In this document: one piece after another, positions 1 to 64,000 of the stretch
Numbering within the stretch: position 1 is the first letter of the stretch
How the letters are laid out: each line of letters opens with the position of its first letter
Origin: a virus
Virus record (IMG/VR): IMGVR_UViG_3300042298_003052
Location: 64,001-128,000 of that record
Reading direction: 5' to 3' (one strand)
Length of the DNA stretch: 64,000 nucleotides
Translations under genes and position numbers: made by a program
The notes under the pieces: model-generated
Databases searched by the model: none
What the model was told of the DNA's origin: nothing
Seen by the model: the letters and a program-made list of their open reading frames with translations, nothing else

Positions 1-1
1 A

Positions 2-3000
2 GATGTTACCTGCATGATAATCTCCGTGAGTAACTTTTTTTTCGTGTAGAGACTTGAGAAGTTTAGCTGCACCTTCTACATATTGAATGATAACTCCTTG
101 GGTAAGCTCACCTGATTTTTCAAGTTCTTTAACCATGCTCCCCATATCCTTACCTTTTAATACTTCTTGCACTAATCGGTTATTTCCTACGTCATATACT
201 TGAGGAGCTAATTCTGGGCCTACTGCTCTAAGAGCTTCGGCCTCAGGCTGCATCATTTTCTTAGTTAAGAGATTTAATGGATAGGGAGCATCCTTAAATT
301 GTTCATAATCAACCCATTCGGGAGCACCTATTTTATTCATCTTAAAACCCTTTTCACGGGCTTGATCAGTAAAAATGATTCCGTTTACACCTTCACCGAG
401 TACTTGGGCCTCGGCAGGGTTTAGATAACCGGATACAGCGGTTCCTCGTTTGTGTTGTTTGTTTAATTGAGCTAAATATTCCATCTGCTCAGGTTTAAAT
501 ATAGGTGATTTCTCAGGAAAGTCAGGAGCCACCCCAAAGACTGAGTAGAATTTTTCCACCATATCAATGAGATTATCTGGATCTATTTCGTTACCGTTCT
601 TCAATGATTGAATTAACGTGTCATATATCGATAAAAACGCTTCTACATCTTGCTTTGCTTGACCTGTTAGATTTTTCATTGATTTTCTCAGATCAGCTTT
701 TAATTCATCATAGTTATACTCTATGTCAGACTTTTCTTGAGAATCGCCATAAGTTTTTCTTAATCGTCCCTCGGGAGTAACAAAAGTGTATTTGCCTGCT
801 TTTTGTTCTTCGACAGCAGTGGGATCTCCAATCAAGACTCCTAATGTTCGTCGCATTGACTCTTGTAATCCTACTTGTTCTCCAGGACCGGAGTACATCA
901 GATTATAAGCACGAACATTAGAAATCGAACGTTGTGTAGCCTGCTTTGCCAAAATGGGATCTATAACTTCTGGAGAAACAATCCGTTGTCTTACCTCATT
1001 AGGCTTAGTACCGCCATCGTATATTTCTCTTAAGATATCAGAGTTAAGTTTATTAGCGATCGCTTTAATTGTACCAGTAGGTAAAACAAATACTTCTTCT
1101 ATACTGGCTAACTCTTTAGTGATAGTATCTTTGTATTCGTCTATACGAGCCTTTATTTCCGTTTCATCTAGACCTAGATCTTTACTTTCTTTTTTAATTT
1201 TTTGTTGTTCCTCTATTTGAGATTTATCTGAGTACCTGTCAGATAAATTAATCAGAAATTCTGCATCGGCTGTTTTAGCAAAAGTTTTAATGTTTTCTAG
1301 TGTGATTTGCGACTCCGTTTTTTCTAATCTTAAGAACTTAGCTACTTCTTCTTGAACTTTAGGATTTTGTATAAATTGTCCTAAACTGTGTCCTGCGCCA
1401 GCACCAGGGATTATGGTTGTTGCTTTACCTGGACGCATAATACCTGACAAATTTTTAATAGTCCCTTCAGGAAGACCATAATCAGTCTCCATCTTTTTCA
1501 TTTCTTTTTCAAGCATTTTTTGATGTTGTTCTGACAATTTACTCATGTCAGAATAACGTTCACCAAATGATGCCAAAAATATAGGATCCATGTCACCTAC
1601 AAAGGCTTTAAAATTTTGAAGAGATGCTGTATTGGTTAAACCGTAAGTTCCCATTGTTAACCCAACACCTTTAGTGTTTTTAGCACCTCCTCGTTCAGCT
1701 ATAGCAGTGGCTTCTTCAGCAGCAAATGTACCACCAGATGTTCCAGCAAAAACGAATTTTTTACCGGGGTATTTTTTCTCGTAAGCCCTTCGTGTAGCTT
1801 CGAGTTTGATAGCGTCAGGGTTATAACCCGCATCTACGGCCATAGAAATAAGTTTTTCAAATTGAGAAGCTTCGTCACTCATTAATTGTTTCTCTAGATC
1901 GCTTCCAGGTGTTACTTGTCCTAATGAACGTAGTAAATCTAATAAAATACTTTTAAATTGTCTAATGGTTTGACCGGATTGTTTGTCATTAGAAAACTTA
2001 TTAGGAACAGGAACGGTAGCAACCTGTTCACCTAATAACTCTTTAAGAAGTACATTCGCGAAATAGGTATTGTCCCCAGGTCTTTCGTAATCATTACCAG
2101 GGATACCACCAGCGATTAATGCAATTGTTTCTTTGTCGTTGATACCTTCAATATCTGGGACATCAATCACTTCAGCTAATTGTTTGGATAGCTCCATAGA
2201 TTGAGCCAGCATTACACGTTTTTGAATACGATACGGTTGGGCGATTGCTCTAACGCCCACACCTGCCACTCTTCTACCACCTTCTGCTACCTCTTCCCAC
2301 GGTGGACGGATGTATTCGTCAATTCTAGATTTGGCACGTTTAGGATCGTTGTAAACTCGAACATCTTCTCCTACACCTACTAACAAATCTTCAAAAGTTT
2401 TTATGTTTCTAACTAACTTTCTGGGATCAAGAAAACTATCTAGTTTGCGTCCCAAATATGCTATGTCATCGCCTACTTCCTTTAAACCTCCTCTGTACCC
2501 AAAAGCTTCGGCTGTTACCATGGCAAGTCCTTTTGTTCGATTATATCCATATCGACCAAAATTATATCCAACTGTTTCGGCATCTGATCCTGTTTTACCC
2601 TCTATATATTTTTGAGCGCCTTTTGCAAAATCGTATGAGAGTGTTTGTCCCATACCTTCCACTGCGCCAGTGATAAACGTTTCAAAAGCCCTAGCTGGTA
2701 AACCAACAATTTTATCGACTAAAGTTTCTTTACTACTTGTATGGATAATTTTTGACATCTTCATCGGCATGTCGTCTTGAGACTTAATGTTCTGTTTGAC
2801 TGACATCGACAAAGCTGATATAGAATTGGCTAAATTCTCATTTGCTATTGTTAGACCTTTATTTTGTAGATGCAATTCTTGTAAAGAATTGTCCAACCGT
2901 AATAAAGATCTGCTTGGTAAGTAAGAATCTTCGTATGAGATTTCAGACGAAGACGTTTCTGTAGTGATTTTTACTTTCTTATCTGTTATACCATCGAATT

Positions 3001-3307
3001 GGTTTTTGAAATTACTCAATTCTTCTACATTAGTTTTTGGTGTTAACGGATTATCACCAAAATATTTGTTAACTTCTTTAAGGTGTTCACGCTTTCTCTC
3101 AATATGTTTATTTAATTTGGCTAAAGGTTCATGATCTACTGTTGGTTTTAATGTTTCTAGTTTAGTTTTACTTGTTATTCCTTTAATATTTCCTTCTATA
3201 TCCTTACCAGCTCGACTCGCAAGTTTTTGAATATCGGCAAGCTGTTTTGTAAACTTGGTATCGTCAAGTCCTAACTCTAAAATTAAACTCCCAAGAGTTG
3301 TTGCCAT
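2..3307 (-). CDS. Tail tape measure protein (partial, >=1102 aa, runs off window) with embedded alpha/beta-hydrolase and kinase-like domains
   Basis: Not in ORF track; read by hand, open from ATG 3307 to the edge. N-terminus MATTLGSLILELGLDDTKFTKQLADIQK is TMP-like; lies downstream of tail chaperone genes; motifs GTSGG, GDMDP, PGAGAGH, LGEGVNG, HGDYHAGNI. Confidence 0.85.
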   Translation of the reverse strand, partial: MATTLGSLILELGLDDTKFTKQLADIQKLASRAGKDIEGNIKGITSKTKLETLKPTVDHEPLAKLNKHIERKREHLKEVNKYFGDNPLTPKTNVEELSNFKNQFDGITDKKVKITTETSSSEISYEDSYLPSRSLLRLDNSLQELHLQNKGLTIANENLANSISALSMSVKQNIKSQDDMPMKMSKIIHTSSKETLVDKIVGLPARAFETFITGAVEGMGQTLSYDFAKGAQKYIEGKTGSDAETVGYNFGRYGYNRTKGLAMVTAEAFGYRGGLKEVGDDIAYLGRKLDSFLDPRKLVRNIKTFEDLLVGVGEDVRVYNDPKRAKSRIDEYIRPPWEEVAEGGRRVAGVGVRAIAQPYRIQKRVMLAQSMELSKQLAEVIDVPDIEGINDKETIALIAGGIPGNDYERPGDNTYFANVLLKELLGEQVATVPVPNKFSNDKQSGQTIRQFKSILLDLLRSLGQVTPGSDLEKQLMSDEASQFEKLISMAVDAGYNPDAIKLEATRRAYEKKYPGKKFVFAGTSGGTFAAEEATAIAERGGAKNTKGVGLTMGTYGLTNTASLQNFKAFVGDMDPIFLASFGERYSDMSKLSEQHQKMLEKEMKKMETDYGLPEGTIKNLSGIMRPGKATTIIPGAGAGHSLGQFIQNPKVQEEVAKFLRLEKTESQITLENIKTFAKTADAEFLINLSDRYSDKSQIEEQQKIKKESKDLGLDETEIKARIDEYKDTITKELASIEEVFVLPTGTIKAIANKLNSDILREIYDGGTKPNEVRQRIVSPEVIDPILAKQATQRSISNVRAYNLMYSGPGEQVGLQESMRRTLGVLIGDPTAVEEQKAGKYTFVTPEGRLRKTYGDSQEKSDIEYNYDELKADLRKSMKNLTGQAKQDVEAFLSIYDTLIQSLKNGNEIDPDNLIDMVEKFYSVFGVAPDFPEKSPIFKPEQMEYLAQLNKQHKRGTAVSGYLNPAEAQVLGEGVNGIIFTDQAREKGFKMNKIGAPEWVDYEQFKDAPYPLNLLTKKMMQPEAEALRAVGPELAPQVYDVGNNRLVQEVLKGKDMGSMVKELEKSGELTQGVIIQYVEGAAKLLKSLHEKKVTHGDYHAGNI

Positions 3308-3331
3308 TATAAAAAATGATATGTGTAACGA

Positions 3332-3373
3332 TAAAGTGTTTGGTTCAATTAATCACACGAACCAAACACTTTA
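3332..3373. terminator. Intergenic hairpin (14-bp arms) upstream of TMP
   Basis: taaagtgtttggtt ... aaccaaacacttta. Confidence 0.4.
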
Positions 3374-3413
3374 TTAGCTCTAAAGATCCGTGGTGAATCT
3401 ATCGTATGCTGTC

Positions 3414-3806
3414 TTATTGAGGTTTGACTTCAGGAACGACTTTAGGTTGTGGTTTTTTGACTTCTTTTCTCTTAAGGATAGAAGTAAAGTCTTCTCCAGC
3501 TAAAGCAGCTTTCACCGTTACAACGCACTTACCGCCTTCTATTGATGTCGTAACAGATTCGACACCCTCCAAGGTTACACCAGCGTGTTTAACGATGTCG
3601 CCTTCTTCATCATGAGAAAGAACAAAACGGCTATAAGGATTATAAACTTCTGATCCCAGTTCCGCTTTGAAAACGACATAAGGAACGCCGTCAACGTCTT
3701 CTTTTTCAACACTTGTTACATTATCAAGTACAGATTCTCCGTGACGAATCTGTTTACCGTCATCAGTATGGACAAGTTCAAATTTGCTTTGTAACAGATC
3801 AGCCAT
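3414..3806 (-). CDS. Hypothetical protein with tandemly duplicated ~45-aa beta domain
   Basis: Start MADLLQSK at 3806 has GAGGT RBS; FELVHTDDG..VFKAELG and FVLSHDEEG..TVKAALAG repeats. Confidence 0.7.
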   Translation of the reverse strand: MADLLQSKFELVHTDDGKQIRHGESVLDNVTSVEKEDVDGVPYVVFKAELGSEVYNPYSRFVLSHDEEGDIVKHAGVTLEGVESVTTSIEGGKCVVTVKAALAGEDFTSILKRKEVKKPQPKVVPEVKPQ

Positions 3807-4218
3807 CTTTGATATACCTCTCGCGTATCTCAGGAATAGTTTGTAGGAAAGCGGCAACAGCAGGAGGTATTCGCTTATCCTTAAGCAACCGATAGACAAT
3901 AGATCTCGTCTTACTACTAAATACAGTCTTCTCCGTGCCTTGTTTCATAAGATCAGGAAAAGGCACGATGTCTTCTGGCTTTATTTGTTTAGAGTCCTTA
4001 CCTGCAAAACCATTAAACAGACCAGACCAACCGATCGCATGAGTTATGGATTTTACATTGATGTCTTGTCTATACGCCTCCTCATAGAATTTAAGCGTCT
4101 CAAATATCAACGCTGGATTCTCATCACCAAAATGTTCGTAATCTAGACGGGGGTCGGTACAACCGAGATATTGGAGTCTGAGATATATGTCTCCCCACTC
4201 AATAATAGCGATTCCCCC
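3799..4218 (-). CDS. Tail assembly chaperone C-terminal extension (gpT-like), reached by -1 frameshift
   Basis: -1 frame is open from slippery GGGGGAA (4218-4212) through ORF 3799..4110. Confidence 0.8.
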   Translation of the reverse strand, partial: GGIAIIEWGDIYLRLQYLGCTDPRLDYEHFGDENPALIFETLKFYEEAYRQDINVKSITHAIGWSGLFNGFAGKDSKQIKPEDIVPFPDLMKQGTEKTVFSSKTRSIVYRLLKDKRIPPAVAAFLQTIPEIRERYIKDG

Positions 4219-5003
4219 ATTTCTTCTACAATCTCCTCATTTCCTTCAGGAAGAGCATTTTCATTAACCGCTTCCCCTGCCTCTACTTGATAGAACTGAT
4301 AAAGTTGAGCGATAAGCTCTTCTCCAATAAGTTCAGAAGTGTCATCAGTAGTCCAATCAGAAAAACCTACCTTGATCTGAGAAGTATCGCGATCGCACAG
4401 ATAACCCACGCTCTTTACAGTCAATGGAATAGGCAGATCCTCAACCATCAACGTTTCAGAACCATAATTAGCATAGTCTCGTACTTTGACAATATAATCG
4501 TCGAATCGTACTAGATCTCCTGATCCAATAGGATTTGTCAAAGGTTCTACAGACAGCTTACGTGATCCTGCTTCAGCGTTCTTAGTCAAGATGACAGGAA
4601 TAGCCGCTCTATATTTCAACATATAGGTAGCGGCCCTGATAGATAGGGTACGAGTGTCTTCTTGAAGTCGGAACATTACCTCTAGAGTTTCATCGTCCAG
4701 AGCGTCCATAAAGGTTTCACCTGTATCGATCTGAACGTCGCCTTGTTCACCACCTTGTAGGCTTTCTAGATATTTACGAGTCTCTGCGATCGACTCATTA
4801 CGTTCTTTTGCTAGTTCTTTGACTCTCGCATTATAGGCCACAAAAAACTTGCGGCGATTTCGTTCAAGTGTTTGGTAATCAACAGGGCTCTCCGACGGAG
4901 AAATATAACCTCGCTTTAATAGAAACACGGTACCTGTTAGTTCATTGCCGACAGGAACCATAACAATTTTTGGTTTCTTTGCAAGAAACGGAATTACTTT
5001 CAT
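4143..5003 (-). CDS. Tail assembly chaperone (gpG-like)
   Basis: Between major tail and TMP; acidic C-terminus followed by ATG GGG GAA slippery site. Confidence 0.75.
   Translation of the reverse strand: MKVIPFLAKKPKIVMVPVGNELTGTVFLLKRGYISPSESPVDYQTLERNRRKFFVAYNARVKELAKERNESIAETRKYLESLQGGEQGDVQIDTGETFMDALDDETLEVMFRLQEDTRTLSIRAATYMLKYRAAIPVILTKNAEAGSRKLSVEPLTNPIGSGDLVRFDDYIVKVRDYANYGSETLMVEDLPIPLTVKSVGYLCDRDTSQIKVGFSDWTTDDTSELIGEELIAQLYQFYQVEAGEAVNENALPEGNEEIVEEMGESLLLSGETYISDSNISVVPTPV
4212..4218 (-). other. Programmed -1 ribosomal frameshift site GGGGGAA
   Basis: Same heptamer as the mycobacteriophage L5 G/GT shift; joins two overlapping frames. Confidence 0.8.
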
Positions 5004-5079
5004 TGGGAAAAATTAGAAACTTTATAGACAATAATATATTGCTCTTTTACTGTAAATAATAAAAATAGCGAAACACAGG

Positions 5080-5334
5080 TTAAACAACTTGGATGATCGC
5101 ACGTTTAGCAAAGTTTAATCCGTCATGATCTCCCATAGCGATCATAATAGACTCGTTAACCGCTTCTTGCGGAACCTCTATAGTGATAACTTCTTTTCCT
5201 TCTCCAGTTCTTAGTGGTACTATTGGTGGTGTATTCGCCGCATAGTAACCAAAGCCGTAATAAACACCTTCATCTGCTATACGACAATTAATAAGACATA
5301 TCGCAGTTCCCGAATATAAAATATCGTATTCCAT
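5080..5334 (-). CDS. Hypothetical tail-region protein
   Basis: ORF track; co-oriented in tail operon. Confidence 0.6.
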   Translation of the reverse strand: MEYDILYSGTAICLINCRIADEGVYYGFGYYAANTPPIVPLRTGEGKEVITIEVPQEAVNESIMIAMGDHDGLNFAKRAIIQVV

Positions 5335-5402
5335 CTCAGCGCATTAAAAACGTCCTCCACCAGTATAAACCAGTGAAGGACGTTCTGTATATAACCTAAC
5401 GC

Positions 5403-6359
5403 TTACGCGCCCAGAGGAGGCGTATAGACGTTAGACAGAGGATCGAACGCGCCAGTAGGTGCAGTATACTTGAAGGAGGAACCTTGGAACTGAAGGTCAG
5501 CCTGCACTGTAATAAGGTCTTGTACAGGTGAACTTTGATTACCAGAGGTCAAAATGGCAGCTCCAGCAAATTCTTCACCAAAGGGGCGTCTGAGGGTAGC
5601 GTAAATTTCAGAACCAAAGAAGCGATCGTCGTAAAGAATCTTCATGAGAAGATCAGCACCGGGATCGCCAATAATTCTTTGGAAAGTGAATGACATGGTT
5701 CTGTTACTACCTGTAGTAACCATTTCCATACCACTACCACTGAGGAAGTTGGCTGCGTCAACAGTCTTGGGCTGAGAAGACGGAGAAGCGTCAGTGGCAC
5801 CAGCGATGTAAACGGTAGCTGTAGTTTTAGCTGTATGGTTTTCAACAGCTAAAACAGTAGTAGGTTGAACTTGTAGACGTGTAGCGCCAGCAGGAGCAAA
5901 ATCGCTTACCGTTACACTATACGCACCATTGTTAAATGTCAGTTTCTCACCAGGATAGATATTGGTGGGAAGGGTCGTAACAGGTAACACTTCACTACCG
6001 ACAGTCAGCACAGAGGCGTCTACAGTACCAGCAGTGGAAGCAGGAATAGCTGCTGACAACGGGTACAAAAGAGTTACCGCTGTAGCACCAGTCACCGCTG
6101 TGCTAGTACGAGCTTCAACACCGTTTGCAAAACGAATCTTGGAAAAAGCAGGAATAGTGGCAGTAGCAGCAAGTGTCAACGAAGTGGCACCTTTAGCTGT
6201 AGGAGCTGCCGAAGTGGTAACGTTGATCGCAGCAGTAGCCGCTCCTACAGTAACAGTATATTCCGTAGGTACCCGAGTACCTTTAGGAAGAAGCACAAAC
6301 CGAAGTTCTGTAAATACGCTAGTGCCTCGTTCGCTAGCGTAGTTGATAATTTGTCCCAT
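5403..6359 (-). CDS. Major tail (tube) protein with inserted beta-rich domains
   Basis: Ala/Thr-rich; C-terminus GEEFAGAAILTSGNQSSPVQDLITVQADLQFQG is tail-tube-like; position. Confidence 0.8.
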   Translation of the reverse strand: MGQIINYASERGTSVFTELRFVLLPKGTRVPTEYTVTVGAATAAINVTTSAAPTAKGATSLTLAATATIPAFSKIRFANGVEARTSTAVTGATAVTLLYPLSAAIPASTAGTVDASVLTVGSEVLPVTTLPTNIYPGEKLTFNNGAYSVTVSDFAPAGATRLQVQPTTVLAVENHTAKTTATVYIAGATDASPSSQPKTVDAANFLSGSGMEMVTTGSNRTMSFTFQRIIGDPGADLLMKILYDDRFFGSEIYATLRRPFGEEFAGAAILTSGNQSSPVQDLITVQADLQFQGSSFKYTAPTGAFDPLSNVYTPPLGA

Positions 6360-6372
6360 GTAGAGTTTCCTC

Positions 6373-6798
6373 CTAAACAGTGATTAAGTTAACGACTTTG
6401 ACAGCTTCCAACAGAAAAGTCCGTTGTGGAAATTGATCCTCAGTTACTTCCACGGCTCTTTCCCGATGAAGGGGGAAACGCCTACGGATTTTGTCGATCG
6501 CACTATCCCATTTGGCTAATCCTGAAGAGGAATAGTCATTATTGATAAGTGTTACTCGCCAATACATGCGCTGGATAGCCTGAGGTACACCAACGCAAGG
6601 TTTTTGTGGTTGTAGAACATCTTGATTACGCGCAACCACAATCTTTACACCGGAAAAAGTGCGTTTGGAAGGAATGAAGGGAGGTTCCACCCAAAACGCT
6701 TTTGTTCCGTCATCAAATGTTCCAAGTTCGTTATTCAACAAAGATCTTAGATCTGTTACTAACGCTGATATATCGTTAGGAGTTTTTATCGCGTTCAT
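6373..6798 (-). CDS. Putative tail terminator/completion protein
   Basis: Size and synteny immediately upstream of major tail gene. Confidence 0.55.
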   Translation of the reverse strand: MNAIKTPNDISALVTDLRSLLNNELGTFDDGTKAFWVEPPFIPSKRTFSGVKIVVARNQDVLQPQKPCVGVPQAIQRMYWRVTLINNDYSSSGLAKWDSAIDKIRRRFPLHRERAVEVTEDQFPQRTFLLEAVKVVNLITV

Positions 6799-7181
6799 AA
6801 CGTTTCCTCCAGTTTTACAGATTGAGAATCATAAAGATTACCCAAATCGTAAATATTCCGAGGTGACGTTACAACGTCTCCTGATCTACGTTTGGTCACT
6901 CTAGGCCAATCGTAAACAGGATTTTCTAATTCATAAAGACTTTGTTCACTAACCATGTCGGTTAGATGTAAAAATGCTTTATTCAGATCTTCGCCTTCTC
7001 TATATCCATCAGAAAACTCTTGTTCAAGATCTAATTGAGCGATCGCGTTGTCTACCCAAGGTCTTGCTGGGTAATTGTCGCCAGCACCTTCATGAACCTG
7101 AGCGGCGTACTCTGTATCCCAAGTAAAAATAGCTTTACGATATTCTAGTGTTGGAGGATTCCAATTCTCTAATCGAACCAT
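6795..7181 (-). CDS. Putative neck/tail completion protein (HK97 gp10-like)
   Basis: Start MVRLENW with GGAGGAGG RBS; YAAQVHEG..PARPW and DLGNLYDS motifs. Confidence 0.65.
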   Translation of the reverse strand: MVRLENWNPPTLEYRKAIFTWDTEYAAQVHEGAGDNYPARPWVDNAIAQLDLEQEFSDGYREGEDLNKAFLHLTDMVSEQSLYELENPVYDWPRVTKRRSGDVVTSPRNIYDLGNLYDSQSVKLEETL

Positions 7182-7182
7182 G

Positions 7183-7596
7183 TTAACCTCCTCCTGTAGT
7201 CTGAAAATAAGCATCGAAGGGAATACCAACAGAAGGTACAATGTTATAAGACATCGCCGTTAATCTTTCAGTGAAAAACAATGTACCTTCCTCGGGCCTA
7301 CCACTACTACTCACTATAACTTTGACGCGATCGCTGCTTCTAAGATCCTCAGGTAGAGATTTAACAAGGATATATCCTCTAACTCTACGTTCCATATTGT
7401 CTAGACCGGGACTCTCATTCTGGAAGGTTTCATAACCTAATTCAACGATCGCGGCTTTAAGCTGAATCTCTTCAAAGATCTGTACTTCATTAAGCGTCAC
7501 AGGATCAATTTGATGTTGACCTGTAGGCACTTGAAAGAATAACGTTGCGTTAGGAACGAGAGGAATTACTGGAGGTGTAATAGGAAGTATAGTCAT
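7183..7596 (-). CDS. Putative head-closure protein
   Basis: Synteny after adaptor; beta-rich 137 aa. Confidence 0.5.
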   Translation of the reverse strand: MTILPITPPVIPLVPNATLFFQVPTGQHQIDPVTLNEVQIFEEIQLKAAIVELGYETFQNESPGLDNMERRVRGYILVKSLPEDLRSSDRVKVIVSSSGRPEEGTLFFTERLTAMSYNIVPSVGIPFDAYFQTTGGG

Positions 7597-8333
7597 GACA
7601 CAAACTCCCTAGGACGATAACGTTTTAGTACCATCAAAACGTCTTGTAGTAACGTACTATCAGTACTACTGGTATTTACATTGGTAGCTTCACTACCATA
7701 AATAACGGAATAAAAATTGTTAAGTGTATATTGTTTCATACCAGAAGCCATGGGACTTCTTTGTAGTTTAAGTATGGATATAAGAGCGATCTTTATCTCT
7801 TGCGCCCTTGGATCTATGGGAACAGCTTTGAAATCAAACCCTGTGGTATATTCGACCTTCATTTCAGACTTTTCGTGAGCTTGTGTGGGGCGTCTAAATG
7901 GTCTACCACTATATCGAGCCCTAGCTGCACTACCTAATCCCCAAGACTCAGTAGTAAGACCCGCAAGATTAGCACTTAAGATTCTTACTTCTCCTAGTTG
8001 ATAATCAAATTCATAATCAGTAGAAGGATTAAGTGTTATCCATTGATTGTCAGATAGAGGTAATCCAAAAGAGGCTAATAAGCGTCTACCTCGAATGGAT
8101 ACAACAGGAGCCTTTTGAACAGTATTATTAATAGGCAATCTAGATAGTTTAATAATACCTTTGCCGTTTAATATAGGTGTTTCAACAAATCGTTGCTCTT
8201 CTAAAGGACGATTAGCGCCCATAGGTGATTCAGCGATCATTTGCGCTGTCAATATGGCACTGTTAATAGCGCCTGAGTCTATTTCCAACTCAGGCGCTAA
8301 CTTAACAAGGTCAGTAGGCGTTAATATTGCCAA
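7593..8333 (-). CDS. Head-tail adaptor protein
   Basis: KVEYTTGF and LKRYR C-terminal motifs typical of gp6/gp15-type adaptors; synteny. Confidence 0.7.
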   Translation of the reverse strand: MAILTPTDLVKLAPELEIDSGAINSAILTAQMIAESPMGANRPLEEQRFVETPILNGKGIIKLSRLPINNTVQKAPVVSIRGRRLLASFGLPLSDNQWITLNPSTDYEFDYQLGEVRILSANLAGLTTESWGLGSAARARYSGRPFRRPTQAHEKSEMKVEYTTGFDFKAVPIDPRAQEIKIALISILKLQRSPMASGMKQYTLNNFYSVIYGSEATNVNTSSTDSTLLQDVLMVLKRYRPREFVS

Positions 8334-8336
8334 CTG

Positions 8337-8819
8337 TTAACCTTCCATGCTGTAGGTTACAGGTCTTACGCCATCAAAGGGACCGACATAGAACAGAACG
8401 ATCGCTAGTTTACCAGCGGTAAGAGCTGCTCCACTGATGGTCACTTTCAATTGGCGATCAGCGGTAAGTACCAAAGGACGGTTGTTAGAAACACCTGAGT
8501 TATGACCATCACCACTGATATTAGCAGTAGTAGAAGGAATCAAGTTCAGTACAGCGTCATCAGTAAAAGAGGCTACACCAGTTGCAGCAAGAAGATCAGT
8601 GTTGGTGTTAAGGCCGACAGCAATAGAGGCCCCAGAACCCACACAAGGGGTGTCAACATAGACGAAACCGCTAGTGATGATAGACTTGGATTCAAGTTCT
8701 AGAGGTAGTGTGATAGTTGCTTGAGCACCACCATGGACGGCGAAATCGTAGAAGTCTACAGCCTTACCACTAAGGTTGTCACGTACAACACGATTATGAA
8801 CGTATGATCTTTTAGGCAT
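8337..8819 (-). CDS. Putative capsid decoration/cement protein
   Basis: Start MPKRSY overlaps upstream stop (TAATG); beta-rich, GAALTAGKLAIVLFY C-terminus. Confidence 0.55.
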   Translation of the reverse strand: MPKRSYVHNRVVRDNLSGKAVDFYDFAVHGGAQATITLPLELESKSIITSGFVYVDTPCVGSGASIAVGLNTNTDLLAATGVASFTDDAVLNLIPSTTANISGDGHNSGVSNNRPLVLTADRQLKVTISGAALTAGKLAIVLFYVGPFDGVRPVTYSMEG

Positions 8820-9190
8820 TAGGAAACTCCGAGACGAGGACAATTAGGAACAGATGTAGGACAGATGGGATCTGAACTTTCCAAAGCTGTACGCATAGGA
8901 TAGTTACAAACGGGACAAATTCTTATCCCATCCACCTTAATGTAATCGAAGTTGACTTCAGCAGCTTCTTCAGAAACAATAGCGATCGCTTCAGTTTGTA
9001 CCGACTGTTCGATCTGAACATCTTCCACTTGGGGAGGATATTTCAGTTCCACAATCTCATCGATGACTTCAATCCATTTCTGGTCGTCAGCCTTATCAAA
9101 ATTGACAGTTTCTGCTTCAGATTGGATAATTCGCCATCCTTGTGTAATTAACCAAGCTTTGTAATCGTCTTTAGAAAGCTGCTGAGTCAT
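8819..9190 (-). CDS. Hypothetical protein with C-terminal Cys cluster
   Basis: CPVC..CP..CP; directly after capsid gene. Confidence 0.6.
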   Translation of the reverse strand: MTQQLSKDDYKAWLITQGWRIIQSEAETVNFDKADDQKWIEVIDEIVELKYPPQVEDVQIEQSVQTEAIAIVSEEAAEVNFDYIKVDGIRICPVCNYPMRTALESSDPICPTSVPNCPRLGVS

Positions 9191-9202
9191 TTAGTTCACC
9201 AA

Positions 9203-11044
9203 TCAGGTAAGTGCTACATCAAACGTGTTGACCTTGAACACCCGTGTTTCCTGAGGAATGTCAGATGTATCATTGTAACCAGTAGCGTCAACGTCTAGTG
9301 GTCCGTGGGCTTCGTAGGATTGCCAAATGGCGCGATCCATCCGACCAAAGTCAGTCTTCTCATCAAAGAGAATCTGAACACCAGAGCCGCCGATACCACG
9401 ACCAGAAGCCATACCACCAAAGGCGTAAGAAGTACGAACCACAGAAGAGGTGCTGTCACCATTGGTTTCAGTAGCTACACCTTCTGCCCCAGTAGCATTA
9501 GCAAAGGCGTTAGTTTGCCAAATGTGGAAGCCCTCAAACAACCCTTGATAACCTTCAACCTTGATGTTTTCACCAGCAGGGTAATCACCAAGCATCATGT
9601 TGGTCATTTCCCGGATCTGTTCAACACTAGGAGCTTCAAAGTATTGGTTGACTAGAGAACTCTTCAGTTGAGACATAGCGGTAGGATTGGTAACAAGACC
9701 GTAGTTACCATCAGGTAGAGGCACAACGCGATCGTTCGATAGCCTCGTGTATACCTGATTAAGGAACTGCCGTGTCATAGTACCACCCACAGTCACAGAA
9801 GCCGCTGCTGTAACAATGTTATCGCCATTGTTATAGTAGTTCTTAGTGGTAGGTCTCCACTGTTCACGGATGACCAGATCTTCCCAGTTGTAATAGTCGT
9901 AGAAAAGATCTCTTTCCAAGATCCTCATCAGAGGCAACATGGCGTACTCTTCTACGAATCGAGGGATAGAAATAGGAGGCGCTTCCGAACGACCCCGACC
10001 GTACTCATTAAGAATCATCTTAACAAGGCCGGTACGAACCCGTTGATTACCAGCATCAATGGGAACGTAGGTATTAGATCCGGAGAGCAAACGTTGTTGC
10101 GAATTGGTCGCTACCTCAGGATAAGCAGCCCGAGGGATATCAACAACTTCGCCGTTACCGCGATCGTACCGGTGAACAGTTTGAGGGAATTGCCAGAATA
10201 CCAGTCCGGGACGGGAGCTAACCCGCATGATGGAAGATAGAACTTCCAAGAAACCACCAGGGACATCAGAGGAAGTGGTAGCAGCTCTCCGCTCAGACTC
10301 AGTGATCATCTTAGAACCACGGAATAAACCATGCTTCTTACCCATATCAGTCATCTCTTTGAGAAGAGATTTGTAGCTGCTATCATTGTACCGTTGTTCT
10401 GCCATCCACTGATCGATTTCGTGGGTGGGGTACACAGGCATCAAAGAACCGCCACTGGTAGTCCTATAGGTGACACCTAAACCGTCACGGATAGACATAA
10501 ACTCAGCTAGTCGTCCATCCAAACGATCGCCGTTAGGAGATGTACGAATATTAACATTAGGCATAGAGATTTCTTTCGCACCTTCTGGACGACCAATCAA
10601 CTTAGATAGACCTTCGAGAACCTTGTCAGATTCCTTAGCCTTATTCAATTCATCAGCCAATGTTCGATTTTGAACCTTAGCTTTCTCTAGCTCTTCCTGC
10701 AAAGGAGCGATCGCATTTTCGACGGCTGTTCTGACAAACTGTTGTAGAATTTCGGCAGTGATAGCAGGCTCAGATTTTTCTACAACGGCTGTTTCCTGCT
10801 CAATTTCTAGTTCAGGTTCAACAGCTTTTTCGACTGTTTCTTCGTCTTGATCGCTAACTTCTTCAACTTCTCGTTCATCAACAGAATCGTTGACAACCAT
10901 GCTGGAGGAAAGGCCCAGGGCCTTCGCAAAGCCGTTATTATGAGCTTGAACTCCAGATTTTTGAAGGTTGATAGATAGTTTCATCTGTTCTTCTTCGCTG
11001 AGGTTACCCAGCTTGATAATTTCACGTAAGGAGTTTTTGCCCAT
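9203..11044 (-). CDS. Major capsid protein with N-terminal acidic/coiled-coil scaffold region
   Basis: GGAGGTG RBS before MGKNSL; scaffold-like N-terminus then capsid-like body ending TDFGRMDRAIWQSYEAHG; synteny. Confidence 0.8.
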   Translation of the reverse strand: MGKNSLREIIKLGNLSEEEQMKLSINLQKSGVQAHNNGFAKALGLSSSMVVNDSVDEREVEEVSDQDEETVEKAVEPELEIEQETAVVEKSEPAITAEILQQFVRTAVENAIAPLQEELEKAKVQNRTLADELNKAKESDKVLEGLSKLIGRPEGAKEISMPNVNIRTSPNGDRLDGRLAEFMSIRDGLGVTYRTTSGGSLMPVYPTHEIDQWMAEQRYNDSSYKSLLKEMTDMGKKHGLFRGSKMITESERRAATTSSDVPGGFLEVLSSIMRVSSRPGLVFWQFPQTVHRYDRGNGEVVDIPRAAYPEVATNSQQRLLSGSNTYVPIDAGNQRVRTGLVKMILNEYGRGRSEAPPISIPRFVEEYAMLPLMRILERDLFYDYYNWEDLVIREQWRPTTKNYYNNGDNIVTAAASVTVGGTMTRQFLNQVYTRLSNDRVVPLPDGNYGLVTNPTAMSQLKSSLVNQYFEAPSVEQIREMTNMMLGDYPAGENIKVEGYQGLFEGFHIWQTNAFANATGAEGVATETNGDSTSSVVRTSYAFGGMASGRGIGGSGVQILFDEKTDFGRMDRAIWQSYEAHGPLDVDATGYNDTSDIPQETRVFKVNTFDVALT

Positions 11045-11187
11045 GCGGCTCACCTCCATCTCCATAAAAGGGGTCACAAACTAGCTTATTTATACAAAAA
11101 GAAATATATTCGCATGATAGCGATTAAGATATACTTTATTAGCTATCTTGTTGTACTATGAATAGTTGTTCCTAATAGATATTCGTC

Positions 11188-11868
11188 GTGATTTCAAAAA
11201 GCAAATCTTCACCAAAGTCTCGGAGTAAGAGTAATAGAATATACGGTATGGGTTTGAAATCTCTAAGATATCAATATGGTATATTCAAGCAAGAAGATTT
11301 AGCTAACGCACTTAAATGGGAAAAACATCAAGTGCGCGATAGAGAATGTGGTTACGCTTCGATTCGATTAGTAGATGTATACGCCTTTAGTAAAGCTTTT
11401 AATACAACACCTAGAAATGTCTTAAAAGTCATAACAGAAAAAAAAGAAGAATTGACTTCGGTTAAGGATTTTGAATATTTCTTAACCACCTATAAGATGC
11501 ACATAAACGACAGTAAAGATGATTTCAAATATGACATGGAAGAGGGTAAAAGGATCGTACATGAATTGACTCCATTTCCTCTTAATGAAACCACTATAAA
11601 AGAGACATTAACTAGACAAGGGCGTTGGTTAATGGCAACACGAATAAAGCAAGGTATGAGTTCACAATGGGTGTTCGCTATGAACCTTGGTTATAACCCT
11701 TCTTTCGTTCAACATCGTGAGAGTGGAGAGACTCCTATAAAGTTAGAAGAACTCATGGAAATCTCTAATATATGGAATATGAACTATTTGGATCTAGGAG
11801 AGATTTTATTATCCGAAGATGTTATAACTACGCAAGATATTCAACGCCTGAGAAACGAGTACTGTTAG
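11188..11868 (+). CDS. Transcriptional regulator with two XRE-type HTH domains
   Basis: QEDLANAL..VRDRECG and QWVFAMNLG..VQHRESGETPIKLEEL. Confidence 0.75.
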   Translation: MISKSKSSPKSRSKSNRIYGMGLKSLRYQYGIFKQEDLANALKWEKHQVRDRECGYASIRLVDVYAFSKAFNTTPRNVLKVITEKKEELTSVKDFEYFLTTYKMHINDSKDDFKYDMEEGKRIVHELTPFPLNETTIKETLTRQGRWLMATRIKQGMSSQWVFAMNLGYNPSFVQHRESGETPIKLEELMEISNIWNMNYLDLGEILLSEDVITTQDIQRLRNEYC

Positions 11869-12761
11869 GATCTTAAACAGCTTGCGGCGGGTAGTGCGCC
11901 TCTATTACAAATAGAGTGTTCTAACAATTCGTGTCTTTCTCCACCTAACGTGCAATATCTACTAAAGTTAAATGCCGTTACATCTACACCTTCAGCGTTG
12001 CACATATCCAACATCCAAGGCGAAGGTATCAAATGATCGCACGTGTAGATTGTCTTACCTTTAGAATCTTTAGTATTCTCATAGAATGACACGTCCCTAT
12101 TGTATTTAGCACTACAATCAGGACAAATAAAAATAGGTTTGTCTAGCTTGCTACCTGTGGAACAATCATTGTGGATGCGATCGTTCAAAGTTTTAGCTGT
12201 GTCAGAACCCGTAGGGATAGCTACATTCAAAAATAACCAAATGTATCCTTCATTCTGAATTATTTCTTGGTTATATCCTCTATGACCACCACCATCGATG
12301 ATGCGATCTTCTACTGTACGTTCTCTGACGACTTTAGCATCAACAATAAAGCCTTTGGCAGCGTAACTATTAGCCATGTCATGATCTACTAGAAGAGGTC
12401 TTCCTACGGCTGTAGATGCTAGCTGTAACATTGAGCTAGGATGCCACCGACGAAGACCATAGTCCACTAGATTGTTACTGGCCATAAAAGGAACCATTGT
12501 CCAATCAGTAGACGTATATACATTACCCGTAAGTATTGAAATAAGATCTAATTCATATTTATTGGGAAAACCAATTTGATTACGAATACCGTTTTCGTAT
12601 TCTTCATCGTCTTCATCATTATCGGTTTCTTCTTCTTCCACTTCTATAGTAACCACGGTGCTACGTTGTAATTCTAAAAGATCTTCAATAGATTTTTGAA
12701 CAGAATTGATAGTGGCCATCAACTCTTCGTTGCTAATAGTAGAAGAAGATTCAGTCGTCAT
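11865..12761 (-). CDS. Prohead maturation protease with CxxC..CxH insert
   Basis: PLLVDHD (His), DCSTG (Ser), EHSICNRGALPAA motifs of HK97-like proteases. Confidence 0.65.
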   Translation of the reverse strand: MTTESSSTISNEELMATINSVQKSIEDLLELQRSTVVTIEVEEEETDNDEDDEEYENGIRNQIGFPNKYELDLISILTGNVYTSTDWTMVPFMASNNLVDYGLRRWHPSSMLQLASTAVGRPLLVDHDMANSYAAKGFIVDAKVVRERTVEDRIIDGGGHRGYNQEIIQNEGYIWLFLNVAIPTGSDTAKTLNDRIHNDCSTGSKLDKPIFICPDCSAKYNRDVSFYENTKDSKGKTIYTCDHLIPSPWMLDMCNAEGVDVTAFNFSRYCTLGGERHELLEHSICNRGALPAASCLRS

Positions 12762-12835
12762 GATCGTACAGAATTACACTATTTTTTACAATAGTAAATT
12801 CTCATACAATTTATACACGTGGATAGCCATTTACC

Positions 12836-13156
12836 TTAATCTATGGAAATGTTTCCAATCTTCTCACTGTCAGAAGCCCATGGAGCTGTAGAAACTTTTG
12901 AATGTTTCGCTTTGATAACTATAGTGAAACGATGATCCTCAACGAACCAGATTGACCAACTATTATTAGCGGCGACACTACGAAAACGATAAAAGTATTT
13001 CTTTTGATCGCTGTCCCAACGTCTATCCATCTCTAATATCTCAGCCTGCAATGGACAGAATATGGACATGCTCCCATCTGGAGTTCGTAACTGTCCGTTC
13101 AAAAACTGTATACAATCGCCTATAGTTAATTCGCTAATAATCCGTTTGTTAAGCAT
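12836..13156 (-). CDS. Hypothetical protein
   Basis: ORF track. Confidence 0.5.
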   Translation of the reverse strand: MLNKRIISELTIGDCIQFLNGQLRTPDGSMSIFCPLQAEILEMDRRWDSDQKKYFYRFRSVAANNSWSIWFVEDHRFTIVIKAKHSKVSTAPWASDSEKIGNISID

Positions 13157-13206
13157 TTCGGTTTGTGATATACTTCCTTAAGTATAGCCTATCGGAGTGT
13201 TAATAT

Positions 13207-13371
13207 ATGGTTTTAACCGATGCTATTTTAGAAGAAATCCAATCTTGTAAAGACACGTTAAACAATTTGTCACCAAATGATAACAGATCGTTTTGGGTAT
13301 CACGTCATTTAGCCAGACTTGTATTGGAATTGGAACTTACCAAAAACCATGTTAGAACTTTTGATTATTGA
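13207..13371 (+). CDS. Small hypothetical protein (54 aa)
   Basis: MVLTDAILEEIQSCKD..; GGAG upstream; below ORF-track cutoff. Confidence 0.45.
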   Translation: MVLTDAILEEIQSCKDTLNNLSPNDNRSFWVSRHLARLVLELELTKNHVRTFDY

Positions 13372-13561
13372 TCTAAACACGATCGCTATTGTGTTTGTTG
13401 TTAAAGAAGACCAGCGATCGCTAGATAGTTCTATAGAGGAAGAACTACAAATAGCGATCGCTGATTTTAAGGCGTCATCGGATTGTGTACGGGTCGAAAC
13501 ACATATTGTTCGGCCCTCTTTCTTAATCTTTCACGACGTTTGCCAACCTCCTGATAATTAG
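13349..13561 (+). CDS. Hypothetical protein
   Basis: ORF track, ATG start MLELLIID. Confidence 0.45.
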   Translation: MLELLIIDLNTIAIVFVVKEDQRSLDSSIEEELQIAIADFKASSDCVRVETHIVRPSFLIFHDVCQPPDN

Positions 13562-13721
13562 ACATCATCAACAAAAATTCTCTATTGTGCATTTTAGTGA
13601 ACCTCTTACGATCGTTTACACGATCTTAACATGGGGAGGAGATCTAATAGACAAGAAAATTGTTTTATGTTTTTCAAAAATATCAACAGCCATCTGATCT
13701 AAGATAGAACGCTACAACGGT

Positions 13722-14033
13722 TTAGCGATTCTCAGTTTCTAAAGAATCAGAGCCAAATTTATCAGCGAGAAGATATAAACCGCCCATACTTAACCAATCC
13801 CAGGCGTCTACCATGTAAAGAGAAAGATAAGGAGGTCCACCACGACTTTGCATCTTGGCGTAACCATATATGGTTTCTCCATTTTTCATTACGATACGAT
13901 ATAGAAACTTGCCTGTGTGAGGCACATAAGCAGGTTCCACATATAACACGTCAGGGTGAATAGCCCGTAGATGTGCGGGTTTATGACTGGCTTGGACGAC
14001 AGATTTTAGGATGCTTATCTTTCGCTGATCCAT
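13722..14033 (-). CDS. Hypothetical protein
   Basis: ORF track. Confidence 0.5.
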   Translation of the reverse strand: MDQRKISILKSVVQASHKPAHLRAIHPDVLYVEPAYVPHTGKFLYRIVMKNGETIYGYAKMQSRGGPPYLSLYMVDAWDWLSMGGLYLLADKFGSDSLETENR

Positions 14034-14120
14034 GACTCTACCTAAACCATAGTTAGATTATCTGATCTAAGACGCGATCTACAAATAGCAACAAACCGAA
14101 TTAACAAGTACAGAATACCG

Positions 14121-14867
14121 TTAACCGCCAGGATAAATCCATCTGGCATCACCAGATCTATCATCAACGTGTAGAAACTGCATACTGTTACTATATGCTA
14201 AACCACCTCGCCATTCATCATTAAGAAGTCTATAAAGTTCTAAAGGCGATCGTCCAGGAATGGCTATATCTAACGCTTTGCCTTGAACGTGCATACTAAA
14301 AGGGGCACCTCCAACACGGGCATTAGTCTCAGGATCTCTGTAACCACTACGGATGATAATGGATTTTCCAAAATGATCGCATATCTTTTGAGCTTTTATA
14401 GAAATACTTATTAAATTCGCCACTACAGACACATTAGCAGGACGACGATAATTACCAGAAGGTGTAAAATGTAATACTTCACCCCATGTAATATTAGGTG
14501 CCTTGCGATCGTGTATAGGTTGTCCTGACCAAGTTCTAACGCTGTTACCAGGTAAAAGAAATGATACACCGAGATCCTTAGGCTTACTTACAGAAGAATC
14601 TATAGGTTTATTGTCCATACTAAAACCGCTTTGATCTTCTATAGCACCTTTCCAGACATACCAAGTGTTTTTGCCACTTTTGTGAATAGTTTTAGGATCA
14701 ATTTTTTCAATATCTAACGTGAAGACAATGTGACTCCCTTCTTCCCTATATGCTGCAATAGGAAAAGTCTTACCACGTTTGGCAATAGCGAGTTCTTCTT
14801 TACCAATAGTGCTGCTATCTGCGGCACTAGGTTTTAGATACGTATCTGAAGTTGTGATAAGTTCCAT
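14121..14867 (-). CDS. Peptidase M15 family endolysin with N-terminal accessory domain
   Basis: SGYR..N..VGGA..SMHVQGKALDI..FLHVDDR zinc-peptidase motifs. Confidence 0.85.
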   Translation of the reverse strand: MELITTSDTYLKPSAADSSTIGKEELAIAKRGKTFPIAAYREEGSHIVFTLDIEKIDPKTIHKSGKNTWYVWKGAIEDQSGFSMDNKPIDSSVSKPKDLGVSFLLPGNSVRTWSGQPIHDRKAPNITWGEVLHFTPSGNYRRPANVSVVANLISISIKAQKICDHFGKSIIIRSGYRDPETNARVGGAPFSMHVQGKALDIAIPGRSPLELYRLLNDEWRGGLAYSNSMQFLHVDDRSGDARWIYPGG

Positions 14868-14950
14868 GGCTATACAACGCTATTTACAGTTATCATTTTA
14901 GCGTTTTAGCCTTTTATTTATTTATAATTAAAGATAATAAGTTATCTGGT

Positions 14951-16279
14951 TTATGCTACCAAAAGATCGCCATTATAAAAACAGTGTCCATCAATGAAAG
15001 GTATTTGTGTAACTGTAGAATCAAAAGTCTGCCAGTCATCTCTTGAAAAATGAGTGATAATAGTTACACCTTGTTGGTAATTACGTTCTACGCCATAACC
15101 AGGTAGTGTAGGGTCTTGTTTACCGATCATACCTGGACAAACACCCCACATTCTCTTGTATCTTATACCAGAATCCGTAGGTACAGGAATCATCTGTGAG
15201 ACAGTAGACTGCCTGTGAATATGTCCCATAACAACATTTGAATAGTAGGATTTCATGGTATCAGCGATCGCATCTTTACCGCATTTTTCACCATGAGTAT
15301 AAATCCAATCACGATGTTTCCATACGTTAGCTCCGCTAGTATAACCATCGAAGCCTTCTTCAGTAAAACCACCATGATAAATTATGTTCTTACCAGTAAA
15401 ATCTAACATGTCAGATATGCTAGGGATGGTAAACGTAAATCCAGGAACGTCCACGACTGTTTTGATCGCCTCTCTTACATAGTCGCCAACTCTTTTATCG
15501 TGATTTCCTTCTATAACTCTAAATTCACAATCTGTAAGTTCTCTGATATCGTGGAAGAAAGTCGCTGCCGTCTGTAATGATTTTTGAGTATGACCTTTAA
15601 GATCTACTCCATGGGGGTGACGACCAAATTCAGGAAAGTCTAATGTGTCACCTAACGCCACAATAAGATGTGGATTCAATAGTTCTACTAACTTTAGAAC
15701 CAAAATTAAAGCTTTTTCGTCATGGGTGGATACTAGATTCCCATTGACAGAACGATATCCAAAATGAATATCAGGTAATACTAATATGTTCTCTACGTTT
15801 TTTGGTCTACTATCGAATTTATACTTTGATTCAGGTCTAGTCCATGTTACTTGTTGTAAACCAAATTCAATAGGATTAATTGTCTTAGGTACGATGTTAG
15901 CAGTAACACCAAAGTTTTCAATCTGAGTAAGAGTGTCTTGACCTCCTTTGTCTCTAAGTTTCATAGAGGTCGTCCAACTCTTTACACGCCCATTAGTCAT
16001 TGTGTAATAGTCGGTATCTATACCCTTAGATTTTAGATACTCAATAGGATCTGCTGGAGATCCAATCGTTGTTATATTGGCCGTTATGATACCAGTTGCG
16101 TCATCTTTTTGTATATCAACTGTTACTTCGGTCTTAGAAATTCCTTGTTTACGACGATCGCTTTTTGCTTTGTAACGACAAGATTTACAATCCTTTCTAT
16201 ATGTTCCACGATCAGAACGAAGTTCAAACTTATCTATGGACAAAATTTCTTTACAAGTGTCACACTCTTTTGTTTCCAT
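14951..16279 (-). CDS. Calcineurin-like metallophosphoesterase with N-terminal Zn finger
   Basis: DIHFG, GDTLD, GNHD, THG, GHIH; CxxC..CxxC at N-terminus. Confidence 0.85.
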   Translation of the reverse strand: METKECDTCKEILSIDKFELRSDRGTYRKDCKSCRYKAKSDRRKQGISKTEVTVDIQKDDATGIITANITTIGSPADPIEYLKSKGIDTDYYTMTNGRVKSWTTSMKLRDKGGQDTLTQIENFGVTANIVPKTINPIEFGLQQVTWTRPESKYKFDSRPKNVENILVLPDIHFGYRSVNGNLVSTHDEKALILVLKLVELLNPHLIVALGDTLDFPEFGRHPHGVDLKGHTQKSLQTAATFFHDIRELTDCEFRVIEGNHDKRVGDYVREAIKTVVDVPGFTFTIPSISDMLDFTGKNIIYHGGFTEEGFDGYTSGANVWKHRDWIYTHGEKCGKDAIADTMKSYYSNVVMGHIHRQSTVSQMIPVPTDSGIRYKRMWGVCPGMIGKQDPTLPGYGVERNYQQGVTIITHFSRDDWQTFDSTVTQIPFIDGHCFYNGDLLVA

Positions 16280-16335
16280 AAGGATCCATAGAAAATAGTT
16301 GGAAAGTTATATTCTATTACAGGATACAGAAAAAA

Positions 16336-16947
16336 TCAAACTTCTTCTAGATCTTCGTCGTCGTTAATGCTGTAAAGAATAGGATTACCTTCTTGGTTAA
16401 TTAATTGAATACCTCCTTGCATAGCCCATTGATATTCATCAACCAAACGAAGTCCATTAGAATCTTTTACGCCATGGGCGATCGTTTTGATGGTATCACC
16501 ATCTGGTTCAATAATACGCAACAAGTGATAGTTCTCTTCCGGTCCCTCTATGATATAGTTCTCCACGGGCACTGATGACAATACACCATCAACACAACTC
16601 ATCATGACTTGTATAGCCCATTCCTCAAACGATATTTCTTTTACGAAATTACGTTTAGATATACCATGAGCAATGGGTATCAGTCTCTTAGTTGTTACCA
16701 CTTCAGGTAGATCAAGATTATCTTCGTTAATCTCTTCCTCCATACGTTCTTCAAACAATCGAATAAGAAATATATTGTCTTCTCTCTGATAACAATATCC
16801 ATCAAAGCCAGATGGTATATCTCCTATTACAACGTTGAGTAGGTTGGCTTTAATAAGTTGTTCAGCTTTATTCTTCTTATTTAGAAAAGCTCCATAAGCA
16901 AGAATAGCTGCACTTCCTGAAATAAAACCGAGAATATATTGGATCAT
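16336..16947 (-). CDS. Membrane-anchored hypothetical protein with internal repeat
   Basis: N-terminal TM helix; IAHG..WAxQ motif occurs twice. Confidence 0.6.
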   Translation of the reverse strand: MIQYILGFISGSAAILAYGAFLNKKNKAEQLIKANLLNVVIGDIPSGFDGYCYQREDNIFLIRLFEERMEEEINEDNLDLPEVVTTKRLIPIAHGISKRNFVKEISFEEWAIQVMMSCVDGVLSSVPVENYIIEGPEENYHLLRIIEPDGDTIKTIAHGVKDSNGLRLVDEYQWAMQGGIQLINQEGNPILYSINDDEDLEEV

Positions 16948-16959
16948 AGATACTCCTCG

Positions 16960-17340
16960 TTATATACGTTTTAACATCCAACCGTTCTCGTAACTTATAG
17001 CAGGATTATCATGTATGTAACGATGACATACATTATTTACAGCCATTAAGTTACCAGAATATATGAGAAGTGGAATGCTATCGATAAAATGTTCTTGAAT
17101 AATTTCCACTAATTGTGGACTATATAACAAGAGTTCTTCCTTTATAGAATCCCTATCTAGACGTATAACACCTTGTCTCCCTCTTTTATGGTGTACTGTG
17201 TCACTGTATAACTTATCACAATGTTGACACCTTGTAAAAGATTGAAGGACACGAATTTTAGTCTCAGTATTGTAAAAATCCAGTAAAGTCTTTTTTAGAT
17301 GTTCTCTATTTTTATGACGATCGCTTTGTCTAGACTTCAT
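16960..17340 (-). CDS. HNH endonuclease-like protein
   Basis: CQHC..VHHK..NLMAVNNVCHRYIH. Confidence 0.65.
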   Translation of the reverse strand: MKSRQSDRHKNREHLKKTLLDFYNTETKIRVLQSFTRCQHCDKLYSDTVHHKRGRQGVIRLDRDSIKEELLLYSPQLVEIIQEHFIDSIPLLIYSGNLMAVNNVCHRYIHDNPAISYENGWMLKRI

Positions 17341-17596
17341 TATTCAGATTCTTGATTTTATATATTACATAGGGCCATCCAAACAACGATAGCACAAACC
17401 ATTTTATCCAAAAATGAGAAGAGAATATCTTTTCAGCACTATTACCAAACTCCAAGCCTAATATAACAAATAATCCTTCATCGTTGATAATCAACGCCGT
17501 TAAGACCAATAATAGTAGGAGTGTTGTTAAAACCACACCTACCAGTAGGTATGACACACAAAGCTCAAAGATCACACTAAGAATTTCGCTATACAT
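17330..17596 (-). CDS. Small membrane protein
   Basis: Two hydrophobic segments. Confidence 0.55.
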   Translation of the reverse strand: MYSEILSVIFELCVSYLLVGVVLTTLLLLLVLTALIINDEGLFVILGLEFGNSAEKIFSSHFWIKWFVLSLFGWPYVIYKIKNLNNEV

Positions 17597-17796
17597 GGTA
17601 ATACTGTAACACTCTTGTTAGATAGATGTTTCTCAGCTCTGTGAATAGCCGACAACTCATTTCGCGCCCATATAGCGATGATGGTGCGATCTAAGAATCG
17701 ATTGTGTTTTCTACTGTAGCGATCGCACTGAACCCAATACAACTGCTGGCGTAACAACCTACGCCACAATCTTTGGATTTTAGTGATTAACCACAT
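17572..17796 (-). CDS. Hypothetical protein
   Basis: ORF track; overlaps neighbour. Confidence 0.45.
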   Translation of the reverse strand: MWLITKIQRLWRRLLRQQLYWVQCDRYSRKHNRFLDRTIIAIWARNELSAIHRAEKHLSNKSVTVLPCIAKFLV

Positions 17797-17888
17797 GCGC
17801 CACTAGGATATGTTTTAAGAATCATAACACAGCAAGAGAAACGTGTGTTAGCATAATAGCTATGTTGTTGGAACTTTAATACTATATT

Positions 17889-18197
17889 ATGCTACCGGAA
17901 CTGATACTCATTTCTGATATACACAGAAGTTTGTTAGAAGCTGCGTTCATCTCGTACATAGACGAAGATCTAAACGAACTAGATGAACTGTGGTACGAAC
18001 AGTGCGATAACGAACAACAAAAACAAATAGACAAAAAAGGTAAATACAAATTCTACATTAAACCTATGTTGGATCTAGGTTTGATAGAATTGAATACTAA
18101 GAAAAGACTATATTATTGTACAGAGGAAGGAAAAACAGTACTCCTTAGATTGAGCGAAGATTTTCCTATGTATAGAGAAGGATTAATCGATTACTAA
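17889..18197 (+). CDS. Winged-helix-like protein
   Basis: MLDLGLIE..YYCTEEGK wing motif. Confidence 0.55.
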   Translation: MLPELILISDIHRSLLEAAFISYIDEDLNELDELWYEQCDNEQQKQIDKKGKYKFYIKPMLDLGLIELNTKKRLYYCTEEGKTVLLRLSEDFPMYREGLIDY

Positions 18198-19451
18198 ATC
18201 AACACTATCCACATCTTGTGAATCAAGAATAACATAGTCGTTGAAATGAAATGCGTCACCCACAATGTCCTGTATAGGAGTAGACGCTGCTAAGTGTGGA
18301 CAAGAAAACGTTCTATTGTTGTGTTCGTCTTCATAATAAGTATCCACACGTACTTGATCGCCTGATTTTAGCATTTCGCAATTAGGACAGCGGAGATGAG
18401 GTTTATATAGAAAAATAGTAAATGATACACTCTTATAAACCTTATCTTCAATGTTCTTAAACAATGTAGAACTACGAGAAACAGCGATCGCTAATACCAA
18501 CGAAGCTAATCCTTCTTTCTCTATAATCTCTTTGTTATGATCGCTAAAGCCTTCAAAATTTTCGTCGATAACAACTGAACTGGATAAGATAAAATTGTCA
18601 TCGTCTACGACAAGATTCTCTCCTACGAGATTAGCTCCAATCTTAGTTAACAACTTCACATCTAACTTGCGATCGTTCTGATTGACAAGATTATTAGCGA
18701 TATTTAGTTTTACGATAACCCAATCATCAGCGATCGTACTTTCCTCTGTTAGTTCACATATCTGGGTGAGTTCTTTCTCAGTTACATCTGTAGCGTTTGA
18801 GAAAGCTTTATAAAACTCATCTTCTGAAACATCTAACACAAACCGTCTTGAATTGTCTGAGGACGTAACACTCTTATTAGAGGATTTATTAGGATCATAA
18901 GCCCAATTCTTTAACGATATGTCACGTTTACTAGGACACTCTTTAGAGACAGGTTCCCCATTAGGCATATTTTTCATACGACTTACAAAACTAATGGTTC
19001 TGTTAGCCCATCTAATATGCTTATTAGTCCACTCTGCTTTCTCAGTTTTTAGAAGTTCTAAATTTCTTTTGATTGGAAGGCGAGAAATAGAGGCTTTCCT
19101 GCTACATTCGGTTTCTGACCATCTTTGTAGTTCAGAAGCCGACATATTTACAGCATCTCTATATTTTCCATATACTTCGTCCAGTCTGTCACTATCAACA
19201 GCTCTTTTAGATTCAATAGGCTGAATTTTTGTCAAAGCAGAACCTTTATGACCTACCAATGTGTCAGTAGGTTCAGAATCTCTATAGACTCTAATTTGAT
19301 AAGCAGGATCTTCTGGAGTTCCTTCGACCTTCACATCGATGTCTGGCACAAGACCATCAGTGACTTTTTTAGTTATTTTACCTCTAGCTCTACCACCACT
19401 AGAGTTCCAACTTACAAACTCACCTACTTTGAAATCTTTTGGATTAGCCAT
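18183..19451 (-). CDS. Fusion: DUF2945/Tudor-like + DUF3140-like + degenerate prohead-protease paralog
   Basis: FKVGEFVSWNSSGG..HKGSAL; VNMSASELQRW..SLKNWAYDP; C-half aligns by eye to 11865..12761. Confidence 0.7.
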   Translation of the reverse strand: MANPKDFKVGEFVSWNSSGGRARGKITKKVTDGLVPDIDVKVEGTPEDPAYQIRVYRDSEPTDTLVGHKGSALTKIQPIESKRAVDSDRLDEVYGKYRDAVNMSASELQRWSETECSRKASISRLPIKRNLELLKTEKAEWTNKHIRWANRTISFVSRMKNMPNGEPVSKECPSKRDISLKNWAYDPNKSSNKSVTSSDNSRRFVLDVSEDEFYKAFSNATDVTEKELTQICELTEESTIADDWVIVKLNIANNLVNQNDRKLDVKLLTKIGANLVGENLVVDDDNFILSSSVVIDENFEGFSDHNKEIIEKEGLASLVLAIAVSRSSTLFKNIEDKVYKSVSFTIFLYKPHLRCPNCEMLKSGDQVRVDTYYEDEHNNRTFSCPHLAASTPIQDIVGDAFHFNDYVILDSQDVDSVDLVID

Positions 19452-19517
19452 GATACTCTAAATGTTATATAGATAGATTAGAGAAGATTGGATCATTCAT
19501 CGTACAAAGATAGCAAT

Positions 19518-20885
19518 TCATCCAAAACGGGTTCTTAGAAAATCCCCATTGAGTTGAACGAATTTTTCTTTTGCTTCTTCTTCCTGAACTTCTATAGGTT
19601 TACTAGGTTGACTAACTGGGTTTAATCCAGGGATACCATCAAAGTTTACCCAACTAGGCCATGCTATTTCAACAAAGGGACGTTCTTCACACCATTCTTC
19701 ATATCCATAGTTCAATGTATATTCAAGTCCTATGGCGTATATAATCTGTTCAGCAATGATAGATCGCGCATGTGCGATCGTTCTACCATAGGATATAGCA
19801 GGTAAATTACCTAGTTCTTTACTTGCACCTTGAACAATACCTAGTCCTGCAATAAGAGGTACAGGAACCGTAGGTAGCATACAAGAATACCGTGTCTGCA
19901 TATAGTAATCCATAAGTCCTTTCAAAGAAGGATTGGCTTCACTACTGCGTCTAATGTCACTACCATGAGGTAGATAGACGTGACTTATGTAACCTTGACC
20001 ACTTGCTAAGTTGGCCTCGAATTCGCTTCTGTAATTTTGTAAATAAGTATTATCGTGTTGTTCACCACAGGTGTGTATCCAAAAGGCCAGTGATTCTCCT
20101 GCCGATCGCTCTAAAAGAATACTGGCATCTTTCATTTTACGCCAACTTTCTATTTGTGCGAAACACGCTGGGAATCCATAACGTTGTCGCATACCATAAG
20201 AGAACTGTAATATACGAGCTGTATCATAACCTCCCCAAATGCGATCGCTTTCAGAAGATTGTGTTCTTACTTGTTGTCGATAACTAATTAATTTCCCTGT
20301 TTCATCCTCTTCTACAAACATCGACCATGCTGGTAGATAATTAGATCGCTCAATGTACCATCGTCCTGCACCATCGTTTTGGATGCTTAATTCCATAAAA
20401 GCATCACCTCTACCATACGCCCCGTATACAGCTTGTTCGAGGCGTTGAGCACCAAGTACAGGATCTCTACCAGAATATCTATTGGATAAATCCCTTGCGA
20501 TTCCTATTACTCTATCGTTAGGAGAGCGTTCTAACAGTAAACCATCATCCCTTTTTGTTTTAACACGCCACGATTCAACACTACCATCAGATGACTGGAA
20601 ACAATTCTGACTGATAAGACGTAAACATGTTGTCATCTCAGGACTCCATGTTATCATCTCCTCACACTCTATGGCTAATGCTACATCACCGTAAAGTAAT
20701 CCTCGTATGGGTAACTCTACAATGTCCCATACTCTCGTTCTGTAAGTGTTGTGACCGACAGGACGAAGTTGATCTTGGCTTCCTATAAGATCAGCACCTT
20801 GAGAAGGTCTTCCACGCTTGCGAGAACGCGATCTGCCGTTGACTAAGTATAATAGATCGCTAACATTCTTGAAAAAAGAAGCCAT
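19518..20885 (-). CDS. Portal protein
   Basis: 455 aa; GRGDAFMEL, ILQFSYG..YGFP motifs; first gene of head module. Confidence 0.7.
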   Translation of the reverse strand: MASFFKNVSDLLYLVNGRSRSRKRGRPSQGADLIGSQDQLRPVGHNTYRTRVWDIVELPIRGLLYGDVALAIECEEMITWSPEMTTCLRLISQNCFQSSDGSVESWRVKTKRDDGLLLERSPNDRVIGIARDLSNRYSGRDPVLGAQRLEQAVYGAYGRGDAFMELSIQNDGAGRWYIERSNYLPAWSMFVEEDETGKLISYRQQVRTQSSESDRIWGGYDTARILQFSYGMRQRYGFPACFAQIESWRKMKDASILLERSAGESLAFWIHTCGEQHDNTYLQNYRSEFEANLASGQGYISHVYLPHGSDIRRSSEANPSLKGLMDYYMQTRYSCMLPTVPVPLIAGLGIVQGASKELGNLPAISYGRTIAHARSIIAEQIIYAIGLEYTLNYGYEEWCEERPFVEIAWPSWVNFDGIPGLNPVSQPSKPIEVQEEEAKEKFVQLNGDFLRTRFG

Positions 20886-20925
20886 TTATGTTAAACTCTC
20901 AATCGGAGTAATAAGATCAACCATT

Positions 20926-21075
20926 ATGGACATAAATAACTTAGTACAAACAGAGCCGATAAGTCTTGCCTTATTTTCTTTTTTATTGGGCACCATGTTA
21001 ACATTATCGCTAACCGTAAGTTTCACGTTCGTTTTTCTTTTACTTTTTAGAGATGATGAAACCCCTGACGAATGA
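20926..21075 (+). CDS. Small membrane protein
   Basis: MDINNL.. with long hydrophobic stretch. Confidence 0.4.
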   Translation: MDINNLVQTEPISLALFSFLLGTMLTLSLTVSFTFVFLLLFRDDETPDE

Positions 21076-21241
21076 TACTCTTGAATTGTTAGCAAGGAGT
21101 ATTGTATCACAATTATCCTTTCAACAATCTGTGCAAGTAGCTGTGTTGATTATTGCATATTGTTGGGGTTGTGGACGAAACGAAACAGAGTCCGTACTTG
21201 TTAAAGGAGTAAAGGAGTACTTCGATGGAAACTCAGACTGA
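21053..21241 (+). CDS. Hypothetical protein
   Basis: Overlapping operon. Confidence 0.5.
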   Translation: MMKPLTNDTLELLARSIVSQLSFQQSVQVAVLIIAYCWGCGRNETESVLVKGVKEYFDGNSD

Positions 21242-21482
21242 TATTTACGAAAGGTTAAGTAAAGTAGAATTAGAATTGACAGCATTAAAGAAAGTGATTT
21301 CTAAGAACATCAACGATAATAATTCTTTGCATAGAGACATATATGAAATAGCTACCGAAACCAACATAGCCCAATATGGATGTAGTATAGCTATTAGAAC
21401 ATTATTGGCGCGATTAGCTAAAGAATACGAGAACGATCGCGTCATATATCAATTTATACAAACTTTGTACGAATCTCTATGA
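21225..21482 (+). CDS. Hypothetical protein
   Basis: AAGGAG RBS; operon. Confidence 0.6.
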   Translation: METQTDIYERLSKVELELTALKKVISKNINDNNSLHRDIYEIATETNIAQYGCSIAIRTLLARLAKEYENDRVIYQFIQTLYESL

Positions 21483-21844
21483 CAAAGATCGCAACTATTG
21501 AACAAAATAATCCCAAAAAAAATAACTTGATGCCGTGTTTTGCGATCGTCCTGCAACGTATAAACGGTATGGATCGTTATACGGAAATAGGGAAAGCTAT
21601 AGCTGAGCGATCAGAATATCTCTATAACAAAAACGGTTTGTATATACAGCCTCAAAACGGTAAATCTCCGTATATTGACGGGTTTCAAAATTGTTTAGAT
21701 CTGCTATGTTACCTTGTTCAAGCTGTAACAGAAGCCCTTATAGCTAATGAAGATCAAGGAAAAATAGATGTACTCGAACGTTGCTTTCGTGCTACTCTAG
21801 AAATGGCTCTGATACTCTATGACAACGAGCAAAACAAATGTTGA
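21479..21844 (+). CDS. Hypothetical all-alpha protein
   Basis: ATGA overlap; operon. Confidence 0.6.
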   Translation: MTKIATIEQNNPKKNNLMPCFAIVLQRINGMDRYTEIGKAIAERSEYLYNKNGLYIQPQNGKSPYIDGFQNCLDLLCYLVQAVTEALIANEDQGKIDVLERCFRATLEMALILYDNEQNKC

Positions 21845-22050
21845 ACTACTTGGATCATTTAATTAAAACTACCACGTTGGAAAAAATCTCGTATTTGGTA
21901 AAAACATTTGGTAGAAAAGAATTGGAAGTTCTCTATCAAAAATTGAAAACTGTCACAAACTCGGACGACGAAGTGATAAATAAAAGTCGTGGAGAAATAG
22001 AAACAAAGGTGATAGAACTTTTCAAAAAGACAAAAAATGAAAAGTCCTAG
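21838..22050 (+). CDS. Hypothetical protein
   Basis: Operon overlap. Confidence 0.55.
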   Translation: MLNYLDHLIKTTTLEKISYLVKTFGRKELEVLYQKLKTVTNSDDEVINKSRGEIETKVIELFKKTKNEKS

Positions 22051-22267
22051 AAAAGCCTGGTGTATACATTACATTGGAAAGATTAAAGGTAAACACACGG
22101 CGTATAGAAAAGCTATAGCCATACAATACAAGGATGGTGCGATGTTACCTTACGGTATTGTCTTTTTTGCCAAACACGGGAAAAGAGATGGATACTACAT
22201 AACAAAATCGCTAAACGTTAATCCAATGTATGTAGATAGTAAAGAACTGTTTCTGACACCGCTATGA
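22037..22267 (+). CDS. Hypothetical protein
   Basis: Operon overlap. Confidence 0.5.
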   Translation: MKSPRKAWCIHYIGKIKGKHTAYRKAIAIQYKDGAMLPYGIVFFAKHGKRDGYYITKSLNVNPMYVDSKELFLTPL

Positions 22268-22884
22268 ACATAGTGAATCTGCCGCCTCTCCCAGTTCTTA
22301 TAAGATCTGAGTATTTAGAGAATGGTGACTCTAAAAGACTTATAAAAGCACGATTAGCCACTGTAAAAAGTGTGCCAGGAGAGGCGTTTAGATTTGAGGT
22401 GTATATACCAGAATACGGAGCGTTATATGACAAACTTCCAATAGAATGTATTCTGCACAAAGAAGGAAATAATTACTTACAAACAAACGAATTACAGTTA
22501 TGGGATTGTTTTGATAATTACATTAATGTGATTAAAAAAAGCGTTATAAACAATATAGATTGTATAGCCTATATAAGAAGCAAAAAGATGAGAGGTTATT
22601 ATGTTCTTACTATAGATAGTTATACCCCATCAGATAGACTATCTTTAAGTTATACAGAAGATCCAGAAGAACATAAAAGTTTTAATATGATCGCATTAAA
22701 TAACGGTCAATTTGCGCTTTTACCTAACAATAGAGTTCAGTTTGTAGACGCAAGTTTAAGTGGTAGCGATAATCCTCCCTTACCTAAATTCAAAGTGGCC
22801 TCCAAACGGTACTACTGTGAAGGAGGATCTATCGCTACCGATGATTGGTCATACAGACTAACTTCAGAGGAGTCTAGCAGCTAA
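22264..22884 (+). CDS. Conserved phage hypothetical protein
   Basis: NLPP..VLIRSEYL, LQLWDCF, EHKSFN..LNNGQFALLPNNR resembles a family recalled from aquatic phages. Confidence 0.65.
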   Translation: MNIVNLPPLPVLIRSEYLENGDSKRLIKARLATVKSVPGEAFRFEVYIPEYGALYDKLPIECILHKEGNNYLQTNELQLWDCFDNYINVIKKSVINNIDCIAYIRSKKMRGYYVLTIDSYTPSDRLSLSYTEDPEEHKSFNMIALNNGQFALLPNNRVQFVDASLSGSDNPPLPKFKVASKRYYCEGGSIATDDWSYRLTSEESSS

Positions 22885-24183
22885 TTCACTCAAAGGCGAT
22901 CGCTCTGTCTTACTCAATGTTATATGAGCAGAAAGATCGCTTTCTTTGAACCGTTCTACGACAAGACTTAACCCATTGCTACCACTATCTAAATAACTAC
23001 TATCTATTTGAGTAGGATCTCCAGATAGTATACATTTAGAACCTTCACCGATTCTAGTTAAAACGGTCTTCACTTCTGATGGACTCATATTCTGAGCTTC
23101 GTCTACCCATATATATTGTTCTGGTAGCGATCGTCCTCGTATGTGAGCAAGTGATTCAGCCTGTATAAGACCTTGTTCCTCTAGATCGTCATAAGCACTA
23201 CGTTTGGTCTTTTTGTCGTGCTTATAGTTACAAATCACATCAAGGTTGTCTTTGATCGGAGCTAACCAAGGTGTTAGTTTCTCACTTAATGATCCTGGTA
23301 AAAACCCTAAATCGTTCTTAGAGCCTCCCATAGGCATTGTAGGCTTGGAAACCAACATACGAGTATAAACACCCGCCTGTACCTTTGATAAGCCCACAGC
23401 TAAGGCCATAAGACTCTTACCTGTACCAGCAGCACCACTTATCGTTACAAGGGGTACAGAGTCATCTAAGAGTAAATGCAGGGCAAATGTTTGTTCTCTA
23501 TTTTTAGGAGTGATTCTACTAATTTGATCCAGCTTTGGTAACGCTCTGATCACTCCCTGTTTATAGATCGCTAGAACAGTATGAGAAGGATTCGCTACAT
23601 CTCGTACAGTTATACACTCGTTAGGGAAGTAAGGATCGTTTGTAACAATACCGCGATCAAATAACTGACTCATTTGATCTGCTGTCATAACGGTTTCTGA
23701 GTGACCATCATATAAATGTGTGTGGTCAATTTTCTCAGATCTGTAATCTTCTGTCTTTACACGAAGTCCACCCGCTTTTACACGGAGATTTATATCTTTA
23801 GTTACAAGAACAACTTGTTCATCACTCTTTTCTCGTAACTCAGTTAGATATTTGGCTGTGGCGAGTAGACAATTATCAACTTTATCTCTAGACAATTCAG
23901 CCGGTATCTTAGATATAATTTCTTGACTGATGACAGATATAATTAGTTTGCCACCGTTAGGTAAAGATACACCTTGAATTAAATCGCCTTGTTGACGTAA
24001 TTTATCAAGCTCCCTAGAAACGTGTCTTGCATTACGATTTAATACGCCATCTCCTGTTTTGAAAGAATCCAATTCTTCTAAAACACTTATACAAAGAACT
24101 ACAACATTATCATCAAACTTGTATATGGATAGGCTGTCATGCAATAGAACATTGGTATCTAGAACGTAATACTTTACCATCAT
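22864..24183 (-). CDS. phoH: PIN-PhoH (PhoH2-type) ATPase/RNase
   Basis: VLDTNVLL PIN; GAAGTGKS; HIRGRSL; DEAQN; GDPTQID; ERSPLSELAARLL. Confidence 0.92.
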   Translation of the reverse strand: MMVKYYVLDTNVLLHDSLSIYKFDDNVVVLCISVLEELDSFKTGDGVLNRNARHVSRELDKLRQQGDLIQGVSLPNGGKLIISVISQEIISKIPAELSRDKVDNCLLATAKYLTELREKSDEQVVLVTKDINLRVKAGGLRVKTEDYRSEKIDHTHLYDGHSETVMTADQMSQLFDRGIVTNDPYFPNECITVRDVANPSHTVLAIYKQGVIRALPKLDQISRITPKNREQTFALHLLLDDSVPLVTISGAAGTGKSLMALAVGLSKVQAGVYTRMLVSKPTMPMGGSKNDLGFLPGSLSEKLTPWLAPIKDNLDVICNYKHDKKTKRSAYDDLEEQGLIQAESLAHIRGRSLPEQYIWVDEAQNMSPSEVKTVLTRIGEGSKCILSGDPTQIDSSYLDSGSNGLSLVVERFKESDLSAHITLSKTERSPLSELAARLL

Positions 24184-24232
24184 TCACACAGATCGCATCG
24201 ATCTATATAATAATTGATTCAAACTCGTGCGA

Positions 24233-24406
24233 TCAAAAGGACGGATTTAGACAAAAAAAAAGACCCTTTTCAGGGTCACAATTGATACCTTTCTTAAGGC
24301 GTTCTACCAGTAATCGATGTGCTGCTAACCATGCTTGATGTTTGCGCGGCGTTTTCTTGCTCTTCCTTTGAGGTTCGCCACTTGCTTGCCAGTTAGGTTG
24401 TATCAT
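24233..24406 (-). CDS. Small basic hypothetical protein
   Basis: AGGAGG RBS before MIQPNWQ. Confidence 0.5.
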   Translation of the reverse strand: MIQPNWQASGEPQRKSKKTPRKHQAWLAAHRLLVERLKKGINCDPEKGLFFCLNPSF

Positions 24407-24424
24407 GGTATGTCCTCCTGTAGA

Positions 24425-24497
24425 AGCCGCCACCGAGACTCGAACTCGGAACCTTCGGTTTACAAAACCACTGCTCCACCGATTGAGCTATGGCGGC
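24425..24497 (-). tRNA. tRNA-Thr(UGU)
   Basis: Cloverleaf GCCGCCA/TGGCGGC, loop TTTGTAA, TTCGAGT T-loop; no CCA. Confidence 0.9.
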
Positions 24498-24560
24498 ATG
24501 ACCTGTGCAATACTATAGCACCTATGATATGATATCGACAACCAATTAGCTTAGGAACCA

Positions 24561-24761
24561 ATGGAAGAACTTACCTTAGAACAAGAACTTGAATTGGTCG
24601 TATTCGATAAAAAAGTCGATATGATGAGCGGCGATCAGGCCAGGGATTTATTAAAGAAAGTTCACAGAACCATGATAATCAGAGAAACAATGTATAAGAC
24701 TATACTGAAAAAAAGTCTGGGTGTAAAGGATTATCAACAAAACATTAATCGTCAACTATGA
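24561..24761 (+). CDS. nblA: Phycobilisome degradation protein NblA
   Basis: ELTLEQEL..F...V..MS.DQARDLL..M.IRETMYK.ILKK matches NblA pattern; 66 aa. Confidence 0.85.
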   Translation: MEELTLEQELELVVFDKKVDMMSGDQARDLLKKVHRTMIIRETMYKTILKKSLGVKDYQQNINRQL

Positions 24762-24991
24762 AAATTCAAATCTGTCCTGTTTGTGAAACTCGGGTTTTAG
24801 AAGGTAGATTTTATGTTAGTAGACCTGTTAAGAACGGTGAAACGTTCGAGCGGATCTATGATGTAGAGTTTCCACCAGATGTACAACACACACGTATTTG
24901 TCAGTACGCTAAGAAACAAGGATGTCTGAACACCTGTAAAGTTATTAATGAAAAGGAACTTTTTGAAAATCGAAATCTCGGAATTAATTAA
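24758..24991 (+). CDS. Small Cys-containing hypothetical protein
   Basis: CPVC..RICQY..GCLN; ATGA overlap with nblA. Confidence 0.6.
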   Translation: MKIQICPVCETRVLEGRFYVSRPVKNGETFERIYDVEFPPDVQHTRICQYAKKQGCLNTCKVINEKELFENRNLGIN

Positions 24992-24992
24992 A

Positions 24993-25406
24993 ATGTATCT
25001 GATCGCTAAGAATAAATATAGGTTTGATATACCTATTAGTCTTCAAAGAAACCATCTCCTAGATATATGGCATCTAGACAAAGCTCATTGGTTTACTTTG
25101 TGCGGTGTAAAAGTAAAAGAAGTTTTTTCAAAATCTTCTGAGTTAGTACGATTTAATCTAGAACGTTTTGGTCACACACAAGAAGTGACTATAGAACAAG
25201 ATCGCAACGTCACGAAAGTTAACGTGAATAACTGCATGTTAATCTTTACCATTGAGGAAGAGAAGGAAAATCATCACTTTCTGAATGTAGAAATGCGATC
25301 TGACTATAGAGTGCTGCGTATACTGTGGCCGATTATCCAGTTGGTGTTTCTATTGACGGTCATAGAAGACATCGTGTATTATAAAAAAAGTGAGACATTA
25401 GCTTAA
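24993..25406 (+). CDS. Hypothetical protein; stop codon lies inside tRNA-Lys
   Basis: ORF track (start trimmed to MYLIAK). Confidence 0.55.
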   Translation: MYLIAKNKYRFDIPISLQRNHLLDIWHLDKAHWFTLCGVKVKEVFSKSSELVRFNLERFGHTQEVTIEQDRNVTKVNVNNCMLIFTIEEEKENHHFLNVEMRSDYRVLRILWPIIQLVFLLTVIEDIVYYKKSETLA

Positions 25407-25462
25407 CGGTAAAGCACGGGGCTTTTAACCTCTTGATGGAAGTTCGATTCTTCCATGTCTCA
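25392..25462 (+). tRNA. tRNA-Lys(UUU)
   Basis: GAGACAT/ATGTCTC acceptor, loop CTTTTAA, TTCGATT T-loop. Confidence 0.85.
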
Positions 25463-25497
25463 TTCTCATTGAACAGTTAACAAAGGAGGACATAGAA

Positions 25498-25974
25498 ATG
25501 GTATCAATTAACAGAGATGTTTTGGAAGAACGTATTCTTGACTTTGAAGATGCGGTGACCGCCGCAGGTACAGAGTTTTACGGTATCGGACCACTGTTTG
25601 GGGATATTGTCCGCCACTGGCTGCAAAAACAAACTGGAGAAAGTGTAGAGCTGTTGGCTATTGCCCTCGCGATTGAAACGTGGCTACGCGATGACTTTGC
25701 TAAGCTCGTAGAGCAATACGCTAGTAGAGAGAAGTATGCAGGTTCCTTGGAGGGTAAAATCGACACTATTGTACGTGTAGCCAAAAATCGGCTCATTACA
25801 GCCAAAGAAGCCTGGTCTGAGGGTAGAGAGTTTTATTCCACTATCTATGGCCAACATCATGAGCTCAAGCGCAAGCTCATGAAGGAATCCTCCGACGAAG
25901 AGATAATGGATAGTATTCATGAAACGGCTGCTGAAAATAGAGATAACCGTAGGCTGATACGGGGACAAGGCTAA
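25498..25974 (+). CDS. Hypothetical protein
   Basis: AAGGAG RBS. Confidence 0.65.
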   Translation: MVSINRDVLEERILDFEDAVTAAGTEFYGIGPLFGDIVRHWLQKQTGESVELLAIALAIETWLRDDFAKLVEQYASREKYAGSLEGKIDTIVRVAKNRLITAKEAWSEGREFYSTIYGQHHELKRKLMKESSDEEIMDSIHETAAENRDNRRLIRGQG

Positions 25975-26024
25975 AGGCGCACTTTGAATAACGGAACAGA
26001 AATAAGGAAATAAAAAGCGGTTGT

Positions 26025-26053
26025 TTGAAAAGCGTCTCTATTTGTTCTATAAT
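26025..26053 (+). promoter_or_regulatory. Sigma70-type promoter for tRNA pair
   Basis: TTGAAA-17-TATAAT. Confidence 0.7.
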
Positions 26054-26067
26054 ACTTAAAAAAATAC

Positions 26068-26140
26068 CCAGGGTTGGCCGAGCGGATTAGGCAACGAACT
26101 CATAATTCGTCTTAGGTAGGTTCAACTCCTACACTCTGGA
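26068..26140 (+). tRNA. tRNA(CAU), Met or lysidine-Ile2
   Basis: CCAGGGT/ACTCTGG acceptor, loop CTCATAA. Confidence 0.88.
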
Positions 26141-26144
26141 CTTC

Positions 26145-26220
26145 CCTCTGCTGGGCTAATTGGACAAGCCACCACCCTTCTAAGGTGTTCATCATCCTGG
26201 TTCAAGTCCAGGGCAGAGGA
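26145..26220 (+). tRNA. tRNA-Arg(UCU)
   Basis: CCTCTGC/GCAGAGG acceptor, loop CTTCTAA, TTCAAGT T-loop. Confidence 0.85.
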
Positions 26221-26242
26221 TCAATCTATTAATCGCATAAAC

Positions 26243-26280
26243 AAAAAAAAAGATCGCAATTGGGTGACTCAATTGCGATC
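26243..26280 (-). terminator. Rho-independent terminator
   Basis: gatcgcaattg/caattgcgatc stem followed by a T run on minus strand. Confidence 0.65.
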
Positions 26281-26424
26281 CGGAAACCATGTTCTAAACC
26301 TAAAACTATTATAGACTAACTTTCTTCAAACGATCGCACTTTGTTACAATATCGTGCGAATTGGCCATAGGTCCAACCATTACGTTGGCACATCCAATTG
26401 CGATGAGCTTGTGCCCACATCTCG

Positions 26425-27069
26425 TCATTCGGATAATTCTCCCTTAGAGGAGCTGGATTTGTCAGGTCGAACAGAGTTTTTAGTACCATAGATGATTTTT
26501 AACTCACTCAATACAAATATATTACCATCTCTCTTAGCTTTACCGACTACATGACGACCGAATTTTAATCCTTTTGGTAACTTGAAATCTTCTGGTATGA
26601 CAACATTATAAAAATTAAAATCTTTGTTGCTGTGTCCTCTACGTCCTACATACAAAGCTAAAGATGTATCACTTGTGCTCTTACCGACACTAGCTTCAAA
26701 TTCTAGCCAGTCAACAGGACGATCGCGACCATCACCACAAGCAAACGGTACGATACCCTGAAATTTGTTCAATGCTTGAGGATAAACTGACCAGAGATGA
26801 TCCTCTTTGAAATACTTTTCTATATCCGCTAGAACTCTAGTAATAAAAGTAGAATCAGATCGCGCCAGATCCAAAACTCTAAATACTGATCCATCAGTGC
26901 ATCTAAACATCAAAGTGCGATCGCCCTTATCGTTAGGCAAAGATCGTACTAGCCTACCATTGAGCCATGCAACACATTTGAAGTCAATTTTGTTACCTTT
27001 TTTATAAGATGGCTTTTTAGAGCGATCTGCTTTTTGTTCAGGTGTTAGAATGACAGGTTTAGAGATCAT
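26425..27069 (-). CDS. Hypothetical protein
   Basis: AAGGA RBS; downstream of primase-helicase. Confidence 0.65.
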   Translation of the reverse strand: MISKPVILTPEQKADRSKKPSYKKGNKIDFKCVAWLNGRLVRSLPNDKGDRTLMFRCTDGSVFRVLDLARSDSTFITRVLADIEKYFKEDHLWSVYPQALNKFQGIVPFACGDGRDRPVDWLEFEASVGKSTSDTSLALYVGRRGHSNKDFNFYNVVIPEDFKLPKGLKFGRHVVGKAKRDGNIFVLSELKIIYGTKNSVRPDKSSSSKGELSE

Positions 27070-27102
27070 AAACGTCCTTTAATGTGCGATGGATAGAGTA
27101 TA

Positions 27103-29709
27103 TCACAGTTCGTTTGATTCGCTGTTGTCTCCAAAGTATACAATCTCAACGTCGGTTTCTTTATAGGAAGGAATAGGATATCCACTGTAAAGATAAACCG
27201 TACAATCGTTTCTAAGAATACGAGATCGTCCGATCGCTTGAATAAGATTAGATTCGATTAATGCACATTGAATAGCTTGAAGGTTTGGATCTTCAAATGT
27301 GTTTAATTTGAATCTATATCCGTTTCGATTGATCACAAGAGTCGTGGTATTAACATGGTCCGCCGTCAAATAGTCTAAACCCATTGCAGCAGCAATAATG
27401 AAAACCTGATTGGGAGAAGGATAGGGAGTGCCTACCACGTTGATACTATTTCCATTCAAAGAATCATATCCTGCACAATTACCGAAATAGGAGTCAGCAG
27501 GATTCTTAAATTTATGTCTAAAATCTTTGAATGTGATAGTAGGTAAATCTCCGGCTTTATCAACCACTTTGTTTATGGTATTGGGAACATTTAGACTAGA
27601 TTTGCTACAGGAGTTAGACATATCCTGGACCAAGTTGCCTACAGGCACGACATTGGAAATATCGATAAATTCTAAGCGATCGCCAAATAGTTCGCGATAA
27701 ATATGTTCATCAGCGGTAGCGGAAAGAATAATAATTTTGCGATCTGTAGGAATATCTTTCTTATGGGCATAGTGCATCTTACCTTCAAACTTGTCATCAT
27801 TAACGTAGAAGCCCTTCATACGGAACAGATCTAAAATGTTGCCTGAGAAGTGTCCAGAAGGGGCAGCAGCAACTAAACTAATCAACTCGCTTAGTGTATC
27901 ACTCAGATTGACTCTGATGGTCTCAACGGTCTTCAGGCGCTTGTTAATGTACGTTTGATATTCCTTGATTACAGGGAGAAAATCTCTTTTAAGTTGTTGA
28001 GAACCTTCAGTGTCCACCAAGTTCTCAAGTCGATAAAGATCTTCACGGGTTACATAATGAGAAGGAATAATGACATTTAAAATATCTTCATCACAGATAA
28101 TAGTTTTACAATGACCAAAAGGATATTTACCGTCTTTTTGATTCTTCGTGAACATCTTAGCGTGGGTAGTCCACACAGATTTGTGATTTTGTCCATAGGT
28201 CAGACTATTGGCCTGAAAATACAAATCCAAAGCGTTTAAGACTTCAGGACTGTTAGAGGTATCCTTTCTAAGCGCTGCGATCTTATTTTGAGCAACTTGG
28301 TAAAGACCGACAGAATAATAATACTCAAGCTCTGAGGCAAGATCTTCAGGGATACAATCAGGTAGTTTAGGAGTAACGTATACAGGTAAATTGAACAAAA
28401 TACTGTTCCGTTTGATTGGTTCGATCGCTAAAAGATCATCAAACGAAGGAATACCAATCTTTTTACCTAATTCATCTTTAAGAGCATGAGTAGGAAAAGC
28501 ATAAGCTACAGGTTCATGAGTATCGTTGAAAGAATCTATTAACAATGTGCTCTTGCCTAATCCAGTAGCACAATTGAAAACATAAACTTTAGTGTCATTA
28601 GATTCACAAGCCTTCAAAAATTCATGTTTCATTTTTCTTTCTGCATCCTTTAATTGAAACGCCTTTCTTACATAGTTTGCCACAGGAACAGGTTCGGAGT
28701 ACTGATTTGAGTAGGTAGCCTGAAGAATATTCTTATATTCCCAATCTTCCTCAAAAGGACTAAAATTCTCTAAGCGAGAAGGATTATAATCACGACCCTT
28801 GATAGAAGAGAGAACTGCATAATGTTTACTCTCATAGGTACCAGTGGCATCCATCACCTGTCTCATCCACACTATACCACCTTCAATACACTGAAGATTG
28901 GTAGCAATACCAAATAGTTCGGGATAGGTTAGACGCGCTCCAGCATTATACTCCTCCGTCGAACGAATGAATCCGCCCATCTTAAAACTCTTTAATATTG
29001 TGAGCTTATCAGATAATTCTCCAAAGTCAACGCCTCTAATAAGTTCGATATCGGCTTCAGTATGTTGAAATTGTAAAAGTTCTGCGATCGTATCTTTAGA
29101 GACTCTGTTCTTAGCCTTCGTTGAATGTCCACTGATAGCAACTTGATGATTACGCGCAGCAGCTTCAAGTTCAGTATATGTTAAGGAACGAGAATCAAAA
29201 TTGGGATATAGTATCTCTTTACCACCATAATACCAACGATTACAGTTTGAACACTGCTTATCAGATTCAGGAAACAAGAATTTAGCCAGTAAAAATTGGA
29301 TAGAATCAGCCACTTCCATAGATGTAGCGGCATCACCTAAATCGAAAATGATCCTAAATCTTGGATCGCTACCAGTATGAGAGAACGTACTATAAAAGAA
29401 TTTCCAAGGAAGATGATAAAAGTCAAGTCTCTCTTTGAATATATCAGCAGGTAACTTACACTCGAAATCGACTTCAAAAATTCGTTGATACAACCAGTTG
29501 TCTTTCTCACATCCTTTGCCGTCAGTGATCATAGGTAAAACACTATGTCCCTCAACGATGAGATCAGCTAATTCTTCCCAACTCTTTTCAACCTCATAAT
29601 TGAATATTCTTTTTGCGATCGCAGGTGCAGGAGATCCTTTTCCCTTCCCTTTAGGAGGACGATCGCTGAATTTCTGAGGGTCTACACAAAATCTAACTCT
29701 GTCTTTCAT
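27103..29709 (-). CDS. Primase-helicase fusion (AEP-like N-terminus, SF2-like C-terminus)
   Basis: VDFE, YSTFSH..PRFRIIF; ATGLGKST, ICDED, LSATAD, QAIGRSR. Confidence 0.75.
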   Translation of the reverse strand: MKDRVRFCVDPQKFSDRPPKGKGKGSPAPAIAKRIFNYEVEKSWEELADLIVEGHSVLPMITDGKGCEKDNWLYQRIFEVDFECKLPADIFKERLDFYHLPWKFFYSTFSHTGSDPRFRIIFDLGDAATSMEVADSIQFLLAKFLFPESDKQCSNCNRWYYGGKEILYPNFDSRSLTYTELEAAARNHQVAISGHSTKAKNRVSKDTIAELLQFQHTEADIELIRGVDFGELSDKLTILKSFKMGGFIRSTEEYNAGARLTYPELFGIATNLQCIEGGIVWMRQVMDATGTYESKHYAVLSSIKGRDYNPSRLENFSPFEEDWEYKNILQATYSNQYSEPVPVANYVRKAFQLKDAERKMKHEFLKACESNDTKVYVFNCATGLGKSTLLIDSFNDTHEPVAYAFPTHALKDELGKKIGIPSFDDLLAIEPIKRNSILFNLPVYVTPKLPDCIPEDLASELEYYYSVGLYQVAQNKIAALRKDTSNSPEVLNALDLYFQANSLTYGQNHKSVWTTHAKMFTKNQKDGKYPFGHCKTIICDEDILNVIIPSHYVTREDLYRLENLVDTEGSQQLKRDFLPVIKEYQTYINKRLKTVETIRVNLSDTLSELISLVAAAPSGHFSGNILDLFRMKGFYVNDDKFEGKMHYAHKKDIPTDRKIIILSATADEHIYRELFGDRLEFIDISNVVPVGNLVQDMSNSCSKSSLNVPNTINKVVDKAGDLPTITFKDFRHKFKNPADSYFGNCAGYDSLNGNSINVVGTPYPSPNQVFIIAAAMGLDYLTADHVNTTTLVINRNGYRFKLNTFEDPNLQAIQCALIESNLIQAIGRSRILRNDCTVYLYSGYPIPSYKETDVEIVYFGDNSESNEL

Positions 29710-29741
29710 AATTATATGGATCCAATGTGTTCTATTGATAA

Positions 29742-29951
29742 TTAACTATTTGCTTCTCTCTCTTTAACCAAATCCAATCCCATACGAATAACGTTAGCCA
29801 TTGTGCAACCCATCTTTACTGACAGATCATATAGTTCTTGTTTTTCGGCTTCAGTCATCAAAAGCGGATAGGTGACTTTAGGTGTTTTCTCTGAAAAAGT
29901 ACGATACGCACCTCTTTTCATCTCTCTCATGACTTGTTTCATCTGAATCAC
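29742..29951 (-). CDS. Ribbon-helix-helix (CopG-like) protein
   Basis: YPLLMTEAEKQELYDLS..TMANVIRMGL. Confidence 0.65.
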   Translation of the reverse strand: MIQMKQVMREMKRGAYRTFSEKTPKVTYPLLMTEAEKQELYDLSVKMGCTMANVIRMGLDLVKEREANS

Positions 29952-30051
29952 CTTGAATTAAGTGTATTAGTAACTCATTATAAACGATTATTCACTTTTG
30001 AGTACATAAAATACATGGTGTATTAACCGATCAGTATATTATCAAAAGATC

Positions 30052-30244
30052 CCCCCAATCATCCAAGATGCCAGAAGCGCACCTGATCTCTAGTTTTGAA
30101 AGAACATACAAGTGCGATCGCGTTATTAAGATCGAAAATGGACAAAAAAACGCAGTTACTATATATACTATAGCGATCGCGTTTTTTTGTCCAAATCGAG
30201 AGTAAAAGGCGAGGGCTCTCTCTGGCATCTTGGATGATTGGGGG
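30052..30244. repeat. 24-bp perfect inverted repeat with nested IR; candidate replication origin
   Basis: cccccaatcatccaagatgccaga (30052) / tctggcatcttggatgattggggg (30221); lies at the strand switch next to primase-helicase. Confidence 0.6.
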
Positions 30245-30619
30245 TATTAAGTATATATACCTACACATATATCAACATTTACAGGTTAAAAACGCACTGT
30301 TTTTACGATTTCACACGATTTTATAGGTACCCACGATTTTCTTCAATTTTGAAAAGGATAAGGCTCAAACCCATGTACATCAATAGTTATAGCGATCAGA
30401 GAATGCGAGAAAGAATCAAGGGATACTTATAATGGGGGACGTTGAAACCATTGATATATATGGATCATAGTGATTTAACAGAAAAGAGTGAAAAACGATA
30501 GAAAATTAATACTCAACTCGCTGAGACCCGCATTCTCTCGTTAAAGAAAAACCACATTTTGATAAAAATTAATGTCTATAAGAATCACAGGTAAAAAAGA
30601 GTTATCGTTCATCCTTTTC

Positions 30620-30670
30620 CATTTTGACTAATCGATTGGACCAAATTGACCTGATCGATTGGTCAAAATG
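30620..30670. repeat. Iteron-like palindromic repeat related to the 58217 array
   Basis: cattttgactaatcgattggaccaaattgacctgatcgattggtcaaaatg. Confidence 0.6.
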
Positions 30671-30798
30671 AAATTCACTCAAATTAGACGATCTGAGTAC
30701 ATATACTCATATCTGATCAAAACGATCGCGATCGTTCCTTCTCTATACACCTCACCATTTTCGTGCTATGATGAGATCGTCTATGCAAACAACCTAAG

Positions 30799-31155
30799 AT
30801 GGATATATCTAAAGTACTTCGACTACCATGTGTGGCTCAACATGAGCTATACGATGTTCCTGAAGATTTTGATCATCTAACTGAAATACTAGAAGATGTA
30901 TTTGACTTTGTAGAAACAGAAGATGACTATGAATGTTTCTTCCCTGTAGGTGCTCCTATTCTCTCATCTAATGATGTCATTGGAGCAGAAGAGAATGAGT
31001 TAGTAGATGGAGAAACCCTCCTAGCCCAGACATACGGCCTTGTAACGTGCCTCAGCGAAGATCCCGTACTGTTTATGGTAGAATGCGATCAATGTACCGA
31101 TTACGGCCTTGTGGATGGGCTGGTGCTCAATGTGTATAGAGAGTTTCGTTCTTAA
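30799..31155 (+). CDS. Acidic hypothetical protein
   Basis: ORF track. Confidence 0.55.
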   Translation: MDISKVLRLPCVAQHELYDVPEDFDHLTEILEDVFDFVETEDDYECFFPVGAPILSSNDVIGAEENELVDGETLLAQTYGLVTCLSEDPVLFMVECDQCTDYGLVDGLVLNVYREFRS

Positions 31156-31218
31156 CGATCCTCGACAACTATCCATCGACGACATATAATGACCACATAC
31201 AACCAAAAGGAGACCACC

Positions 31219-31650
31219 ATGAGTCCACTAGCAGAGCAATTAAACGAGTTACAAGAACTCTTGTTTAAGTTCCCACTGGATTATATACGCCTTACCCAAG
31301 ACGCGGATCAACAGAAACTTATTAACGAGGAACAGAGACTTGTTAGCGATCATACCGAACTCTTACTGAGATTCCTGTCCTGTCTATCGCAAACTGAGAT
31401 CAGAACACACGAAGCCATCTTAAATAATTCCAAGTTCAAGGAAGGTGATCTAGTTAAAGTATATTCACCACCTGTACAAGGATATGGGTCAATTGTGGAG
31501 GTGTGTTTGCAACATCGAGAACCAGATCTTTCTAGTGTGGGCGTATATTATGAAGTGGTCTTAACACGCGATCTTTGTAATGAACCATTAATCGATGAAC
31601 TCTTCTATGTCGAAGAGAAGTATATTTCCCTAGTTAAAGAACACGTCTAA
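31219..31650 (+). CDS. Hypothetical protein
   Basis: AAGGAG RBS before MSPLA. Confidence 0.65.
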   Translation: MSPLAEQLNELQELLFKFPLDYIRLTQDADQQKLINEEQRLVSDHTELLLRFLSCLSQTEIRTHEAILNNSKFKEGDLVKVYSPPVQGYGSIVEVCLQHREPDLSSVGVYYEVVLTRDLCNEPLIDELFYVEEKYISLVKEHV

Positions 31651-31690
31651 TTCTTTAATAACGTAAATATCTAAAAAAGGAGAATTCACC

Positions 31691-32044
31691 ATGGATTTTG
31701 AACAGTACAAGACTTTAACCGATACGCTTTTAGACGAATACACAATGCCATTGGTAAGAGAATTGTCGTATCTTCGTGAGAGAAAGATCGCACTTAAGAA
31801 TCATCTGTACGATATCGAAGCTGCGATCGTTGAAAACAAAACCGCTTATTATAACGCTAAAGACAAAGCCCACGCTGAAGTACACATAAAATTCAAGTTT
31901 GATGTTTTCAGAGAGCTACCAAAGATCGCAGATCATCCAGAACGAGAAGAATTGTTTTCTCTAGCCTGGGATGAATGTGATGGCAATAGAGAAAAGGTTT
32001 TTGAAAAATTAGAAGAATTGTCAGATCTTTTTCTTAACGTCTAA
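31691..32044 (+). CDS. Hypothetical coiled-coil protein
   Basis: AAGGAG RBS. Confidence 0.65.
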   Translation: MDFEQYKTLTDTLLDEYTMPLVRELSYLRERKIALKNHLYDIEAAIVENKTAYYNAKDKAHAEVHIKFKFDVFRELPKIADHPEREELFSLAWDECDGNREKVFEKLEELSDLFLNV

Positions 32045-32052
32045 CCAAAGGA

Positions 32053-32370
32053 GTGTCTTTGATGTCTAGTCGCGGACTCAATGTTTGTACATTGGCTGGT
32101 AGTGTTATCTCTATTGATACTAGAACTAGCGATCACGTCGAAATTGTTATCGATGTGGACAACAGACACAAAGAAGGTTCCTTTGTCGTGAGGGTTATAA
32201 TCTGGAACGATTCTCTTGCATCACACACGGTCCCTCATATTAGAGAAGGATCACTGATTATTGTCACTGGTTTTATCGAACCTTCGCCTTATATCAGCGA
32301 ATACGATGATCAGCCTTACGCCGGTCTACGACTTACAGCAACCGATATCGTCCTCGACATAAAGGGATAA
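32053..32370 (+). CDS. ssb: Single-stranded DNA-binding protein
   Basis: NVCTLAG..VIIWNDSLA..HIREGSLIIVTG OB-fold pattern; lacks acidic tail. Confidence 0.75.
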   Translation: MSLMSSRGLNVCTLAGSVISIDTRTSDHVEIVIDVDNRHKEGSFVVRVIIWNDSLASHTVPHIREGSLIIVTGFIEPSPYISEYDDQPYAGLRLTATDIVLDIKG

Positions 32371-32377
32371 ACCAACA

Positions 32378-32626
32378 ATGAAATATGAACAACTATTGAC
32401 AGAAATCATTGATGTTCTAATTACAGATCGCTTCAAAGAGCACGATGACGTTCCTCCTGAAACGATCGCACAGGCTAAACAGATCATGTTTGATACGTTC
32501 TCGCCAACATGGGATATCTGTGTTAACGCCGCTATTGAACAAGGATATACAGAAGAGTCTCTTAAAACTTTCGCTGTGCAAGTGTTTAACAGATTGGATC
32601 TAGAACGGATGGCACATCTTAATTGA
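32378..32626 (+). CDS. Hypothetical protein
   Basis: ORF track; operon. Confidence 0.55.
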   Translation: MKYEQLLTEIIDVLITDRFKEHDDVPPETIAQAKQIMFDTFSPTWDICVNAAIEQGYTEESLKTFAVQVFNRLDLERMAHLN

Positions 32627-32635
32627 GATGTTACT

Positions 32636-32917
32636 TTATACAATTATAAAATCTAACCGTTTCAAAGTGTCCATGAAATCAGTTAATGTGCGATCTTTCA
32701 AAACGAACCATTCGCCTTTAATTTTGTTTTGTCGATATTTGTATTTCAATCGTTTCTCTAAATATAAACCATCGATTGCACAATTAAAGGCGAATAACAC
32801 TAGATCCTTATCATTTCCTGTTTGTAGATTTTGTAATCTTTTTTTGAACCCGCTCTCTGTAGTTTTTCCTACCTTGTAGCGATCGTCCCCTGTAGTTAGT
32901 ACATATACGATGTCCAT
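32636..32917 (-). CDS. GIY-YIG-like (T5orf172/MUG113) protein
   Basis: VYVL..YKVGKT..KRLQNLQTGN..LEKRL..GEWF. Confidence 0.8.
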   Translation of the reverse strand: MDIVYVLTTGDDRYKVGKTTESGFKKRLQNLQTGNDKDLVLFAFNCAIDGLYLEKRLKYKYRQNKIKGEWFVLKDRTLTDFMDTLKRLDFIIV

Positions 32918-32950
32918 AGTTTATCACTAATACTTAGAGGAATAGTACCA

Positions 32951-33340
32951 ATGGCTATCGAGTGTTACATTGCCGGTTGTAATATAGACGAATGCAAAGC
33001 TTTACGCGATCTGTTAGTCGAAAAAGGATATGAAATTACGGCAAAGTGGTTAGATGAACCTTTTCGTCGTACACTGACGTATAGTGTAGAAGATCGTCAT
33101 CGTATAGCTAATATGGATAGAGACGATGTTCTGAGATCTGATCTTTTAATTCACTTGGCTACAGATCGCTATATCCCTGGTGGCAAGTTTGTTGAAGTTG
33201 GTATCGCCATAGGTGCTAACATTCCGGTCATCAACGTAGGTCACCAAGAAAATATGTTGATGTGGTGTGATTCTGTTGAAACCGTTGCTACACAAGAAGA
33301 AGCGATCCTTCTGTTAGAAAGACGAATCCTAGGATTGTAG
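32951..33340 (+). CDS. Nucleoside 2-deoxyribosyltransferase/NMP N-glycosidase-like protein
   Basis: YIAG, D..DV..SDLLI, GGKFVEVGIAIG. Confidence 0.7.
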   Translation: MAIECYIAGCNIDECKALRDLLVEKGYEITAKWLDEPFRRTLTYSVEDRHRIANMDRDDVLRSDLLIHLATDRYIPGGKFVEVGIAIGANIPVINVGHQENMLMWCDSVETVATQEEAILLLERRILGL

Positions 33341-33679
33341 AAGGGTACTACCATATTTTCTTTTGATTGGATTAACTCTGTGTTGTATCGAAGTGATAAA
33401 AATGTTTGATATTATTGAGATATTGATGCGTCAACCTAGCAAGCTTGCAAAAGTCGTAACAGCAATTGATGAGTCTGTTAGTACCTCAATGCTTTACGGG
33501 GACTATAGTTACATACAAACCACTGTACCAAAAGTCGTAGAAAAATTAGAAGAAAAAGACTACTCTATGCTGTTGCGTGTTCTCATGTACAAAACTAAGA
33601 GAGATAAAACCTCAGCAGCCACACCTTTTTATGAAGAAGCGATCCTTCTGTTAGAAAGACGAATCCTAGAATTGTAGAA
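33296..33679 (+). repeat. 47-bp direct repeat (1 mismatch) at 33296..33342 and 33633..33679
   Basis: gaagaagcgatccttctgttagaaagacgaatcctagRattgtagaa. Confidence 0.9.
33402..33677 (+). CDS. Hypothetical protein sharing its C-terminus with the upstream gene
   Basis: Both end EEAILLLERRILxL. Confidence 0.55.
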   Translation: MFDIIEILMRQPSKLAKVVTAIDESVSTSMLYGDYSYIQTTVPKVVEKLEEKDYSMLLRVLMYKTKRDKTSAATPFYEEAILLLERRILEL

Positions 33680-33710
33680 TTGCTAACTGCTCTCGGTTGG
33701 GAATAAGTAT

Positions 33711-34994
33711 GTGATATATCATAAAGATCTGACCATGCAGATTGAAGGCAAACAGGTTCCTTCAGGCAGGGTTCGGGTTAGTGGAGCAAAAAACGCTGCC
33801 ACCCGCCTGATGGCAGCATCAATGCTTACGGACGAAACCATTAACCTACTTAACTTCCCAACCCAACTACTTGATGTTCAATACAAGGCAAGGTTTATCG
33901 AGTTAATGGGGGGAAAGGTCAGCCTTGATTCGACTGCATCCTTCAATTGTTCCAATCTAAAACCCCAGGAATTAGAAGACTATAGATTTCCTATTAGAAC
34001 GACCTATTTATTAGCCGCCGGTCAATTAATTCGAGAAGGAAACGCCTATATCCCCTATCCAGGGGGATGTAATATTGGTAGTCGCAAGTATGACTTACAC
34101 ATAATGATCTGGCACTCCTTAGGGTGTCAGGTAGAAGAAAAGCCAGATCATATTAGGGTTAGTGGTCAGCTCGTCGGCGGTGACATTCATTTCCCCATAT
34201 CCACCGTGGGAGGCACAGAGAATGCCATATTATGTGCTGTAGTTGCTAGGGGAACTACAAGAATCTACAATGCCTATGTCACCCCCGAAATCGAAAACCT
34301 GATTAACTTACTCATCTTAATGGGGGCGCAAATATCGGTAAGTGGCACCAGTCTAATCGAGATTCAGGGGGTTAGGCAGCTAAGGGGAGCAACGATTCCT
34401 ATCATTCCTGATCGCATTGAAGCTTTAACCTGGATTATCCTATCTGCGATCTCTGGTGGTAATGTTCTAGTTGAGAATGTTCCCTTCAATCTAATGGAAA
34501 TTCCCTTAGTCTACCTCCGTAGAATAGGGCTTGATTTCTTCCAAAACTCTAATTCGGTTTGGGTTTCGCCACAGTCAATCGCTCCCTCCGGATTACAGCC
34601 CTTTGAAGTAGCCTGTGGTACTCACCCCGGCATCATATCCGATATGCAACCTTTTTATGTGCTTCTAGCTTTGTATGCTAAGGGTAGAAGTCTAATCCTT
34701 GACTATCGCTATCCAGAGCGCACTACCTACCTTGAGGAATTATCTAGATTTTACCCTAATTGTATAACCTGGAACTCAGGAAAAATCATCGTCAATGGAT
34801 GTCAACGCTCAGGTTCGGCAGTGGTAACATCAACGGACTTGCGAGGTAGTATGGCCTTGGTGATGGCAGCAATTATCAATCATGGACCTAGTCAAGTCAG
34901 GAAGGTAAATATGGCCCTACGAGGCTATGATCAACTACAAACAAAACTTGGAGGGCTAGGCATAGTTCATAGCATTAACAAAGACGATGAGTGA
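33711..34994 (+). CDS. murA: UDP-N-acetylglucosamine 1-carboxyvinyltransferase (MurA-like)
   Basis: GAKNAA, PGGCNIGSR, TVGGTEN, PDRIEA, SDMQP, TDLRG, RGYD. Confidence 0.9.
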   Translation: MIYHKDLTMQIEGKQVPSGRVRVSGAKNAATRLMAASMLTDETINLLNFPTQLLDVQYKARFIELMGGKVSLDSTASFNCSNLKPQELEDYRFPIRTTYLLAAGQLIREGNAYIPYPGGCNIGSRKYDLHIMIWHSLGCQVEEKPDHIRVSGQLVGGDIHFPISTVGGTENAILCAVVARGTTRIYNAYVTPEIENLINLLILMGAQISVSGTSLIEIQGVRQLRGATIPIIPDRIEALTWIILSAISGGNVLVENVPFNLMEIPLVYLRRIGLDFFQNSNSVWVSPQSIAPSGLQPFEVACGTHPGIISDMQPFYVLLALYAKGRSLILDYRYPERTTYLEELSRFYPNCITWNSGKIIVNGCQRSGSAVVTSTDLRGSMALVMAAIINHGPSQVRKVNMALRGYDQLQTKLGGLGIVHSINKDDE

Positions 34995-35856
34995 TTTAAT
35001 TAGTATTGTAACGGGCTTCTATAATCGCGGCAACCTTGTTAGAACCTCTATCGGCAGCCTATTAAGACAAACCTACACAAACCTTGAGATCATTGCCTTC
35101 GATGATTGTTCAACGGACCATACCTACGAAGAGTTACTAAAGTTTCAAGATCCACGACTTAGAGTAATTCGTCATTCCATAAACATTGGTTTTGTTAATG
35201 GATTACTCAACGCCATTGAACAATCATCTGGTGACTATATTGCCATCCATGGTTCAGGAGATATTTCCTATCCAACACGATTGGAAAAACAATATAGACT
35301 TCTAAAGGACGATCGCGATCTTAGTGCTGTGGGTTGTAATGTTTTCGATTGTGATATGTCTCATGGAGGTAATATATATCGACGTACTAGAGTATGCGAT
35401 CATCCTGATAACTTTCAATATTCATTAATCAACGGTCGTAATTGCTTCACTGGTGGAGAAGTAATGATAAGAAAATATCACTACGATCGCATTGGTGGTT
35501 ATCGAAAAGCTTTTTATTATGCCCAGGATAGAGATCTATGGCTTAGACTGATAGAAATATCCAAACTGGGTTTTGTTGATGAAGTTCTATATAAAAGGTT
35601 ATTTATATCTAACAGCATACGATTTAACATTGATAAAATACTGATACAAAGAAGATATTCAGAATTGGCTAGACAATGTGCCGAGATGAGACTGGATAAT
35701 CAATGTGATCTAGTTGATCTGTACGGCCAAAATGCGATCAACTTTTTAAGCAAATCTAAAAGATTGTCAGAGTTTTACAAAAACCTCTTTGAAACATACC
35801 AATATAGAGACACGGTTTTTGCAAACAGATGCTATGATCTATACATCGATTCTTAA
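34987..35856 (+). CDS. Glycosyltransferase family 2
   Basis: ISIV..YN, SLLRQTYTNLEII.FDDCSTD, N.G, QDRDLWLR; overlaps murA end. Confidence 0.9.
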   Translation: MSDLISIVTGFYNRGNLVRTSIGSLLRQTYTNLEIIAFDDCSTDHTYEELLKFQDPRLRVIRHSINIGFVNGLLNAIEQSSGDYIAIHGSGDISYPTRLEKQYRLLKDDRDLSAVGCNVFDCDMSHGGNIYRRTRVCDHPDNFQYSLINGRNCFTGGEVMIRKYHYDRIGGYRKAFYYAQDRDLWLRLIEISKLGFVDEVLYKRLFISNSIRFNIDKILIQRRYSELARQCAEMRLDNQCDLVDLYGQNAINFLSKSKRLSEFYKNLFETYQYRDTVFANRCYDLYIDS

Positions 35857-35870
35857 AGGACATAAAATAA

Positions 35871-36050
35871 ATGTTTGACAATCAAATCAATGAAGTATCT
35901 AGAGAAGAAATTATCGCTGCTCTTTTAGATGTTACTGATGGTGTATACGATGCTTTTGAACTATCCCACAAAACAGGATTACCCTTAGAACGATCGCAAG
36001 AAATAATCGATGTAAGAGACAAATGTCTTTCTAACAAAGTTTTACAATAG
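35871..36050 (+). CDS. Small hypothetical protein (59 aa)
   Basis: AAGGA RBS; MFDNQINEVS.. Confidence 0.5.
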   Translation: MFDNQINEVSREEIIAALLDVTDGVYDAFELSHKTGLPLERSQEIIDVRDKCLSNKVLQ

Positions 36051-36090
36051 CAGAAGGAGGATCGCACGAAATATGCGATCCTCCTTCTGC
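36050..36090. terminator. Hairpin between convergent genes
   Basis: gcagaaggaggatcgca/tgcgatcctccttctgc 17-bp arms. Confidence 0.7.
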
Positions 36091-36365
36091 TATTGGCTTG
36101 ATTTTACTAAAGCTTCTATACGTCTACTTAAGTGAATTATATCACCCAGACATTCATCTAGTCTTTTATCGTTTAACCTCTCTCTTACTTTATCTAACTT
36201 ATCAAGGGTAATGGTATGTCTCTCACCCCCAAGGAGCTTGTAAAAACCTTGTCTACTCATTAAACCTTCACATATCTCCGATATATTAGGATCATTGTCC
36301 CAGATGATATTTTTTACAACCTGTAAGAAATTCTCCGGTAACTCCATTTCGATAACAACCCTCAT
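36090..36365 (-). CDS. Small HTH (Cro/CI-like) regulator
   Basis: GAGGAG RBS; ISEICEGLMSRQGFYKLLGGERHTITLDKLDKV; divergent from early genes. Confidence 0.65.
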   Translation of the reverse strand: MRVVIEMELPENFLQVVKNIIWDNDPNISEICEGLMSRQGFYKLLGGERHTITLDKLDKVRERLNDKRLDECLGDIIHLSRRIEALVKSSQ

Positions 36366-36443
36366 AGCATCTCCTCTAATAAACTGATAACAGTGTAGCA
36401 CAAAGGTGACACTTATGCTATAGTGGATGAAAAGGAGGATCAC

Positions 36444-36740
36444 ATGGAACGCACAATGCTATACCAGTTCAGATCTTTTGAAAAGCGCGATATATGGTTG
36501 AAGAACATTCCCATACGATCGCTGTCAGAAAAAGATCGCTATAGTACACTATATACCTGGAAGATCCGCAATCTTACGGTATTCGGTGTCCTTTTATCCA
36601 AGTATGAAGCGCCTCTCATTGAAGTATTTGAGAGTACGATTATAGAGATAAAGGAGAAGGAAGGTACCGTACACCTAGAAGAAATCGATATCCCATTCAG
36701 CGCTGATTGCATACTACTACACGAACACCTAAACCTATGA
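36444..36740 (+). CDS. Hypothetical protein
   Basis: AAGGAGG RBS. Confidence 0.6.
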   Translation: MERTMLYQFRSFEKRDIWLKNIPIRSLSEKDRYSTLYTWKIRNLTVFGVLLSKYEAPLIEVFESTIIEIKEKEGTVHLEEIDIPFSADCILLHEHLNL

Positions 36741-36925
36741 TAGTCTCATATACCGTAGAGAACTGGATCTCACAAGAACCTAAAACCTTAGACGTTGATC
36801 GCAACGAAGCGATCGAACTTCAATGTGCTAAAGATTTTGCCTCAACTAATGGTTATCTATGGCCACTCACGTTTAATATCTTTGTTGATGGCGATCTTCT
36901 GAAGTCAACCACGGTGGTTCTATGA
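36737..36925 (+). CDS. Hypothetical protein
   Basis: ATGA overlaps on both sides. Confidence 0.55.
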   Translation: MIVSYTVENWISQEPKTLDVDRNEAIELQCAKDFASTNGYLWPLTFNIFVDGDLLKSTTVVL

Positions 36926-37296
36926 AAGGTATTCTTTGGTTAACTGTCCCATCTGCTCTAAAAGATTTTGCACAAATAAAACCTATATACCCAAACGGAA
37001 ATCCTCATCATATAACCTTAGTCTTTGGAACAGAAGAACATATCTTCAAAGATGTCATTGGCAAAAGAGTGTTCGTATTAGCCTATGAAAACTGCTGGAA
37101 CGATCGCATACAAGCAGTCCGTGTACAATTACCAAACGATATACCATGTGTTAATCGACATCCACACATAACAGTCAGTTACGCCCCTGGTGTAGAACCA
37201 AAGGAAAGTAATATCATGCTAGCAAGTGAACATCAATCAAATAAAGTTTCTTTCAGCTTTTATACGATCGTCGAATTTCATAAATGGTCACCCTAA
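36922..37296 (+). CDS. 2H phosphoesterase family protein
   Basis: Two HxT motifs (HITL, HITV) and GVEPKESN. Confidence 0.75.
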   Translation: MKGILWLTVPSALKDFAQIKPIYPNGNPHHITLVFGTEEHIFKDVIGKRVFVLAYENCWNDRIQAVRVQLPNDIPCVNRHPHITVSYAPGVEPKESNIMLASEHQSNKVSFSFYTIVEFHKWSP

Positions 37297-37378
37297 TTTT
37301 TGACCGAAAAAATATTCCCGAAAAAAAAATCGCTTTTTCAATTCTCAATGTCCCATATATAAACAGAAGGGGGTCACT

Positions 37379-37567
37379 TTGAATACCGTTAAAGTATCAT
37401 ACTTCGTTAAATTACCCGGCGAAATGATCGCATCCTCATGCCTAATGCACATGTTCACTAATGACGATCCTAAAACACAAGCTAAACAATATGTCGCTAA
37501 CTTGGTTAACACCGAGATAGAAAACGTAACTATTCTGTCGATAGAGATAATTATGAAAATAATATGA
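37379..37567 (+). CDS. Hypothetical protein
   Basis: ORF track. Confidence 0.4.
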   Translation: MNTVKVSYFVKLPGEMIASSCLMHMFTNDDPKTQAKQYVANLVNTEIENVTILSIEIIMKII

Positions 37568-37713
37568 AAAACGCGATCGTCCTTGGATGAGGATCAAAAC
37601 CGGATGAGAAAGGAATCGTATAGAAGTGCGATCGTCCTTGAAGGAAAAGAATATGGATAAAAAAATTGGATAAAAAAAATTGAAAAAATATGGAGAAGTG
37701 CTATACGACCCCT

Positions 37714-37727
37714 AGTACAGGTGTACT
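37714..37727. promoter_or_regulatory. Cyanobacterial LexA-box match
   Basis: AGTACAGGTGTACT fits RGTACNNNDGTWCB. Confidence 0.5.
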
Positions 37728-37816
37728 ACCGTCTTTAATCTGTAGGGGATATCTCACACTGAGAATATATATCTAGATATATCTATGGTTATCATTTATA
37801 AATATTGTAGGTTAAT

Positions 37817-37859
37817 TGTGATCGTAATCACACAAACAGATTAGCGTTAGGGATATATT
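37817..37859 (+). promoter_or_regulatory. CRP box + -10 (class II promoter)
   Basis: TGTGA-tcgtaa-TCACA, 21 nt, TATATT. Confidence 0.75.
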
Positions 37860-37922
37860 GTTATCAAGGTTAACTAAGTTAACTGAATAACACGCTACAA
37901 CACGTTAAAGGAGTCTAAAATC

Positions 37923-38126
37923 ATGGCTAACAAGATTACGTTAGGATTATTTCATAATCCCGATACCTTAATAGGGTATGCTAGGGTAACGATTGACGCT
38001 AATATGATTATTCACTGTAGGCTTTATGGCGGTAATAAAAACACTATACGCTTTAAAAGCTTAAGAAAAGCCCAAGAATGTTTAGAGAAGATTTCTGGCC
38101 ATGACTTAAGGTTTACTACGCTTTAA
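37923..38126 (+). CDS. Small early protein, paralog family A
   Basis: AAGGAG RBS; similar to 38211 and 39044. Confidence 0.7.
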   Translation: MANKITLGLFHNPDTLIGYARVTIDANMIIHCRLYGGNKNTIRFKSLRKAQECLEKISGHDLRFTTL

Positions 38127-38210
38127 TCTTACGCGCGCTTTCAAGCTAGCCTAGTAAAGCCTAGGCTATTAGTCCACAGATCGCTACACAATCATTAAGG
38201 AGACAATACC

Positions 38211-38492
38211 ATGGCTGTTATCAAGATAATTGGATCGTTTTACACTGTTTGTCCCGACCCCTGGCTATACGCCGAAGTGGCTGTTATTTGTGAGAATGAT
38301 GATATAATTATTCTGTGTAAGATTAGGACAAACGGTCAATTATTAAAATTCTCAGATCTTAGGCAAGCTGAGGATAATTTAATAAAACTATCTGGCTATG
38401 AGCTAGATTTTATTACACAGTCTAGCGATCATACCGTATTCAGTTGGGATCGGACTCCCAATCTATCAGATTTATACACAAACGATCGCTAG
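38211..38492 (+). CDS. Small early protein, paralog family A
   Basis: AAGGAG RBS; KFSDLRQAEDNLIKLSGYELDF vs RFKSLRKAQECLEKISGHDLRF. Confidence 0.7.
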   Translation: MAVIKIIGSFYTVCPDPWLYAEVAVICENDDIIILCKIRTNGQLLKFSDLRQAEDNLIKLSGYELDFITQSSDHTVFSWDRTPNLSDLYTNDR

Positions 38493-38572
38493 TATTCCAT
38501 AACCACGGTTTCTCAGGCTAGCCTAGTAAAGCCTAGGCAATAATTCACTACACAATTAAGGAATTTAAGGTT

Positions 38573-38953
38573 ATGCCCGCAAGTAAGAAACTACAACATG
38601 TCGCTAACGTGGTTAAACGGTTAACCGGTATTGAATGCAAAGCTTCCCGAAAATCTATTTATAGTGCGATGAGTATTTATAGCGATCGATCAGAGAATAA
38701 TATAAATTTCGGTGATGATGATCAAGCTATCTATGAACATCTTTCACAGGGCGATGAGTTTGATAATGGTGACGGTATAGAAGTATGGTATAACGCTTTC
38801 AAGCTAGATGATCGCTCTATTGTAGTAGTACAAACATACGATGGTGGTGTCAGTGGGGAAGGCGATCTATATATCATGCAGCCAGATCATAATGATATCT
38901 ATGATTTACGTGATGATATAGTTGATTCAGGATGGTATAACGGTCTACACTAG
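38573..38953 (+). CDS. Hypothetical protein
   Basis: RBS; cassette position. Confidence 0.7.
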   Translation: MPASKKLQHVANVVKRLTGIECKASRKSIYSAMSIYSDRSENNINFGDDDQAIYEHLSQGDEFDNGDGIEVWYNAFKLDDRSIVVVQTYDGGVSGEGDLYIMQPDHNDIYDLRDDIVDSGWYNGLH

Positions 38954-39043
38954 TATTCAATCCATAATCTTACGCGCGCTTTCAAGCTAGCCTAGTAAAG
39001 CCTAGGCAATAACTCAGCAAACACGTTAAAGGAGTCTAGAATC

Positions 39044-39253
39044 ATGGCTAAACTTATTGGGACGTTACACAATAACGGTAAAATTGTTGCAATCGTGACA
39101 ATTGACAATAATTTAATTTTTCATTTTCAACTTTATACGGCAAACATTGGTAATTTTTACTATCCTGTTAAATATATACGTACTAGAGAGTTAAAGACAG
39201 GGATATCTATTCTCAGTAGGGCGCTAAATCATAGCATTTTGCTGAGTGATTAA
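39044..39253 (+). CDS. Small early protein, paralog family A
   Basis: Leader acacgttaaaggagtcta.aatcatggctaa shared with 37923. Confidence 0.7.
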   Translation: MAKLIGTLHNNGKIVAIVTIDNNLIFHFQLYTANIGNFYYPVKYIRTRELKTGISILSRALNHSILLSD

Positions 39254-39266
39254 CCTAACCAGTTTT

Positions 39267-39680
39267 TAGTACAAATGATCGCTAGTATATTTTACCCTGA
39301 TACGGTTATACTAGCGATCGCTTGTACTATCATATTTATCTATCATCCTGTTTTACTTTCTGCCATACGCTATTTTTTATTTATCCTATTTATCACTATA
39401 TAGTTATATACCTAAATACCTAAATAACTAATAACTATTACAACCTGGTGCGATCGTCCTGACCTATCCTATCTATATCTACTGAATAATCCCCCACTAA
39501 ATAATCATTTCTACCCTATCTCTTAAGCCTTACAAGGCTAGGATATCTATTCTCTAATACTCTGATACCTTACAGCTATTCACTAAGCTTACAGACCCTT
39601 ACAATAGGGAATAAAATCATAAATAAAATACAATGATCGCTATAGGTTATTAAATAAGTTAGTTGTGACTGCGATCACAC
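39267..39680 (+). repeat. Long intergenic cassette repeat, copy 1
   Basis: Near-identical blocks shared with 40955..41295. Confidence 0.9.
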
Positions 39681-39706
39681 TATTAGATCGCTAGCAACGT
39701 TATATT
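39664..39706 (+). promoter_or_regulatory. CRP box + -10 (class II promoter)
   Basis: TGTGA-ctgcga-TCACA, 21 nt, TATATT. Confidence 0.75.
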
Positions 39707-39760
39707 GTTATCACGGTTGATCAAATCAGCCTAACGCTACACAGAAAATGGAGTATAAAA

Positions 39761-40939
39761 ATGCAAACTTTACTATTTGACCTATCACAATTCACTACAG
39801 CGATAGAATCTAGTATTGAAGTTTGCTGTGTAGAATGCAGTCAAGATCTTGACACCGATGATGTTATAGAAATAGATGATTCTATCTATTGTAATGATTG
39901 TGTATGCTACTGTGATCATTGCGATAATGCAACATTGGAAGATGATCTAGAGACAGTGTACACGAGGGAATACTCTAGAGACCCAGAGAGATACTGCAAT
40001 AACTGTGTAAAAAAAGAAACGTTTACATGCGATGATTGTGATAATCATCATAGTGATGATTTATCAGAATACCATATTGAAGATAATGGTAAGACAATTT
40101 GTAGTAAATGTTATGAATACGGTTATTTTTGCTGTGGTGATTGTGATAATTATTATAGTGATTCTAGCGCAAACTATACAGAAGATAGCACGTATTGTGA
40201 TAGTTGTTATGTAAACCACGTTAAGAGCGATCGTATTAAAGATTACAACTATAATCCATTAGATGAGTTAGATTTTTTAGGGAATCCTAAGGATGATTTA
40301 TATCTGGGGTTAGAACTAGAGGTTTATACAAGCGATGATTTGAATGATACCGCTAACACAGTATCAGACTTATTGGATGGTTACGCTATCCTTAAGGAGG
40401 ATAGTAGTATCTCTATGCCTGGATTTGAGATAGTTACAGCCCCATGTAGTTTAGCTATCCACAGAGAAAAGATAACAGAATTTTTCTCTAATAATCCAGA
40501 TATTGACACCGATGATGATCATAATATAGGTTTGCATGTTCATATCAGTAGAAAGCCTATATCTCAATTATCTATTGGTAAGATGTTAGTGTTTATTAAT
40601 AATCCTGATAATCAGGATAACATAATAGAATTATCTGGGAGAAATCCTAGTAAGTGGGCAAAATTAAGCCCTAAGAAAATAACCGATGTTAAGAAAAAAC
40701 AATCGTCTCGCTATGAAGCGATAAATCTGCAAAATAACGATACTATAGAGTTTAGAACTTTTACATCTACTATAGATCCTAAGCTGATTTTAGCTAGATT
40801 AGAATTCGTTCACTGTTTAACCGTATGGGTTAAAGATCAATCTATGTTAGAATTAACTTGGAATAATTTTACGGATTACGTTAGGGAACATAAGGCGTTA
40901 TATCCTAACTTAGTAGAATGGTTAGAAAATAATAACTAA
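39761..40939 (+). CDS. Zn-finger-repeat protein with putative amidoligase (COOH-NH2 ligase) domain
   Basis: 8 CxxC motifs; GLELEV, KEDSSI..GFEIVT, GLHVHIS, RYEAIN, TIEFR. Confidence 0.8.
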   Translation: MQTLLFDLSQFTTAIESSIEVCCVECSQDLDTDDVIEIDDSIYCNDCVCYCDHCDNATLEDDLETVYTREYSRDPERYCNNCVKKETFTCDDCDNHHSDDLSEYHIEDNGKTICSKCYEYGYFCCGDCDNYYSDSSANYTEDSTYCDSCYVNHVKSDRIKDYNYNPLDELDFLGNPKDDLYLGLELEVYTSDDLNDTANTVSDLLDGYAILKEDSSISMPGFEIVTAPCSLAIHREKITEFFSNNPDIDTDDDHNIGLHVHISRKPISQLSIGKMLVFINNPDNQDNIIELSGRNPSKWAKLSPKKITDVKKKQSSRYEAINLQNNDTIEFRTFTSTIDPKLILARLEFVHCLTVWVKDQSMLELTWNNFTDYVREHKALYPNLVEWLENNN

Positions 40940-40954
40940 TATTTTCCCATAGAA

Positions 40955-41295
40955 TAGTACAAATGATCGCTAGTGTAACCGTATCAGGTTAAAATGTACT
41001 AGCGATCATTTGTACTATCTCATTCATCGCTATATAGTTATATACCTAAATACCTATATAATCAATAAACGTTACAACCTAGTGCGATCGTTCTGCCCTA
41101 TCTATATCTACTGAATAATCATTTCTACCCTATCTCTTAAGCCTTACAAGGCTAGGATATCTATTCTCTAATACTCTGATACCTTACAGCTATTCACTAA
41201 GCTTATAGAAGCGTACAATAGGGAATAAAATCATAGATAAAATACAATGATCGCTATAGGTTATTAAATAGGTTAATTGTGATCGCTATCACACT
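40955..41295 (+). repeat. Long intergenic cassette repeat, copy 2
   Basis: Matches 39267..39680 with indels. Confidence 0.9.
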
Positions 41296-41319
41296 ATCAT
41301 TTTGTCAGTTTGGTATTAT
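41278..41319 (+). promoter_or_regulatory. CRP box + extended -10
   Basis: TGTGA-tcgcta-TCACA, 20 nt, TGgTATTAT. Confidence 0.7.
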
Positions 41320-41327
41320 TAAATTGT

Positions 41328-41378
41328 TAGGGAATTACAGCTAAGCCCTACCAAATAAAAAAAAATAATTAGCTGTGA
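41328..41378 (+). ncRNA. Candidate H-type pseudoknot RNA, copy 1
   Basis: S1 TAGGG/CCCTA; S2 TTACAGCTAA/TTAGCTGTGA; A-rich L3. Confidence 0.45.
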
Positions 41379-41425
41379 CCCAGTGTTGACAACTTACCCT
41401 TAATAAGATAGATTATAAGGGTAAG
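41374..41425 (+). promoter_or_regulatory. Sigma70 promoter with -35 dyad and 10-bp IR flanking the -10
   Basis: TGTGAC-N6-TTGACA-17-TAGATT; cttaccctta/taagggtaag. Confidence 0.75.
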
Positions 41426-41473
41426 AGTACAGAGAAACGCTACAAACAAGTAAAGGAAAGGGAAAGAAAAGTT

Positions 41474-41770
41474 ATGCATCATTTAACATTCGACAGAGAT
41501 GACTTACGCGCTCTAGAGTTTATCGGCAACAGGTATGGGATCGGTAGCGATCTATTGGGATTGATTTCTACTGCTACCATTGTATATGACGGTGAGGAAA
41601 ATGATGATCCCTATCAGGGTTTTACCGCAACATTTGATGAGTTTATAGCTTGGCAGATCCTAGATCTGCTAAATAAAGACACAGAAGATCTAACAACTTC
41701 CCATCCTTTGCTATCCAGTAGTAGCAATCTATGGGAAGGATTAATGAGTCTGTATAATAGTGTAGTCTAG
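41474..41770 (+). CDS. Hypothetical protein
   Basis: First gene after promoter. Confidence 0.7.
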   Translation: MHHLTFDRDDLRALEFIGNRYGIGSDLLGLISTATIVYDGEENDDPYQGFTATFDEFIAWQILDLLNKDTEDLTTSHPLLSSSSNLWEGLMSLYNSVV

Positions 41771-41795
41771 AACATACCAAGGGTAAGTAAGAAAA

Positions 41796-42203
41796 ATGAA
41801 AAGCAAAAGCATAGTGTTCTGTTACACAACTGTAACACCAGAATCGGCCGAAAATGGCGATTTTGAGGATAACGGGTTTACAGACGGCGGTAGAAACCGC
41901 TTAACATCCCCAGTAGAGTTTATTAATAGCGATGATATGGGATCTTTATATGATGCCGTTCGTCTAGGTATTGATCTAGGAATATCTGAATGGGTTGGTA
42001 ATTGGTTTGAAACATCGGGATATAGTATTATTGACTATAGCACAGGAGAAGAAATCTCCTATTCTATGCATCTTGAGGGATTTAGTCCTGGGGAATTATC
42101 CCACATTAAGAGGATACTAAAAACTGGAAAAATATCTGATGAAGATCAAGCCTTGTTAGAAGGTATCATGGTCCTAGATGCTCTAGGGGTCAGTACTTAC
42201 TAA
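41796..42203 (+). CDS. Hypothetical protein
   Basis: VTPESAENGDF motif; operon. Confidence 0.7.
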   Translation: MKSKSIVFCYTTVTPESAENGDFEDNGFTDGGRNRLTSPVEFINSDDMGSLYDAVRLGIDLGISEWVGNWFETSGYSIIDYSTGEEISYSMHLEGFSPGELSHIKRILKTGKISDEDQALLEGIMVLDALGVSTY

Positions 42204-42212
42204 TTTCTAACA

Positions 42213-42292
42213 GCGATCGCTAGTCGGTAGCTTAATCATCTATCGCTATAATGATAGATAGGTTAATAGGGGTCCGAATCCCCTCGATCGTA
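42213..42292 (+). ncRNA. tRNA-like structured element
   Basis: Acceptor GCGATCG/CGATCGT, T-arm AGGGG-TCCGAAT-CCCCT, elongated middle arm. Confidence 0.4.
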
Positions 42293-42338
42293 TGCCCTTA
42301 TAGGGCTGTAAACGTACAATCATCAAAGGATAACGATC

Positions 42339-42761
42339 ATGGCTGTTACTTTCACTGGTGTTTATCAACAGGATGTGAAACTGGCCCGTCAATTGAATTT
42401 ATTTACAGGAGTAAACCCTAAAAAAGTTGTGTTAGAAGGGTTGATCGCCGATTATCTATCTACAACTAATACTGAGAGCGATGTTAACGAATCTCAGAAA
42501 ATCTCTGAGATTGCTTTGTTAGATCAATTGATTTCTGTTTGCAATGATTCTACTGAGAAGGACGATCGCTCTTCACTTCTACCCAAACCCATGTTAAGGC
42601 GGGATCGGGTTAAAAAACCCGCTCCAATCCTTAAGCGCGATCGTATTGTGGATCCCCTAAAAAGACCTACGCTCAGACCGGTTAAACTGAGCGATCGTAA
42701 CCTTGCGATCGCTCCTAAACCAAAGCTCAATAGTAAATTTAACCGTAGCTTATTCCAATAG
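42339..42761 (+). CDS. Hypothetical protein with basic Pro-rich C-terminus
   Basis: AAGGA RBS; PxLxRDR repeats. Confidence 0.65.
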   Translation: MAVTFTGVYQQDVKLARQLNLFTGVNPKKVVLEGLIADYLSTTNTESDVNESQKISEIALLDQLISVCNDSTEKDDRSSLLPKPMLRRDRVKKPAPILKRDRIVDPLKRPTLRPVKLSDRNLAIAPKPKLNSKFNRSLFQ

Positions 42762-42875
42762 GCTTAGGCTACAATAGGATAGATAGAGCGATCGCTATTA
42801 GCACGGTAGCGATCGTCCTAAGGGGAAAAATACGTGCTACAATCCACTACAACTCGAAAAGGAAAAGGTTACATT

Positions 42876-43427
42876 ATGACGATCATTATTTCAACAATCT
42901 GGGAAGTAATTACCTATGACGTTTGGGGGAATTCCAAAGATGGTTACGAAGTCAATCAGGCATTTAGATCTGGTAATGTAGAGATGCCTGTAAAGTTAGA
43001 AGTATATAATCCTGGTATTGAAGGGGAATTTTATGATGGGAGTCCTAACGATACTCAAATCCGAAAAGCTTTAGGGATAACCCCTAGAGTAAGAATATAT
43101 GACCCTTATTGTAACGAAAGGGTAATATATGCTAACCACGTTAGTACAAATTATCCCCTAGGGGAATTAAGGCTAGTATCTCATGATACTTTAGAATTTA
43201 GCCCTGGTAAGGTTATCACGGGTTATAAGTGGATTAAAACCGATGGTAAGCTGTATCCTGTTTTTAAGTTAGCTAATGGTGATGATCTTATGGAGGAAGA
43301 TTGTTGTCTAGAGTTAACTGATAAGTATACTAAGACTGAAATAATCAGAGAGTTTACTAAAAAACTGAGATTAGAAGGGTATGCCATACCTAGGCGATAC
43401 CTAGAACTAGATCCCGATACTTTCTAG
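42876..43427 (+). CDS. Hypothetical protein
   Basis: YDVWGNSKDGYEVN motif; start trimmed to MTIII. Confidence 0.7.
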   Translation: MTIIISTIWEVITYDVWGNSKDGYEVNQAFRSGNVEMPVKLEVYNPGIEGEFYDGSPNDTQIRKALGITPRVRIYDPYCNERVIYANHVSTNYPLGELRLVSHDTLEFSPGKVITGYKWIKTDGKLYPVFKLANGDDLMEEDCCLELTDKYTKTEIIREFTKKLRLEGYAIPRRYLELDPDTF

Positions 43428-43836
43428 GTATAGGGAAAATAGATAGGACGATCGCCATAGTGCAGATATACTACAGCGATCGCTCTATTCACCATACCAA
43501 AGTAAAATAGATCGCGATCTATTTTGATCGCGATCGTTTGTACTACAGCACTATCGTACTACTCTGCTACCCTATTCATCACTATATGGTTATATATAAA
43601 TATAATAATAAATGAGTCTACAGTAGTACAAATGAATCTATAAAACACTCTAGCGCTAGGATAGCGATCGTTCTCTATACCCTTGCTCTAGTGCCCTATA
43701 AAGCCTTTCTAATAGCTACCCTAGGGTATTCTACTAATAAGCCTTTAATAGGGCTTAAATTGCAAAATAAAGGGCTATAGATTTCTATATATGATCGCTA
43801 TAGATTAATATTGTAGGCTAATTAAGTATAAATACC

Positions 43837-43877
43837 TGTAAAGTAGGGTTTACAATTAGAAAATAGATTGATAATAT
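43837..43877 (+). promoter_or_regulatory. Sigma70 promoter with -35 dyad
   Basis: TGTAAA-N6-TTTACA-17-TAATAT. Confidence 0.65.
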
Positions 43878-43924
43878 AAGGGTATGGTTAAAGAAAACGA
43901 AACGAAAAGGGAAGGATTGAAACC

Positions 43925-44446
43925 ATGGCTAACAACGCTACAGTTCGATTTACTTGGTTAACTGGTGATGTTAATTACCTAGATTATGGTGGCAAGTGGT
44001 TTTACAATACCAAAGTAGAAGGGTATTATCTAGTAATGGAATTGATCATATTAGAGTGTGATTCCGAGAGTACTGAAAAGTATATGATAGAATTGTCGAT
44101 AGTTAACTGTAGAAAGGTAGAACCCGATAAAATGCGATCGGTTAAATCTTTTTGTGGCATTGATGACGATAATGATCTGCCAGAAGATTACATGGTGGAA
44201 TGCTGCCATTCTTACGGTTTGAAGTCTGTAGACTATAGTGCTACAGGTAACAACTATAAAGAATTACGTAAAGAATGCCTTGAGGCTGCACGGTATACGA
44301 TCAAACATCTTAGATCTAGTCTAAATAAAAGTAAAAATGCCTTTTACGCAACAGGACATGATATGATCGAAGGTAAAGTGTTAGGCATATTAGAAGGAGG
44401 AAAGCGACAATCGCTAAGACTCCAGAATGTTTGTAATGGGAATTAA
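43925..44446 (+). CDS. Hypothetical protein
   Basis: RBS; first gene after promoter. Confidence 0.7.
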   Translation: MANNATVRFTWLTGDVNYLDYGGKWFYNTKVEGYYLVMELIILECDSESTEKYMIELSIVNCRKVEPDKMRSVKSFCGIDDDNDLPEDYMVECCHSYGLKSVDYSATGNNYKELRKECLEAARYTIKHLRSSLNKSKNAFYATGHDMIEGKVLGILEGGKRQSLRLQNVCNGN

Positions 44447-44670
44447 GATATAATTCCCTAACCAGGATGATCGCACTAGATCCGCTCCATTAGTACATGG
44501 GATCTAGTGCGATCGTTTCGGCTATGCTCTATTCATCGCTTTATTTACCTTATTTATCGCTTTATGGTTATATAATAACACAACGATTATATAGCCGTCA
44601 TAGTGCGATCGTCCATAGATAAAACACTATCACTATAATATAAAAATAACTAGGTAAAAATAACGTTTAT

Positions 44671-44712
44671 TGTGACTGCGATCACACTGCTAGGATATGG
44701 ATCTGTTACTAT
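44671..44712 (+). promoter_or_regulatory. CRP box + extended -10
   Basis: TGTGA-ctgcga-TCACA, 20 nt, TGtTACTAT. Confidence 0.7.
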
Positions 44713-44719
44713 TAAATTG

Positions 44720-44768
44720 TTAGGGAATTACAGCTAGGCCCTAAATTAAATAAAAAAATTAGCTGTGA
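44720..44768 (+). ncRNA. Candidate H-type pseudoknot RNA, copy 2
   Basis: S1 TTAGGG/CCCTAA; S2 TTACAGCTAG/TTAGCTGTGA. Confidence 0.45.
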
Positions 44769-44804
44769 CCAACGGTTGACAACTTACCTTTAATAAAGTA
44801 GATT
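44764..44804 (+). promoter_or_regulatory. Sigma70 promoter with -35 dyad
   Basis: TGTGAC-N6-TTGACA-17-TAGATT. Confidence 0.75.
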
Positions 44805-44851
44805 ATAAGGGTAAGGGTACAGACAAGCAAAAAAAGGGAAAAGGGAAAGGT

Positions 44852-45514
44852 ATGAAATACCTGTTAGAGGTGAGAGAAAATCCCGAATATGGAAAAAACG
44901 GGCTGATTATTAAGAATATAGGTCGGGATCATTTTGATCCCCTTAACGGGCAAGTGATCGCCCATGATGTCATAGAACATCCTGTGAAAGAGCATTCAAA
45001 TTGCTATGTAGATGAATTTATGGCATTGGGTGCGATCGTTGGCGGAAGGATTGAAAACGGATATCTTACTGCTGGACATCGTTATCTCAGTTTTTACGAT
45101 ATCACAAGCGACGTTACCCAATTAGCTGTAAGTAGTTTTTACTCTGGATATAATCTGGTATTGCCATGTAATTCCAGATTACGTGATATTGAAATCACAG
45201 CCGACATTAGATCTGCTGTCAGAAAAGGTTTAGCTTCTGTATCTGATGAAATAGAGGAGTCGTATAATTTCACAGACAATACGGTAGACTATATAACGGG
45301 TTGGATCTGTAAAGGATATAGTCTATTTAAGAAAAGGTTTCAAGGTTTGCAGATATATGATATCTGCAACCACTTGTTTGATACCATTAAGGAAGAATGC
45401 GATCTTTTCCTTAAGTCAGCAGAGATAGGCGATCAGGCCATACTAAATGTTACATTTAGTAGATATCACTGCGAGTTAAAGCAGATAGGTTACGATTATG
45501 GAGATGAATATTAA
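44852..45514 (+). CDS. Hypothetical protein (possible metal-binding HDxxEH..DE)
   Basis: AHDVIEH..DEFMALGA. Confidence 0.7.
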   Translation: MKYLLEVRENPEYGKNGLIIKNIGRDHFDPLNGQVIAHDVIEHPVKEHSNCYVDEFMALGAIVGGRIENGYLTAGHRYLSFYDITSDVTQLAVSSFYSGYNLVLPCNSRLRDIEITADIRSAVRKGLASVSDEIEESYNFTDNTVDYITGWICKGYSLFKKRFQGLQIYDICNHLFDTIKEECDLFLKSAEIGDQAILNVTFSRYHCELKQIGYDYGDEY

Positions 45515-45525
45515 GGAGTAGAATT

Positions 45526-45804
45526 ATGTCATTAGAACAACAGTTAAAACAAGTTTTCCCCTGGTTAACGGATCGTGACTTTGGTCACCATGCCACGGAT
45601 CTTTATGTGGTAGCATATCCAGAAATTGATAAATGGCTACAGGATAATTATCAGTTTTATTCCAATGTTCAACAGTTTATCGGGAATCCCGAAGCTGATT
45701 GGAATGGAGCAAGTAAGCGTTGCCTAGAAATTCCTTTTGCTGGAGAATGGAAACGACTAGAGAGAATGTTAAAAAAGTTAGAACAACAATCAGAGAAGGA
45801 GTAA
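45526..45804 (+). CDS. Hypothetical protein, tandem paralog B1
   Basis: AAGGAG RBS; near-identical N-half to next gene. Confidence 0.75.
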   Translation: MSLEQQLKQVFPWLTDRDFGHHATDLYVVAYPEIDKWLQDNYQFYSNVQQFIGNPEADWNGASKRCLEIPFAGEWKRLERMLKKLEQQSEKE

Positions 45805-45808
45805 AACT

Positions 45809-46051
45809 ATGTCATTAGAACAACAGTTAAAACAAGTTTTCCCCTGGTTGACAAATAAAGATTTTGGGCATCAGCATAGAACTATTCACCCAGATCTTTA
45901 CGTGGTAGCATATCCAGAAATTGATAAATGGTTACAGGAAAATTATCAGTGGTATGACAACATTGATAAATTTACAGGTAACGATCAAGCAGCTTGGAAT
46001 GGATCGGGTAAAACCTGCCTAAGTATTCCCTTTGCTGATTATAGTTGGTAA
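45809..46051 (+). CDS. Hypothetical protein, tandem paralog B2
   Basis: MSLEQQLKQVFPWLT..DLYVVAYPEIDKWLQ. Confidence 0.75.
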   Translation: MSLEQQLKQVFPWLTNKDFGHQHRTIHPDLYVVAYPEIDKWLQENYQWYDNIDKFTGNDQAAWNGSGKTCLSIPFADYSW

Positions 46052-46169
46052 GAGCGATCGCAAAGTGAAATAAACAGGGTGAATAATGCGATCGCACTAG
46101 GTTAATTCAATAATACGGACGATCTAGTGCGATCGCAAAATAATCAAGATGTTATTCTGGTAATGAACC

Positions 46170-46499
46170 ATGGTAGAATACACTCCAGGCCCTTGGATAG
46201 TAGGTTATGCCGACAGTGGCAAACCTTACATAGTAGCAGATCACGGTAAAAGATGGAATGATCCTACTATATGTCATCTATATGAAGACGTAACACCAGA
46301 AGGTTCGATGACAGGACCAGGATGGTGTCTAGAAGCATTCGATAATGCAGAAGCTAACGCTAGATTGATAGCTGCTGCACCTGATATGATGACACTACTA
46401 CAAAAGTATATAACGGTTTTAGAGTCCGATGATAAAGAGGCTTTAACAAAGCTTCTGCAAAAAACGCGCGATGTTATTGAGGATATCAAGGGATCTTAA
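46170..46499 (+). CDS. Phage protein of TPGPW..ANARLIAAAP family
   Basis: Motifs YTPGPW and EANARLIAAAPD. Confidence 0.75.
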   Translation: MVEYTPGPWIVGYADSGKPYIVADHGKRWNDPTICHLYEDVTPEGSMTGPGWCLEAFDNAEANARLIAAAPDMMTLLQKYITVLESDDKEALTKLLQKTRDVIEDIKGS

Positions 46500-46824
46500 G
46501 TAAGGCGATCGCACTAGGTATTTGTCTTGAGGGATTACCTAGTGCGATCGTTCTAATAAATCATCGTAGGACTATTTTTTTACTCTATTTATCACTCTAT
46601 AGTTATATACTCATTTAGTAGAATAAAAATAACCTTATCCTAAAAAATAGTCCTACAATCCTAAAAATACTCCTTCTAGAATCACCTACAAGGGTCACAA
46701 AATAGTTAACTCTTATGATGTTACCTTAAAATGCTCTAGAGGCTTATAGACACCTTAGAAACGATAATAGAGAAAAATCAATAGCGATCATTGTGAAAAA
46801 TAGAGATTTTTGTTATCAGATTAG

Positions 46825-46865
46825 TGTCAATAGAGGTTGACACTTAAAAGTAAATCAATTATTAT
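46825..46865 (+). promoter_or_regulatory. Sigma70 promoter with perfect -35 dyad
   Basis: TGTCAA-N6-TTGACA-17-TATTAT. Confidence 0.8.
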
Positions 46866-46897
46866 AGAGGCATGGTTAAAGAAAAGGAACACAACCG

Positions 46898-47203
46898 ATG
46901 AAAGTGAGATTACAAGGAAAAGAAATAAAAGTAAGCTTTGGTGCCTACATGGCACTAAAAGACGAGAATCCTGATTTGGAAGTTGTTTCATACTCTAACG
47001 ATAAATCGTTAGAAGATCGTTATGGTGATAAGACACTAGAATGTCATAATTTCTGTGCCAAAATTAAGATCATGTTAGAGTATCTTCCTAGCCCTGATAC
47101 GGCTACCTACACAGATCTGGAATCTATCGTAGCAATTAGAGAACATCTGGACTTGGTAAAAGATATGTTGACATCGTGGACTGGTTTTCAGGATAACGAT
47201 TAG
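46898..47203 (+). CDS. Hypothetical protein, tandem paralog C1
   Basis: Similar to next gene (PSP..A..D..EHLD.V.D.L.SWTGF). Confidence 0.75.
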   Translation: MKVRLQGKEIKVSFGAYMALKDENPDLEVVSYSNDKSLEDRYGDKTLECHNFCAKIKIMLEYLPSPDTATYTDLESIVAIREHLDLVKDMLTSWTGFQDND

Positions 47204-47232
47204 GGTAATCACTTTTTCAAAAAGAGGAAACC

Positions 47233-47544
47233 ATGAAAGTACTAATCAATGGTATAGAGTTTAATATAAATCCATCAGAGTACAGGAAACTGAAGGATCA
47301 AAACCCTGAGTCTGTTAAAATCCTATCATGTGATGGTACGGAAACACTGGATGACAAATATAAAAATCAGATTCGTAAATGTAGCGAATTGATCAGTTAC
47401 ATTGAGAACATAATGATACTTGTACCTAGTCCTAACCAAGCTAGTTGGGCAGACTACGGATCTGCTTATCAAGTATGGGAACACCTGGATCGTGTCTATG
47501 ATAGCCTGGTATCATGGACTGGATTTGATGTTAAACCTGATTAA
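47233..47544 (+). CDS. Hypothetical protein, tandem paralog C2
   Basis: GAGG RBS; paralog of 46898. Confidence 0.75.
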   Translation: MKVLINGIEFNINPSEYRKLKDQNPESVKILSCDGTETLDDKYKNQIRKCSELISYIENIMILVPSPNQASWADYGSAYQVWEHLDRVYDSLVSWTGFDVKPD

Positions 47545-47569
47545 GTGCGATCGCCAAAGGGAAAAACCG

Positions 47570-47860
47570 ATGAAAATCCGATATCTGTTACAAAATCCTG
47601 GTATAAACTTTACCGGGTTCAATAGTGTTGAAGAAGATTACACCGATATAGACAACTGGTTAAAACAACCCGCTGTCTATGATACCGATACAAAATTATC
47701 GATTCCATGGGGCGATCTAGCACTACCAGGAAAAGAAACTCACTTGGTAAAGATCAAAGAAATCATCGCAAGCATGGAATATACCACCGATCAAATCGGG
47801 TATTATCACAAACGCTTTTACCAAGGGGTGATAGAAATCATTGACAATCGTTGTCAATAA
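47570..47860 (+). CDS. Hypothetical protein
   Basis: Start trimmed to MKIRY. Confidence 0.6.
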   Translation: MKIRYLLQNPGINFTGFNSVEEDYTDIDNWLKQPAVYDTDTKLSIPWGDLALPGKETHLVKIKEIIASMEYTTDQIGYYHKRFYQGVIEIIDNRCQ

Positions 47861-48016
47861 GTAAATCGAGTTATCAATGGTATTCCCTAAGCTATAAAAA
47901 AGCACTTTATAGCCCGAAACCATTGATAACTCGTTAGACAAAATAGGTGAGATCTTGTCACTTATTGACAGCGATTGTCATTAGTGACATAGAGAATGGT
48001 AAAAAATGAGGTAAGA

Positions 48017-48310
48017 ATGGAGATTATTACAATAGAACGCCCTACTAACAGTGGAACCCGACCGTTATCAGACTTTATAAGGGTATTACCCCCTATATAC
48101 AAGGAAAATCAGTTATTCAGGATAGAAGGTACCAATCGATTTATACAGCCCTATGCAGGAAAGAATAAACAGATAGGTATCAGATTATATCGACCCAGTG
48201 TGTTTGAAGGGCATCATACGGGCTATTACAGTGTGACTATACTACGCCCTAGTGGGGCGATCGCTGATGGTGGTTTAGTTGAGTTAACCTTTAACGATGA
48301 AAGGCTGTAA
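48017..48310 (+). CDS. Hypothetical protein
   Basis: GAGGT RBS before MEII. Confidence 0.6.
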   Translation: MEIITIERPTNSGTRPLSDFIRVLPPIYKENQLFRIEGTNRFIQPYAGKNKQIGIRLYRPSVFEGHHTGYYSVTILRPSGAIADGGLVELTFNDERL

Positions 48311-48312
48311 AA

Positions 48313-48627
48313 ATGAAATACACACATTTTAATAGTGAAAGATGGTATTACCTATACCAACGAGCTTGTCATAGACCATCGAATAATATTGACCTAAAGG
48401 AGCAATACGTCATACTACTAAATTTAGGGGCCACGGAAGTGGCCACAGGGCGATTAAACAACTGGAATAATCAGCCCGACGTTGCATGTTTCAGGGTTCC
48501 TGATGCCTGTACATTAAGGGCGATCGACTTCGATGATCGCATTAATCTAGGCTATGGCGTTTCATCAGTTTGGGATAATCCTGAACTGTGCGATCGTGTT
48601 AAGAACGTTGTATTGCCGTTACCATAA
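48313..48627 (+). CDS. Hypothetical protein
   Basis: Operon. Confidence 0.6.
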   Translation: MKYTHFNSERWYYLYQRACHRPSNNIDLKEQYVILLNLGATEVATGRLNNWNNQPDVACFRVPDACTLRAIDFDDRINLGYGVSSVWDNPELCDRVKNVVLPLP

Positions 48628-48819
48628 CGATCGCACAATTTTCATAATCCTTTCATTTTGTTTTCATAATCTTTTCATTTTTCATTTTGTTTTCGTTATG
48701 TAACCCTTGAATAACCCCTAAAAATAGATATTGATTTGTAAAATAATTTAATATTTTTAAGAGTGTCATTCAAGGGTTACATAGTGTATAATTAGGATAT
48801 AGAAATATAGGAGGATCGC

Positions 48820-49179
48820 ATGGATTTCAAAGCGCCACAAGGGTTTGAGGATTACTTGGTTACGATTTTATGGTATTTTAATATGGACGATCGCAGTGTG
48901 TACGAATTTAGTACGCCTGCTAGAGAGAGACTTTTAGACTATTATGATCGTTTCTACAAATCCATTGAGGCTTTAGGTTTAAGAGGTTACTATGTACAAG
49001 CATACGGCGAAGATAAACTAGGGTATGATTTTGCCCTAGAGCAGTTGAGAACGGGGTCTGGATTTATGGATAGGGATTTATTGGAAGAGAGTGATAGAGA
49101 GTTAATATGTCAGATCGCTAACTGCTTTCCTGAGTTTAGTGTTTATGAAAATGAGAATGGGGGGTTAGAGGTAGAATGA
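48820..49179 (+). CDS. Hypothetical protein
   Basis: AGGAGG RBS. Confidence 0.7.
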   Translation: MDFKAPQGFEDYLVTILWYFNMDDRSVYEFSTPARERLLDYYDRFYKSIEALGLRGYYVQAYGEDKLGYDFALEQLRTGSGFMDRDLLEESDRELICQIANCFPEFSVYENENGGLEVE

Positions 49180-49388
49180 ATAGATTAGTAGCCAAAGATC
49201 TTGATGATGCTGTACTAGCTCTAACACTATTCAGAGGATGGAGACCTTTCCGGTATTCAGGGAATGTTTTCTATCTGGTAGAGGAGGATAGCGAGTGCTA
49301 TCGGATCTACAGGACAAAGAAATCTGCTGTAGATTATGCGGTAAAGATGAGTAAAGAGTGTGTTAGGGTAGATTACAAAGGTGAGTGA
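49176..49388 (+). CDS. Hypothetical protein
   Basis: ATGA overlap. Confidence 0.6.
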   Translation: MNRLVAKDLDDAVLALTLFRGWRPFRYSGNVFYLVEEDSECYRIYRTKKSAVDYAVKMSKECVRVDYKGE

Positions 49389-49921
49389 TGAATAGTTTTT
49401 ATTTCTATAAAACCCAGGGATGGGATTACAATATTCTCAAGTCGAACTATCAAAAGGTAGTGGATCCTATTGGGTTTCTATATGAAAATATAGAGGCTAA
49501 AGTGTTAGAAAAGTTTCTAGGGGGATACGGTCTATTCTGTATTAGCCCTAAAAAGATCGCTAGAAATCTTCTGCAAACGAGGTTAAATGGGAAACTCCTT
49601 GTAAGAGGAGATTATAAAGGATTAGAAGCTGTAATCCTTCTAGAGGAAGGTTCCAGCAATAGCGATCGTGTGTCAATATTCATTAAGATTCCCTACTCTA
49701 TAGATAGTAGGGAAGATCTAGAGATGATCCTATACTCTAGATCCTATGGATATCCTGAGGAAAAATATTTTTCTAGGATTCCTATAGATATGGGTCCGAT
49801 TAGAGAAGATCTGTGGATTGAGAGAACAGATTTTTCTCAAAGTCTGATGGATCGCTATTACGATAAAGGATTTAGTATTAAGGTAGAAGATCGCAAAGAG
49901 TATTTTGTTATAGAGGGATAA
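49385..49921 (+). CDS. Hypothetical protein
   Basis: Overlap with upstream stop. Confidence 0.6.
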   Translation: MMNSFYFYKTQGWDYNILKSNYQKVVDPIGFLYENIEAKVLEKFLGGYGLFCISPKKIARNLLQTRLNGKLLVRGDYKGLEAVILLEEGSSNSDRVSIFIKIPYSIDSREDLEMILYSRSYGYPEEKYFSRIPIDMGPIREDLWIERTDFSQSLMDRYYDKGFSIKVEDRKEYFVIEG

Positions 49922-50161
49922 ACAGAAAAATAGATCGCACATTTTAAGCGATAAAAAACCAAAAAGGATAAAACAAAAGGGACGATCGCTAGTATTGTGC
50001 GATCGTCCCTTTGTTTTATTATCTCTACTCGCTCTAGAATCGATTTCAAAGGGTTTGTAATAGGTAGGTGATACGGTGATACCCTTAAATGGTTATAGAG
50101 GCTTGTAGGCACCTTAGAGACAATGATAGACGTTTGTCTATAGTTATTATAAGAATATGGG

Positions 50162-50202
50162 TGTAAACAGCAATTGACAAATAAAAGTAACTAGGATAAA
50201 TT
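50162..50202 (+). promoter_or_regulatory. Sigma70 promoter with -35 dyad
   Basis: TGTAAA-N6-TTGACA-17-TAAATT. Confidence 0.7.
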
Positions 50203-50232
50203 AGTAATGTACAGAGAGGGAGAAGAAAGGAA

Positions 50233-50388
50233 ATGAAAATCGTAAATGTTTTAGTTGTTCTACCGTTCATGTTTCTGGTTTCTGATTTGCCTGTTTGGGC
50301 ATCGTCAGAATCGGATAAAAGGGATCAGTTTCCGACTACTACGGATCTACCTCCTTGGGGTGGAGTAATACCTTCTTGGTTACAATAG
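50233..50388 (+). CDS. Small signal-peptide-bearing protein (51 aa)
   Basis: MKIVNVLVVLPFMFLVSDLPVWA|SSESDKRDQFP..; first gene after promoter; not in track. Confidence 0.6.
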   Translation: MKIVNVLVVLPFMFLVSDLPVWASSESDKRDQFPTTTDLPPWGGVIPSWLQ

Positions 50389-50424
50389 GATCAAGTTAAA
50401 CAATATTAAGGAGAGGATTCAGAA

Positions 50425-50709
50425 ATGATGGTGTTTGATTGGGTAAAAGCGGCAGAGATTATAAAAACATTCAATCCTTATCTAGTTGAGGCGTGTTTAG
50501 AAAACGATTTCTTTTGGACGGGAGGGACAATTTTCCGTAGTGGAAAGATAATCGATAACCAGTATACATATCTAGCGTCATACAAGGCAAAACCTCAAAT
50601 CATAGTAAATGGAGAAATTTTAGATTGCTATGTTATGGCTAGTGAACGCCCTGATTGGGATGCTGATACGAAATGGCCAGAAGAAGCACGTAAGATTCTA
50701 GAATCTTAG
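50425..50709 (+). CDS. Hypothetical protein
   Basis: AAGGAG RBS. Confidence 0.7.
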   Translation: MMVFDWVKAAEIIKTFNPYLVEACLENDFFWTGGTIFRSGKIIDNQYTYLASYKAKPQIIVNGEILDCYVMASERPDWDADTKWPEEARKILES

Positions 50710-50771
50710 GGTAGAGTGCGGTAGGGTTAAGCTGTAAACATTTTAATTCGTAGCATCTAGGAGAAACAAAA

Positions 50772-51272
50772 ATGAACGTGCATTACGTAAGAATCGGTGA
50801 CACAGACGAATTTGATTTAGAAAAACTAGGTGAACGTTTAGAAAGCGTCTACCCTGGTAACCTTAGTATGTTCAGAGGTCTACCTAGTAATATTTATCAA
50901 ATTATCTCTACCAAGGGATTCAACGTTCGTGTTGAAAACGGAGATCAATACGAAAAGTGCCAATGGTTGAAAGTGGAGGACGATTTTCAACTCCCTGAAC
51001 TAAACTTGGAAGCTCAGATCGATGATCTGAGAGTGAAGTATGCTAATGAGTTAGCCAACGATCTGATCAATCCAGAGATTGATTACTATATCTTTGATAA
51101 AATAGAAAAAGATGGTAGTAGCTACTGGGGTACATGGAACGCGACAACTGTCGAAGTGTATCCTTGTGATGGTACTCCAGAATGGGAACTTATCGAAAGC
51201 GGTTTCGCTAAATGCGATGCCCCAGGATGGAATGAGACGATGTTAGTAAAGAAAACGGATTGTAGATGTTAA
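50772..51272 (+). CDS. Hypothetical protein
   Basis: AGGAG RBS. Confidence 0.7.
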   Translation: MNVHYVRIGDTDEFDLEKLGERLESVYPGNLSMFRGLPSNIYQIISTKGFNVRVENGDQYEKCQWLKVEDDFQLPELNLEAQIDDLRVKYANELANDLINPEIDYYIFDKIEKDGSSYWGTWNATTVEVYPCDGTPEWELIESGFAKCDAPGWNETMLVKKTDCRC

Positions 51273-51379
51273 GAGGGAGAAAGAAGATTCTATTTTATTT
51301 TATCTATACGATAGTCATTATATGGCTATACGCATAGGTGACGGCGATCCACACATTCTTACATTAAGGAAGGTTAACT

Positions 51380-51643
51380 ATGAACATGACATTTGAAGAT
51401 TTCATTATAACAATTGCAACTGAAAATTTTCCTCAAGACCGTGTGACGCTAAGGAACTTCCTCGTGTTATACCCACACTGGGTATCGACCGATAAACCTT
51501 GGTATGAGTTACGATATCGAGCCTGGGCTATATGTTATAGTCGAACGGGATGGGAGTATCATTTTAATGGTGTCATAGGTGATGGTAAAACTTTGGCGGA
51601 AGCTAAAGCCGACCATCGTGTTAAATATCAAGAACACTTATAA
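51380..51643 (+). CDS. Hypothetical protein
   Basis: RBS. Confidence 0.65.
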   Translation: MNMTFEDFIITIATENFPQDRVTLRNFLVLYPHWVSTDKPWYELRYRAWAICYSRTGWEYHFNGVIGDGKTLAEAKADHRVKYQEHL

Positions 51644-51812
51644 TAAGCAGAGAATGTATGAAGTATGCGTGTTAACGTAGCACTTCAGAAATATATAATC
51701 CACAAAAATGCTTGTAATGAAGTTATCCATTTTACGAAAATCAAGCACTGGTTTGGCAAAATCGGATTGACGATTGGGCGAGGATCTGTTCTTTACACGA
51801 ATGGGAGAAAAA

Positions 51813-52133
51813 ATGAAAAACAATAATGATCAAGAAAGTATCGATATCATGGATGAGGCCACGTTTGAGAACATTGTTCATGAAAAGGTTCTACCAATAG
51901 TGCCTTTTATAATTGGCACGTACTCGGTACAGGAGCTTACTCCTCTAGATATGGATGGCGAAGGTTTTAAGTATATCCGATATGACGAAAAGCAAATATA
52001 CATCAATTTGATGGTGGTTTACAGATCAGAGAAATCCATGTGGACTGTTTACGAAGCTTCCAGTAGTTCTGATCTCCCCAAAGTTGGTTGGGGTCCAACT
52101 ATCGAGGAAGCTTTAGAAAAAGCAGGACTATGA
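51813..52133 (+). CDS. Hypothetical protein
   Basis: GGGAG RBS before MKNNN. Confidence 0.6.
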   Translation: MKNNNDQESIDIMDEATFENIVHEKVLPIVPFIIGTYSVQELTPLDMDGEGFKYIRYDEKQIYINLMVVYRSEKSMWTVYEASSSSDLPKVGWGPTIEEALEKAGL

Positions 52134-52359
52134 CCCTATATCACGGACGAAACGATTACGAAGAAAGTTGGAACATTTACATTTTGTTAAAGGGAGGAGA
52201 ACTACAAATCGATGATAAGATTAAAAGAATTATGGAGGACTTCAACATCTAATAAATAACTGTAGATAGGACGATCGCTATATGAAATCGCTTGTATAGC
52301 GATCGTCCTAACAATGGTCTTTATTGAGTATACGAAAAAACAAAAAGGTACATAGAAAT

Positions 52360-52623
52360 ATGAAAGTTCAAAAAGTATTATCCGCAACCTTAGTTATCGT
52401 CTTTCTCAATCCCTTGGTTGCTTGGGCAAGCAATCGAGATCGATTCCCAAGGAACATGAGCTGTAGGAGCTGCGTTCAAGAATCGTTACCTCCACGTCCA
52501 CCACAACCACGTACACAACCGTCACAACCTACTCCTCAAGGTACACGACAACGTACACAACCAACACCACCCCGCACACAACCTACTCCTCAAGGTCCAC
52601 GACAACCACGTAGCGGTAGATAG
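52360..52623 (+). CDS. Secreted Pro/Gln/Thr/Arg-rich small protein
   Basis: MKVQKVLSATLVIVFLNPLVAWA signal peptide; TQPTP repeats. Confidence 0.65.
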   Translation: MKVQKVLSATLVIVFLNPLVAWASNRDRFPRNMSCRSCVQESLPPRPPQPRTQPSQPTPQGTRQRTQPTPPRTQPTPQGPRQPRSGR

Positions 52624-52706
52624 AGGTTAGAGAGCTAGGCGATCGCCCATAGGACGATCGCCTGGCGAAAAAGACAAGGTATATTGAAAATAAAGGAGAA
52701 AGTCAA

Positions 52707-52961
52707 ATGTCATCAATGTCTTATTGTGCAATCGAAAACACTGCTTCTGAGTTAGAGGCTACTGTAGGGCGAATAGAAGAAAAGGGTGCTCGATACTTAA
52801 AATCAGTGAATCAGTACGAAAGAGCAGCCTATCCACGACTTTTAGAGTTGTGTAAACGATTAGTAGAGCTTCACGAAGAATACCAGGATGTAATTGAATC
52901 CTGGTCAAGTAACGACCCTGTTGATGAGGATGAAGAAGATGATGATTGGCGATATCGGTGA
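52707..52961 (+). CDS. Hypothetical protein
   Basis: AAGGAG RBS; MSYC.IENT motif. Confidence 0.7.
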   Translation: MSSMSYCAIENTASELEATVGRIEEKGARYLKSVNQYERAAYPRLLELCKRLVELHEEYQDVIESWSSNDPVDEDEEDDDWRYR

Positions 52962-53019
52962 TTGCGATCACTGAAGATTAATCAATAAAGGGTAAAATAA
53001 TAAAAAAGGGAGAACGAGA

Positions 53020-53619
53020 ATGAAAAGTGTAGACACGTTAAACGAGTGGTTAGACAACCACAGTGACAAATTCATCACGAAAGAATACCGTTCCAATGTA
53101 ACCTTTGGTTGGTTACAAGGAGTTCCATGGTATGACCACGATAATAACCTAGATGCAGATGAAATCACTTCCTTAACCATCGATGAAAATAAATTAGAGT
53201 TTACATACAAGATATGGTGGTGTGTATGGGTGTCTAGCGATCGTCCAAAAGATCGCTGGGGGAACACATATTTAAGTTATGAGGATGGTATCAAATTGAC
53301 AGAGGGTTGTTACGAGATCGGTTACGCTGACGATCAATATACCACGTTTGATGTCGATGTCGATTCAATGAACATTAAGGAGGATTTCAACTGGCAAGAT
53401 TTTCTGGCCTGGATGAAATCAGCACACTCCGATTTAGTTGATGCACTAGGGGAAGAATATATGTCATCGGGTTGTGCTCACTCAGTAACATACTATATAA
53501 GCACGATCGCTCCTGATAGCGATCAATGGGAAGGTTTCATCAACGAATATTATAGGGCTGAAAATACACTATCGAATTTAGGGGACGAATTCTATATTCC
53601 AGGAGAAAACAATGACTAA
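53020..53619 (+). CDS. Acidic hypothetical protein
   Basis: GGGAG RBS. Confidence 0.7.
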   Translation: MKSVDTLNEWLDNHSDKFITKEYRSNVTFGWLQGVPWYDHDNNLDADEITSLTIDENKLEFTYKIWWCVWVSSDRPKDRWGNTYLSYEDGIKLTEGCYEIGYADDQYTTFDVDVDSMNIKEDFNWQDFLAWMKSAHSDLVDALGEEYMSSGCAHSVTYYISTIAPDSDQWEGFINEYYRAENTLSNLGDEFYIPGENND

Positions 53620-53800
53620 AATTTCTAAAAAAGACTTTGAATACCAGGAAGAAAATTATGGAGGGTTCTGTACGACTTGTAAAGAGTTCACTACAGATGA
53701 TTGTGAACCAGATGTGGAAGACAATCTATGCCCTGACTGTGGGGAATACACGGTACACGGCTTGTTTCAAGCTATGTTGTTAGATCTGATAGAAGTATAG
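53612..53800 (+). CDS. Small Zn-ribbon protein
   Basis: GFCTTC..EPD..CPDCG. Confidence 0.7.
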   Translation: MTKISKKDFEYQEENYGGFCTTCKEFTTDDCEPDVEDNLCPDCGEYTVHGLFQAMLLDLIEV

Positions 53801-53811
53801 GGAAATTAACC

Positions 53812-54186
53812 ATGGATTACTCAATTTTGAAAGCTGAATATGTAAGCGAAACGAACACTTGCATTAACACACTTGGGAGACTAGAAGAAGAAAAATACCA
53901 AGTGATCGCAAGGATGGCAGAGCTTGATCATGATTACGATACTAAATTAGAAAATCTGGGTTTAAGAAAGGGAGGAAAAGTAGAGGTACGATTCCCTAAT
54001 GAAACCGATCTGATTCGAGGTTATATCGAAGAAGTGGAGATTTTTTCAAACGGTAATGCGGAATTACAAGTTCATTTACCAGGTCAACGAGGTCAACGTC
54101 TAAAGAGAGCGAAAGACTTCTATACAGGCGTAAAAGCGGAATGGGTGACCATTTTGCCCGATGATTACAATTTTGGAGCGAACTAA
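53812..54186 (+). CDS. Hypothetical protein
   Basis: Operon. Confidence 0.65.
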   Translation: MDYSILKAEYVSETNTCINTLGRLEEEKYQVIARMAELDHDYDTKLENLGLRKGGKVEVRFPNETDLIRGYIEEVEIFSNGNAELQVHLPGQRGQRLKRAKDFYTGVKAEWVTILPDDYNFGAN

Positions 54187-54187
54187 T

Positions 54188-54466
54188 ATGAGCTTTGACG
54201 ATTTCAAAAATACCATAACACAGCGATATGTAAAGGCATACGAATTCACCGAATTTGAAGGTGTGTACTGCTGCATGGTTATTGTGTCTAGAATTGAGAC
54301 TTTCATTAATTACACCACTAACACTTGGGTGGTTGTATGTAATCGTAACAGTGTAAGACATGAAGGTAAAGGATCTACACTTGATGATGCTTTATCAAAC
54401 CTTAAACCTACTAAAGTCATGTTTATTGACGGAAAAATAGAGATTATCAGGAACCTATTACCTTAA
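54188..54466 (+). CDS. Hypothetical protein
   Basis: Start trimmed to MSFDDF. Confidence 0.6.
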   Translation: MSFDDFKNTITQRYVKAYEFTEFEGVYCCMVIVSRIETFINYTTNTWVVVCNRNSVRHEGKGSTLDDALSNLKPTKVMFIDGKIEIIRNLLP

Positions 54467-54474
54467 TTAAAAAA

Positions 54475-54741
54475 ATGGAAAAATATTTCTTTCAACAAAT
54501 TATCCAAAGTTTTGTAGGTAAGGTATTACTGGAAGAAATAGTGTCACTATCACCAGGAGAATGGACGTACAATCAATTTGCCATTGGTGATCCTGAAAAA
54601 ATAATACTATCAATATCTTTTCAGCCAGAAGATATGGAACCTTGGAAATGGTACTCATTGGATGTTTGTAAGAGTCCGTCACATCGATTAGGTTGCGGAG
54701 TGACTCTGACAAAAGCTTTCATAAACGCTTATTCAAACTAA
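54475..54741 (+). CDS. Hypothetical protein
   Basis: Operon. Confidence 0.55.
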   Translation: MEKYFFQQIIQSFVGKVLLEEIVSLSPGEWTYNQFAIGDPEKIILSISFQPEDMEPWKWYSLDVCKSPSHRLGCGVTLTKAFINAYSN

Positions 54742-54830
54742 TCGAATTTCTACTTTTTTAGAAACTTGTGCTAAAATGGGTTAAAAAATAATATCCCCGT
54801 TTTTCTGACGGGGATTTCACAAAACCAATA

Positions 54831-55760
54831 GTGAGTATAATGCATCCAGAGCAAAACCACAAGCTAGAGCCAAAAGTCTACTCAACGATGGTAGACGACA
54901 TGAAAGCATCTCAGGCGTTCTTCTGGTACGTGCGATCTTTGGATAAAGAAGGAACAGGACAGTTAAAGGTCCATTTGCCCACAGTGGCTAAATATTTTAA
55001 GAAATCAAAATCGACCGTTAGACGATGGGTTAATGACGCCTACTCAGAGGGCTATATAACCTACGTGAAGCGGTTCAGAAGAGAAAATAGTGTTGTGATA
55101 CGGTACGCTTCATTCAGCCGTGTTGCAGACGCTCTAGGCTTGTCTGAGTTAGGTAATGTGGTATGGATGGATCGCAAACAAATGCAATCCATTAAAAAAA
55201 CTGCCACTGCTGCTCTAATGATGATGAGGCAGAACCAATCTTTTTACAACGCCAAGGAGGTTAACAAAAAGAATAAAGGCACAGATCGTGCCAAAAGAGT
55301 TCGAGGTACACAGTCATTATTCAAGAATAAAAAAATCAACTCTCGTGGTAATGTCAGGTTTTCTATTAAAAAACGTAGAAAACGGGGAGACAAAGGTGTT
55401 TTATTCAGGAATGATCGCTGGTGTGTCGTTTCAGAGAAGTTCCTTCTATTCGGATCCACTCAGCTATCCCTATCAAAACTGATGGGGAGATCTGTTAGAA
55501 CGATTCGTAATAGATTGAAAGGCATTGAAAGAGTACAATTAGCTAAAAATGTTTTCAGAGCTTCTGAGAACCTTAATTTAGCTATTGATGAGTTCTCTAA
55601 ATATGCGATCGATGGGAAACCATTGTTTAAGATCGATCGCTATGTAGTTGAACCTTTTTGCAATGTCTATAACTTCTCTTCATCTATTCATACATCTAGT
55701 TCCTATCGCGCTCTTAATCGATATATTCGCTTTAAGAAACGTAGTGCTAGCTTGGGGTAG
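54831..55760 (+). CDS. Basic DNA-binding protein with two HTH-like segments
   Basis: VAKYFKKSKSTVRRWV and QLSLSKLMGRSVRTIRNRL. Confidence 0.65.
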   Translation: MSIMHPEQNHKLEPKVYSTMVDDMKASQAFFWYVRSLDKEGTGQLKVHLPTVAKYFKKSKSTVRRWVNDAYSEGYITYVKRFRRENSVVIRYASFSRVADALGLSELGNVVWMDRKQMQSIKKTATAALMMMRQNQSFYNAKEVNKKNKGTDRAKRVRGTQSLFKNKKINSRGNVRFSIKKRRKRGDKGVLFRNDRWCVVSEKFLLFGSTQLSLSKLMGRSVRTIRNRLKGIERVQLAKNVFRASENLNLAIDEFSKYAIDGKPLFKIDRYVVEPFCNVYNFSSSIHTSSSYRALNRYIRFKKRSASLG

Positions 55761-55934
55761 ATGACATAAATACCGGAAAATAATGCGTTTTCACTTGATA
55801 GATCGCACTATCGAGTGAATCTTTGCGTCAATGTAAATATACAAGATCGCACATCATTTGATAAGAAATCGTAGATCCATCTGTAGTACATTTGAACGCT
55901 TGCTGATCTAAATGCGATCGATCTAGAAATTATC

Positions 55935-55975
55935 TGTCAATTTAGGTTGACACTTAAAAATATGTCTGATAATAT
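55935..55975 (+). promoter_or_regulatory. Sigma70 promoter with perfect -35 dyad
   Basis: TGTCAA-N6-TTGACA-17-TAATAT; leader shared with the 50162 promoter. Confidence 0.75.
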
Positions 55976-56005
55976 AGGAAATGTACAGAGAGGGAGAAGA
56001 AAGGG

Positions 56006-56230
56006 ATGTCGGCAGTAGTGCGTACTTGTCCAGAACTTGTTTACAGTGTATTTCAATGTGAAAAGGGGTATCGTATTTGTGCCACATGGGTCAGGCCGTA
56101 TAAAATGGGCGAATGGCAAGACTGTGAAGTATTATTTGGTAGCAGTAATTTGTGGATTACCTATTCCACCGAAGAAGAAGCCCTGACTGCTGCTAGAAGT
56201 ACTGGTCGTGTCATAACGACAAATGCTTGA
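56006..56230 (+). CDS. Hypothetical protein
   Basis: First gene after promoter. Confidence 0.6.
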   Translation: MSAVVRTCPELVYSVFQCEKGYRICATWVRPYKMGEWQDCEVLFGSSNLWITYSTEEEALTAARSTGRVITTNA

Positions 56231-56264
56231 AACTCACCATTATTCAAACTAAGGAGAAATCATC

Positions 56265-56954
56265 ATGGGAACGGAGTATTTTATCAAGATCTCAAATTTT
56301 GAACCCATTAGGGATCATCTGTCAGATGTGAATCCCGGCTTTTATAGGCTAGTAGACGCCCATGGACGCCTAGGAGAAGACTGGTCGGTACAAAGACATC
56401 TGAACGGTGCTGAGAGTCGTTCTGTGAGCCTTATAGTGCCCCCTGGGTTCTCGATTCCCACCGAGGAGGAATACCAATTTCTCTTAGGGTGGTTTAGAAC
56501 GAATCTAAGCTATCTTTCTGAAGATGATATAAACGCCTTCATGAAGATCGCCCCTGGTGTGTTGTCAAGGATTAAGAACGATCTTAAGAAAAAGATCGCT
56601 GAGATCAGGGAAGAGATGAAACAATGTAAAAAAGAGTTACGATATATTTCTAAAGTGACAAGGGAACTATTGGATTTCCAAATTCCTGATCACGAATATT
56701 TTAACGTTGAATTATGTGAACCTATGTTTGATAAGTTCACAAAAGCTCTAAGCATCTACTACTCGGGAAACTCCCTTGTGGCAACATCGTACCGGAATTA
56801 TAAAGACGTTACGATTTACAAATTTTGGTGTGGAGACACCGCTGATGATGTAAAGAACGCGTTGTTGTTAGAATGCGATCAACAATTAGATCATGTAAGT
56901 TATAAGATGTACAAATTAACCGAACGTGTCGAGAATCTTGTCTCAATTGCGTAA
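56265..56954 (+). CDS. Hypothetical protein
   Basis: AAGGAG RBS. Confidence 0.7.
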   Translation: MGTEYFIKISNFEPIRDHLSDVNPGFYRLVDAHGRLGEDWSVQRHLNGAESRSVSLIVPPGFSIPTEEEYQFLLGWFRTNLSYLSEDDINAFMKIAPGVLSRIKNDLKKKIAEIREEMKQCKKELRYISKVTRELLDFQIPDHEYFNVELCEPMFDKFTKALSIYYSGNSLVATSYRNYKDVTIYKFWCGDTADDVKNALLLECDQQLDHVSYKMYKLTERVENLVSIA

Positions 56955-56974
56955 TAAGGAAGGAGAAATACATT

Positions 56975-57379
56975 ATGAATATGTTACTAAAATGGGGATC
57001 CGTTTCTAGCCAGTATTGGCTAGAGGGACAGAAAGACTTGTTCGACCTTAACCAAGGTTGGCAGGAACGTCAGCTAGATCAAGAGCTGAACTACGCGCAA
57101 GCTCTTTATGTAGCTTTCCAGACGGATTACCTGACCGCTGGCCCTAATTGGGTCAACAATACATGCGGGGAGTATGACGTGACGATTTTCATCCACGATG
57201 ATTGTGGATATGGTAATTGTCAAGGTGTCTCTTTTTTTCACGAAGGAGATCCTTGGGAATCAAATGAAGATCGCCTCGATCTTTTCGTTAGGTGCGTGGC
57301 AAAAGCCACAAATAGCACACCTGAATATGTGGAAGCGGCTCTGCGGGAAAATGGATTCGATTTTGAGAGGGACTATTAG
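56975..57379 (+). CDS. Hypothetical protein
   Basis: AAGGAG RBS. Confidence 0.7.
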   Translation: MNMLLKWGSVSSQYWLEGQKDLFDLNQGWQERQLDQELNYAQALYVAFQTDYLTAGPNWVNNTCGEYDVTIFIHDDCGYGNCQGVSFFHEGDPWESNEDRLDLFVRCVAKATNSTPEYVEAALRENGFDFERDY

Positions 57380-58081
57380 ATGAAAGCTATAGTAACCAAC
57401 CCGAGACTAAGGGTTCCTTTTCGCGGAAACGGAGGCGATAGCAACCAATCATGGGTTGGGATTACCCTTGAAAGCGATCCTGTGGATCAAGGACTAGGGG
57501 ATCCTTGGGATATTGAATGGCTACAAGATGAGGTATTAACCTCACTGATGCTCGATATTCCTAGTGGTCGATTGACGTTCCAGAATACCCCAATGGGTAT
57601 ATCTGTAGAGTTTGATTTCCCTGATACCGATTACCAGGAACCATTCCTTGTTTTAAGTGCCCCGGAGGGAGTGTGGAATGGAAAACAGGGCGGTTTATTC
57701 GGAGGTCTATCGGCCTATGGTCGGTTCTACTTCAACAACATTTCTAAAGTGTTTTCTGGTACATACATGTTGCCAGAAGACGAAGGGGAGATCGATTGGC
57801 GAACTTATAAACTCCGCCAACGTGCGGTAGAAGCGTCTATGACAGATCGCGATAACGATTTTGAAATCGTAGCTGGTATCGCCGCTGTTTGCAAAATGTC
57901 CGTTGAAGATCGTATCGACTATCAAGAATTACTTGATGGTTGGTACGAATTGATCAGACAGGAAGTAGAAGAGTATCCTATCCAAACTATCAGTCTAGAT
58001 TGGATCCTAGGTCTAGCGCCTAAGGATCGTCTTCCTGAGGAGAACGAGATGGTTAGACAAGTGTTAGGTATTCATCAATAA
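57380..58081 (+). CDS. Hypothetical protein, paralog D1
   Basis: GDPWD, W.GKQ.G.FGG.SAYG.F, GTYMLPED, DW.TYK.RQ.AVEA shared with 58725. Confidence 0.75.
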   Translation: MKAIVTNPRLRVPFRGNGGDSNQSWVGITLESDPVDQGLGDPWDIEWLQDEVLTSLMLDIPSGRLTFQNTPMGISVEFDFPDTDYQEPFLVLSAPEGVWNGKQGGLFGGLSAYGRFYFNNISKVFSGTYMLPEDEGEIDWRTYKLRQRAVEASMTDRDNDFEIVAGIAAVCKMSVEDRIDYQELLDGWYELIRQEVEEYPIQTISLDWILGLAPKDRLPEENEMVRQVLGIHQ

Positions 58082-58126
58082 AGATACAATATCTTCTAGA
58101 GTTGTAGAGAAAAAGGCACAACTTAC

Positions 58127-58158
58127 GACCTTGATCATACGATCAAGGTCTTTTTTTT
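58127..58158 (+). terminator. Rho-independent terminator
   Basis: gaccttgatc/gatcaaggtc followed by T8. Confidence 0.75.
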
Positions 58159-58216
58159 GCGATCGCACTTATACGATCTGACCAAAACCCTTGGTACACC
58201 GTAGCGATCTGATCCG

Positions 58217-58365
58217 TTTTGACCAATCGATTGGGTCAATTTGACCCGTTCGATCAACTCATTTTGGACAATCGATTGGGTCAATTTGACCTAATCGAAC
58301 AAATACATTTTGACCAATCGATTAGGTCAAATTGACCCAATCGGGAGGGTCAGTCTGACCCAATC
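58217..58365. repeat. Iteron-like 45-46-bp tandem repeats (x3) with nested palindromes
   Basis: ttttgaccaatcgattgggtcaatttgacc at 58217, 58262, 58308. Confidence 0.85.
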
Positions 58366-58557
58366 TTCTATATTAAAGAGACTAAAGAGAATATATATAT
58401 AGAGACGCCCCTAACGGGGCTACGACAGAGATCCACAAATGTTGAATTTATTGATCCACAAATGTGGATCATTGATCGCACTAGGACGATCGCTATTGAT
58501 CATCAATCGCTATGTCACTATCAACATTCGTGGATCATTGATCGTTCTTAGATATGA

Positions 58558-58727
58558 GATCGTCCTAGTGCTTTACCTTTTGTGGATCCAGTCAACAAAC
58601 GATCGCGTTTCAACCATCGTGGATCAAAACAAGAGCGATCGCGTTCGGGTCGAGTGTAAACCGGACTTGACAGTTCTGGTGCGATCGTTTAGAATGAAAG
58701 GAGATGAGTTAAAGGAATGCAATCATG
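58558..58727 (+). repeat. ~170-bp promoter cassette, copy 1 (TGTAAA-N6-TTGACA-17-TAGAAT)
   Basis: Matches 59858..60026 up to the ATG. Confidence 0.9.
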
Positions 58728-59435
58728 GTCAAGTTTGAATTGAAGAACGCATCAGTTACCGTCCCCGTCGTTGGAGACGGCGGGTATGCCAACAAGTCCA
58801 GCCTTGAACTGGATGTTCTTAGTGTTGGTAAGGTTAACGTCGGAGATCCGTGGGATCTCTCTTTCCTCAAGGGGAAGGAGATCCAGCACCAAGGGCTGAC
58901 TTTGAGTATCCCCTCTGGGATGCTTAAATTTTTAGGAAATATCTCTGTTTCGTTAGAAGCAGAAGAAGATGGATTTGAGAGCTTTGTTTTTCGGGCTCAA
59001 GAAGCCCGTTGGTCCGGAAAACAGGACGGCTATTTCGGCGGCATGTCCGCCTATGGAAATTTCCGTGCTCAGATTGAATGGGTGGTGGAGGGCACCTATA
59101 TGCTGCCCGAAGACTTCACGGGTAGGTCGTTCAAAAATTTGGCTACCCTGGTCACCCTCCACTTGGAGGAATGGCCCTGTTTTTACAGGGTTGACTGGGA
59201 AACCTACAAGCGTCGCCAATGGGCGGTAGAGGCTGTAGATCGTCAACAAGCTCTATCGCTTGCTGCTAGCGCTGCAAAAATGCTAGCTATCCCGGCTAGC
59301 GATAGAAATTCTCAGATAGACGAAAGTCTATCTTGGTGGTGGGACTACATCCGACGACAAGAACTAAAATCTCTTGAGGGATTTGATACTTACGAAACGG
59401 TTTCTGAGGCAATGGAGGCTGACAGCCTAAATTAG
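58725..59435 (+). CDS. Hypothetical protein, paralog D2
   Basis: Paralog of 57380. Confidence 0.75.
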   Translation: MVKFELKNASVTVPVVGDGGYANKSSLELDVLSVGKVNVGDPWDLSFLKGKEIQHQGLTLSIPSGMLKFLGNISVSLEAEEDGFESFVFRAQEARWSGKQDGYFGGMSAYGNFRAQIEWVVEGTYMLPEDFTGRSFKNLATLVTLHLEEWPCFYRVDWETYKRRQWAVEAVDRQQALSLAASAAKMLAIPASDRNSQIDESLSWWWDYIRRQELKSLEGFDTYETVSEAMEADSLN

Positions 59436-59536
59436 CCTCTTCATCACCCCAGGGTCTACCTACTAGGCTCTGGGGTGCCTTTTGCTGTTGTCTACTGTTC
59501 GTTTTTTTTGTTCACTTTCGTCCAAGGAGGACAATC

Positions 59537-59842
59537 ATGGTCAAGTTTGAATTGAAGGAAGCTCAAGATCTCCACCCGACTCTGGGATTGCCGGAGGGAT
59601 CAATAGTGAAAGTTTCAGAAGCTTCTGAAACTTTTTGTGCGGGGCATGTCGGATTTATAGTCCGGCAAAGCCTGGACGAAACTTCCGCAGAAGAAAACGA
59701 ATGGGGCTTTTCTTCGTTCAACTCTGTAAATGGAGTGTGCTACGAAATTCCCTATGAGGATTTTGAAGCGTTAAAATACTTCGACCGCAGATTTTACCGC
59801 CTGCGAGTAGTGCAGGGGGAATACATCAACGATTTGGATTAG
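59537..59842 (+). CDS. Hypothetical protein; first 7 codons identical to 58725
   Basis: AAGGAGG RBS; caatcatggtcaagtttgaattgaag shared. Confidence 0.7.
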   Translation: MVKFELKEAQDLHPTLGLPEGSIVKVSEASETFCAGHVGFIVRQSLDETSAEENEWGFSSFNSVNGVCYEIPYEDFEALKYFDRRFYRLRVVQGEYINDLD

Positions 59843-59857
59843 CAAATAGGGTATACG

Positions 59858-60026
59858 ATCGTCCTAGTTTGTTATCTTTTGTGGATCCAGTCAACAAACA
59901 ATCGTGTTTCAACCATCGTGGATCAAAACAAGAGCGATCGCGTCCGGGTTGCCTGTAAACTGAACTTGACACTTCTGGTGAGATCGTTTAGAATAAAAGG
60001 AGATGAGTTAAAGGAATGCAATTATG
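59858..60026 (+). repeat. ~170-bp promoter cassette, copy 2
   Basis: Matches 58558..58727. Confidence 0.9.
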
Positions 60027-60254
60027 ACCAATTTCATTGCAGAGCTGACTTCTCCGGAACAAGCTCTAGAGTTAACCCAAGGTCGTCTAGTTATGGAAGT
60101 TTTTGAAGTATCGTTCTCACCAGAGAATGTGCTTACTGCGGCGGCTCTGCTAATTGAAAAAGAAGACAATGCTAATCTAGTGAGTCAAGCGGGAGTAATC
60201 GCCCGTGCAGGCAAACATGGTTGGGGTATGGGAGACGTTTACCGTACCGTCTAG
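60024..60254 (+). CDS. Hypothetical protein
   Basis: First gene after promoter. Confidence 0.65.
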   Translation: MTNFIAELTSPEQALELTQGRLVMEVFEVSFSPENVLTAAALLIEKEDNANLVSQAGVIARAGKHGWGMGDVYRTV

Positions 60255-60350
60255 CATCAGGTGGTTTACGTAGACTGTCTTGTATGGATAGTCTACGTAA
60301 ACCATTTGTTAAAATATAAATTAAAACCAACGAATCAAAAGAGGATGGTC

Positions 60351-60839
60351 ATGAGTAAAGCGTATTATCTGGCAGCGATCGCTAGCTTCTGTAACATGGA
60401 TAATGCTGCGTCAGAAGAGGAAATCACTCAATATATAAAGAAGTTGGAAGGTATAGACATTGAAATAACTGAAAAAGATGTTTTTCTATGGGCACCTGAC
60501 ATCAAAATGAGAGTGCGGTTATGGTTGTTACCCGAAATGTCTTTCGATAACGTGGCAGACTCATTATCTTGGGGTTTTGATCGTGTTCAGAACTGTAGAG
60601 AATGGAATACACTGTTCTCGATGGAAGGAGGGGAGGTTCTGTATAGGATCCGGAACGATGATACCGTAGAGATACTATATCCGTCTTGTACGGACCTGAG
60701 TGAAGAAGCGATCGTTTCTCTAATGTTAGAGAAGATCAATGATAGGTTACAGTTTCATAAAGCTTCTGATGGCGAATATAAAATCGAAGAATTATCAGAA
60801 CGTGAAAATGCTATTATTTTCCCAATTACCACTAAATAA
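60351..60839 (+). CDS. Hypothetical protein
   Basis: GAGG RBS before MSKAYY. Confidence 0.65.
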   Translation: MSKAYYLAAIASFCNMDNAASEEEITQYIKKLEGIDIEITEKDVFLWAPDIKMRVRLWLLPEMSFDNVADSLSWGFDRVQNCREWNTLFSMEGGEVLYRIRNDDTVEILYPSCTDLSEEAIVSLMLEKINDRLQFHKASDGEYKIEELSERENAIIFPITTK

Positions 60840-60842
60840 AAA

Positions 60843-61055
60843 ATGAAGAAGATAGCTTTGTTAGAACTTCCCAGCAACGATTATGATATAAACGTAGGTC
60901 AGATCGTGGTTGGAAGAATTTGGAAAGATGGAGACGTATATCGATACCAGATCTTCAAAACGGAGATCACAGAGTCGTATGCCCCTTCGCCTTTTATGAG
61001 TTTGATGGAGGCGATCGTAGCGGCTACTGACAAGATCCGGAGTCAACTGGGTTAA
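60843..61055 (+). CDS. Hypothetical protein
   Basis: Operon. Confidence 0.6.
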   Translation: MKKIALLELPSNDYDINVGQIVVGRIWKDGDVYRYQIFKTEITESYAPSPFMSLMEAIVAATDKIRSQLG

Positions 61056-61057
61056 CC

Positions 61058-61285
61058 ATGGTGAAAAACGTTGCACTAGATCTTATAAAGAAACAATTTG
61101 TGTTGCGATTGTGTAAAGATCCTTTTACTGGTACAAGCGGCTATGGTATCTTTGATGTGTACCAAACAGACGGTTTGATGAGTTCTGTCTATGTGAATAA
61201 AGAGGATGCGATCGAAGCTTTGAAAGAGTGGATAGAAGGTGTTTACGATTGTTTACCCCCAGAGGAGAAAACCCATGAAAACTGA
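61058..61285 (+). CDS. Hypothetical protein
   Basis: Operon. Confidence 0.6.
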   Translation: MVKNVALDLIKKQFVLRLCKDPFTGTSGYGIFDVYQTDGLMSSVYVNKEDAIEALKEWIEGVYDCLPPEEKTHEN

Positions 61286-61466
61286 TCAAGAGATTCTAGT
61301 CCGATTTGTAGAAGCATTGCTTTCAAATCCTAACGTCTGGGATCGAAATCGATCTGATGAAAATCTAGACTATGTTTTAGCTACAGCGGTAGTAGCCGCC
61401 AATAAGGTTTTCTATATCCTAAGCGATCAAAATAAGATCGATGAAGACGATATTTCATATCACTGA
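61275..61466 (+). CDS. Hypothetical protein
   Basis: GAGGAG RBS before MKTDQ. Confidence 0.6.
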   Translation: MKTDQEILVRFVEALLSNPNVWDRNRSDENLDYVLATAVVAANKVFYILSDQNKIDEDDISYH

Positions 61467-61510
61467 ACGAAAAATAAATTCAATCCTAGAAATATATCAA
61501 GGAGAATACC

Positions 61511-61945
61511 ATGTCATCAAAACTAACAGACGAAATATATAAGTTACAAAAGACTAGGGAACAACTAGCTAACGATTGGAAATTTTGTATTTATGAAACT
61601 TATTTCATCAACTTTCAGGATATTGATCACAAAGATATGATAGCTGTCCTAAGTGGCGAAGTGGTTACATTGCAGCTTGACTTCGCTGGTGATACTTTTC
61701 ATTTTTACAGTTCTCGTATCCAACCAGTCTCTACAAACACGTTAGAAGCCTATAGAAAAGACTACATACATACGTTTGTTCCATTCCATAAAAGTCAATT
61801 GGTTTACCGAGACGACTGTGGTGTATCTATACCACATTTGCTTTATAACGATCTTTGGTCGGTAGATCTATTTTTATACGATAGCAATCGTAAACAAATC
61901 ACTGACATACCGCTACACTTTCTGCAAAAACTTGGATTACGCTAA
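61511..61945 (+). CDS. Hypothetical protein
   Basis: AAGGAG RBS. Confidence 0.65.
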   Translation: MSSKLTDEIYKLQKTREQLANDWKFCIYETYFINFQDIDHKDMIAVLSGEVVTLQLDFAGDTFHFYSSRIQPVSTNTLEAYRKDYIHTFVPFHKSQLVYRDDCGVSIPHLLYNDLWSVDLFLYDSNRKQITDIPLHFLQKLGLR

Positions 61946-62083
61946 ATATCAACGTTGGCAAAAGCAACACCTTTCCGAATAGTCTATATACCTAATATCT
62001 CCAGCAAGAACGATCGCCGTTCATAATAAGGGCGATCGTTATTGTTTTTTTAATCTTTTTGAAAAAAATCGTGGAAAAAATAG

Positions 62084-62124
62084 TGTCTACATAGGTTGAC
62101 AATTAAAAGTAAGTCGATTAGAAT
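62084..62124 (+). promoter_or_regulatory. Sigma70 promoter with -35 dyad
   Basis: TGTCTA-N6-TTGACA-17-TAGAAT. Confidence 0.75.
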
Positions 62125-62153
62125 AGGATCAAGTTAGAAAAAGGAAATTTCTT

Positions 62154-63224
62154 ATGACTCACGAATTTGATTCTGGTTTCTTCTATCAAAAGCCTGCGTG
62201 GCATCGTCTAGGAAATGTCGTAACTGACATGTTAACCACGGGTGAAGCGATCGTTGCGGCAGGTATGAATTGGGAAGTACTTGAAGTTCCGATTTTCGCT
62301 AATTCAAATATACTACTAGACGGGACGATCGCTCCCTGGCTTGTTGATCCTGGTATTCATACGATCCCAGATAAAAAAGCGCTGATCCGAAGCGATACAG
62401 GGAAAACGCTTCATGTATGCAACAGATCATGGACAGTTTTACAGAATAAGGAAGCATTCAACTGGTTCGACCCTCTGATTCAGGACGGCGACGTTTATTT
62501 AGACGCTGCCGTGTCTTTACAAGAGGGTAAACGTATCGCTATTACTGCCAAGATCAAAGACGGTATTGGTTCTGTTTTACCAGGTGATGATGTAGAATTG
62601 TATGTTGTTCTGTATAACTCCCACGATGGTACACTGCAAGTTGGTATGATGTTCAGTACTATTCGAGTTGTGTGTGCGAACACCCTTGGTGCGGCGATCT
62701 CTGATCGTAAACGAAAAGGCGATTATGCCCAATTCGAGAAGGGTGATGACCTTGCCGTTACAGCGAAGTCTGTGAGGGCAAAGCACACTAAAAACCTTCA
62801 TCAAAACATGAACTTGGTACAGGGTAAGATCGATATCGCTAGACGCGATTTTAATTTAACCTTGGAACAATACCGTAACATGGCGAAGACCCCGATGAAT
62901 GAAGCCTTGTTCCGGGAATATCTCTGTCGGGTATATGATTACGATGTCGAGATGAAGCCCAACGCACAGGGCAAGACGATCAAAGATATGAGAGGATACA
63001 ATCAGATTCTCAAGAATTTTGAGGCTGGAGTTGGTATCGACATCAAGGGTGTGGAAGGGACATTATGGCAAGGTTATCAAGCGGTCACCGAGTATATCAC
63101 TCACGCTAAGGATAATTCAGCATTGGACGATCAAAGAAAACGCCTTAACCAGCTTCTCTTTGGTACTGCTGCTGATTTAACTCAAAGGGCTCATAACGTG
63201 GCCGTAGAGATGATCGCTCGATAG
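62154..63224 (+). CDS. DUF932 family phage/plasmid protein
   Basis: PAWHRLG, LQNKEAF, NSHDGT, IRVVCANTL, GTLWQGYQAVTEY.TH. Confidence 0.85.
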   Translation: MTHEFDSGFFYQKPAWHRLGNVVTDMLTTGEAIVAAGMNWEVLEVPIFANSNILLDGTIAPWLVDPGIHTIPDKKALIRSDTGKTLHVCNRSWTVLQNKEAFNWFDPLIQDGDVYLDAAVSLQEGKRIAITAKIKDGIGSVLPGDDVELYVVLYNSHDGTLQVGMMFSTIRVVCANTLGAAISDRKRKGDYAQFEKGDDLAVTAKSVRAKHTKNLHQNMNLVQGKIDIARRDFNLTLEQYRNMAKTPMNEALFREYLCRVYDYDVEMKPNAQGKTIKDMRGYNQILKNFEAGVGIDIKGVEGTLWQGYQAVTEYITHAKDNSALDDQRKRLNQLLFGTAADLTQRAHNVAVEMIAR

Positions 63225-63302
63225 TTGACTTATCACGGTCTCTCTAGCATTAATCGACCAGAGAGACCGTGATATAATGAATAAAACAAATGGAGCAAAA
63301 TT

Positions 63303-63842
63303 ATGAAAACCATCGAAGAACTAAGAAAGTCTTTTGGCTTTAAGGTTCAGTATACTGAACTTCAAGTAAAAGACTTTCTTAGAAAAAACATTGCGGGCTT
63401 AATTGATTGGGATGTACCTCTATCCGTTGGTTACAACCTCCAACGAGATTATGTATGGAATCCTCTTCAGAAAGAGGAACTGATATGGTCGATCCTTCTA
63501 GACCGACCTGTACCAAACATTTCTGTTGTTTCTGTATATAAAGATACGGGTATTTTATATCAAATCATTGATGGCAAGCAACGGTTATCAACTGTGATTG
63601 ATTTTATACAAGAAGGGTTTCCTATTCACATTGATGGAGAAACTTCTTTCTGGGGTACCCTACCAGAGGATTATAAAAGCGTCATATTATCTTTCTTTTT
63701 AGGAGTTAATGTTCTTTCTGATCCCATTGATAATCCCATGTCAGACCAAGATAAGATAAAGTGGTTCACATTGCTTAACTTCGCAGGTACTAAACAGGAT
63801 CTAGAACATAAGCTTAAGTTACAGCAGTCTTTTTCTCTTTAG
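63303..63842 (+). CDS. DUF262 (ParB-like/GmrSD N-terminal) domain protein
   Basis: LQRDYVW, LIWSIL, IIDGKQRLST, F..LN.AGT. Confidence 0.85.
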   Translation: MKTIEELRKSFGFKVQYTELQVKDFLRKNIAGLIDWDVPLSVGYNLQRDYVWNPLQKEELIWSILLDRPVPNISVVSVYKDTGILYQIIDGKQRLSTVIDFIQEGFPIHIDGETSFWGTLPEDYKSVILSFFLGVNVLSDPIDNPMSDQDKIKWFTLLNFAGTKQDLEHKLKLQQSFSL

Positions 63843-63883
63843 TTACGACTTGATTCCCTTTGTCAAACTTTAGGAGCTAACCT

Positions 63884-64000
63884 ATGATTACGACTTCGTT
63901 TATTATCCTCAAGTATGCCTTGACGACCGGGCCTTTTATCGTAGGATCTGACTCTGACTATGATAAAGTTGAGTGCGGCACACATGATCAGAAGACCCAT
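63884..64000 (+). CDS. Hypothetical protein (partial, runs off window)
   Basis: AGGAG RBS, ATG 63884, open to the edge. Confidence 0.45.
   Translation, partial: MITTSFIILKYALTTGPFIVGSDSDYDKVECGTHDQKTH

Follow-up and report, generated by a model that had tools for sequence, protein, structure and literature searches.

Tandem minimal kinase-fold domains within the giant tape measure protein of an uncultured, probable cyanophage

Among the closest described systems is gp96 of Thermus phage P23-45, a tape measure protein (TMP) of 5,002 amino acids whose N-terminal part is an active virion RNA polymerase that transcribes the pre-early genes (Chaban et al. 2024, Nat Commun, PMC10770324). The polymerase has been found in virions and acts as soon as infection begins, and the details of its packaging are left open by the authors. 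gp96 is the only experimental precedent that we found for a TMP enzyme cargo acting in the cytoplasm. The word “kinase” does not occur in Chaban et al. 2024 (PMC10770324).

The second line of relevant work concerns giant polyvalent proteins of phages and conjugative elements. A study of these proteins describes truncated kinases of the Ser/Thr/Tyr superfamily within them, predicts their delivery together with DNA, and takes as the hallmark of the family an insert that separates the catalytic His from the Asp (Iyer, Burroughs, Anand, de Souza, and Aravind 2017, J Bacteriol, PMC5512222). It also cites gp0.7 of phage T7 as a phage kinase whose substrates, early in infection, are host proteins. 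The term “tape measure” has no occurrence in Iyer et al. 2017. Literature searches retrieved no published description of a TMP-kinase fusion, in agreement with the preliminary description of the present DNA, but its claim to novelty is narrowed by the kinases of polyvalent proteins (PMC5512222) and the TMP-fused RNA polymerase (PMC10770324), both of which are already in print.

The carrier gene and its phage

The open reading frame (ORF) at the left edge of the window (the whole stretch of 64,000 nucleotides that was analyzed) encodes a protein of 5,072 amino acids on the minus strand, at genome positions 52089-67307, corresponding to window positions -11911 to 3307. It leaves the window at the left edge, and its N-terminal 1,102 codons lie inside, at window positions 2..3307. 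As the preliminary description proposed, this ORF is a TMP, and it is the only one of the genome. The Pfam family TMP_3 (PF20155) matches aa ∼2808-2994 (E 5.4e-23; 82.1 bits against a cut-off of 41), and a profile search of the genome gave a single TMP_3 match, to this ORF (89.2 bits). The core region matched 1,179 phage records by tblastn, and the features under the match were mostly annotated tape measure proteins among the 25 rows listed. Hydrophobic segments are found on both sides of the core (aa 2787-2806 and 3017-3047), and M23- and SLT-type regions lie downstream of it, both here and in relatives. An HExxH motif is located at aa 2524, between the kinase domains described below and the core.

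Gene order runs from a major tail protein through small ORFs to the TMP. The major tail (tube) protein gene is upstream at 5403..6359 on the minus strand and matches phrog_820, major tail protein (E 2.8e-05), and phrog_3884 (E 0.0016), with Pfam Phage_tail_2 (E 0.0016; 18.9 bits) under its cut-off of 23.8. Two small adjacent or overlapping ORFs at 3414..4110, also on the minus strand (3799-4110, 103 aa; 3414-3806/3899, 130-161 aa), directly precede the TMP; they gave no PHROG or Pfam match and, by position, are candidate genes for tail assembly chaperones. No match to a sheath was obtained in the profile search of the phage genome. On the minus strand beyond the TMP there are only a 164-aa ORF and an EAL protein, and distal tail genes do not adjoin the TMP, an arrangement that we count against the explanation preferred below.

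The phage is uncultured and is known from assemblies alone. HIP1 occurs 34 times, against 0.24 expected, and because of this excess the host is probably a HIP1-type cyanobacterium and the phage, as was suggested from the outset, probably a cyanophage. Three non-identical variants of the ORF, found on contigs of 139, 89, and 22.5 kb, all have a length of 5,072 aa; close variants are 99.88-99.98% identical and are therefore uninformative on selection.

Two minimal kinase-fold domains

It is virtually certain that domains of the kinase fold lie inside the TMP. The first (KD1, aa 955-1185) is supported by Pfam, AlphaFold2, and fold searches; aa 955-1102, which begin with the N-lobe and reach through the catalytic loop, lie within the window at 2..445 (minus strand), and the remainder (aa 1103-1185) lies just off the window at genome positions 63753-64000 on the same strand. 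The second (KD2, aa 1237-1444; genome 62976-63599, minus strand) is paralogous to KD1 (26% identity; E 8e-24). Every motif quoted in the preliminary description was found in the minus-strand frame at the expected place: VLGEGVNG at aa 969, GFK with K989, PEAEALRAV at aa 1021, LVQEVLKG at aa 1045, and HGDYHAGN at aa 1094-1101. On the minus strand of the window, the Gly-rich loop G971-E-G973-V-N-G976, read from the sequence, occupies 380..397, the beta-3 lysine K989, a contact of the ATP phosphates, 341..343, the helix-C glutamate E1022 242..244, and the catalytic loop H1094-G-D1096-Y-H-A-G-N1101 5..28. A DFG-type motif had been predicted past the window edge, 15 to 25 residues beyond the catalytic loop. 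Its equivalent, D1114-L1115-G1116, is indeed present there, but at 13 residues after N1101 and with Leu rather than Phe or Tyr.

Both domains contain the full set of ATP-binding and phosphotransfer residues in PKL order: G971xG973xxG976, K989, E1022, D1096, N1101, and D1114 in KD1, and G1253xG1255xxG1258, K1271, E1282, D1351, N1356, and D1369 in KD2, the motifs of which read ILGQGAKG, VYK, SEAQ, HGDYHPGN, and IDYG. Pfam searches with aa 950-1185 gave Pkinase (E 7.6e-09; 35.8 bits, cut-off 31.7), ABC1 (28.5 bits, cut-off 22.9), PK_Tyr_Ser-Thr (26.4, cut-off 23.1), and RIO1 (25.4, cut-off 22). A phmmer search of KD1 against PDB sequences returned 715 distinct sequences at an E of ≤1, and all 60 of those shown were protein kinases. 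With these Pfam scores and kinase matches, the motif set of KD1 is far beyond chance. For KD2, ABC1 (29.7/22.9), APH (27.4/23.2), and RIO1 (23.4/22) were above the cut-off, while Pkinase (28.5/31.7) was below it and Kdo (20.1/21.3) came near. Only two Pkinase matches occur in the phage genome, and both are in the TMP ORF.

Structure prediction, which had been suggested as a check on KD1, produced confident models by AlphaFold2 (pLDDT of 83.2 and pTM of 0.81 for KD1; pLDDT of 91.7 for KD2), and Foldseek returned at least 500 PDB matches for KD1 at an E of ≤0.001, all listed rows being kinases. A Foldseek-free structure search (VIA) of 48,161 chains placed Rio2 first for KD1 (Z 16.0; rmsd 3.7, 173 aa), followed by Rio1 (Z 15.7) and a next row at 14.4. 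For KD2, Rio2 and Rio1 were again first (Z 15.9, 15.0, and 14.2), followed by Bud32 at 14.1. At a Z of ≥8 there were 312 and 291 chains for the two models, and all 50 rows listed for each had the kinase fold. The assignment to an atypical, minimal type of the PKL fold is thus upheld, with RIO2, RIO1, and Bud32 as the best structural matches and ABC1, RIO1, and APH at or near the Pfam threshold.

Membership of the Hanks-type kinases was considered and is ruled out: in both domains, only ∼70 residues (three helices) follow the DFG Asp, with no Hanks-type activation segment and no substrate-binding lobe of helices F to I. The letters A1134-P-E of KD1 fall within a predicted helix, in a column that is unconserved in the other seven domains of the alignment described below, and Pfam Pkinase matches end at profile position ∼154 of 263. 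With respect to the RIO family (PF01163), the profile score is above the cut-off and the C-lobe is minimal and without an activation loop; structural alignments to RIO start at the kinase core, and RIO1 is outscored by Pkinase (KD1) and ABC1 (KD2). KD1 and KD2 are treated as RIO-like in shape and not as members of the RIO family.

Recurrence in giant tape measure proteins

A homologue search among 1.84 billion representatives gave 1,257 matches. Among the best 150 of these, which were examined, the top three are giant proteins, and five giants have the TMP core in common with the 5,072-aa ORF. These five TMPs (P0002, P0003, P0004, P0011, and P0102; 3,613-5,767 aa) have related kinase domains, and in each of the three checked with Pfam, TMP_3 and a kinase family were above the cut-off. 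The TMP-kinase fusion is real and recurrent. One kinase domain is present in P0002, P0003, P0011, and P0102 and two in P0004 and the 5,072-aa ORF, and their position relative to the TMP core varies (aa ∼800-3,300). The kinase region had no match in 50,697 phage records. In a tree of 147 rows, the eight TMP-borne domains cluster: they require 2 label changes, whereas shuffled labels gave a mean of 7.9 and no value as low in 500 shuffles.

The family scores of the relatives bear on the type of substrate. Kdo passes in P0003 (23.1) and reaches 51.8 in P0004, APH passes and Kdo comes near in KD2, and the structure search gave Z values of 13.9 and 13.1 for WaaP and of 11.9-12.7 for APH enzymes. KD1 and KD2 could accordingly be small-molecule, sugar, or lipid kinases (WaaP/Kdo/APH/choline-kinase-like) with an envelope precursor or a metabolite as the substrate. 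We consider this very unlikely: protein kinase families score equally well or better (Pkinase in KD1; RIO1 and Pkinase, the best families, in P0004), RIO and Bud32 rank structurally above WaaP and APH, and even an envelope target would require access from the cytoplasm, because the periplasm is without ATP.

Eight domains from the six giant TMPs were aligned (21-37% identity with the reference domain). Six columns are invariant in all eight: the Gly-loop Gly (G973 in KD1), the beta-3 Lys (K989), the hinge Gly, the catalytic Asp and Asn (D1096 and N1101), and the DFG Asp. The proposal of D1096 as the residue for a catalytically dead control was therefore well chosen. The helix-C residue E1022 is invariant in the four closest domains, and across the alignment a Glu is found in that column or one column off. 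Two of the eight domains deviate at secondary motif positions (SGDFNFGN and DFQ in P0102; HTDMQNQN and DLE in P0004a). Against full-length relatives, the kinase region is the least conserved part of the protein, at 32-34% identity versus 37-51% elsewhere.

This low overall conservation would be compatible with inactive pseudokinases that serve as folded spacers or binding modules and provide TMP length or a docking surface; because TMP length sets tail length, any insert into a TMP changes the tail. However, the six invariant columns include exactly the catalytic and ATP-binding residues, which a spacer would not keep, and a pseudokinase role is highly improbable. KD1 and KD2 are probably catalytically competent.

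The nature of the structural matches raises another alternative. In cells, RIO and Bud32 work mostly as ATPases or switches, less as classical kinases of protein substrates, and are known mainly from ribosome maturation and KEOPS. KD1 and KD2 could therefore be ATP-driven switches that serve the TMP itself and, on meeting cytoplasmic ATP, drive refolding, pore gating, or DNA entry instead of phosphorylating host proteins. Rio2, Rio1, RioK1, and Bud32 are the best structures, the activation segment and substrate-binding C-lobe are absent, and kinase domains accompany the TMP core in six divergent giants. Against such a function, the number of domains and their position vary relative to the core, as in swappable cargo rather than an integral machine part, and the great majority of TMPs work without a kinase, the core matching 1,179 phage records and the kinase region none of 50,697. 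A switch serving the TMP is improbable on balance.

Cysteine is absent from all six giants (0 in 27,997 aa), versus 143 residues in 9,984 aa of the other window ORFs. The eight TMP kinase domains contain none in 1,549 aa, whereas 139 other kinase domains contain 135 in 26,255 aa, with 54 of the 139 Cys-free (P ∼3-5e-4). This suggests a virion-type constraint common to the kinases and the remainder of the TMP and would be easier to explain if the kinase domains share the virion and the ejection route with the rest of the protein. Complete avoidance of cysteine also offers an independent mark, open to checking, of proteins that pass through the tail.

The same observation bears on an action confined to the producer cell. 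The kinases could be made late, as part of a TMP precursor, and have host proteins, phage proteins, or the TMP or tail as their targets during assembly, possibly being cut off before or during tail assembly and never entering the next host. The gene lies within a late structural module, ATP is present in the producer cytoplasm, the HExxH motif could belong to a processing protease, and folded kinase domains are hard to fit in a tail tube. In opposition, the kinase domains are as free of Cys as the remaining TMP. The HExxH region has no family support (Pfam DUF6782 at an E of 0.035 only; Atlas scores of <0.8) and is missing from the full-length, kinase-bearing relatives P0002 and P0003. Moreover, the P23-45 polymerase, likewise fused to a TMP, is present in virions and acts pre-early (PMC10770324). 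Confinement to the producer cell is thus unlikely.

Proposed role and comparison with known systems

The explanation that we prefer is delivery of active kinases by the virion. We propose the following. (i) The ORF is the single TMP of a ∼139-kb phage with a non-contractile tail, and its N-terminal half, ∼2,780 residues ahead of the hydrophobic segments and the TMP_3 core, is cargo that includes the tandem minimal RIO/Bud32-like domains KD1 and KD2. (ii) These would be active phosphotransferases that enter the virion within the TMP and are expelled with it from the tail at infection. (iii) At the TMP pore or close to it, the kinases would face the host cytoplasm, where alone ATP is available, and would phosphorylate proteins of the host or of the incoming phage, either ahead of phage gene expression or without dependence on it. 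A kinase on a TMP implies cytoplasmic exposure, and whether the domains are delivered to the cytoplasm is, in our judgment, evenly balanced. The whole chain, in which active virion-borne kinases are injected and phosphorylate early, is put forward tentatively, at a little short of even likelihood. The lumen of a siphovirus tail tube is probably too small to hold a folded 25-kDa kinase domain in three copies, and the kinase domains would therefore travel in an unfolded or metastable state or sit elsewhere.

More speculative, and doubtful as it stands, is a fuller version in which a dedicated Cys-free clade of minimal RIO-like kinases forms swappable cargo of giant TMPs. The tandem pair would be threaded through the tail, stay anchored where the TMP pore opens into the cytoplasm, and phosphorylate host defense or signaling proteins within seconds of adsorption, before phage gene expression. 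If true, this would amount to a first strike at the protein level, with the TMP-fused RNA polymerase of P23-45 as its analogue and the host proteome as its target.

Provided that the kinases are both active and delivered, the TMP would serve as an injection vehicle for ready-made signaling enzymes, besides being a ruler and pore former, and phages would be able to reprogram or disable the host ahead of transcription. Cyanobacteria rely heavily on Ser/Thr phosphorylation, and substrates in these hosts could be ecologically interesting. Direct tests are feasible: the catalytic residues have been located (K989, D1096, and D1114; K1271, D1351, and D1369), and the domains are small, with confident folds.

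Of the known kinases, RIO1, RIO2, and Bud32 are the nearest in structure (Z 14.1-16.0 over 169-174 aligned residues), sharing a minimal fold, no activation loop, and an HGD-type catalytic loop. RIO kinases have a flexible loop between beta-3 and helix C, and KD1 has a disordered insert at this site. Identity in the structural alignments is only 10-21%, and the proteins are not orthologues. RIO family members have an N-terminal helix, with a winged helix in RIO2, and a role in maturation of the small ribosomal subunit; neither RIO-specific element is apparent in KD1 and KD2, which belong to a virion protein, not to ribosome or tRNA modification machinery. Shigella OspG (PDB row 4q5h) is similar as a very small kinase fold that is delivered ready-made (Z 12.8 for KD1 and 11.9 for KD2), but it uses type III secretion, has targets in another kingdom, and scores below RIO and Bud32. 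T7 gp0.7 is synthesized as a free early protein once the DNA has entered and, unlike KD1 and KD2, is not part of a virion protein. The TMPs of mycobacteriophage TM4 and coliphage T5 (Pb2) carry embedded wall-degrading motifs and are alike in using the TMP as the vehicle of an entry enzyme; in contrast to a kinase, these enzymes have their substrate, peptidoglycan, outside the cytoplasm and do not depend on ATP.

The kinases of polyvalent proteins resemble the present domains in the loss of most of the C-terminal subdomain, retention of ATP-binding and phosphotransfer residues, and residence in a giant multidomain phage protein (PMC5512222). KD1 and KD2 keep a small three-helix C-terminal remnant. 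Assignment to the polyvalent-protein family was rejected: the defining His-Asp insert is absent, with H-G-D, H-T-D, or S-G-D contiguous in all eight TMP domains. A Gly loop of GEG or AEG is found in three of the eight domains and a Gln (Q1047, LVQEV) in four, in columns that may correspond to features described by Iyer et al. 2017. The polyvalent-protein kinases were reported mainly from (pro)phages of Verrucomicrobia-Chlamydia and Bacteroidetes (PMC5512222).

A parallel in architecture is P23-45 gp96, likewise a giant TMP of ∼5,000 residues with an N-terminal enzyme ahead of transmembrane segments and a metallopeptidase-type region. Its cargo differs, being a two-barrel RNA polymerase, whereas the 5,072-aa TMP contains two minimal kinase domains and other enzyme-like regions. 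The kinases would extend the principle of TMP-borne enzymes from genome expression to host manipulation and link it to the kinases predicted in polyvalent proteins.

The carrier protein and its neighborhood

The source record (139,448 bp, with direct terminal repeats and rated complete), of which the window covers positions 64001 to 128000, contains an uninterrupted minus-strand reading frame of 5,072 codons at genome positions 52089 to 67307, as read in the genome sequence; in the window, this ORF starts at 3307 and runs off the left edge after 1,102 codons. Several lines of evidence identify its product as a tape measure protein (TMP), as the preliminary description had proposed. First, Pfam TMP_3 matches amino acids (aa) ∼2808 to 2994 (E 5.4e-23), and this ORF is its single match in the whole genome. 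Second, a major tail protein gene (phrog_820, E 2.8e-05), small ORFs without assignment, and the TMP ORF follow one another on the same strand. Third, strongly hydrophobic segments (aa 2787 to 2806 and 3017 to 3047) flank the TMP core. Fourth, 1,179 phage records match the core region, all at <60% identity, and the underlying features are mostly annotated as TMP among the 25 matches listed. No sheath family was matched in the genome. The N-terminal ∼2,780 residues are a cargo half that holds both of the kinase domains described below; from the positions of the hydrophobic segments and the core, ∼1,350 residues separate the kinases from the part predicted to insert into the membrane, which is C-terminal to them.

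Downstream of the TMP gene, the coding strand switches to large plus-strand ORFs of 444, 755, 741, and 455 aa (genome 36091 to 49747; L003:91-13747, a stretch of the same genome), and distal-tail genes are therefore absent from their usual place directly behind the TMP. The second gene downstream, on the same (minus) strand as the TMP, encodes an EAL (c-di-GMP phosphodiesterase) protein with a full-length Pfam domain (genome 49738 to 50814; L003:13738-14814; E 4.8e-59); the intervening 164-aa ORF had no family match.

All kinase motifs quoted in the preliminary description are found in this minus-strand frame. The catalytic loop of the first domain (KD1, aa 955 to 1185; catalytic Asp D1096) reads H1094-G-D-Y-H-A-G-N1101 and is followed by IFVMEDGSMKTI and then by D1114-L-G, the DFG equivalent. 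A D[FY]G motif had been anticipated 15 to 25 residues beyond the loop, outside the window; a DFG-type motif does exist, but it lies 13 residues past the Asn, with Leu replacing Phe/Tyr. The complete motif set (ILGQGAKG, VYK, SEAQ, HGDYHPGN, and IDYG) is repeated ∼120 residues downstream in a second domain (KD2, aa 1237 to 1444; catalytic Asp D1351). The two domains are paralogues (26% identity, E 8e-24). The GC content of the kinase region (0.39 to 0.42) is within the range of the gene (0.34 to 0.44) and carries no foreign mark. A recurring “fence” peptide between cassettes was not found: the ORF contains no exact 5-mer peptide occurring at least three times and no exact 4-mer occurring at least five times. 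A comparison allowing for similarity (BLOSUM62 scores of 30 or 34) likewise gave no window of 8 or 10 residues with at least two similar copies.

Other parts of the ORF also resemble enzymes. An HExxH motif (HEIRH at aa 2524) lies in a region (aa ∼2340 to 2640, genome ∼59390 to 60290) that P0002 and P0003, the collinear relatives, lack but the distant giant TMPs P0102 and P0004 share, and that, on sequence comparison, behaves like a cassette. A role as a polyvalent-type processing protease, tested with aa ∼2400 to 2640, drew no convincing family match (Pfam DUF6782 at E 0.035 only; Atlas scores of ≤0.78), and comparison with PDB sequences returned nothing relevant. Two GxSxG “nucleophile elbow” regions are present, with GTSGG at aa 522 (minus strand, aa ∼520 to 640, window ∼1390 to 1750) and GHSAGG at aa 2195. 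The first alpha/beta-hydrolase-like region (aa 350 to 700) matched no Pfam family, and the second (aa 1950 to 2350) reached 19.4 bits with the DUF676 serine esterase family, just under the cut-off of 20.3. The second GxSxG region (aa ∼2165 to 2230) gave weak lipase-type hits and aligns with P0102 and P0004. Peptidase_M23 had no Pfam match in the ORF but is present in the relatives P0011 and P0003.

Kinase fold, catalytic residues, and composition

By sequence and by modeled structure, KD1 and KD2 are kinase domains. KD1 exceeds the curated Pfam cut-offs for Pkinase (35.8 versus 31.7), ABC1, PK_Tyr_Ser-Thr, and RIO1, and KD2 exceeds those for ABC1, APH, and RIO1; phmmer searches of PDB sequences returned kinase catalytic cores for both. 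AlphaFold2 models built with an eight-sequence alignment had a pLDDT of 83.2 and pTM of 0.81 for KD1 and a pLDDT of 91.7 and pTM of 0.86 for KD2. With the KD1 model, Foldseek gave at least 500 PDB matches at an E of ≤0.001, and every row was a kinase among the matches listed. The kinase-like fold suggested from the motifs is therefore borne out by Pfam, the models, and Foldseek. In an independent all-against-representatives structure search, archaeal Rio2 and Rio1 were the top two for both models (Z of 16.0 and 15.7 for KD1, with the next row at 14.4; Z of 15.9 and 15.0 for KD2, where RioK1 at 14.2 and Bud32 at 14.1 came next), and WaaP, APH enzymes, and the minimal effector kinase OspG ranked lower (Z of 11.9 to 13.9). 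Only ∼70 residues, in three helices, follow the DFG Asp, and neither a conserved activation segment, an APE motif, nor the F-I helical lobe is found in the models or across the eight-domain alignment, so KD1 and KD2 are minimal RIO/Bud32-like folds rather than Hanks-type kinases. A 21-residue low-confidence insert (aa 996 to 1016, window ∼260 to 322) separates beta-3 from helix C in KD1 and is lacking in KD2; the corresponding position in RIO kinases is occupied by a flexible loop.

Eight TMP-borne kinase domains from six giant TMPs, including this ORF, are 21 to 37% identical to the reference domain. A Gly-loop Gly, the beta-3 Lys, a hinge Gly, the catalytic Asp and Asn, and the DFG Asp are invariant in all eight, which points to ATP binding and phosphotransfer having been retained. 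Two considerations count against retained function: two of the eight domains deviate at secondary motif positions, and the kinase region is the least conserved stretch between the ORF and its full-length relatives. The domains might instead be pseudokinase spacers, a reading placed fifth and regarded as very improbable given the invariance of the catalytic and ATP-binding columns. Hardly less improbable, and placed fourth, is a role as small-molecule kinases.

The six giant TMPs contain no cysteine in 27,997 residues, compared with 143 in 9,984 residues (1.43%) in the other window ORFs of ≥150 aa. The eight kinase domains (1,549 aa) contain none either and so match the remainder of the TMP in this aspect of composition. 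The search that found them also supplied 139 other kinase domains, which have 135 cysteines in 26,255 aa (0.51%); 54 of the 139 are cysteine free (P about 3-5e-4). Shared absence of cysteine would be expected if the kinase domains were packed in the tail and then carried across the envelope with the TMP.

Recurrence of the fusion and the probable host

Three nonidentical variants, from contigs of 139, 89, and 22.5 kb, keep the 5,072-aa length; at 99.88 to 99.98% identity, they are too similar to inform on selection. Among 1.84 billion representatives searched exhaustively, 1,257 hits had an E of ≤0.001; just three of these were at ≤1e-10, all of them giant proteins. Relatives were compared among the best 150 of the 1,257 hits, of which 11 were ≥2,000 aa. 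By BLASTP, five of these (P0002, P0003, P0004, P0011, and P0102; 3,613 to 5,767 aa) have a TMP core in common with the ORF, and the remaining six match it in the kinase region only. TMP_3 and kinase families were over cut-off in each of the three relatives checked with Pfam; P0002 and P0102 were assigned by BLASTP. The gene for P0004 (RIO1 71.9, Pkinase 68.7) lies on an IMG/VR contig of 122 kb (L004); in NCBI, the protein bears only the name “tape measure domain-containing protein.” Collinearity with the ORF is seen in P0002 and P0003, which have one kinase domain each, whereas P0004 has two at positions that differ from those in the ORF, a pattern of swappable cassettes.

The TMP-borne domains cluster on a 147-row tree, although the claim is one of clustering and not of a single clade: the eight require two label changes, compared with a shuffled mean of 7.9, and none of 500 shuffles was as low. 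The five rows nearest KD1 are all TMP borne, with P0003 and P0002 closest. For the tree and the cysteine control, 6 of 151 proteins matching <60 profile positions were left out, and nongiant proteins were represented by the first domain listed.

A tblastn search of aa 950 to 1450 against 50,697 GenBank phage records gave no match at an E of ≤1e-3, and a word-indexed search of the kinase region against proteins of 2,789 to 8,876 aa recovered nothing beyond the cluster of the query itself. Pattern scans of genome and metagenome collections with a four-sequence alignment (A2) gave nine and six weak loci, none of them in a giant ORF (largest enclosing frame, 1,881 aa). In IMG/VR, there were seven loci, of which one is a giant TMP (P0004 on L004) and six are free-standing kinases of 300 to 450 aa or a giant-virus gene. 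Four of these viral contigs (L007 to L010) carry the same 300-aa kinase (L007 ORF, ∼9428 to 10327), whose catalytic loop is 47% identical to that of KD1 over 36 residues, and another (L005) carries a 450-aa kinase. These free-standing enzymes may, from their sequences, be relatives of the TMP-borne kinases.

The window has 34 copies of the HIP1 octamer GCGATCGC, compared with 0.24 expected from shuffles (0 of 100 shuffles reached 34). This excess points to a cyanobacterial host and supports the earlier use of the term cyanophage. At the related locus L004, HIP1 was absent from 20 kb, which hints weakly that phages of other than HIP1-type hosts probably have the TMP-kinase architecture as well. 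A PhoH tblastn search gave no host signal, and terminase family PF03237 had no match in the genome. The window also carries four tRNA genes (Thr-TGT, Lys-TTT, Met-CAT, and Arg-TCT) clustered at 24425 to 26220 and, within 14124 to 16279 and 22867 to 24183, genes for an endolysin/peptidase-like protein (phrog_894, E 4.4e-21), a metallophosphoesterase with a fused endonuclease-VII-like N terminus (phrog_221, E 2.1e-26), and a PhoH-like protein (phrog_2765, E 2.3e-97).

Proposed action and known systems

The preliminary observation is confirmed and strengthened by the second domain, the DFG equivalent, the fold, and the recurrent fusion. From these analyses, kinase identity and TMP carrier can be regarded as established; an injected kinase is a further step, offered as a proposal. 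An active kinase built into the TMP would be delivered with it into the host cytoplasm. As a complete chain, this is the reading that we rank first, tentatively, and we judge it a little short of probable. Three points favor it. First, the ATP required by a kinase is confined to the cytoplasm. Second, the membrane segments are C-terminal to the cargo. Third, the single experimental precedent, P23-45 gp96, has the same layout. Delivery is made less likely by the dimensions of the tail tube: folded kinase domains are not expected to fit, and unfolded or metastable transit would be required. Action of the kinases in the producer cell ranks second and is considered unlikely. The closest structural relatives of KD1 and KD2 often act as ATPases, which counts against an injected kinase and favors an ATP-driven switch serving the TMP, a somewhat less likely reading that we place third.

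Injection of an active kinase, the preferred reading, has parallels in two known systems. According to the accessible text of the P23-45 report, the N-terminal part of the 5,002-aa TMP gp96 is a functional virion RNA polymerase, responsible for transcribing pre-early genes; its location at the TMP pore is the authors' hypothesis, and they regard packaging details as unsettled (PMC10770324). Enzyme cargo is thus N-terminal in a giant TMP, as in this ORF. Iyer et al. (2017; PMC5512222), in the text available, describe phage polyvalent proteins containing kinases that are truncated at the C terminus and form a monophyletic group, for which they propose T7-kinase-like host modification; tape measure proteins are not mentioned there. 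The concept is the same as for the TMP kinases, but in the polyvalent-protein kinases, the catalytic His and Asp are separated by an insert, which all eight TMP-borne domains lack. Listings and openly readable passages of the literature yielded no account of a TMP-borne kinase, and in the available text of the PA-SR01, CL131, and MinS1 reports and a jumbo-phage survey, “tape measure” and “kinase” occur in unrelated passages only. Enzyme cargo on giant TMPs and in polyvalent phage proteins is already known, and the TMP kinases are a variant of it.

Follow-up and report, generated by a model that had tools for sequence, protein, structure and literature searches.

What would a lipase- or esterase-type hydrolase be doing inside a phage tail tape measure protein, and is it equipped for catalysis? 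The question is raised by the first lines of the window, that is, the whole stretch of 64,000 nucleotides that was analysed (positions 64,001 to 128,000 of the 139,448-bp virus record IMGVR_UViG_3300042298_003052). A sequence-only reading of this DNA had placed a complete Ser-Asp-His alpha/beta-hydrolase at window 1320-2140, within the tape measure gene.

The tape measure gene and its domain order

When both strands were considered, the sole ORF of at least 60 aa overlapping window 1320-2140 was the minus-strand frame 2..3307, which runs off the window at its 3' end and comprises the first 1102 codons of the gene. The remaining part lies off the window on the upstream side of the record, also on the minus strand (G000:C1:52089-64001; L003:2089-17307). 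The full-length ORF was found to be 5072 aa, and the earlier suggestion that further domains follow beyond the window was borne out. The tape measure core family PF20155 was matched at aa 2808-2994 (E 5.4e-23, 82.1 bits compared to a cut-off of 41) and TIGR02675 at aa 2882-2956 (51.1 bits compared to 21.35), and tblastn with the core found annotated tape measure genes in 1212 phage records. The core is flanked by hydrophobic segments at aa 2787-2806 and aa 3017-3047. The conserved N-terminal segment, aa 1-339 (2291..3307, minus strand), which is located upstream of the hydrolase domain, was found by phmmer in 51 of 113 relatives and weakly matches a tape measure family of PHROG (phrog_58, E 0.035). 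In the gene order, a major tail protein match occurs at window 5403-6359 (phrog_820, E 2.8e-5), and two small overlapping ORFs without a family match (3799-4110 and 3414-3899) lie directly upstream of the tape measure gene. Judged from its sequence, the 5072-aa product is a true tail tape measure protein. Outside the hydrolase domain, a hairpin with a perfect 17-bp stem (3331..3374, minus strand), whose sequence matches its own opposite strand, precedes the start codon of the tape measure gene in the space that follows the upstream ORF; its RNA fold was calculated at -29.4 kcal/mol (z-score -3.9), and an equally good fold was obtained in 0 of 200 shuffles.

The in-window protein ends within the start of a first kinase domain (2..268, minus strand), whose catalytic-loop motif HGDYHAGNI is at aa 1094-1102 and whose remainder is off the window. 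Pfam Pkinase scored 55.4 bits compared to a cut-off of 31.7, with its best stretch at aa 1044-1127, and RIO1 was matched at aa 1014-1146. The protein also carries a second kinase domain, an SLT domain (21.5 bits compared to a cut-off of 21.3) and an HExxH stretch at aa 2524 with a weak DUF6782 metallopeptidase match (E 0.005). For aa 3720-3870, no M23 match to Pfam was obtained in the protein itself even at E <= 1; the M23-like reading of this region rests on the motifs HAGIDW and FNHLE and on PF01551 in 6 of 16 relatives. With two kinase domains, two hydrolase copies and an SLT domain, the tape measure protein is the multi-enzyme protein that the sequence-only reading had proposed.

The relatives are likewise trains of separable domains, in which the wall-cutting families PF01551, PF00959 and PF02557 were found. 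In 75 of 75 proteins, the hydrolase copies preceded the tape measure core, as did the kinases in 15 of 15, compared to a C-terminal position of SLT domains in 12 of 12 and of M23-like domains in 5 of 5. The survey of homologous architectures, suggested earlier as a check, thus placed the hydrolases with the kinases on one side of the core and the wall-cutting domains on the other. Moreover, there are 0 cysteines among the 5072 residues, and 66 of the 114 proteins examined (this one included) are cysteine-free. The absence of cysteine fits a tape measure chain that travels unfolded.

Motifs, predicted fold and conservation of the hydrolase domain

Hydrolase domain 1 (ABH1) spans aa 372-668 (1304..2194, minus strand) and was modelled as a minimal alpha/beta-hydrolase fold of six strands, into which two helical segments are inserted. 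The five motifs claimed for it were located on the minus strand within window 1320-2140, and their codons were confirmed by direct check. In TIALIAGGIP (aa 394-403), the strand TIALIA (model strand 23-28, aa 394-399) runs into Gly400-Gly401, which occupy the place of the oxyanion-hole loop (2105..2128, minus strand). The nucleophile elbow G522-T-S524-G-G526 (1730..1744, minus strand) belongs to FAGTSGG (aa 520-526), and the Ser524 codon is at 1736-1738. The predicted catalytic acid Asp574 (1586..1588, minus strand) is within FVGDMDPI (aa 569-576), and the predicted catalytic base His640 (1388..1390, minus strand) is within GAGAGHSL (aa 635-642). The last motif, NPKVQEEVAKFL (aa 648-659), contains the C-terminal helix of the domain, PKVQEEVAKFL (aa 649-659; 1331..1363, minus strand; model helix 278-288). 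By itself, a GxSxG motif carries little weight, given 17 instances among the 127,996 positions in the six reading frames of the window; it is conservation together with the fold that raises the finding above chance.

The AlphaFold2 model of ABH1 had a pLDDT of 88.4 and a pTM of 0.86, and its six strands alternate with helices. Ser524 is located between model strand 146-152 and helix 155-168, Asp574 three residues past strand 195-200, and His640 in the loop past strand 259-262; these residues and the GG site all fall in 10-residue blocks with a mean pLDDT of at least 91. A helical insertion at aa 442-491 (1835..1984, minus strand), between the second strand and the helix preceding the nucleophile strand of the model, is a candidate lid. 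It consists of model helices 71-90, 99-104 and 111-120 with a lower pLDDT of 67-85, the hhalign alignment shows little of it in the compact second copy, and in two relatives (P0019 and P0027) a kinase domain is inserted near its position. The Foldseek matches of ABH1 in the PDB included an A. fulgidus lipase (E 5.3e-4) and, with a target-length TM of 0.55, the F. solani cutinase (E 9.9e-4). The scores were modest, with only 2 matches at E <= 0.001 and a TM of 0.41 by query length; among the matches listed, 42 of 44 were named lipases, cutinases, thioesterases or other serine hydrolases. The alpha/beta-hydrolase fold, previously read from motif order, is thus supported by a confidently predicted topology and by structural matches to lipases and cutinases.

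A paralogous hydrolase copy was found at aa 2085-2290 of the same protein and was aligned to ABH1 by hhalign over 198 columns (probability 99.95%, E 1.7e-38). Its model had a pLDDT of 87.1 and 275 structural matches at E <= 0.001, the best of which was lipase A of Bacillus subtilis (E 1.2e-6), with a TM of 0.60-0.65 by target length. The elbows of the hydrolases in the tape measure protein are GTSGG and GHSAG. The weak sequence matches of the second copy were to DUF676, Tle1-like, PGAP1, LCAT and Lipase_3.

The 113 relatives of ABH1 are mostly giant proteins. In the 38 full-length domain rows, which include the ABH1 row itself and are 21-54% identical to it, Ser524, Asp574, His640, Gly401 and Gly526 were invariant (38 of 38 rows for each triad residue, as had been expected of a true triad), Gly400 was kept in 36 rows and Gly522 in 35. 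The 24-row alignment A1 had just 7 invariant columns, all three triad residues among them, at a mean column identity of 33%. At the level of single copies, 186 domain copies were surveyed in 114 proteins (1-4 copies per protein), with counts covering the aligned positions: the nucleophile was serine in 156 of 163 copies, Asp was kept in 112 of 113 and His in 71 of 71. In the 7 remaining copies, serine was replaced by Gly (4) or Cys (3).

These numbers bear on whether the domain could be a non-catalytic spacer, in which a degenerate hydrolase fold would help packing, set length or bind a chaperone in the tail. The role of tape measure proteins is chiefly structural, and the seven serine replacements, like the third copy in gp048 of the cyanophage CL131, show that the nucleophile can be lost. 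However, 5 of the 7 invariant columns are triad residues or glycines of the elbow and the oxyanion loop, a pattern typical of selection on catalysis and not on packing, and we regard a spacer as very improbable. Triad order, conservation, model and the PF20155 match agree with the original claim of a complete Ser-Asp-His hydrolase-type domain, and ABH1 is, with high confidence, a genuine alpha/beta-hydrolase domain inside a tape measure protein, catalytically equipped as far as its predicted triad tells.

Sequence searches did not assign this domain to a described family. Pfam and PHROG gave no match on aa 340-700 of the in-window protein, Pfam gave 0 families for the ABH1 domain even at E <= 1, and the PDB sequence search with ABH1 returned unrelated chains only (best E 0.63). 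In 50,697 phage records, tblastn found no match with the domain of the window nor with a divergent family member, and a precomputed alpha/beta-hydrolase Pfam family was present in 0 of 16 long relatives. The ABH1 family profile had only non-significant matches among PDB sequences, the best being a designed repeat protein (E 0.0012); its match to cutinase 4oyy (E 0.017) aligned the GYSQG elbow to the GtSgG elbow. Among 24 family members, weak Pfam matches were obtained to Abhydrolase_3 in 7 (best E 1.1e-4), to Cutinase (PF01083, CE5) in 5 (best member E 2.4e-3) and to Hydrolase_4, the serine aminopeptidase S33 family, in 2. In these members and in the second copy, the weak matches all pointed toward alpha/beta-hydrolases acting on esters or lipids. 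Assignment to the cutinase, LipA, Tle or LysB families was rejected, as all sequence scores were under cut-off. These findings show that the domain represents an alpha/beta-hydrolase family of tape measure proteins that is new and lacks annotation. The fold class includes peptidases, thioesterases and acyltransferases, so that an ester or lipid substrate is a preference drawn from the nearest neighbours only.

The domain might instead be a serine peptidase or self-processing module that frees the kinase and other cargo from the polyprotein, after ejection or during tail assembly, or that cuts host proteins. The alpha/beta-hydrolase fold includes peptidases, two family members matched Hydrolase_4 weakly, and a train of separable domains could be taken apart; that the same modules are separate proteins in CL131 (gp047 and gp048) indicates that separation of the parts is tolerated. 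Nevertheless, the closest structures are lipases, cutinases, esterases and thioesterases, and the peptidases of this fold are larger than the six-stranded minimal form. Moreover, the protein already has a separate HExxH stretch at aa 2524, and two to four copies per protein would be superfluous for self-cleavage. A peptidase therefore appears improbable, if somewhat less so than a spacer, and a lipase- or esterase-type activity is preferred.

Host and proposed action at infection

Relatives were found in cyanobacterial genomes and cyanophages; the search of isolate genomes covered a sample of one phylum. The virus also has a capsid protein in common with Cylindrospermopsis phage Cr-LKS4 (40% identity); no giant tape measure gene was seen in the 32-kb stretch of Cr-LKS4 examined. 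The 137-kb siphovirus PA-SR01 of Pseudanabaena was considered as a relative, and no link to the window was found. A cyanobacterial host, assumed in the sequence-only reading, is plausible on these grounds, and the 139-kb phage probably infects cyanobacteria.

Tape-measure-embedded enzymes are carried inside the tail and released at infection. For phage TP901-1, the C-terminus of the tape measure protein is reported to lie at the tail tip, within the Dit-Tal cavity (PMC5099701). By analogy, the C-terminal side of the protein studied here would be at the tip and the N-terminal half would be proximal to the head, so that ABH1 would be the first of two paralogous hydrolase copies in the head-proximal half. 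At infection, the tape measure protein would leave through the tail with its tip-proximal C-terminal half first, and this half, with its SLT and M23-like parts, would open the peptidoglycan. The N-terminal half with two hydrolases and two kinases would follow and may fold at the cytoplasmic membrane or past it, where the hydrolase would cut an ester bond, most likely in a host lipid (phospholipid or galactolipid) or in another acyl ester. This may help a channel to form and the DNA to enter, or may condition the cell. The lumen of a tail tube is approximately 4 nm wide; a folded domain of approximately 300 residues is unlikely to fit in it, and an unfolded or extended state must be assumed for the passage. 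Taken as a whole, the chain from a serine hydrolase competent for catalysis, through ejection of the tape measure protein, to cleavage of lipids or esters at the inner side draws on sequence, model and analogy, and we consider its chances to be about even. That the phage injects an ester-cutting enzyme into its host is probable.

The position of the hydrolases also bears on a different site of action, that of the sequence-only reading, in which the esterase would work outside the cell or in the outer envelope and remove acyl or acetyl groups from outer membrane, LPS, sheath or polysaccharide for tail penetration. The fold neighbours (cutinases, carbohydrate esterase family 5 and lipases) would suit such substrates, as would the origin of the relatives from cyanobacterial genomes and cyanophages; cyanobacterial hosts have thick, layered envelopes, and virion-borne deacetylases are known on tail spikes. 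In contrast, hydrolase copies were on the tip-proximal side in 0 of 75 proteins, whereas SLT and M23-like domains were always there, which is a mild counter-argument: an enzyme inside the tail that is released last cannot meet the outermost layers first. In addition, the kinases in the same half of the protein as the hydrolase depend on ATP, a supply of which is expected only in the cytoplasm. An action on the outer envelope is thus considered unlikely, and cleavage at or beyond the cytoplasmic membrane is favored.

A bolder and more tentative extension of this inner action is that the tape measure protein is a polarised polyprotein for effector delivery, comparable to multi-effector toxins. 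The tip half would open the wall, and a series of enzymes aimed at the host (two protein kinases, two lipase-like hydrolases and perhaps a metallopeptidase) would be threaded unfolded into the cyanobacterial cytoplasm ahead of the DNA. Threading in the unfolded state would explain the absence of cysteine. If this were true, the hydrolase would attack lipids of the cytoplasmic or thylakoid membranes or switch off host defence, and the hydrolase domain would found a family of phage effectors, so far undescribed, that are injected and can change between a fused form in the phage studied here and a split form in CL131.

Comparison with known systems

B. subtilis lipase A and related lipases of family I.4 (PDB 1i6w; rumen lipase 6nkc) share the six-stranded minimal alpha/beta-hydrolase fold and the Ser-Asp-His order. 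The short spacings from Ser to Asp and from Asp to His are alike in lipase A and the hydrolase copies, and lipase A is also among the structural matches listed for ABH1 (3qzu_A). Identity between lipase A and the second copy was 13-15% in structural alignments, and sequence similarity was not significant. LipA has an A-x-S-x-G elbow, as family I.4 does, compared to GTSGG and GHSAG here, and all lipase families scored under cut-off. In addition, family I.4 has the minimal fold without a lid, whereas the two helical insertions of ABH1 may form one, and lipase A is a small secreted enzyme, in contrast to a hydrolase embedded in a 5072-aa tape measure protein. With the fungal cutinases and CE5 (PDB 1cus and 3qpa), ABH1 shares a small alpha/beta-hydrolase with the nucleophile past the central strand. 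Cutinases are stabilised by conserved disulfides, while the tape measure protein has no cysteine and its oxyanion loop is GG.

Enzymes that attack envelope lipids are known from other phages and from tail-like machines. GDSL lipases belong to a fold class different from that of alpha/beta-hydrolases. The comparison with them was set aside for this difference and for the other part of the virion involved, as GDSL-lipase domains have been reported in phage tail-fibre ORFs (PMC7468147). Mycobacteriophage LysB is described as a phage cutinase-like serine esterase acting on host envelope lipids (PMC6116114, PMC12952132). LysB is a soluble late lysis enzyme outside the virion, unlike a domain of the tape measure protein, and its structural matches were weak (BFVD rows with E 0.024 and 0.042). 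The functional analogue of the proposed delivery is found in type VI secretion (T6SS). Tle1 and Tle3 are GxSxG alpha/beta-hydrolases that are delivered into target bacteria by a contractile or tail-like machine and attack membrane lipids. The carrier and the architecture differ, and membership of the second copy in the Tle families was rejected, with scores far under the Pfam cut-offs of 27 (Tle1-like, E 0.029, 14.2 bits; Tle3, E 0.14, 12 bits).

True homologues of ABH1 are encoded by an isolated cyanophage, Aphanizomenon phage vB_AphaS-CL131 (MG209611). The ABH1 profile matched its gp048 (E 7.6e-49), which has two GHSAG copies and a third, degenerate copy without the serine, and its gp047 (E 4.8e-17); both immediately precede gp049, which is annotated as the tape measure gene. 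In contrast to the protein studied here, gp047 and gp048 (330 and 1811 aa) are ORFs separate from that of the tape measure protein, their annotation is hypothetical, and the word "hydrolase" occurs 0 times in the main text of the CL131 paper (PMC6293099).

The enzymatic domains of known tape measure proteins are peptidoglycan hydrolases. T5 Pb2 reportedly has a muralytic domain and mycobacteriophage TM4 an Rpf-like motif, and lysozyme or M23 domains occur in other tape measure proteins. The domain described here is of lipase/esterase type and was always N-terminal of the core, with the muralytic domains on the other side, and no description of a lipase/esterase-type hydrolase in a tape measure protein was found in the literature searched for it. 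If the domain is active, a stretch that recurs without annotation in the bloom cyanophage CL131 and in 121 or more giant metagenomic proteins would receive a name, and long-tailed phages of filamentous cyanobacteria would inject lipid- or ester-cutting enzymes together with kinases, which would widen the set of virion-delivered enzymes. Wall-cutting enzymes in tape measure proteins were already known; what is new relative to the literature searched is a conserved lipase/esterase-type hydrolase beside kinases.

Fold and predicted catalytic residues of the hydrolase domain

The region at window 1320-2140 lies within one long minus-strand frame (window 2..3307, 3' end open), and no second ORF of at least 60 aa was found over it on either strand. 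Translation and codon checks recovered all of the motifs from which the sequence-only reading had proposed a complete Ser-Asp-His alpha/beta-hydrolase, with the residue numbers as first given. On the minus strand, these were TIALIAGGIP (aa 394-403), FAGTSGG (aa 520-526, with Ser524 encoded at window 1736-1738), FVGDMDPI (aa 569-576, Asp574 at 1586-1588), GAGAGHSL (aa 635-642, His640 at 1388-1390) and NPKVQEEVAKFL (aa 648-659). A GxSxG motif by itself is little evidence: of 127,996 six-frame positions in the window, 17 carry one.

When the domain (aa 372-668) was compared with Pfam, PHROG and NCBIfam, no match was found; the best E value against PDB sequences was 0.63, which is no real match, and tblastn against 50,697 phage records returned nothing. 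When 1.84 billion representative proteins were scanned in full with HMMER, 113 relatives reached E ≤ 0.001, of which 47 had E ≤ 1e-10 and 27 had E ≤ 1e-30; most of the relatives were 2000-5000 aa long. In a MAFFT alignment of 38 whole-domain rows including its own, to which identity was 21-54%, Ser524, Asp574, His640, Gly401 and Gly526 were each invariant (38/38 rows), so that the triad is conserved in homologs; Gly400 and Gly522 were retained in 36/38 and 35/38 rows of the same set, respectively. A 24-row family alignment with a mean column identity of 33% contained only seven invariant columns: Gly401, Gly494, Asp498, Ser524, Gly526, Asp574 and His640. Gly494 and Asp498 (GYNPD, window about 1814-1828), invariant like the triad, belong to a motif that opens the helix preceding the nucleophile strand. 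A profile search located 186 domain copies in 114 proteins. Of the 163 copies aligned at the nucleophile column, 156 have Ser there, four Gly and three Cys; Asp occupies the acid column in 112 of 113 aligned copies, and His the base column in all 71. That the domain is an inert structural module is considered less likely.

The AlphaFold2 model built on the 24-row alignment had a mean pLDDT of 88.4 and a pTM of 0.86. Strands were predicted at model residues 23-28, 58-62, 146-152, 174-179, 195-200 and 259-262 (protein numbering is 371 higher). The Gly-Gly pair immediately follows strand 23-28, Ser153 sits between strand 146-152 and helix 155-168, Asp203 lies three residues past strand 195-200, and His269 is in the loop behind strand 259-262; all four catalytic positions fall within 10-residue blocks of mean pLDDT ≥91. 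The last helix, 278-288, corresponds to the terminal helix noticed from the sequence. Such placement of the catalytic positions defines alpha/beta hydrolases (the Ollis fold), and the predicted structure thus agrees with the fold first proposed.

Foldseek against the PDB gave only two matches at E ≤ 0.001, an Archaeoglobus fulgidus lipase (2zyr_B, E 5.3e-4) and a Fusarium solani cutinase (3qpa, E 9.9e-4, TM 0.55 by target length). Among the 44 PDB rows listed, 42 bore the names of lipases, cutinases, thioesterases, serine hydrolases or dienelactone hydrolase; the remaining two were Nir2 domains. Among predicted viral structures, the best matches were segments of long phage proteins, including one under the name 'Tape measure domain protein', and generic alpha/beta hydrolases came next. 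For the family profile, 25 PDB chains were listed, every one at E ≥ 0.0012; they included seven cutinase/CE5 enzymes, four esterases, two 'alpha/beta hydrolase family' entries and eight polyketide/peptide synthase chains, and the cutinase elbow GYSQG aligned with the GtSgG elbow of the profile. In single Pfam scans of 24 members, Abhydrolase_3 was matched in seven (best 1.1e-4), Cutinase in five and Lipase_3 in one, with no match for the window's own domain; a protein-language look-up returned 'putative alpha/beta hydrolase' (0.90). The nearest structures are thus lipases, cutinases and esterases, and a self-processing peptidase is regarded as less likely. These findings show the triad order, its conservation and, as modelled, the fold, and aa 372-668 is very probably a genuine, catalytically equipped alpha/beta hydrolase.

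A 5072-residue tape measure protein with a second hydrolase copy

The virus record (139,448 bp, direct terminal repeats, rated complete) includes the window as bases 64001-128000. With the upstream 14 kb added, the frame became a single ORF of 5072 codons (minus strand, positions 2089-17307 of the neighbouring stretch L003), of which window 2-3307 holds the initial 1102 codons, and further domains were indeed found outside the window, as had been anticipated. Its assignment as a tape measure protein was borne out by Pfam TMP_3 (PF20155) on aa 2808-2994 (82.1 bits vs a cut-off of 41), by TIGR02675 on aa 2882-2956, by the core as sole query, which matched genes annotated as tape measure in 1212 phage records, and by hydrophobic segments flanking the core (aa 2787-2806 and 3017-3047). 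Upstream of the gene, window 5403-6359 matches a major tail protein.

A perfect 17-bp stem hairpin was observed at window 3331-3374, about 25 nt 5' of the start codon (folding z-score -3.9, with 0/200 shuffles as good). Directly upstream of the gene are two small minus-strand ORFs in different frames (3414-3899 and 3799-4110) that share about 100 bases, at the site where a frameshifted pair of tail assembly chaperones is usually encoded. The ORF at 3414-3899 was without family match.

A compact paralogue of the domain was identified at aa 2085-2290 (L003:10438-11055, minus strand) by motifs, BLASTP, profile comparison and modelling. It carries IIFVSSGF, FVGHSAGG (Ser2197), GEGDPL (Asp2245) and KGHFSPHY (His2263). 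BLASTP between the copies aligned 88 residues at 28% identity (E 9e-6), elbows and Asp included, and comparison of the family profiles gave a probability of 99.95% (E 1.7e-38, 198 columns). Two insertions distinguish the first copy from this one, located behind the second strand and in the Asp-His interval. The model of the second copy (pLDDT 87.1) had the same strand order, and its 275 structural matches at E ≤ 0.001 were led by Bacillus subtilis lipase A (E 1.2e-6), an entry described as 'a minimal alpha/beta hydrolase enzyme', and then a rumen lipase. Its weak Pfam matches, all below cut-off, were DUF676 (0.0027), Tle1-like (0.029), PGAP1, LCAT, Lipase_3 and Tle3, lipid-acting families without exception.

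The suggestion that the tape measure protein is a multi-enzyme one also held, with kinase and SLT domains in addition to the second hydrolase. Two tandem protein-kinase-like domains (about aa 1014-1146 and 1293-1385; window 2-268 and L003 about 13150-14270, minus strand) scored with Pkinase, ABC1, RIO1 and APH models above their own cut-offs and contain the catalytic-loop motifs HGDYHAGNI and HGDYHPGNV. The stretch aa 3720-4090 (minus strand, L003 about 5038-6150) combines the M23-like motifs HAGIDW (aa 3762) and FNHLE (aa 3821) with an SLT lytic transglycosylase domain at about aa 3957-4017, which scored 21.5 bits vs a cut-off of 21.3 when scanned alone. The M23-like part had no Pfam match here; PF01551 was listed for 6 of the 16 relatives that have precomputed Pfam domains. 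A candidate HExxH site, HEIRH at aa 2524 (region aa 2380-2620, L003 about 9448-10170, minus strand), had a weak DUF6782 metallopeptidase match (E 0.005), and the stretch recurred in just 1 of the 113 relatives.

Domain order and the proposed route of the enzymes

Parts of the protein were used as queries against 121 collected proteins, its own included. The tape measure core was found in 75; of the 46 core-less proteins, 36 were shorter than 1500 aa and may be fragments or split forms. Hydrolase copies were N-terminal of the core in all 75 proteins with a core, and the kinase in all 15 that had both; SLT (12 proteins) and M23-like domains (five proteins) were always C-terminal of it. These counts show the domain polarity. 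In the 114 proteins of the profile search, hydrolase copies numbered one in 57 proteins, two in 44, three in 11 and four in two. Two relatives, P0019 and P0027, have their hydrolase domain interrupted by a kinase domain, which sits between the N-terminal strands and the nucleophile part. PF20155 was present in 16/16 long relatives with precomputed Pfam domains, and an alpha/beta-hydrolase Pfam family in 0/16; the sole source name among them, 'tape measure protein', belonged to a cyanobacterial metagenome bin.

In TP901-1, as argued in an excerpt of PMC5099701, the tail-tip hub contains the C-terminus of the tape measure protein, and the N-terminus is close to the terminator/connector. By this analogy, the wall-cutting domains, being in the C-terminal half, would leave the tail first, and the hydrolases and kinases of the N-terminal half last. 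Action of the hydrolase on the outer envelope, as first suggested, is possible but fits this domain order less well. Kinases require ATP, which suggests that the half bearing them reaches the cytoplasmic side. The chain would travel unfolded and fold on arrival, and the absence of cysteine from all 5072 residues fits such a passage; relatives contained 0.11% Cys, and 66 of the 114 proteins examined, this one included, were Cys-free. Because of the polarity, the ATP requirement, the lack of cysteine and the nearest structures, the explanation favoured, with about an even chance for the full chain of steps, is an injected lipid/ester hydrolase acting at or beyond the cytoplasmic membrane.

Distribution in cyanobacteria and comparison with known systems

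The hydrolase family was present on eight IMG/VR contigs. One genome per species was screened in a pattern-limited scan, which gave at least three loci; those listed were all cyanobacterial (Leptolyngbya sp. PCC 7375, a Cyanobacteria bin and a Dolichospermum bin). In a sample confined to one phylum, that of the Leptolyngbya genome, 5 of 301 genomes had a match at E ≤ 1e-6, each within an open frame of 1647-3854 aa. The virus also encodes a 624-aa major capsid protein (window 9203-11077, minus strand); residues 129-623 matched two Cylindrospermopsis phages (40% identity) and no other phage record, and the initial 128 residues had no match.

With the second copy as query, one isolate was found, Aphanizomenon phage vB_AphaS-CL131. 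The main text of its description, in excerpt, makes no mention of a hydrolase, and virion mass spectrometry is reported there in Table S5 (PMC6293099). The profile of the first copy matched gp047 (330 aa) and gp048 (1811 aa), the latter with two intact hydrolase copies and a degenerate third that has lost the serine. The annotation calls both of these proteins hypothetical, and their genes immediately precede the tape measure gene gp049 (2131 aa). The best BFVD matches, of 330 aa and 905 + 906 aa, are probably gp047 and gp048, since the lengths are equal. In CL131 (gp047-gp049 at 9761-22621 of its stretch L010), the hydrolase modules are thus two separate ORFs, whereas here they are fused to the tape measure protein.

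Enzymes within tape measure proteins are already known and, to our knowledge, are peptidoglycan hydrolases. In literature outside most subscription journals, no alpha/beta-hydrolase, lipase or esterase domain was described in a tape measure protein, and none surfaced in the literature on cyanophage tape measure proteins, kinases and CL131. We rate the domain as a new alpha/beta-hydrolase family and a new enzyme class carried by tape measure proteins. That literature describes hydrolases encoded as separate genes (PMC6893657), GDSL lipases within tail-fibre ORFs (PMC7468147) and LysB, a soluble phage lysis enzyme outside the virion.
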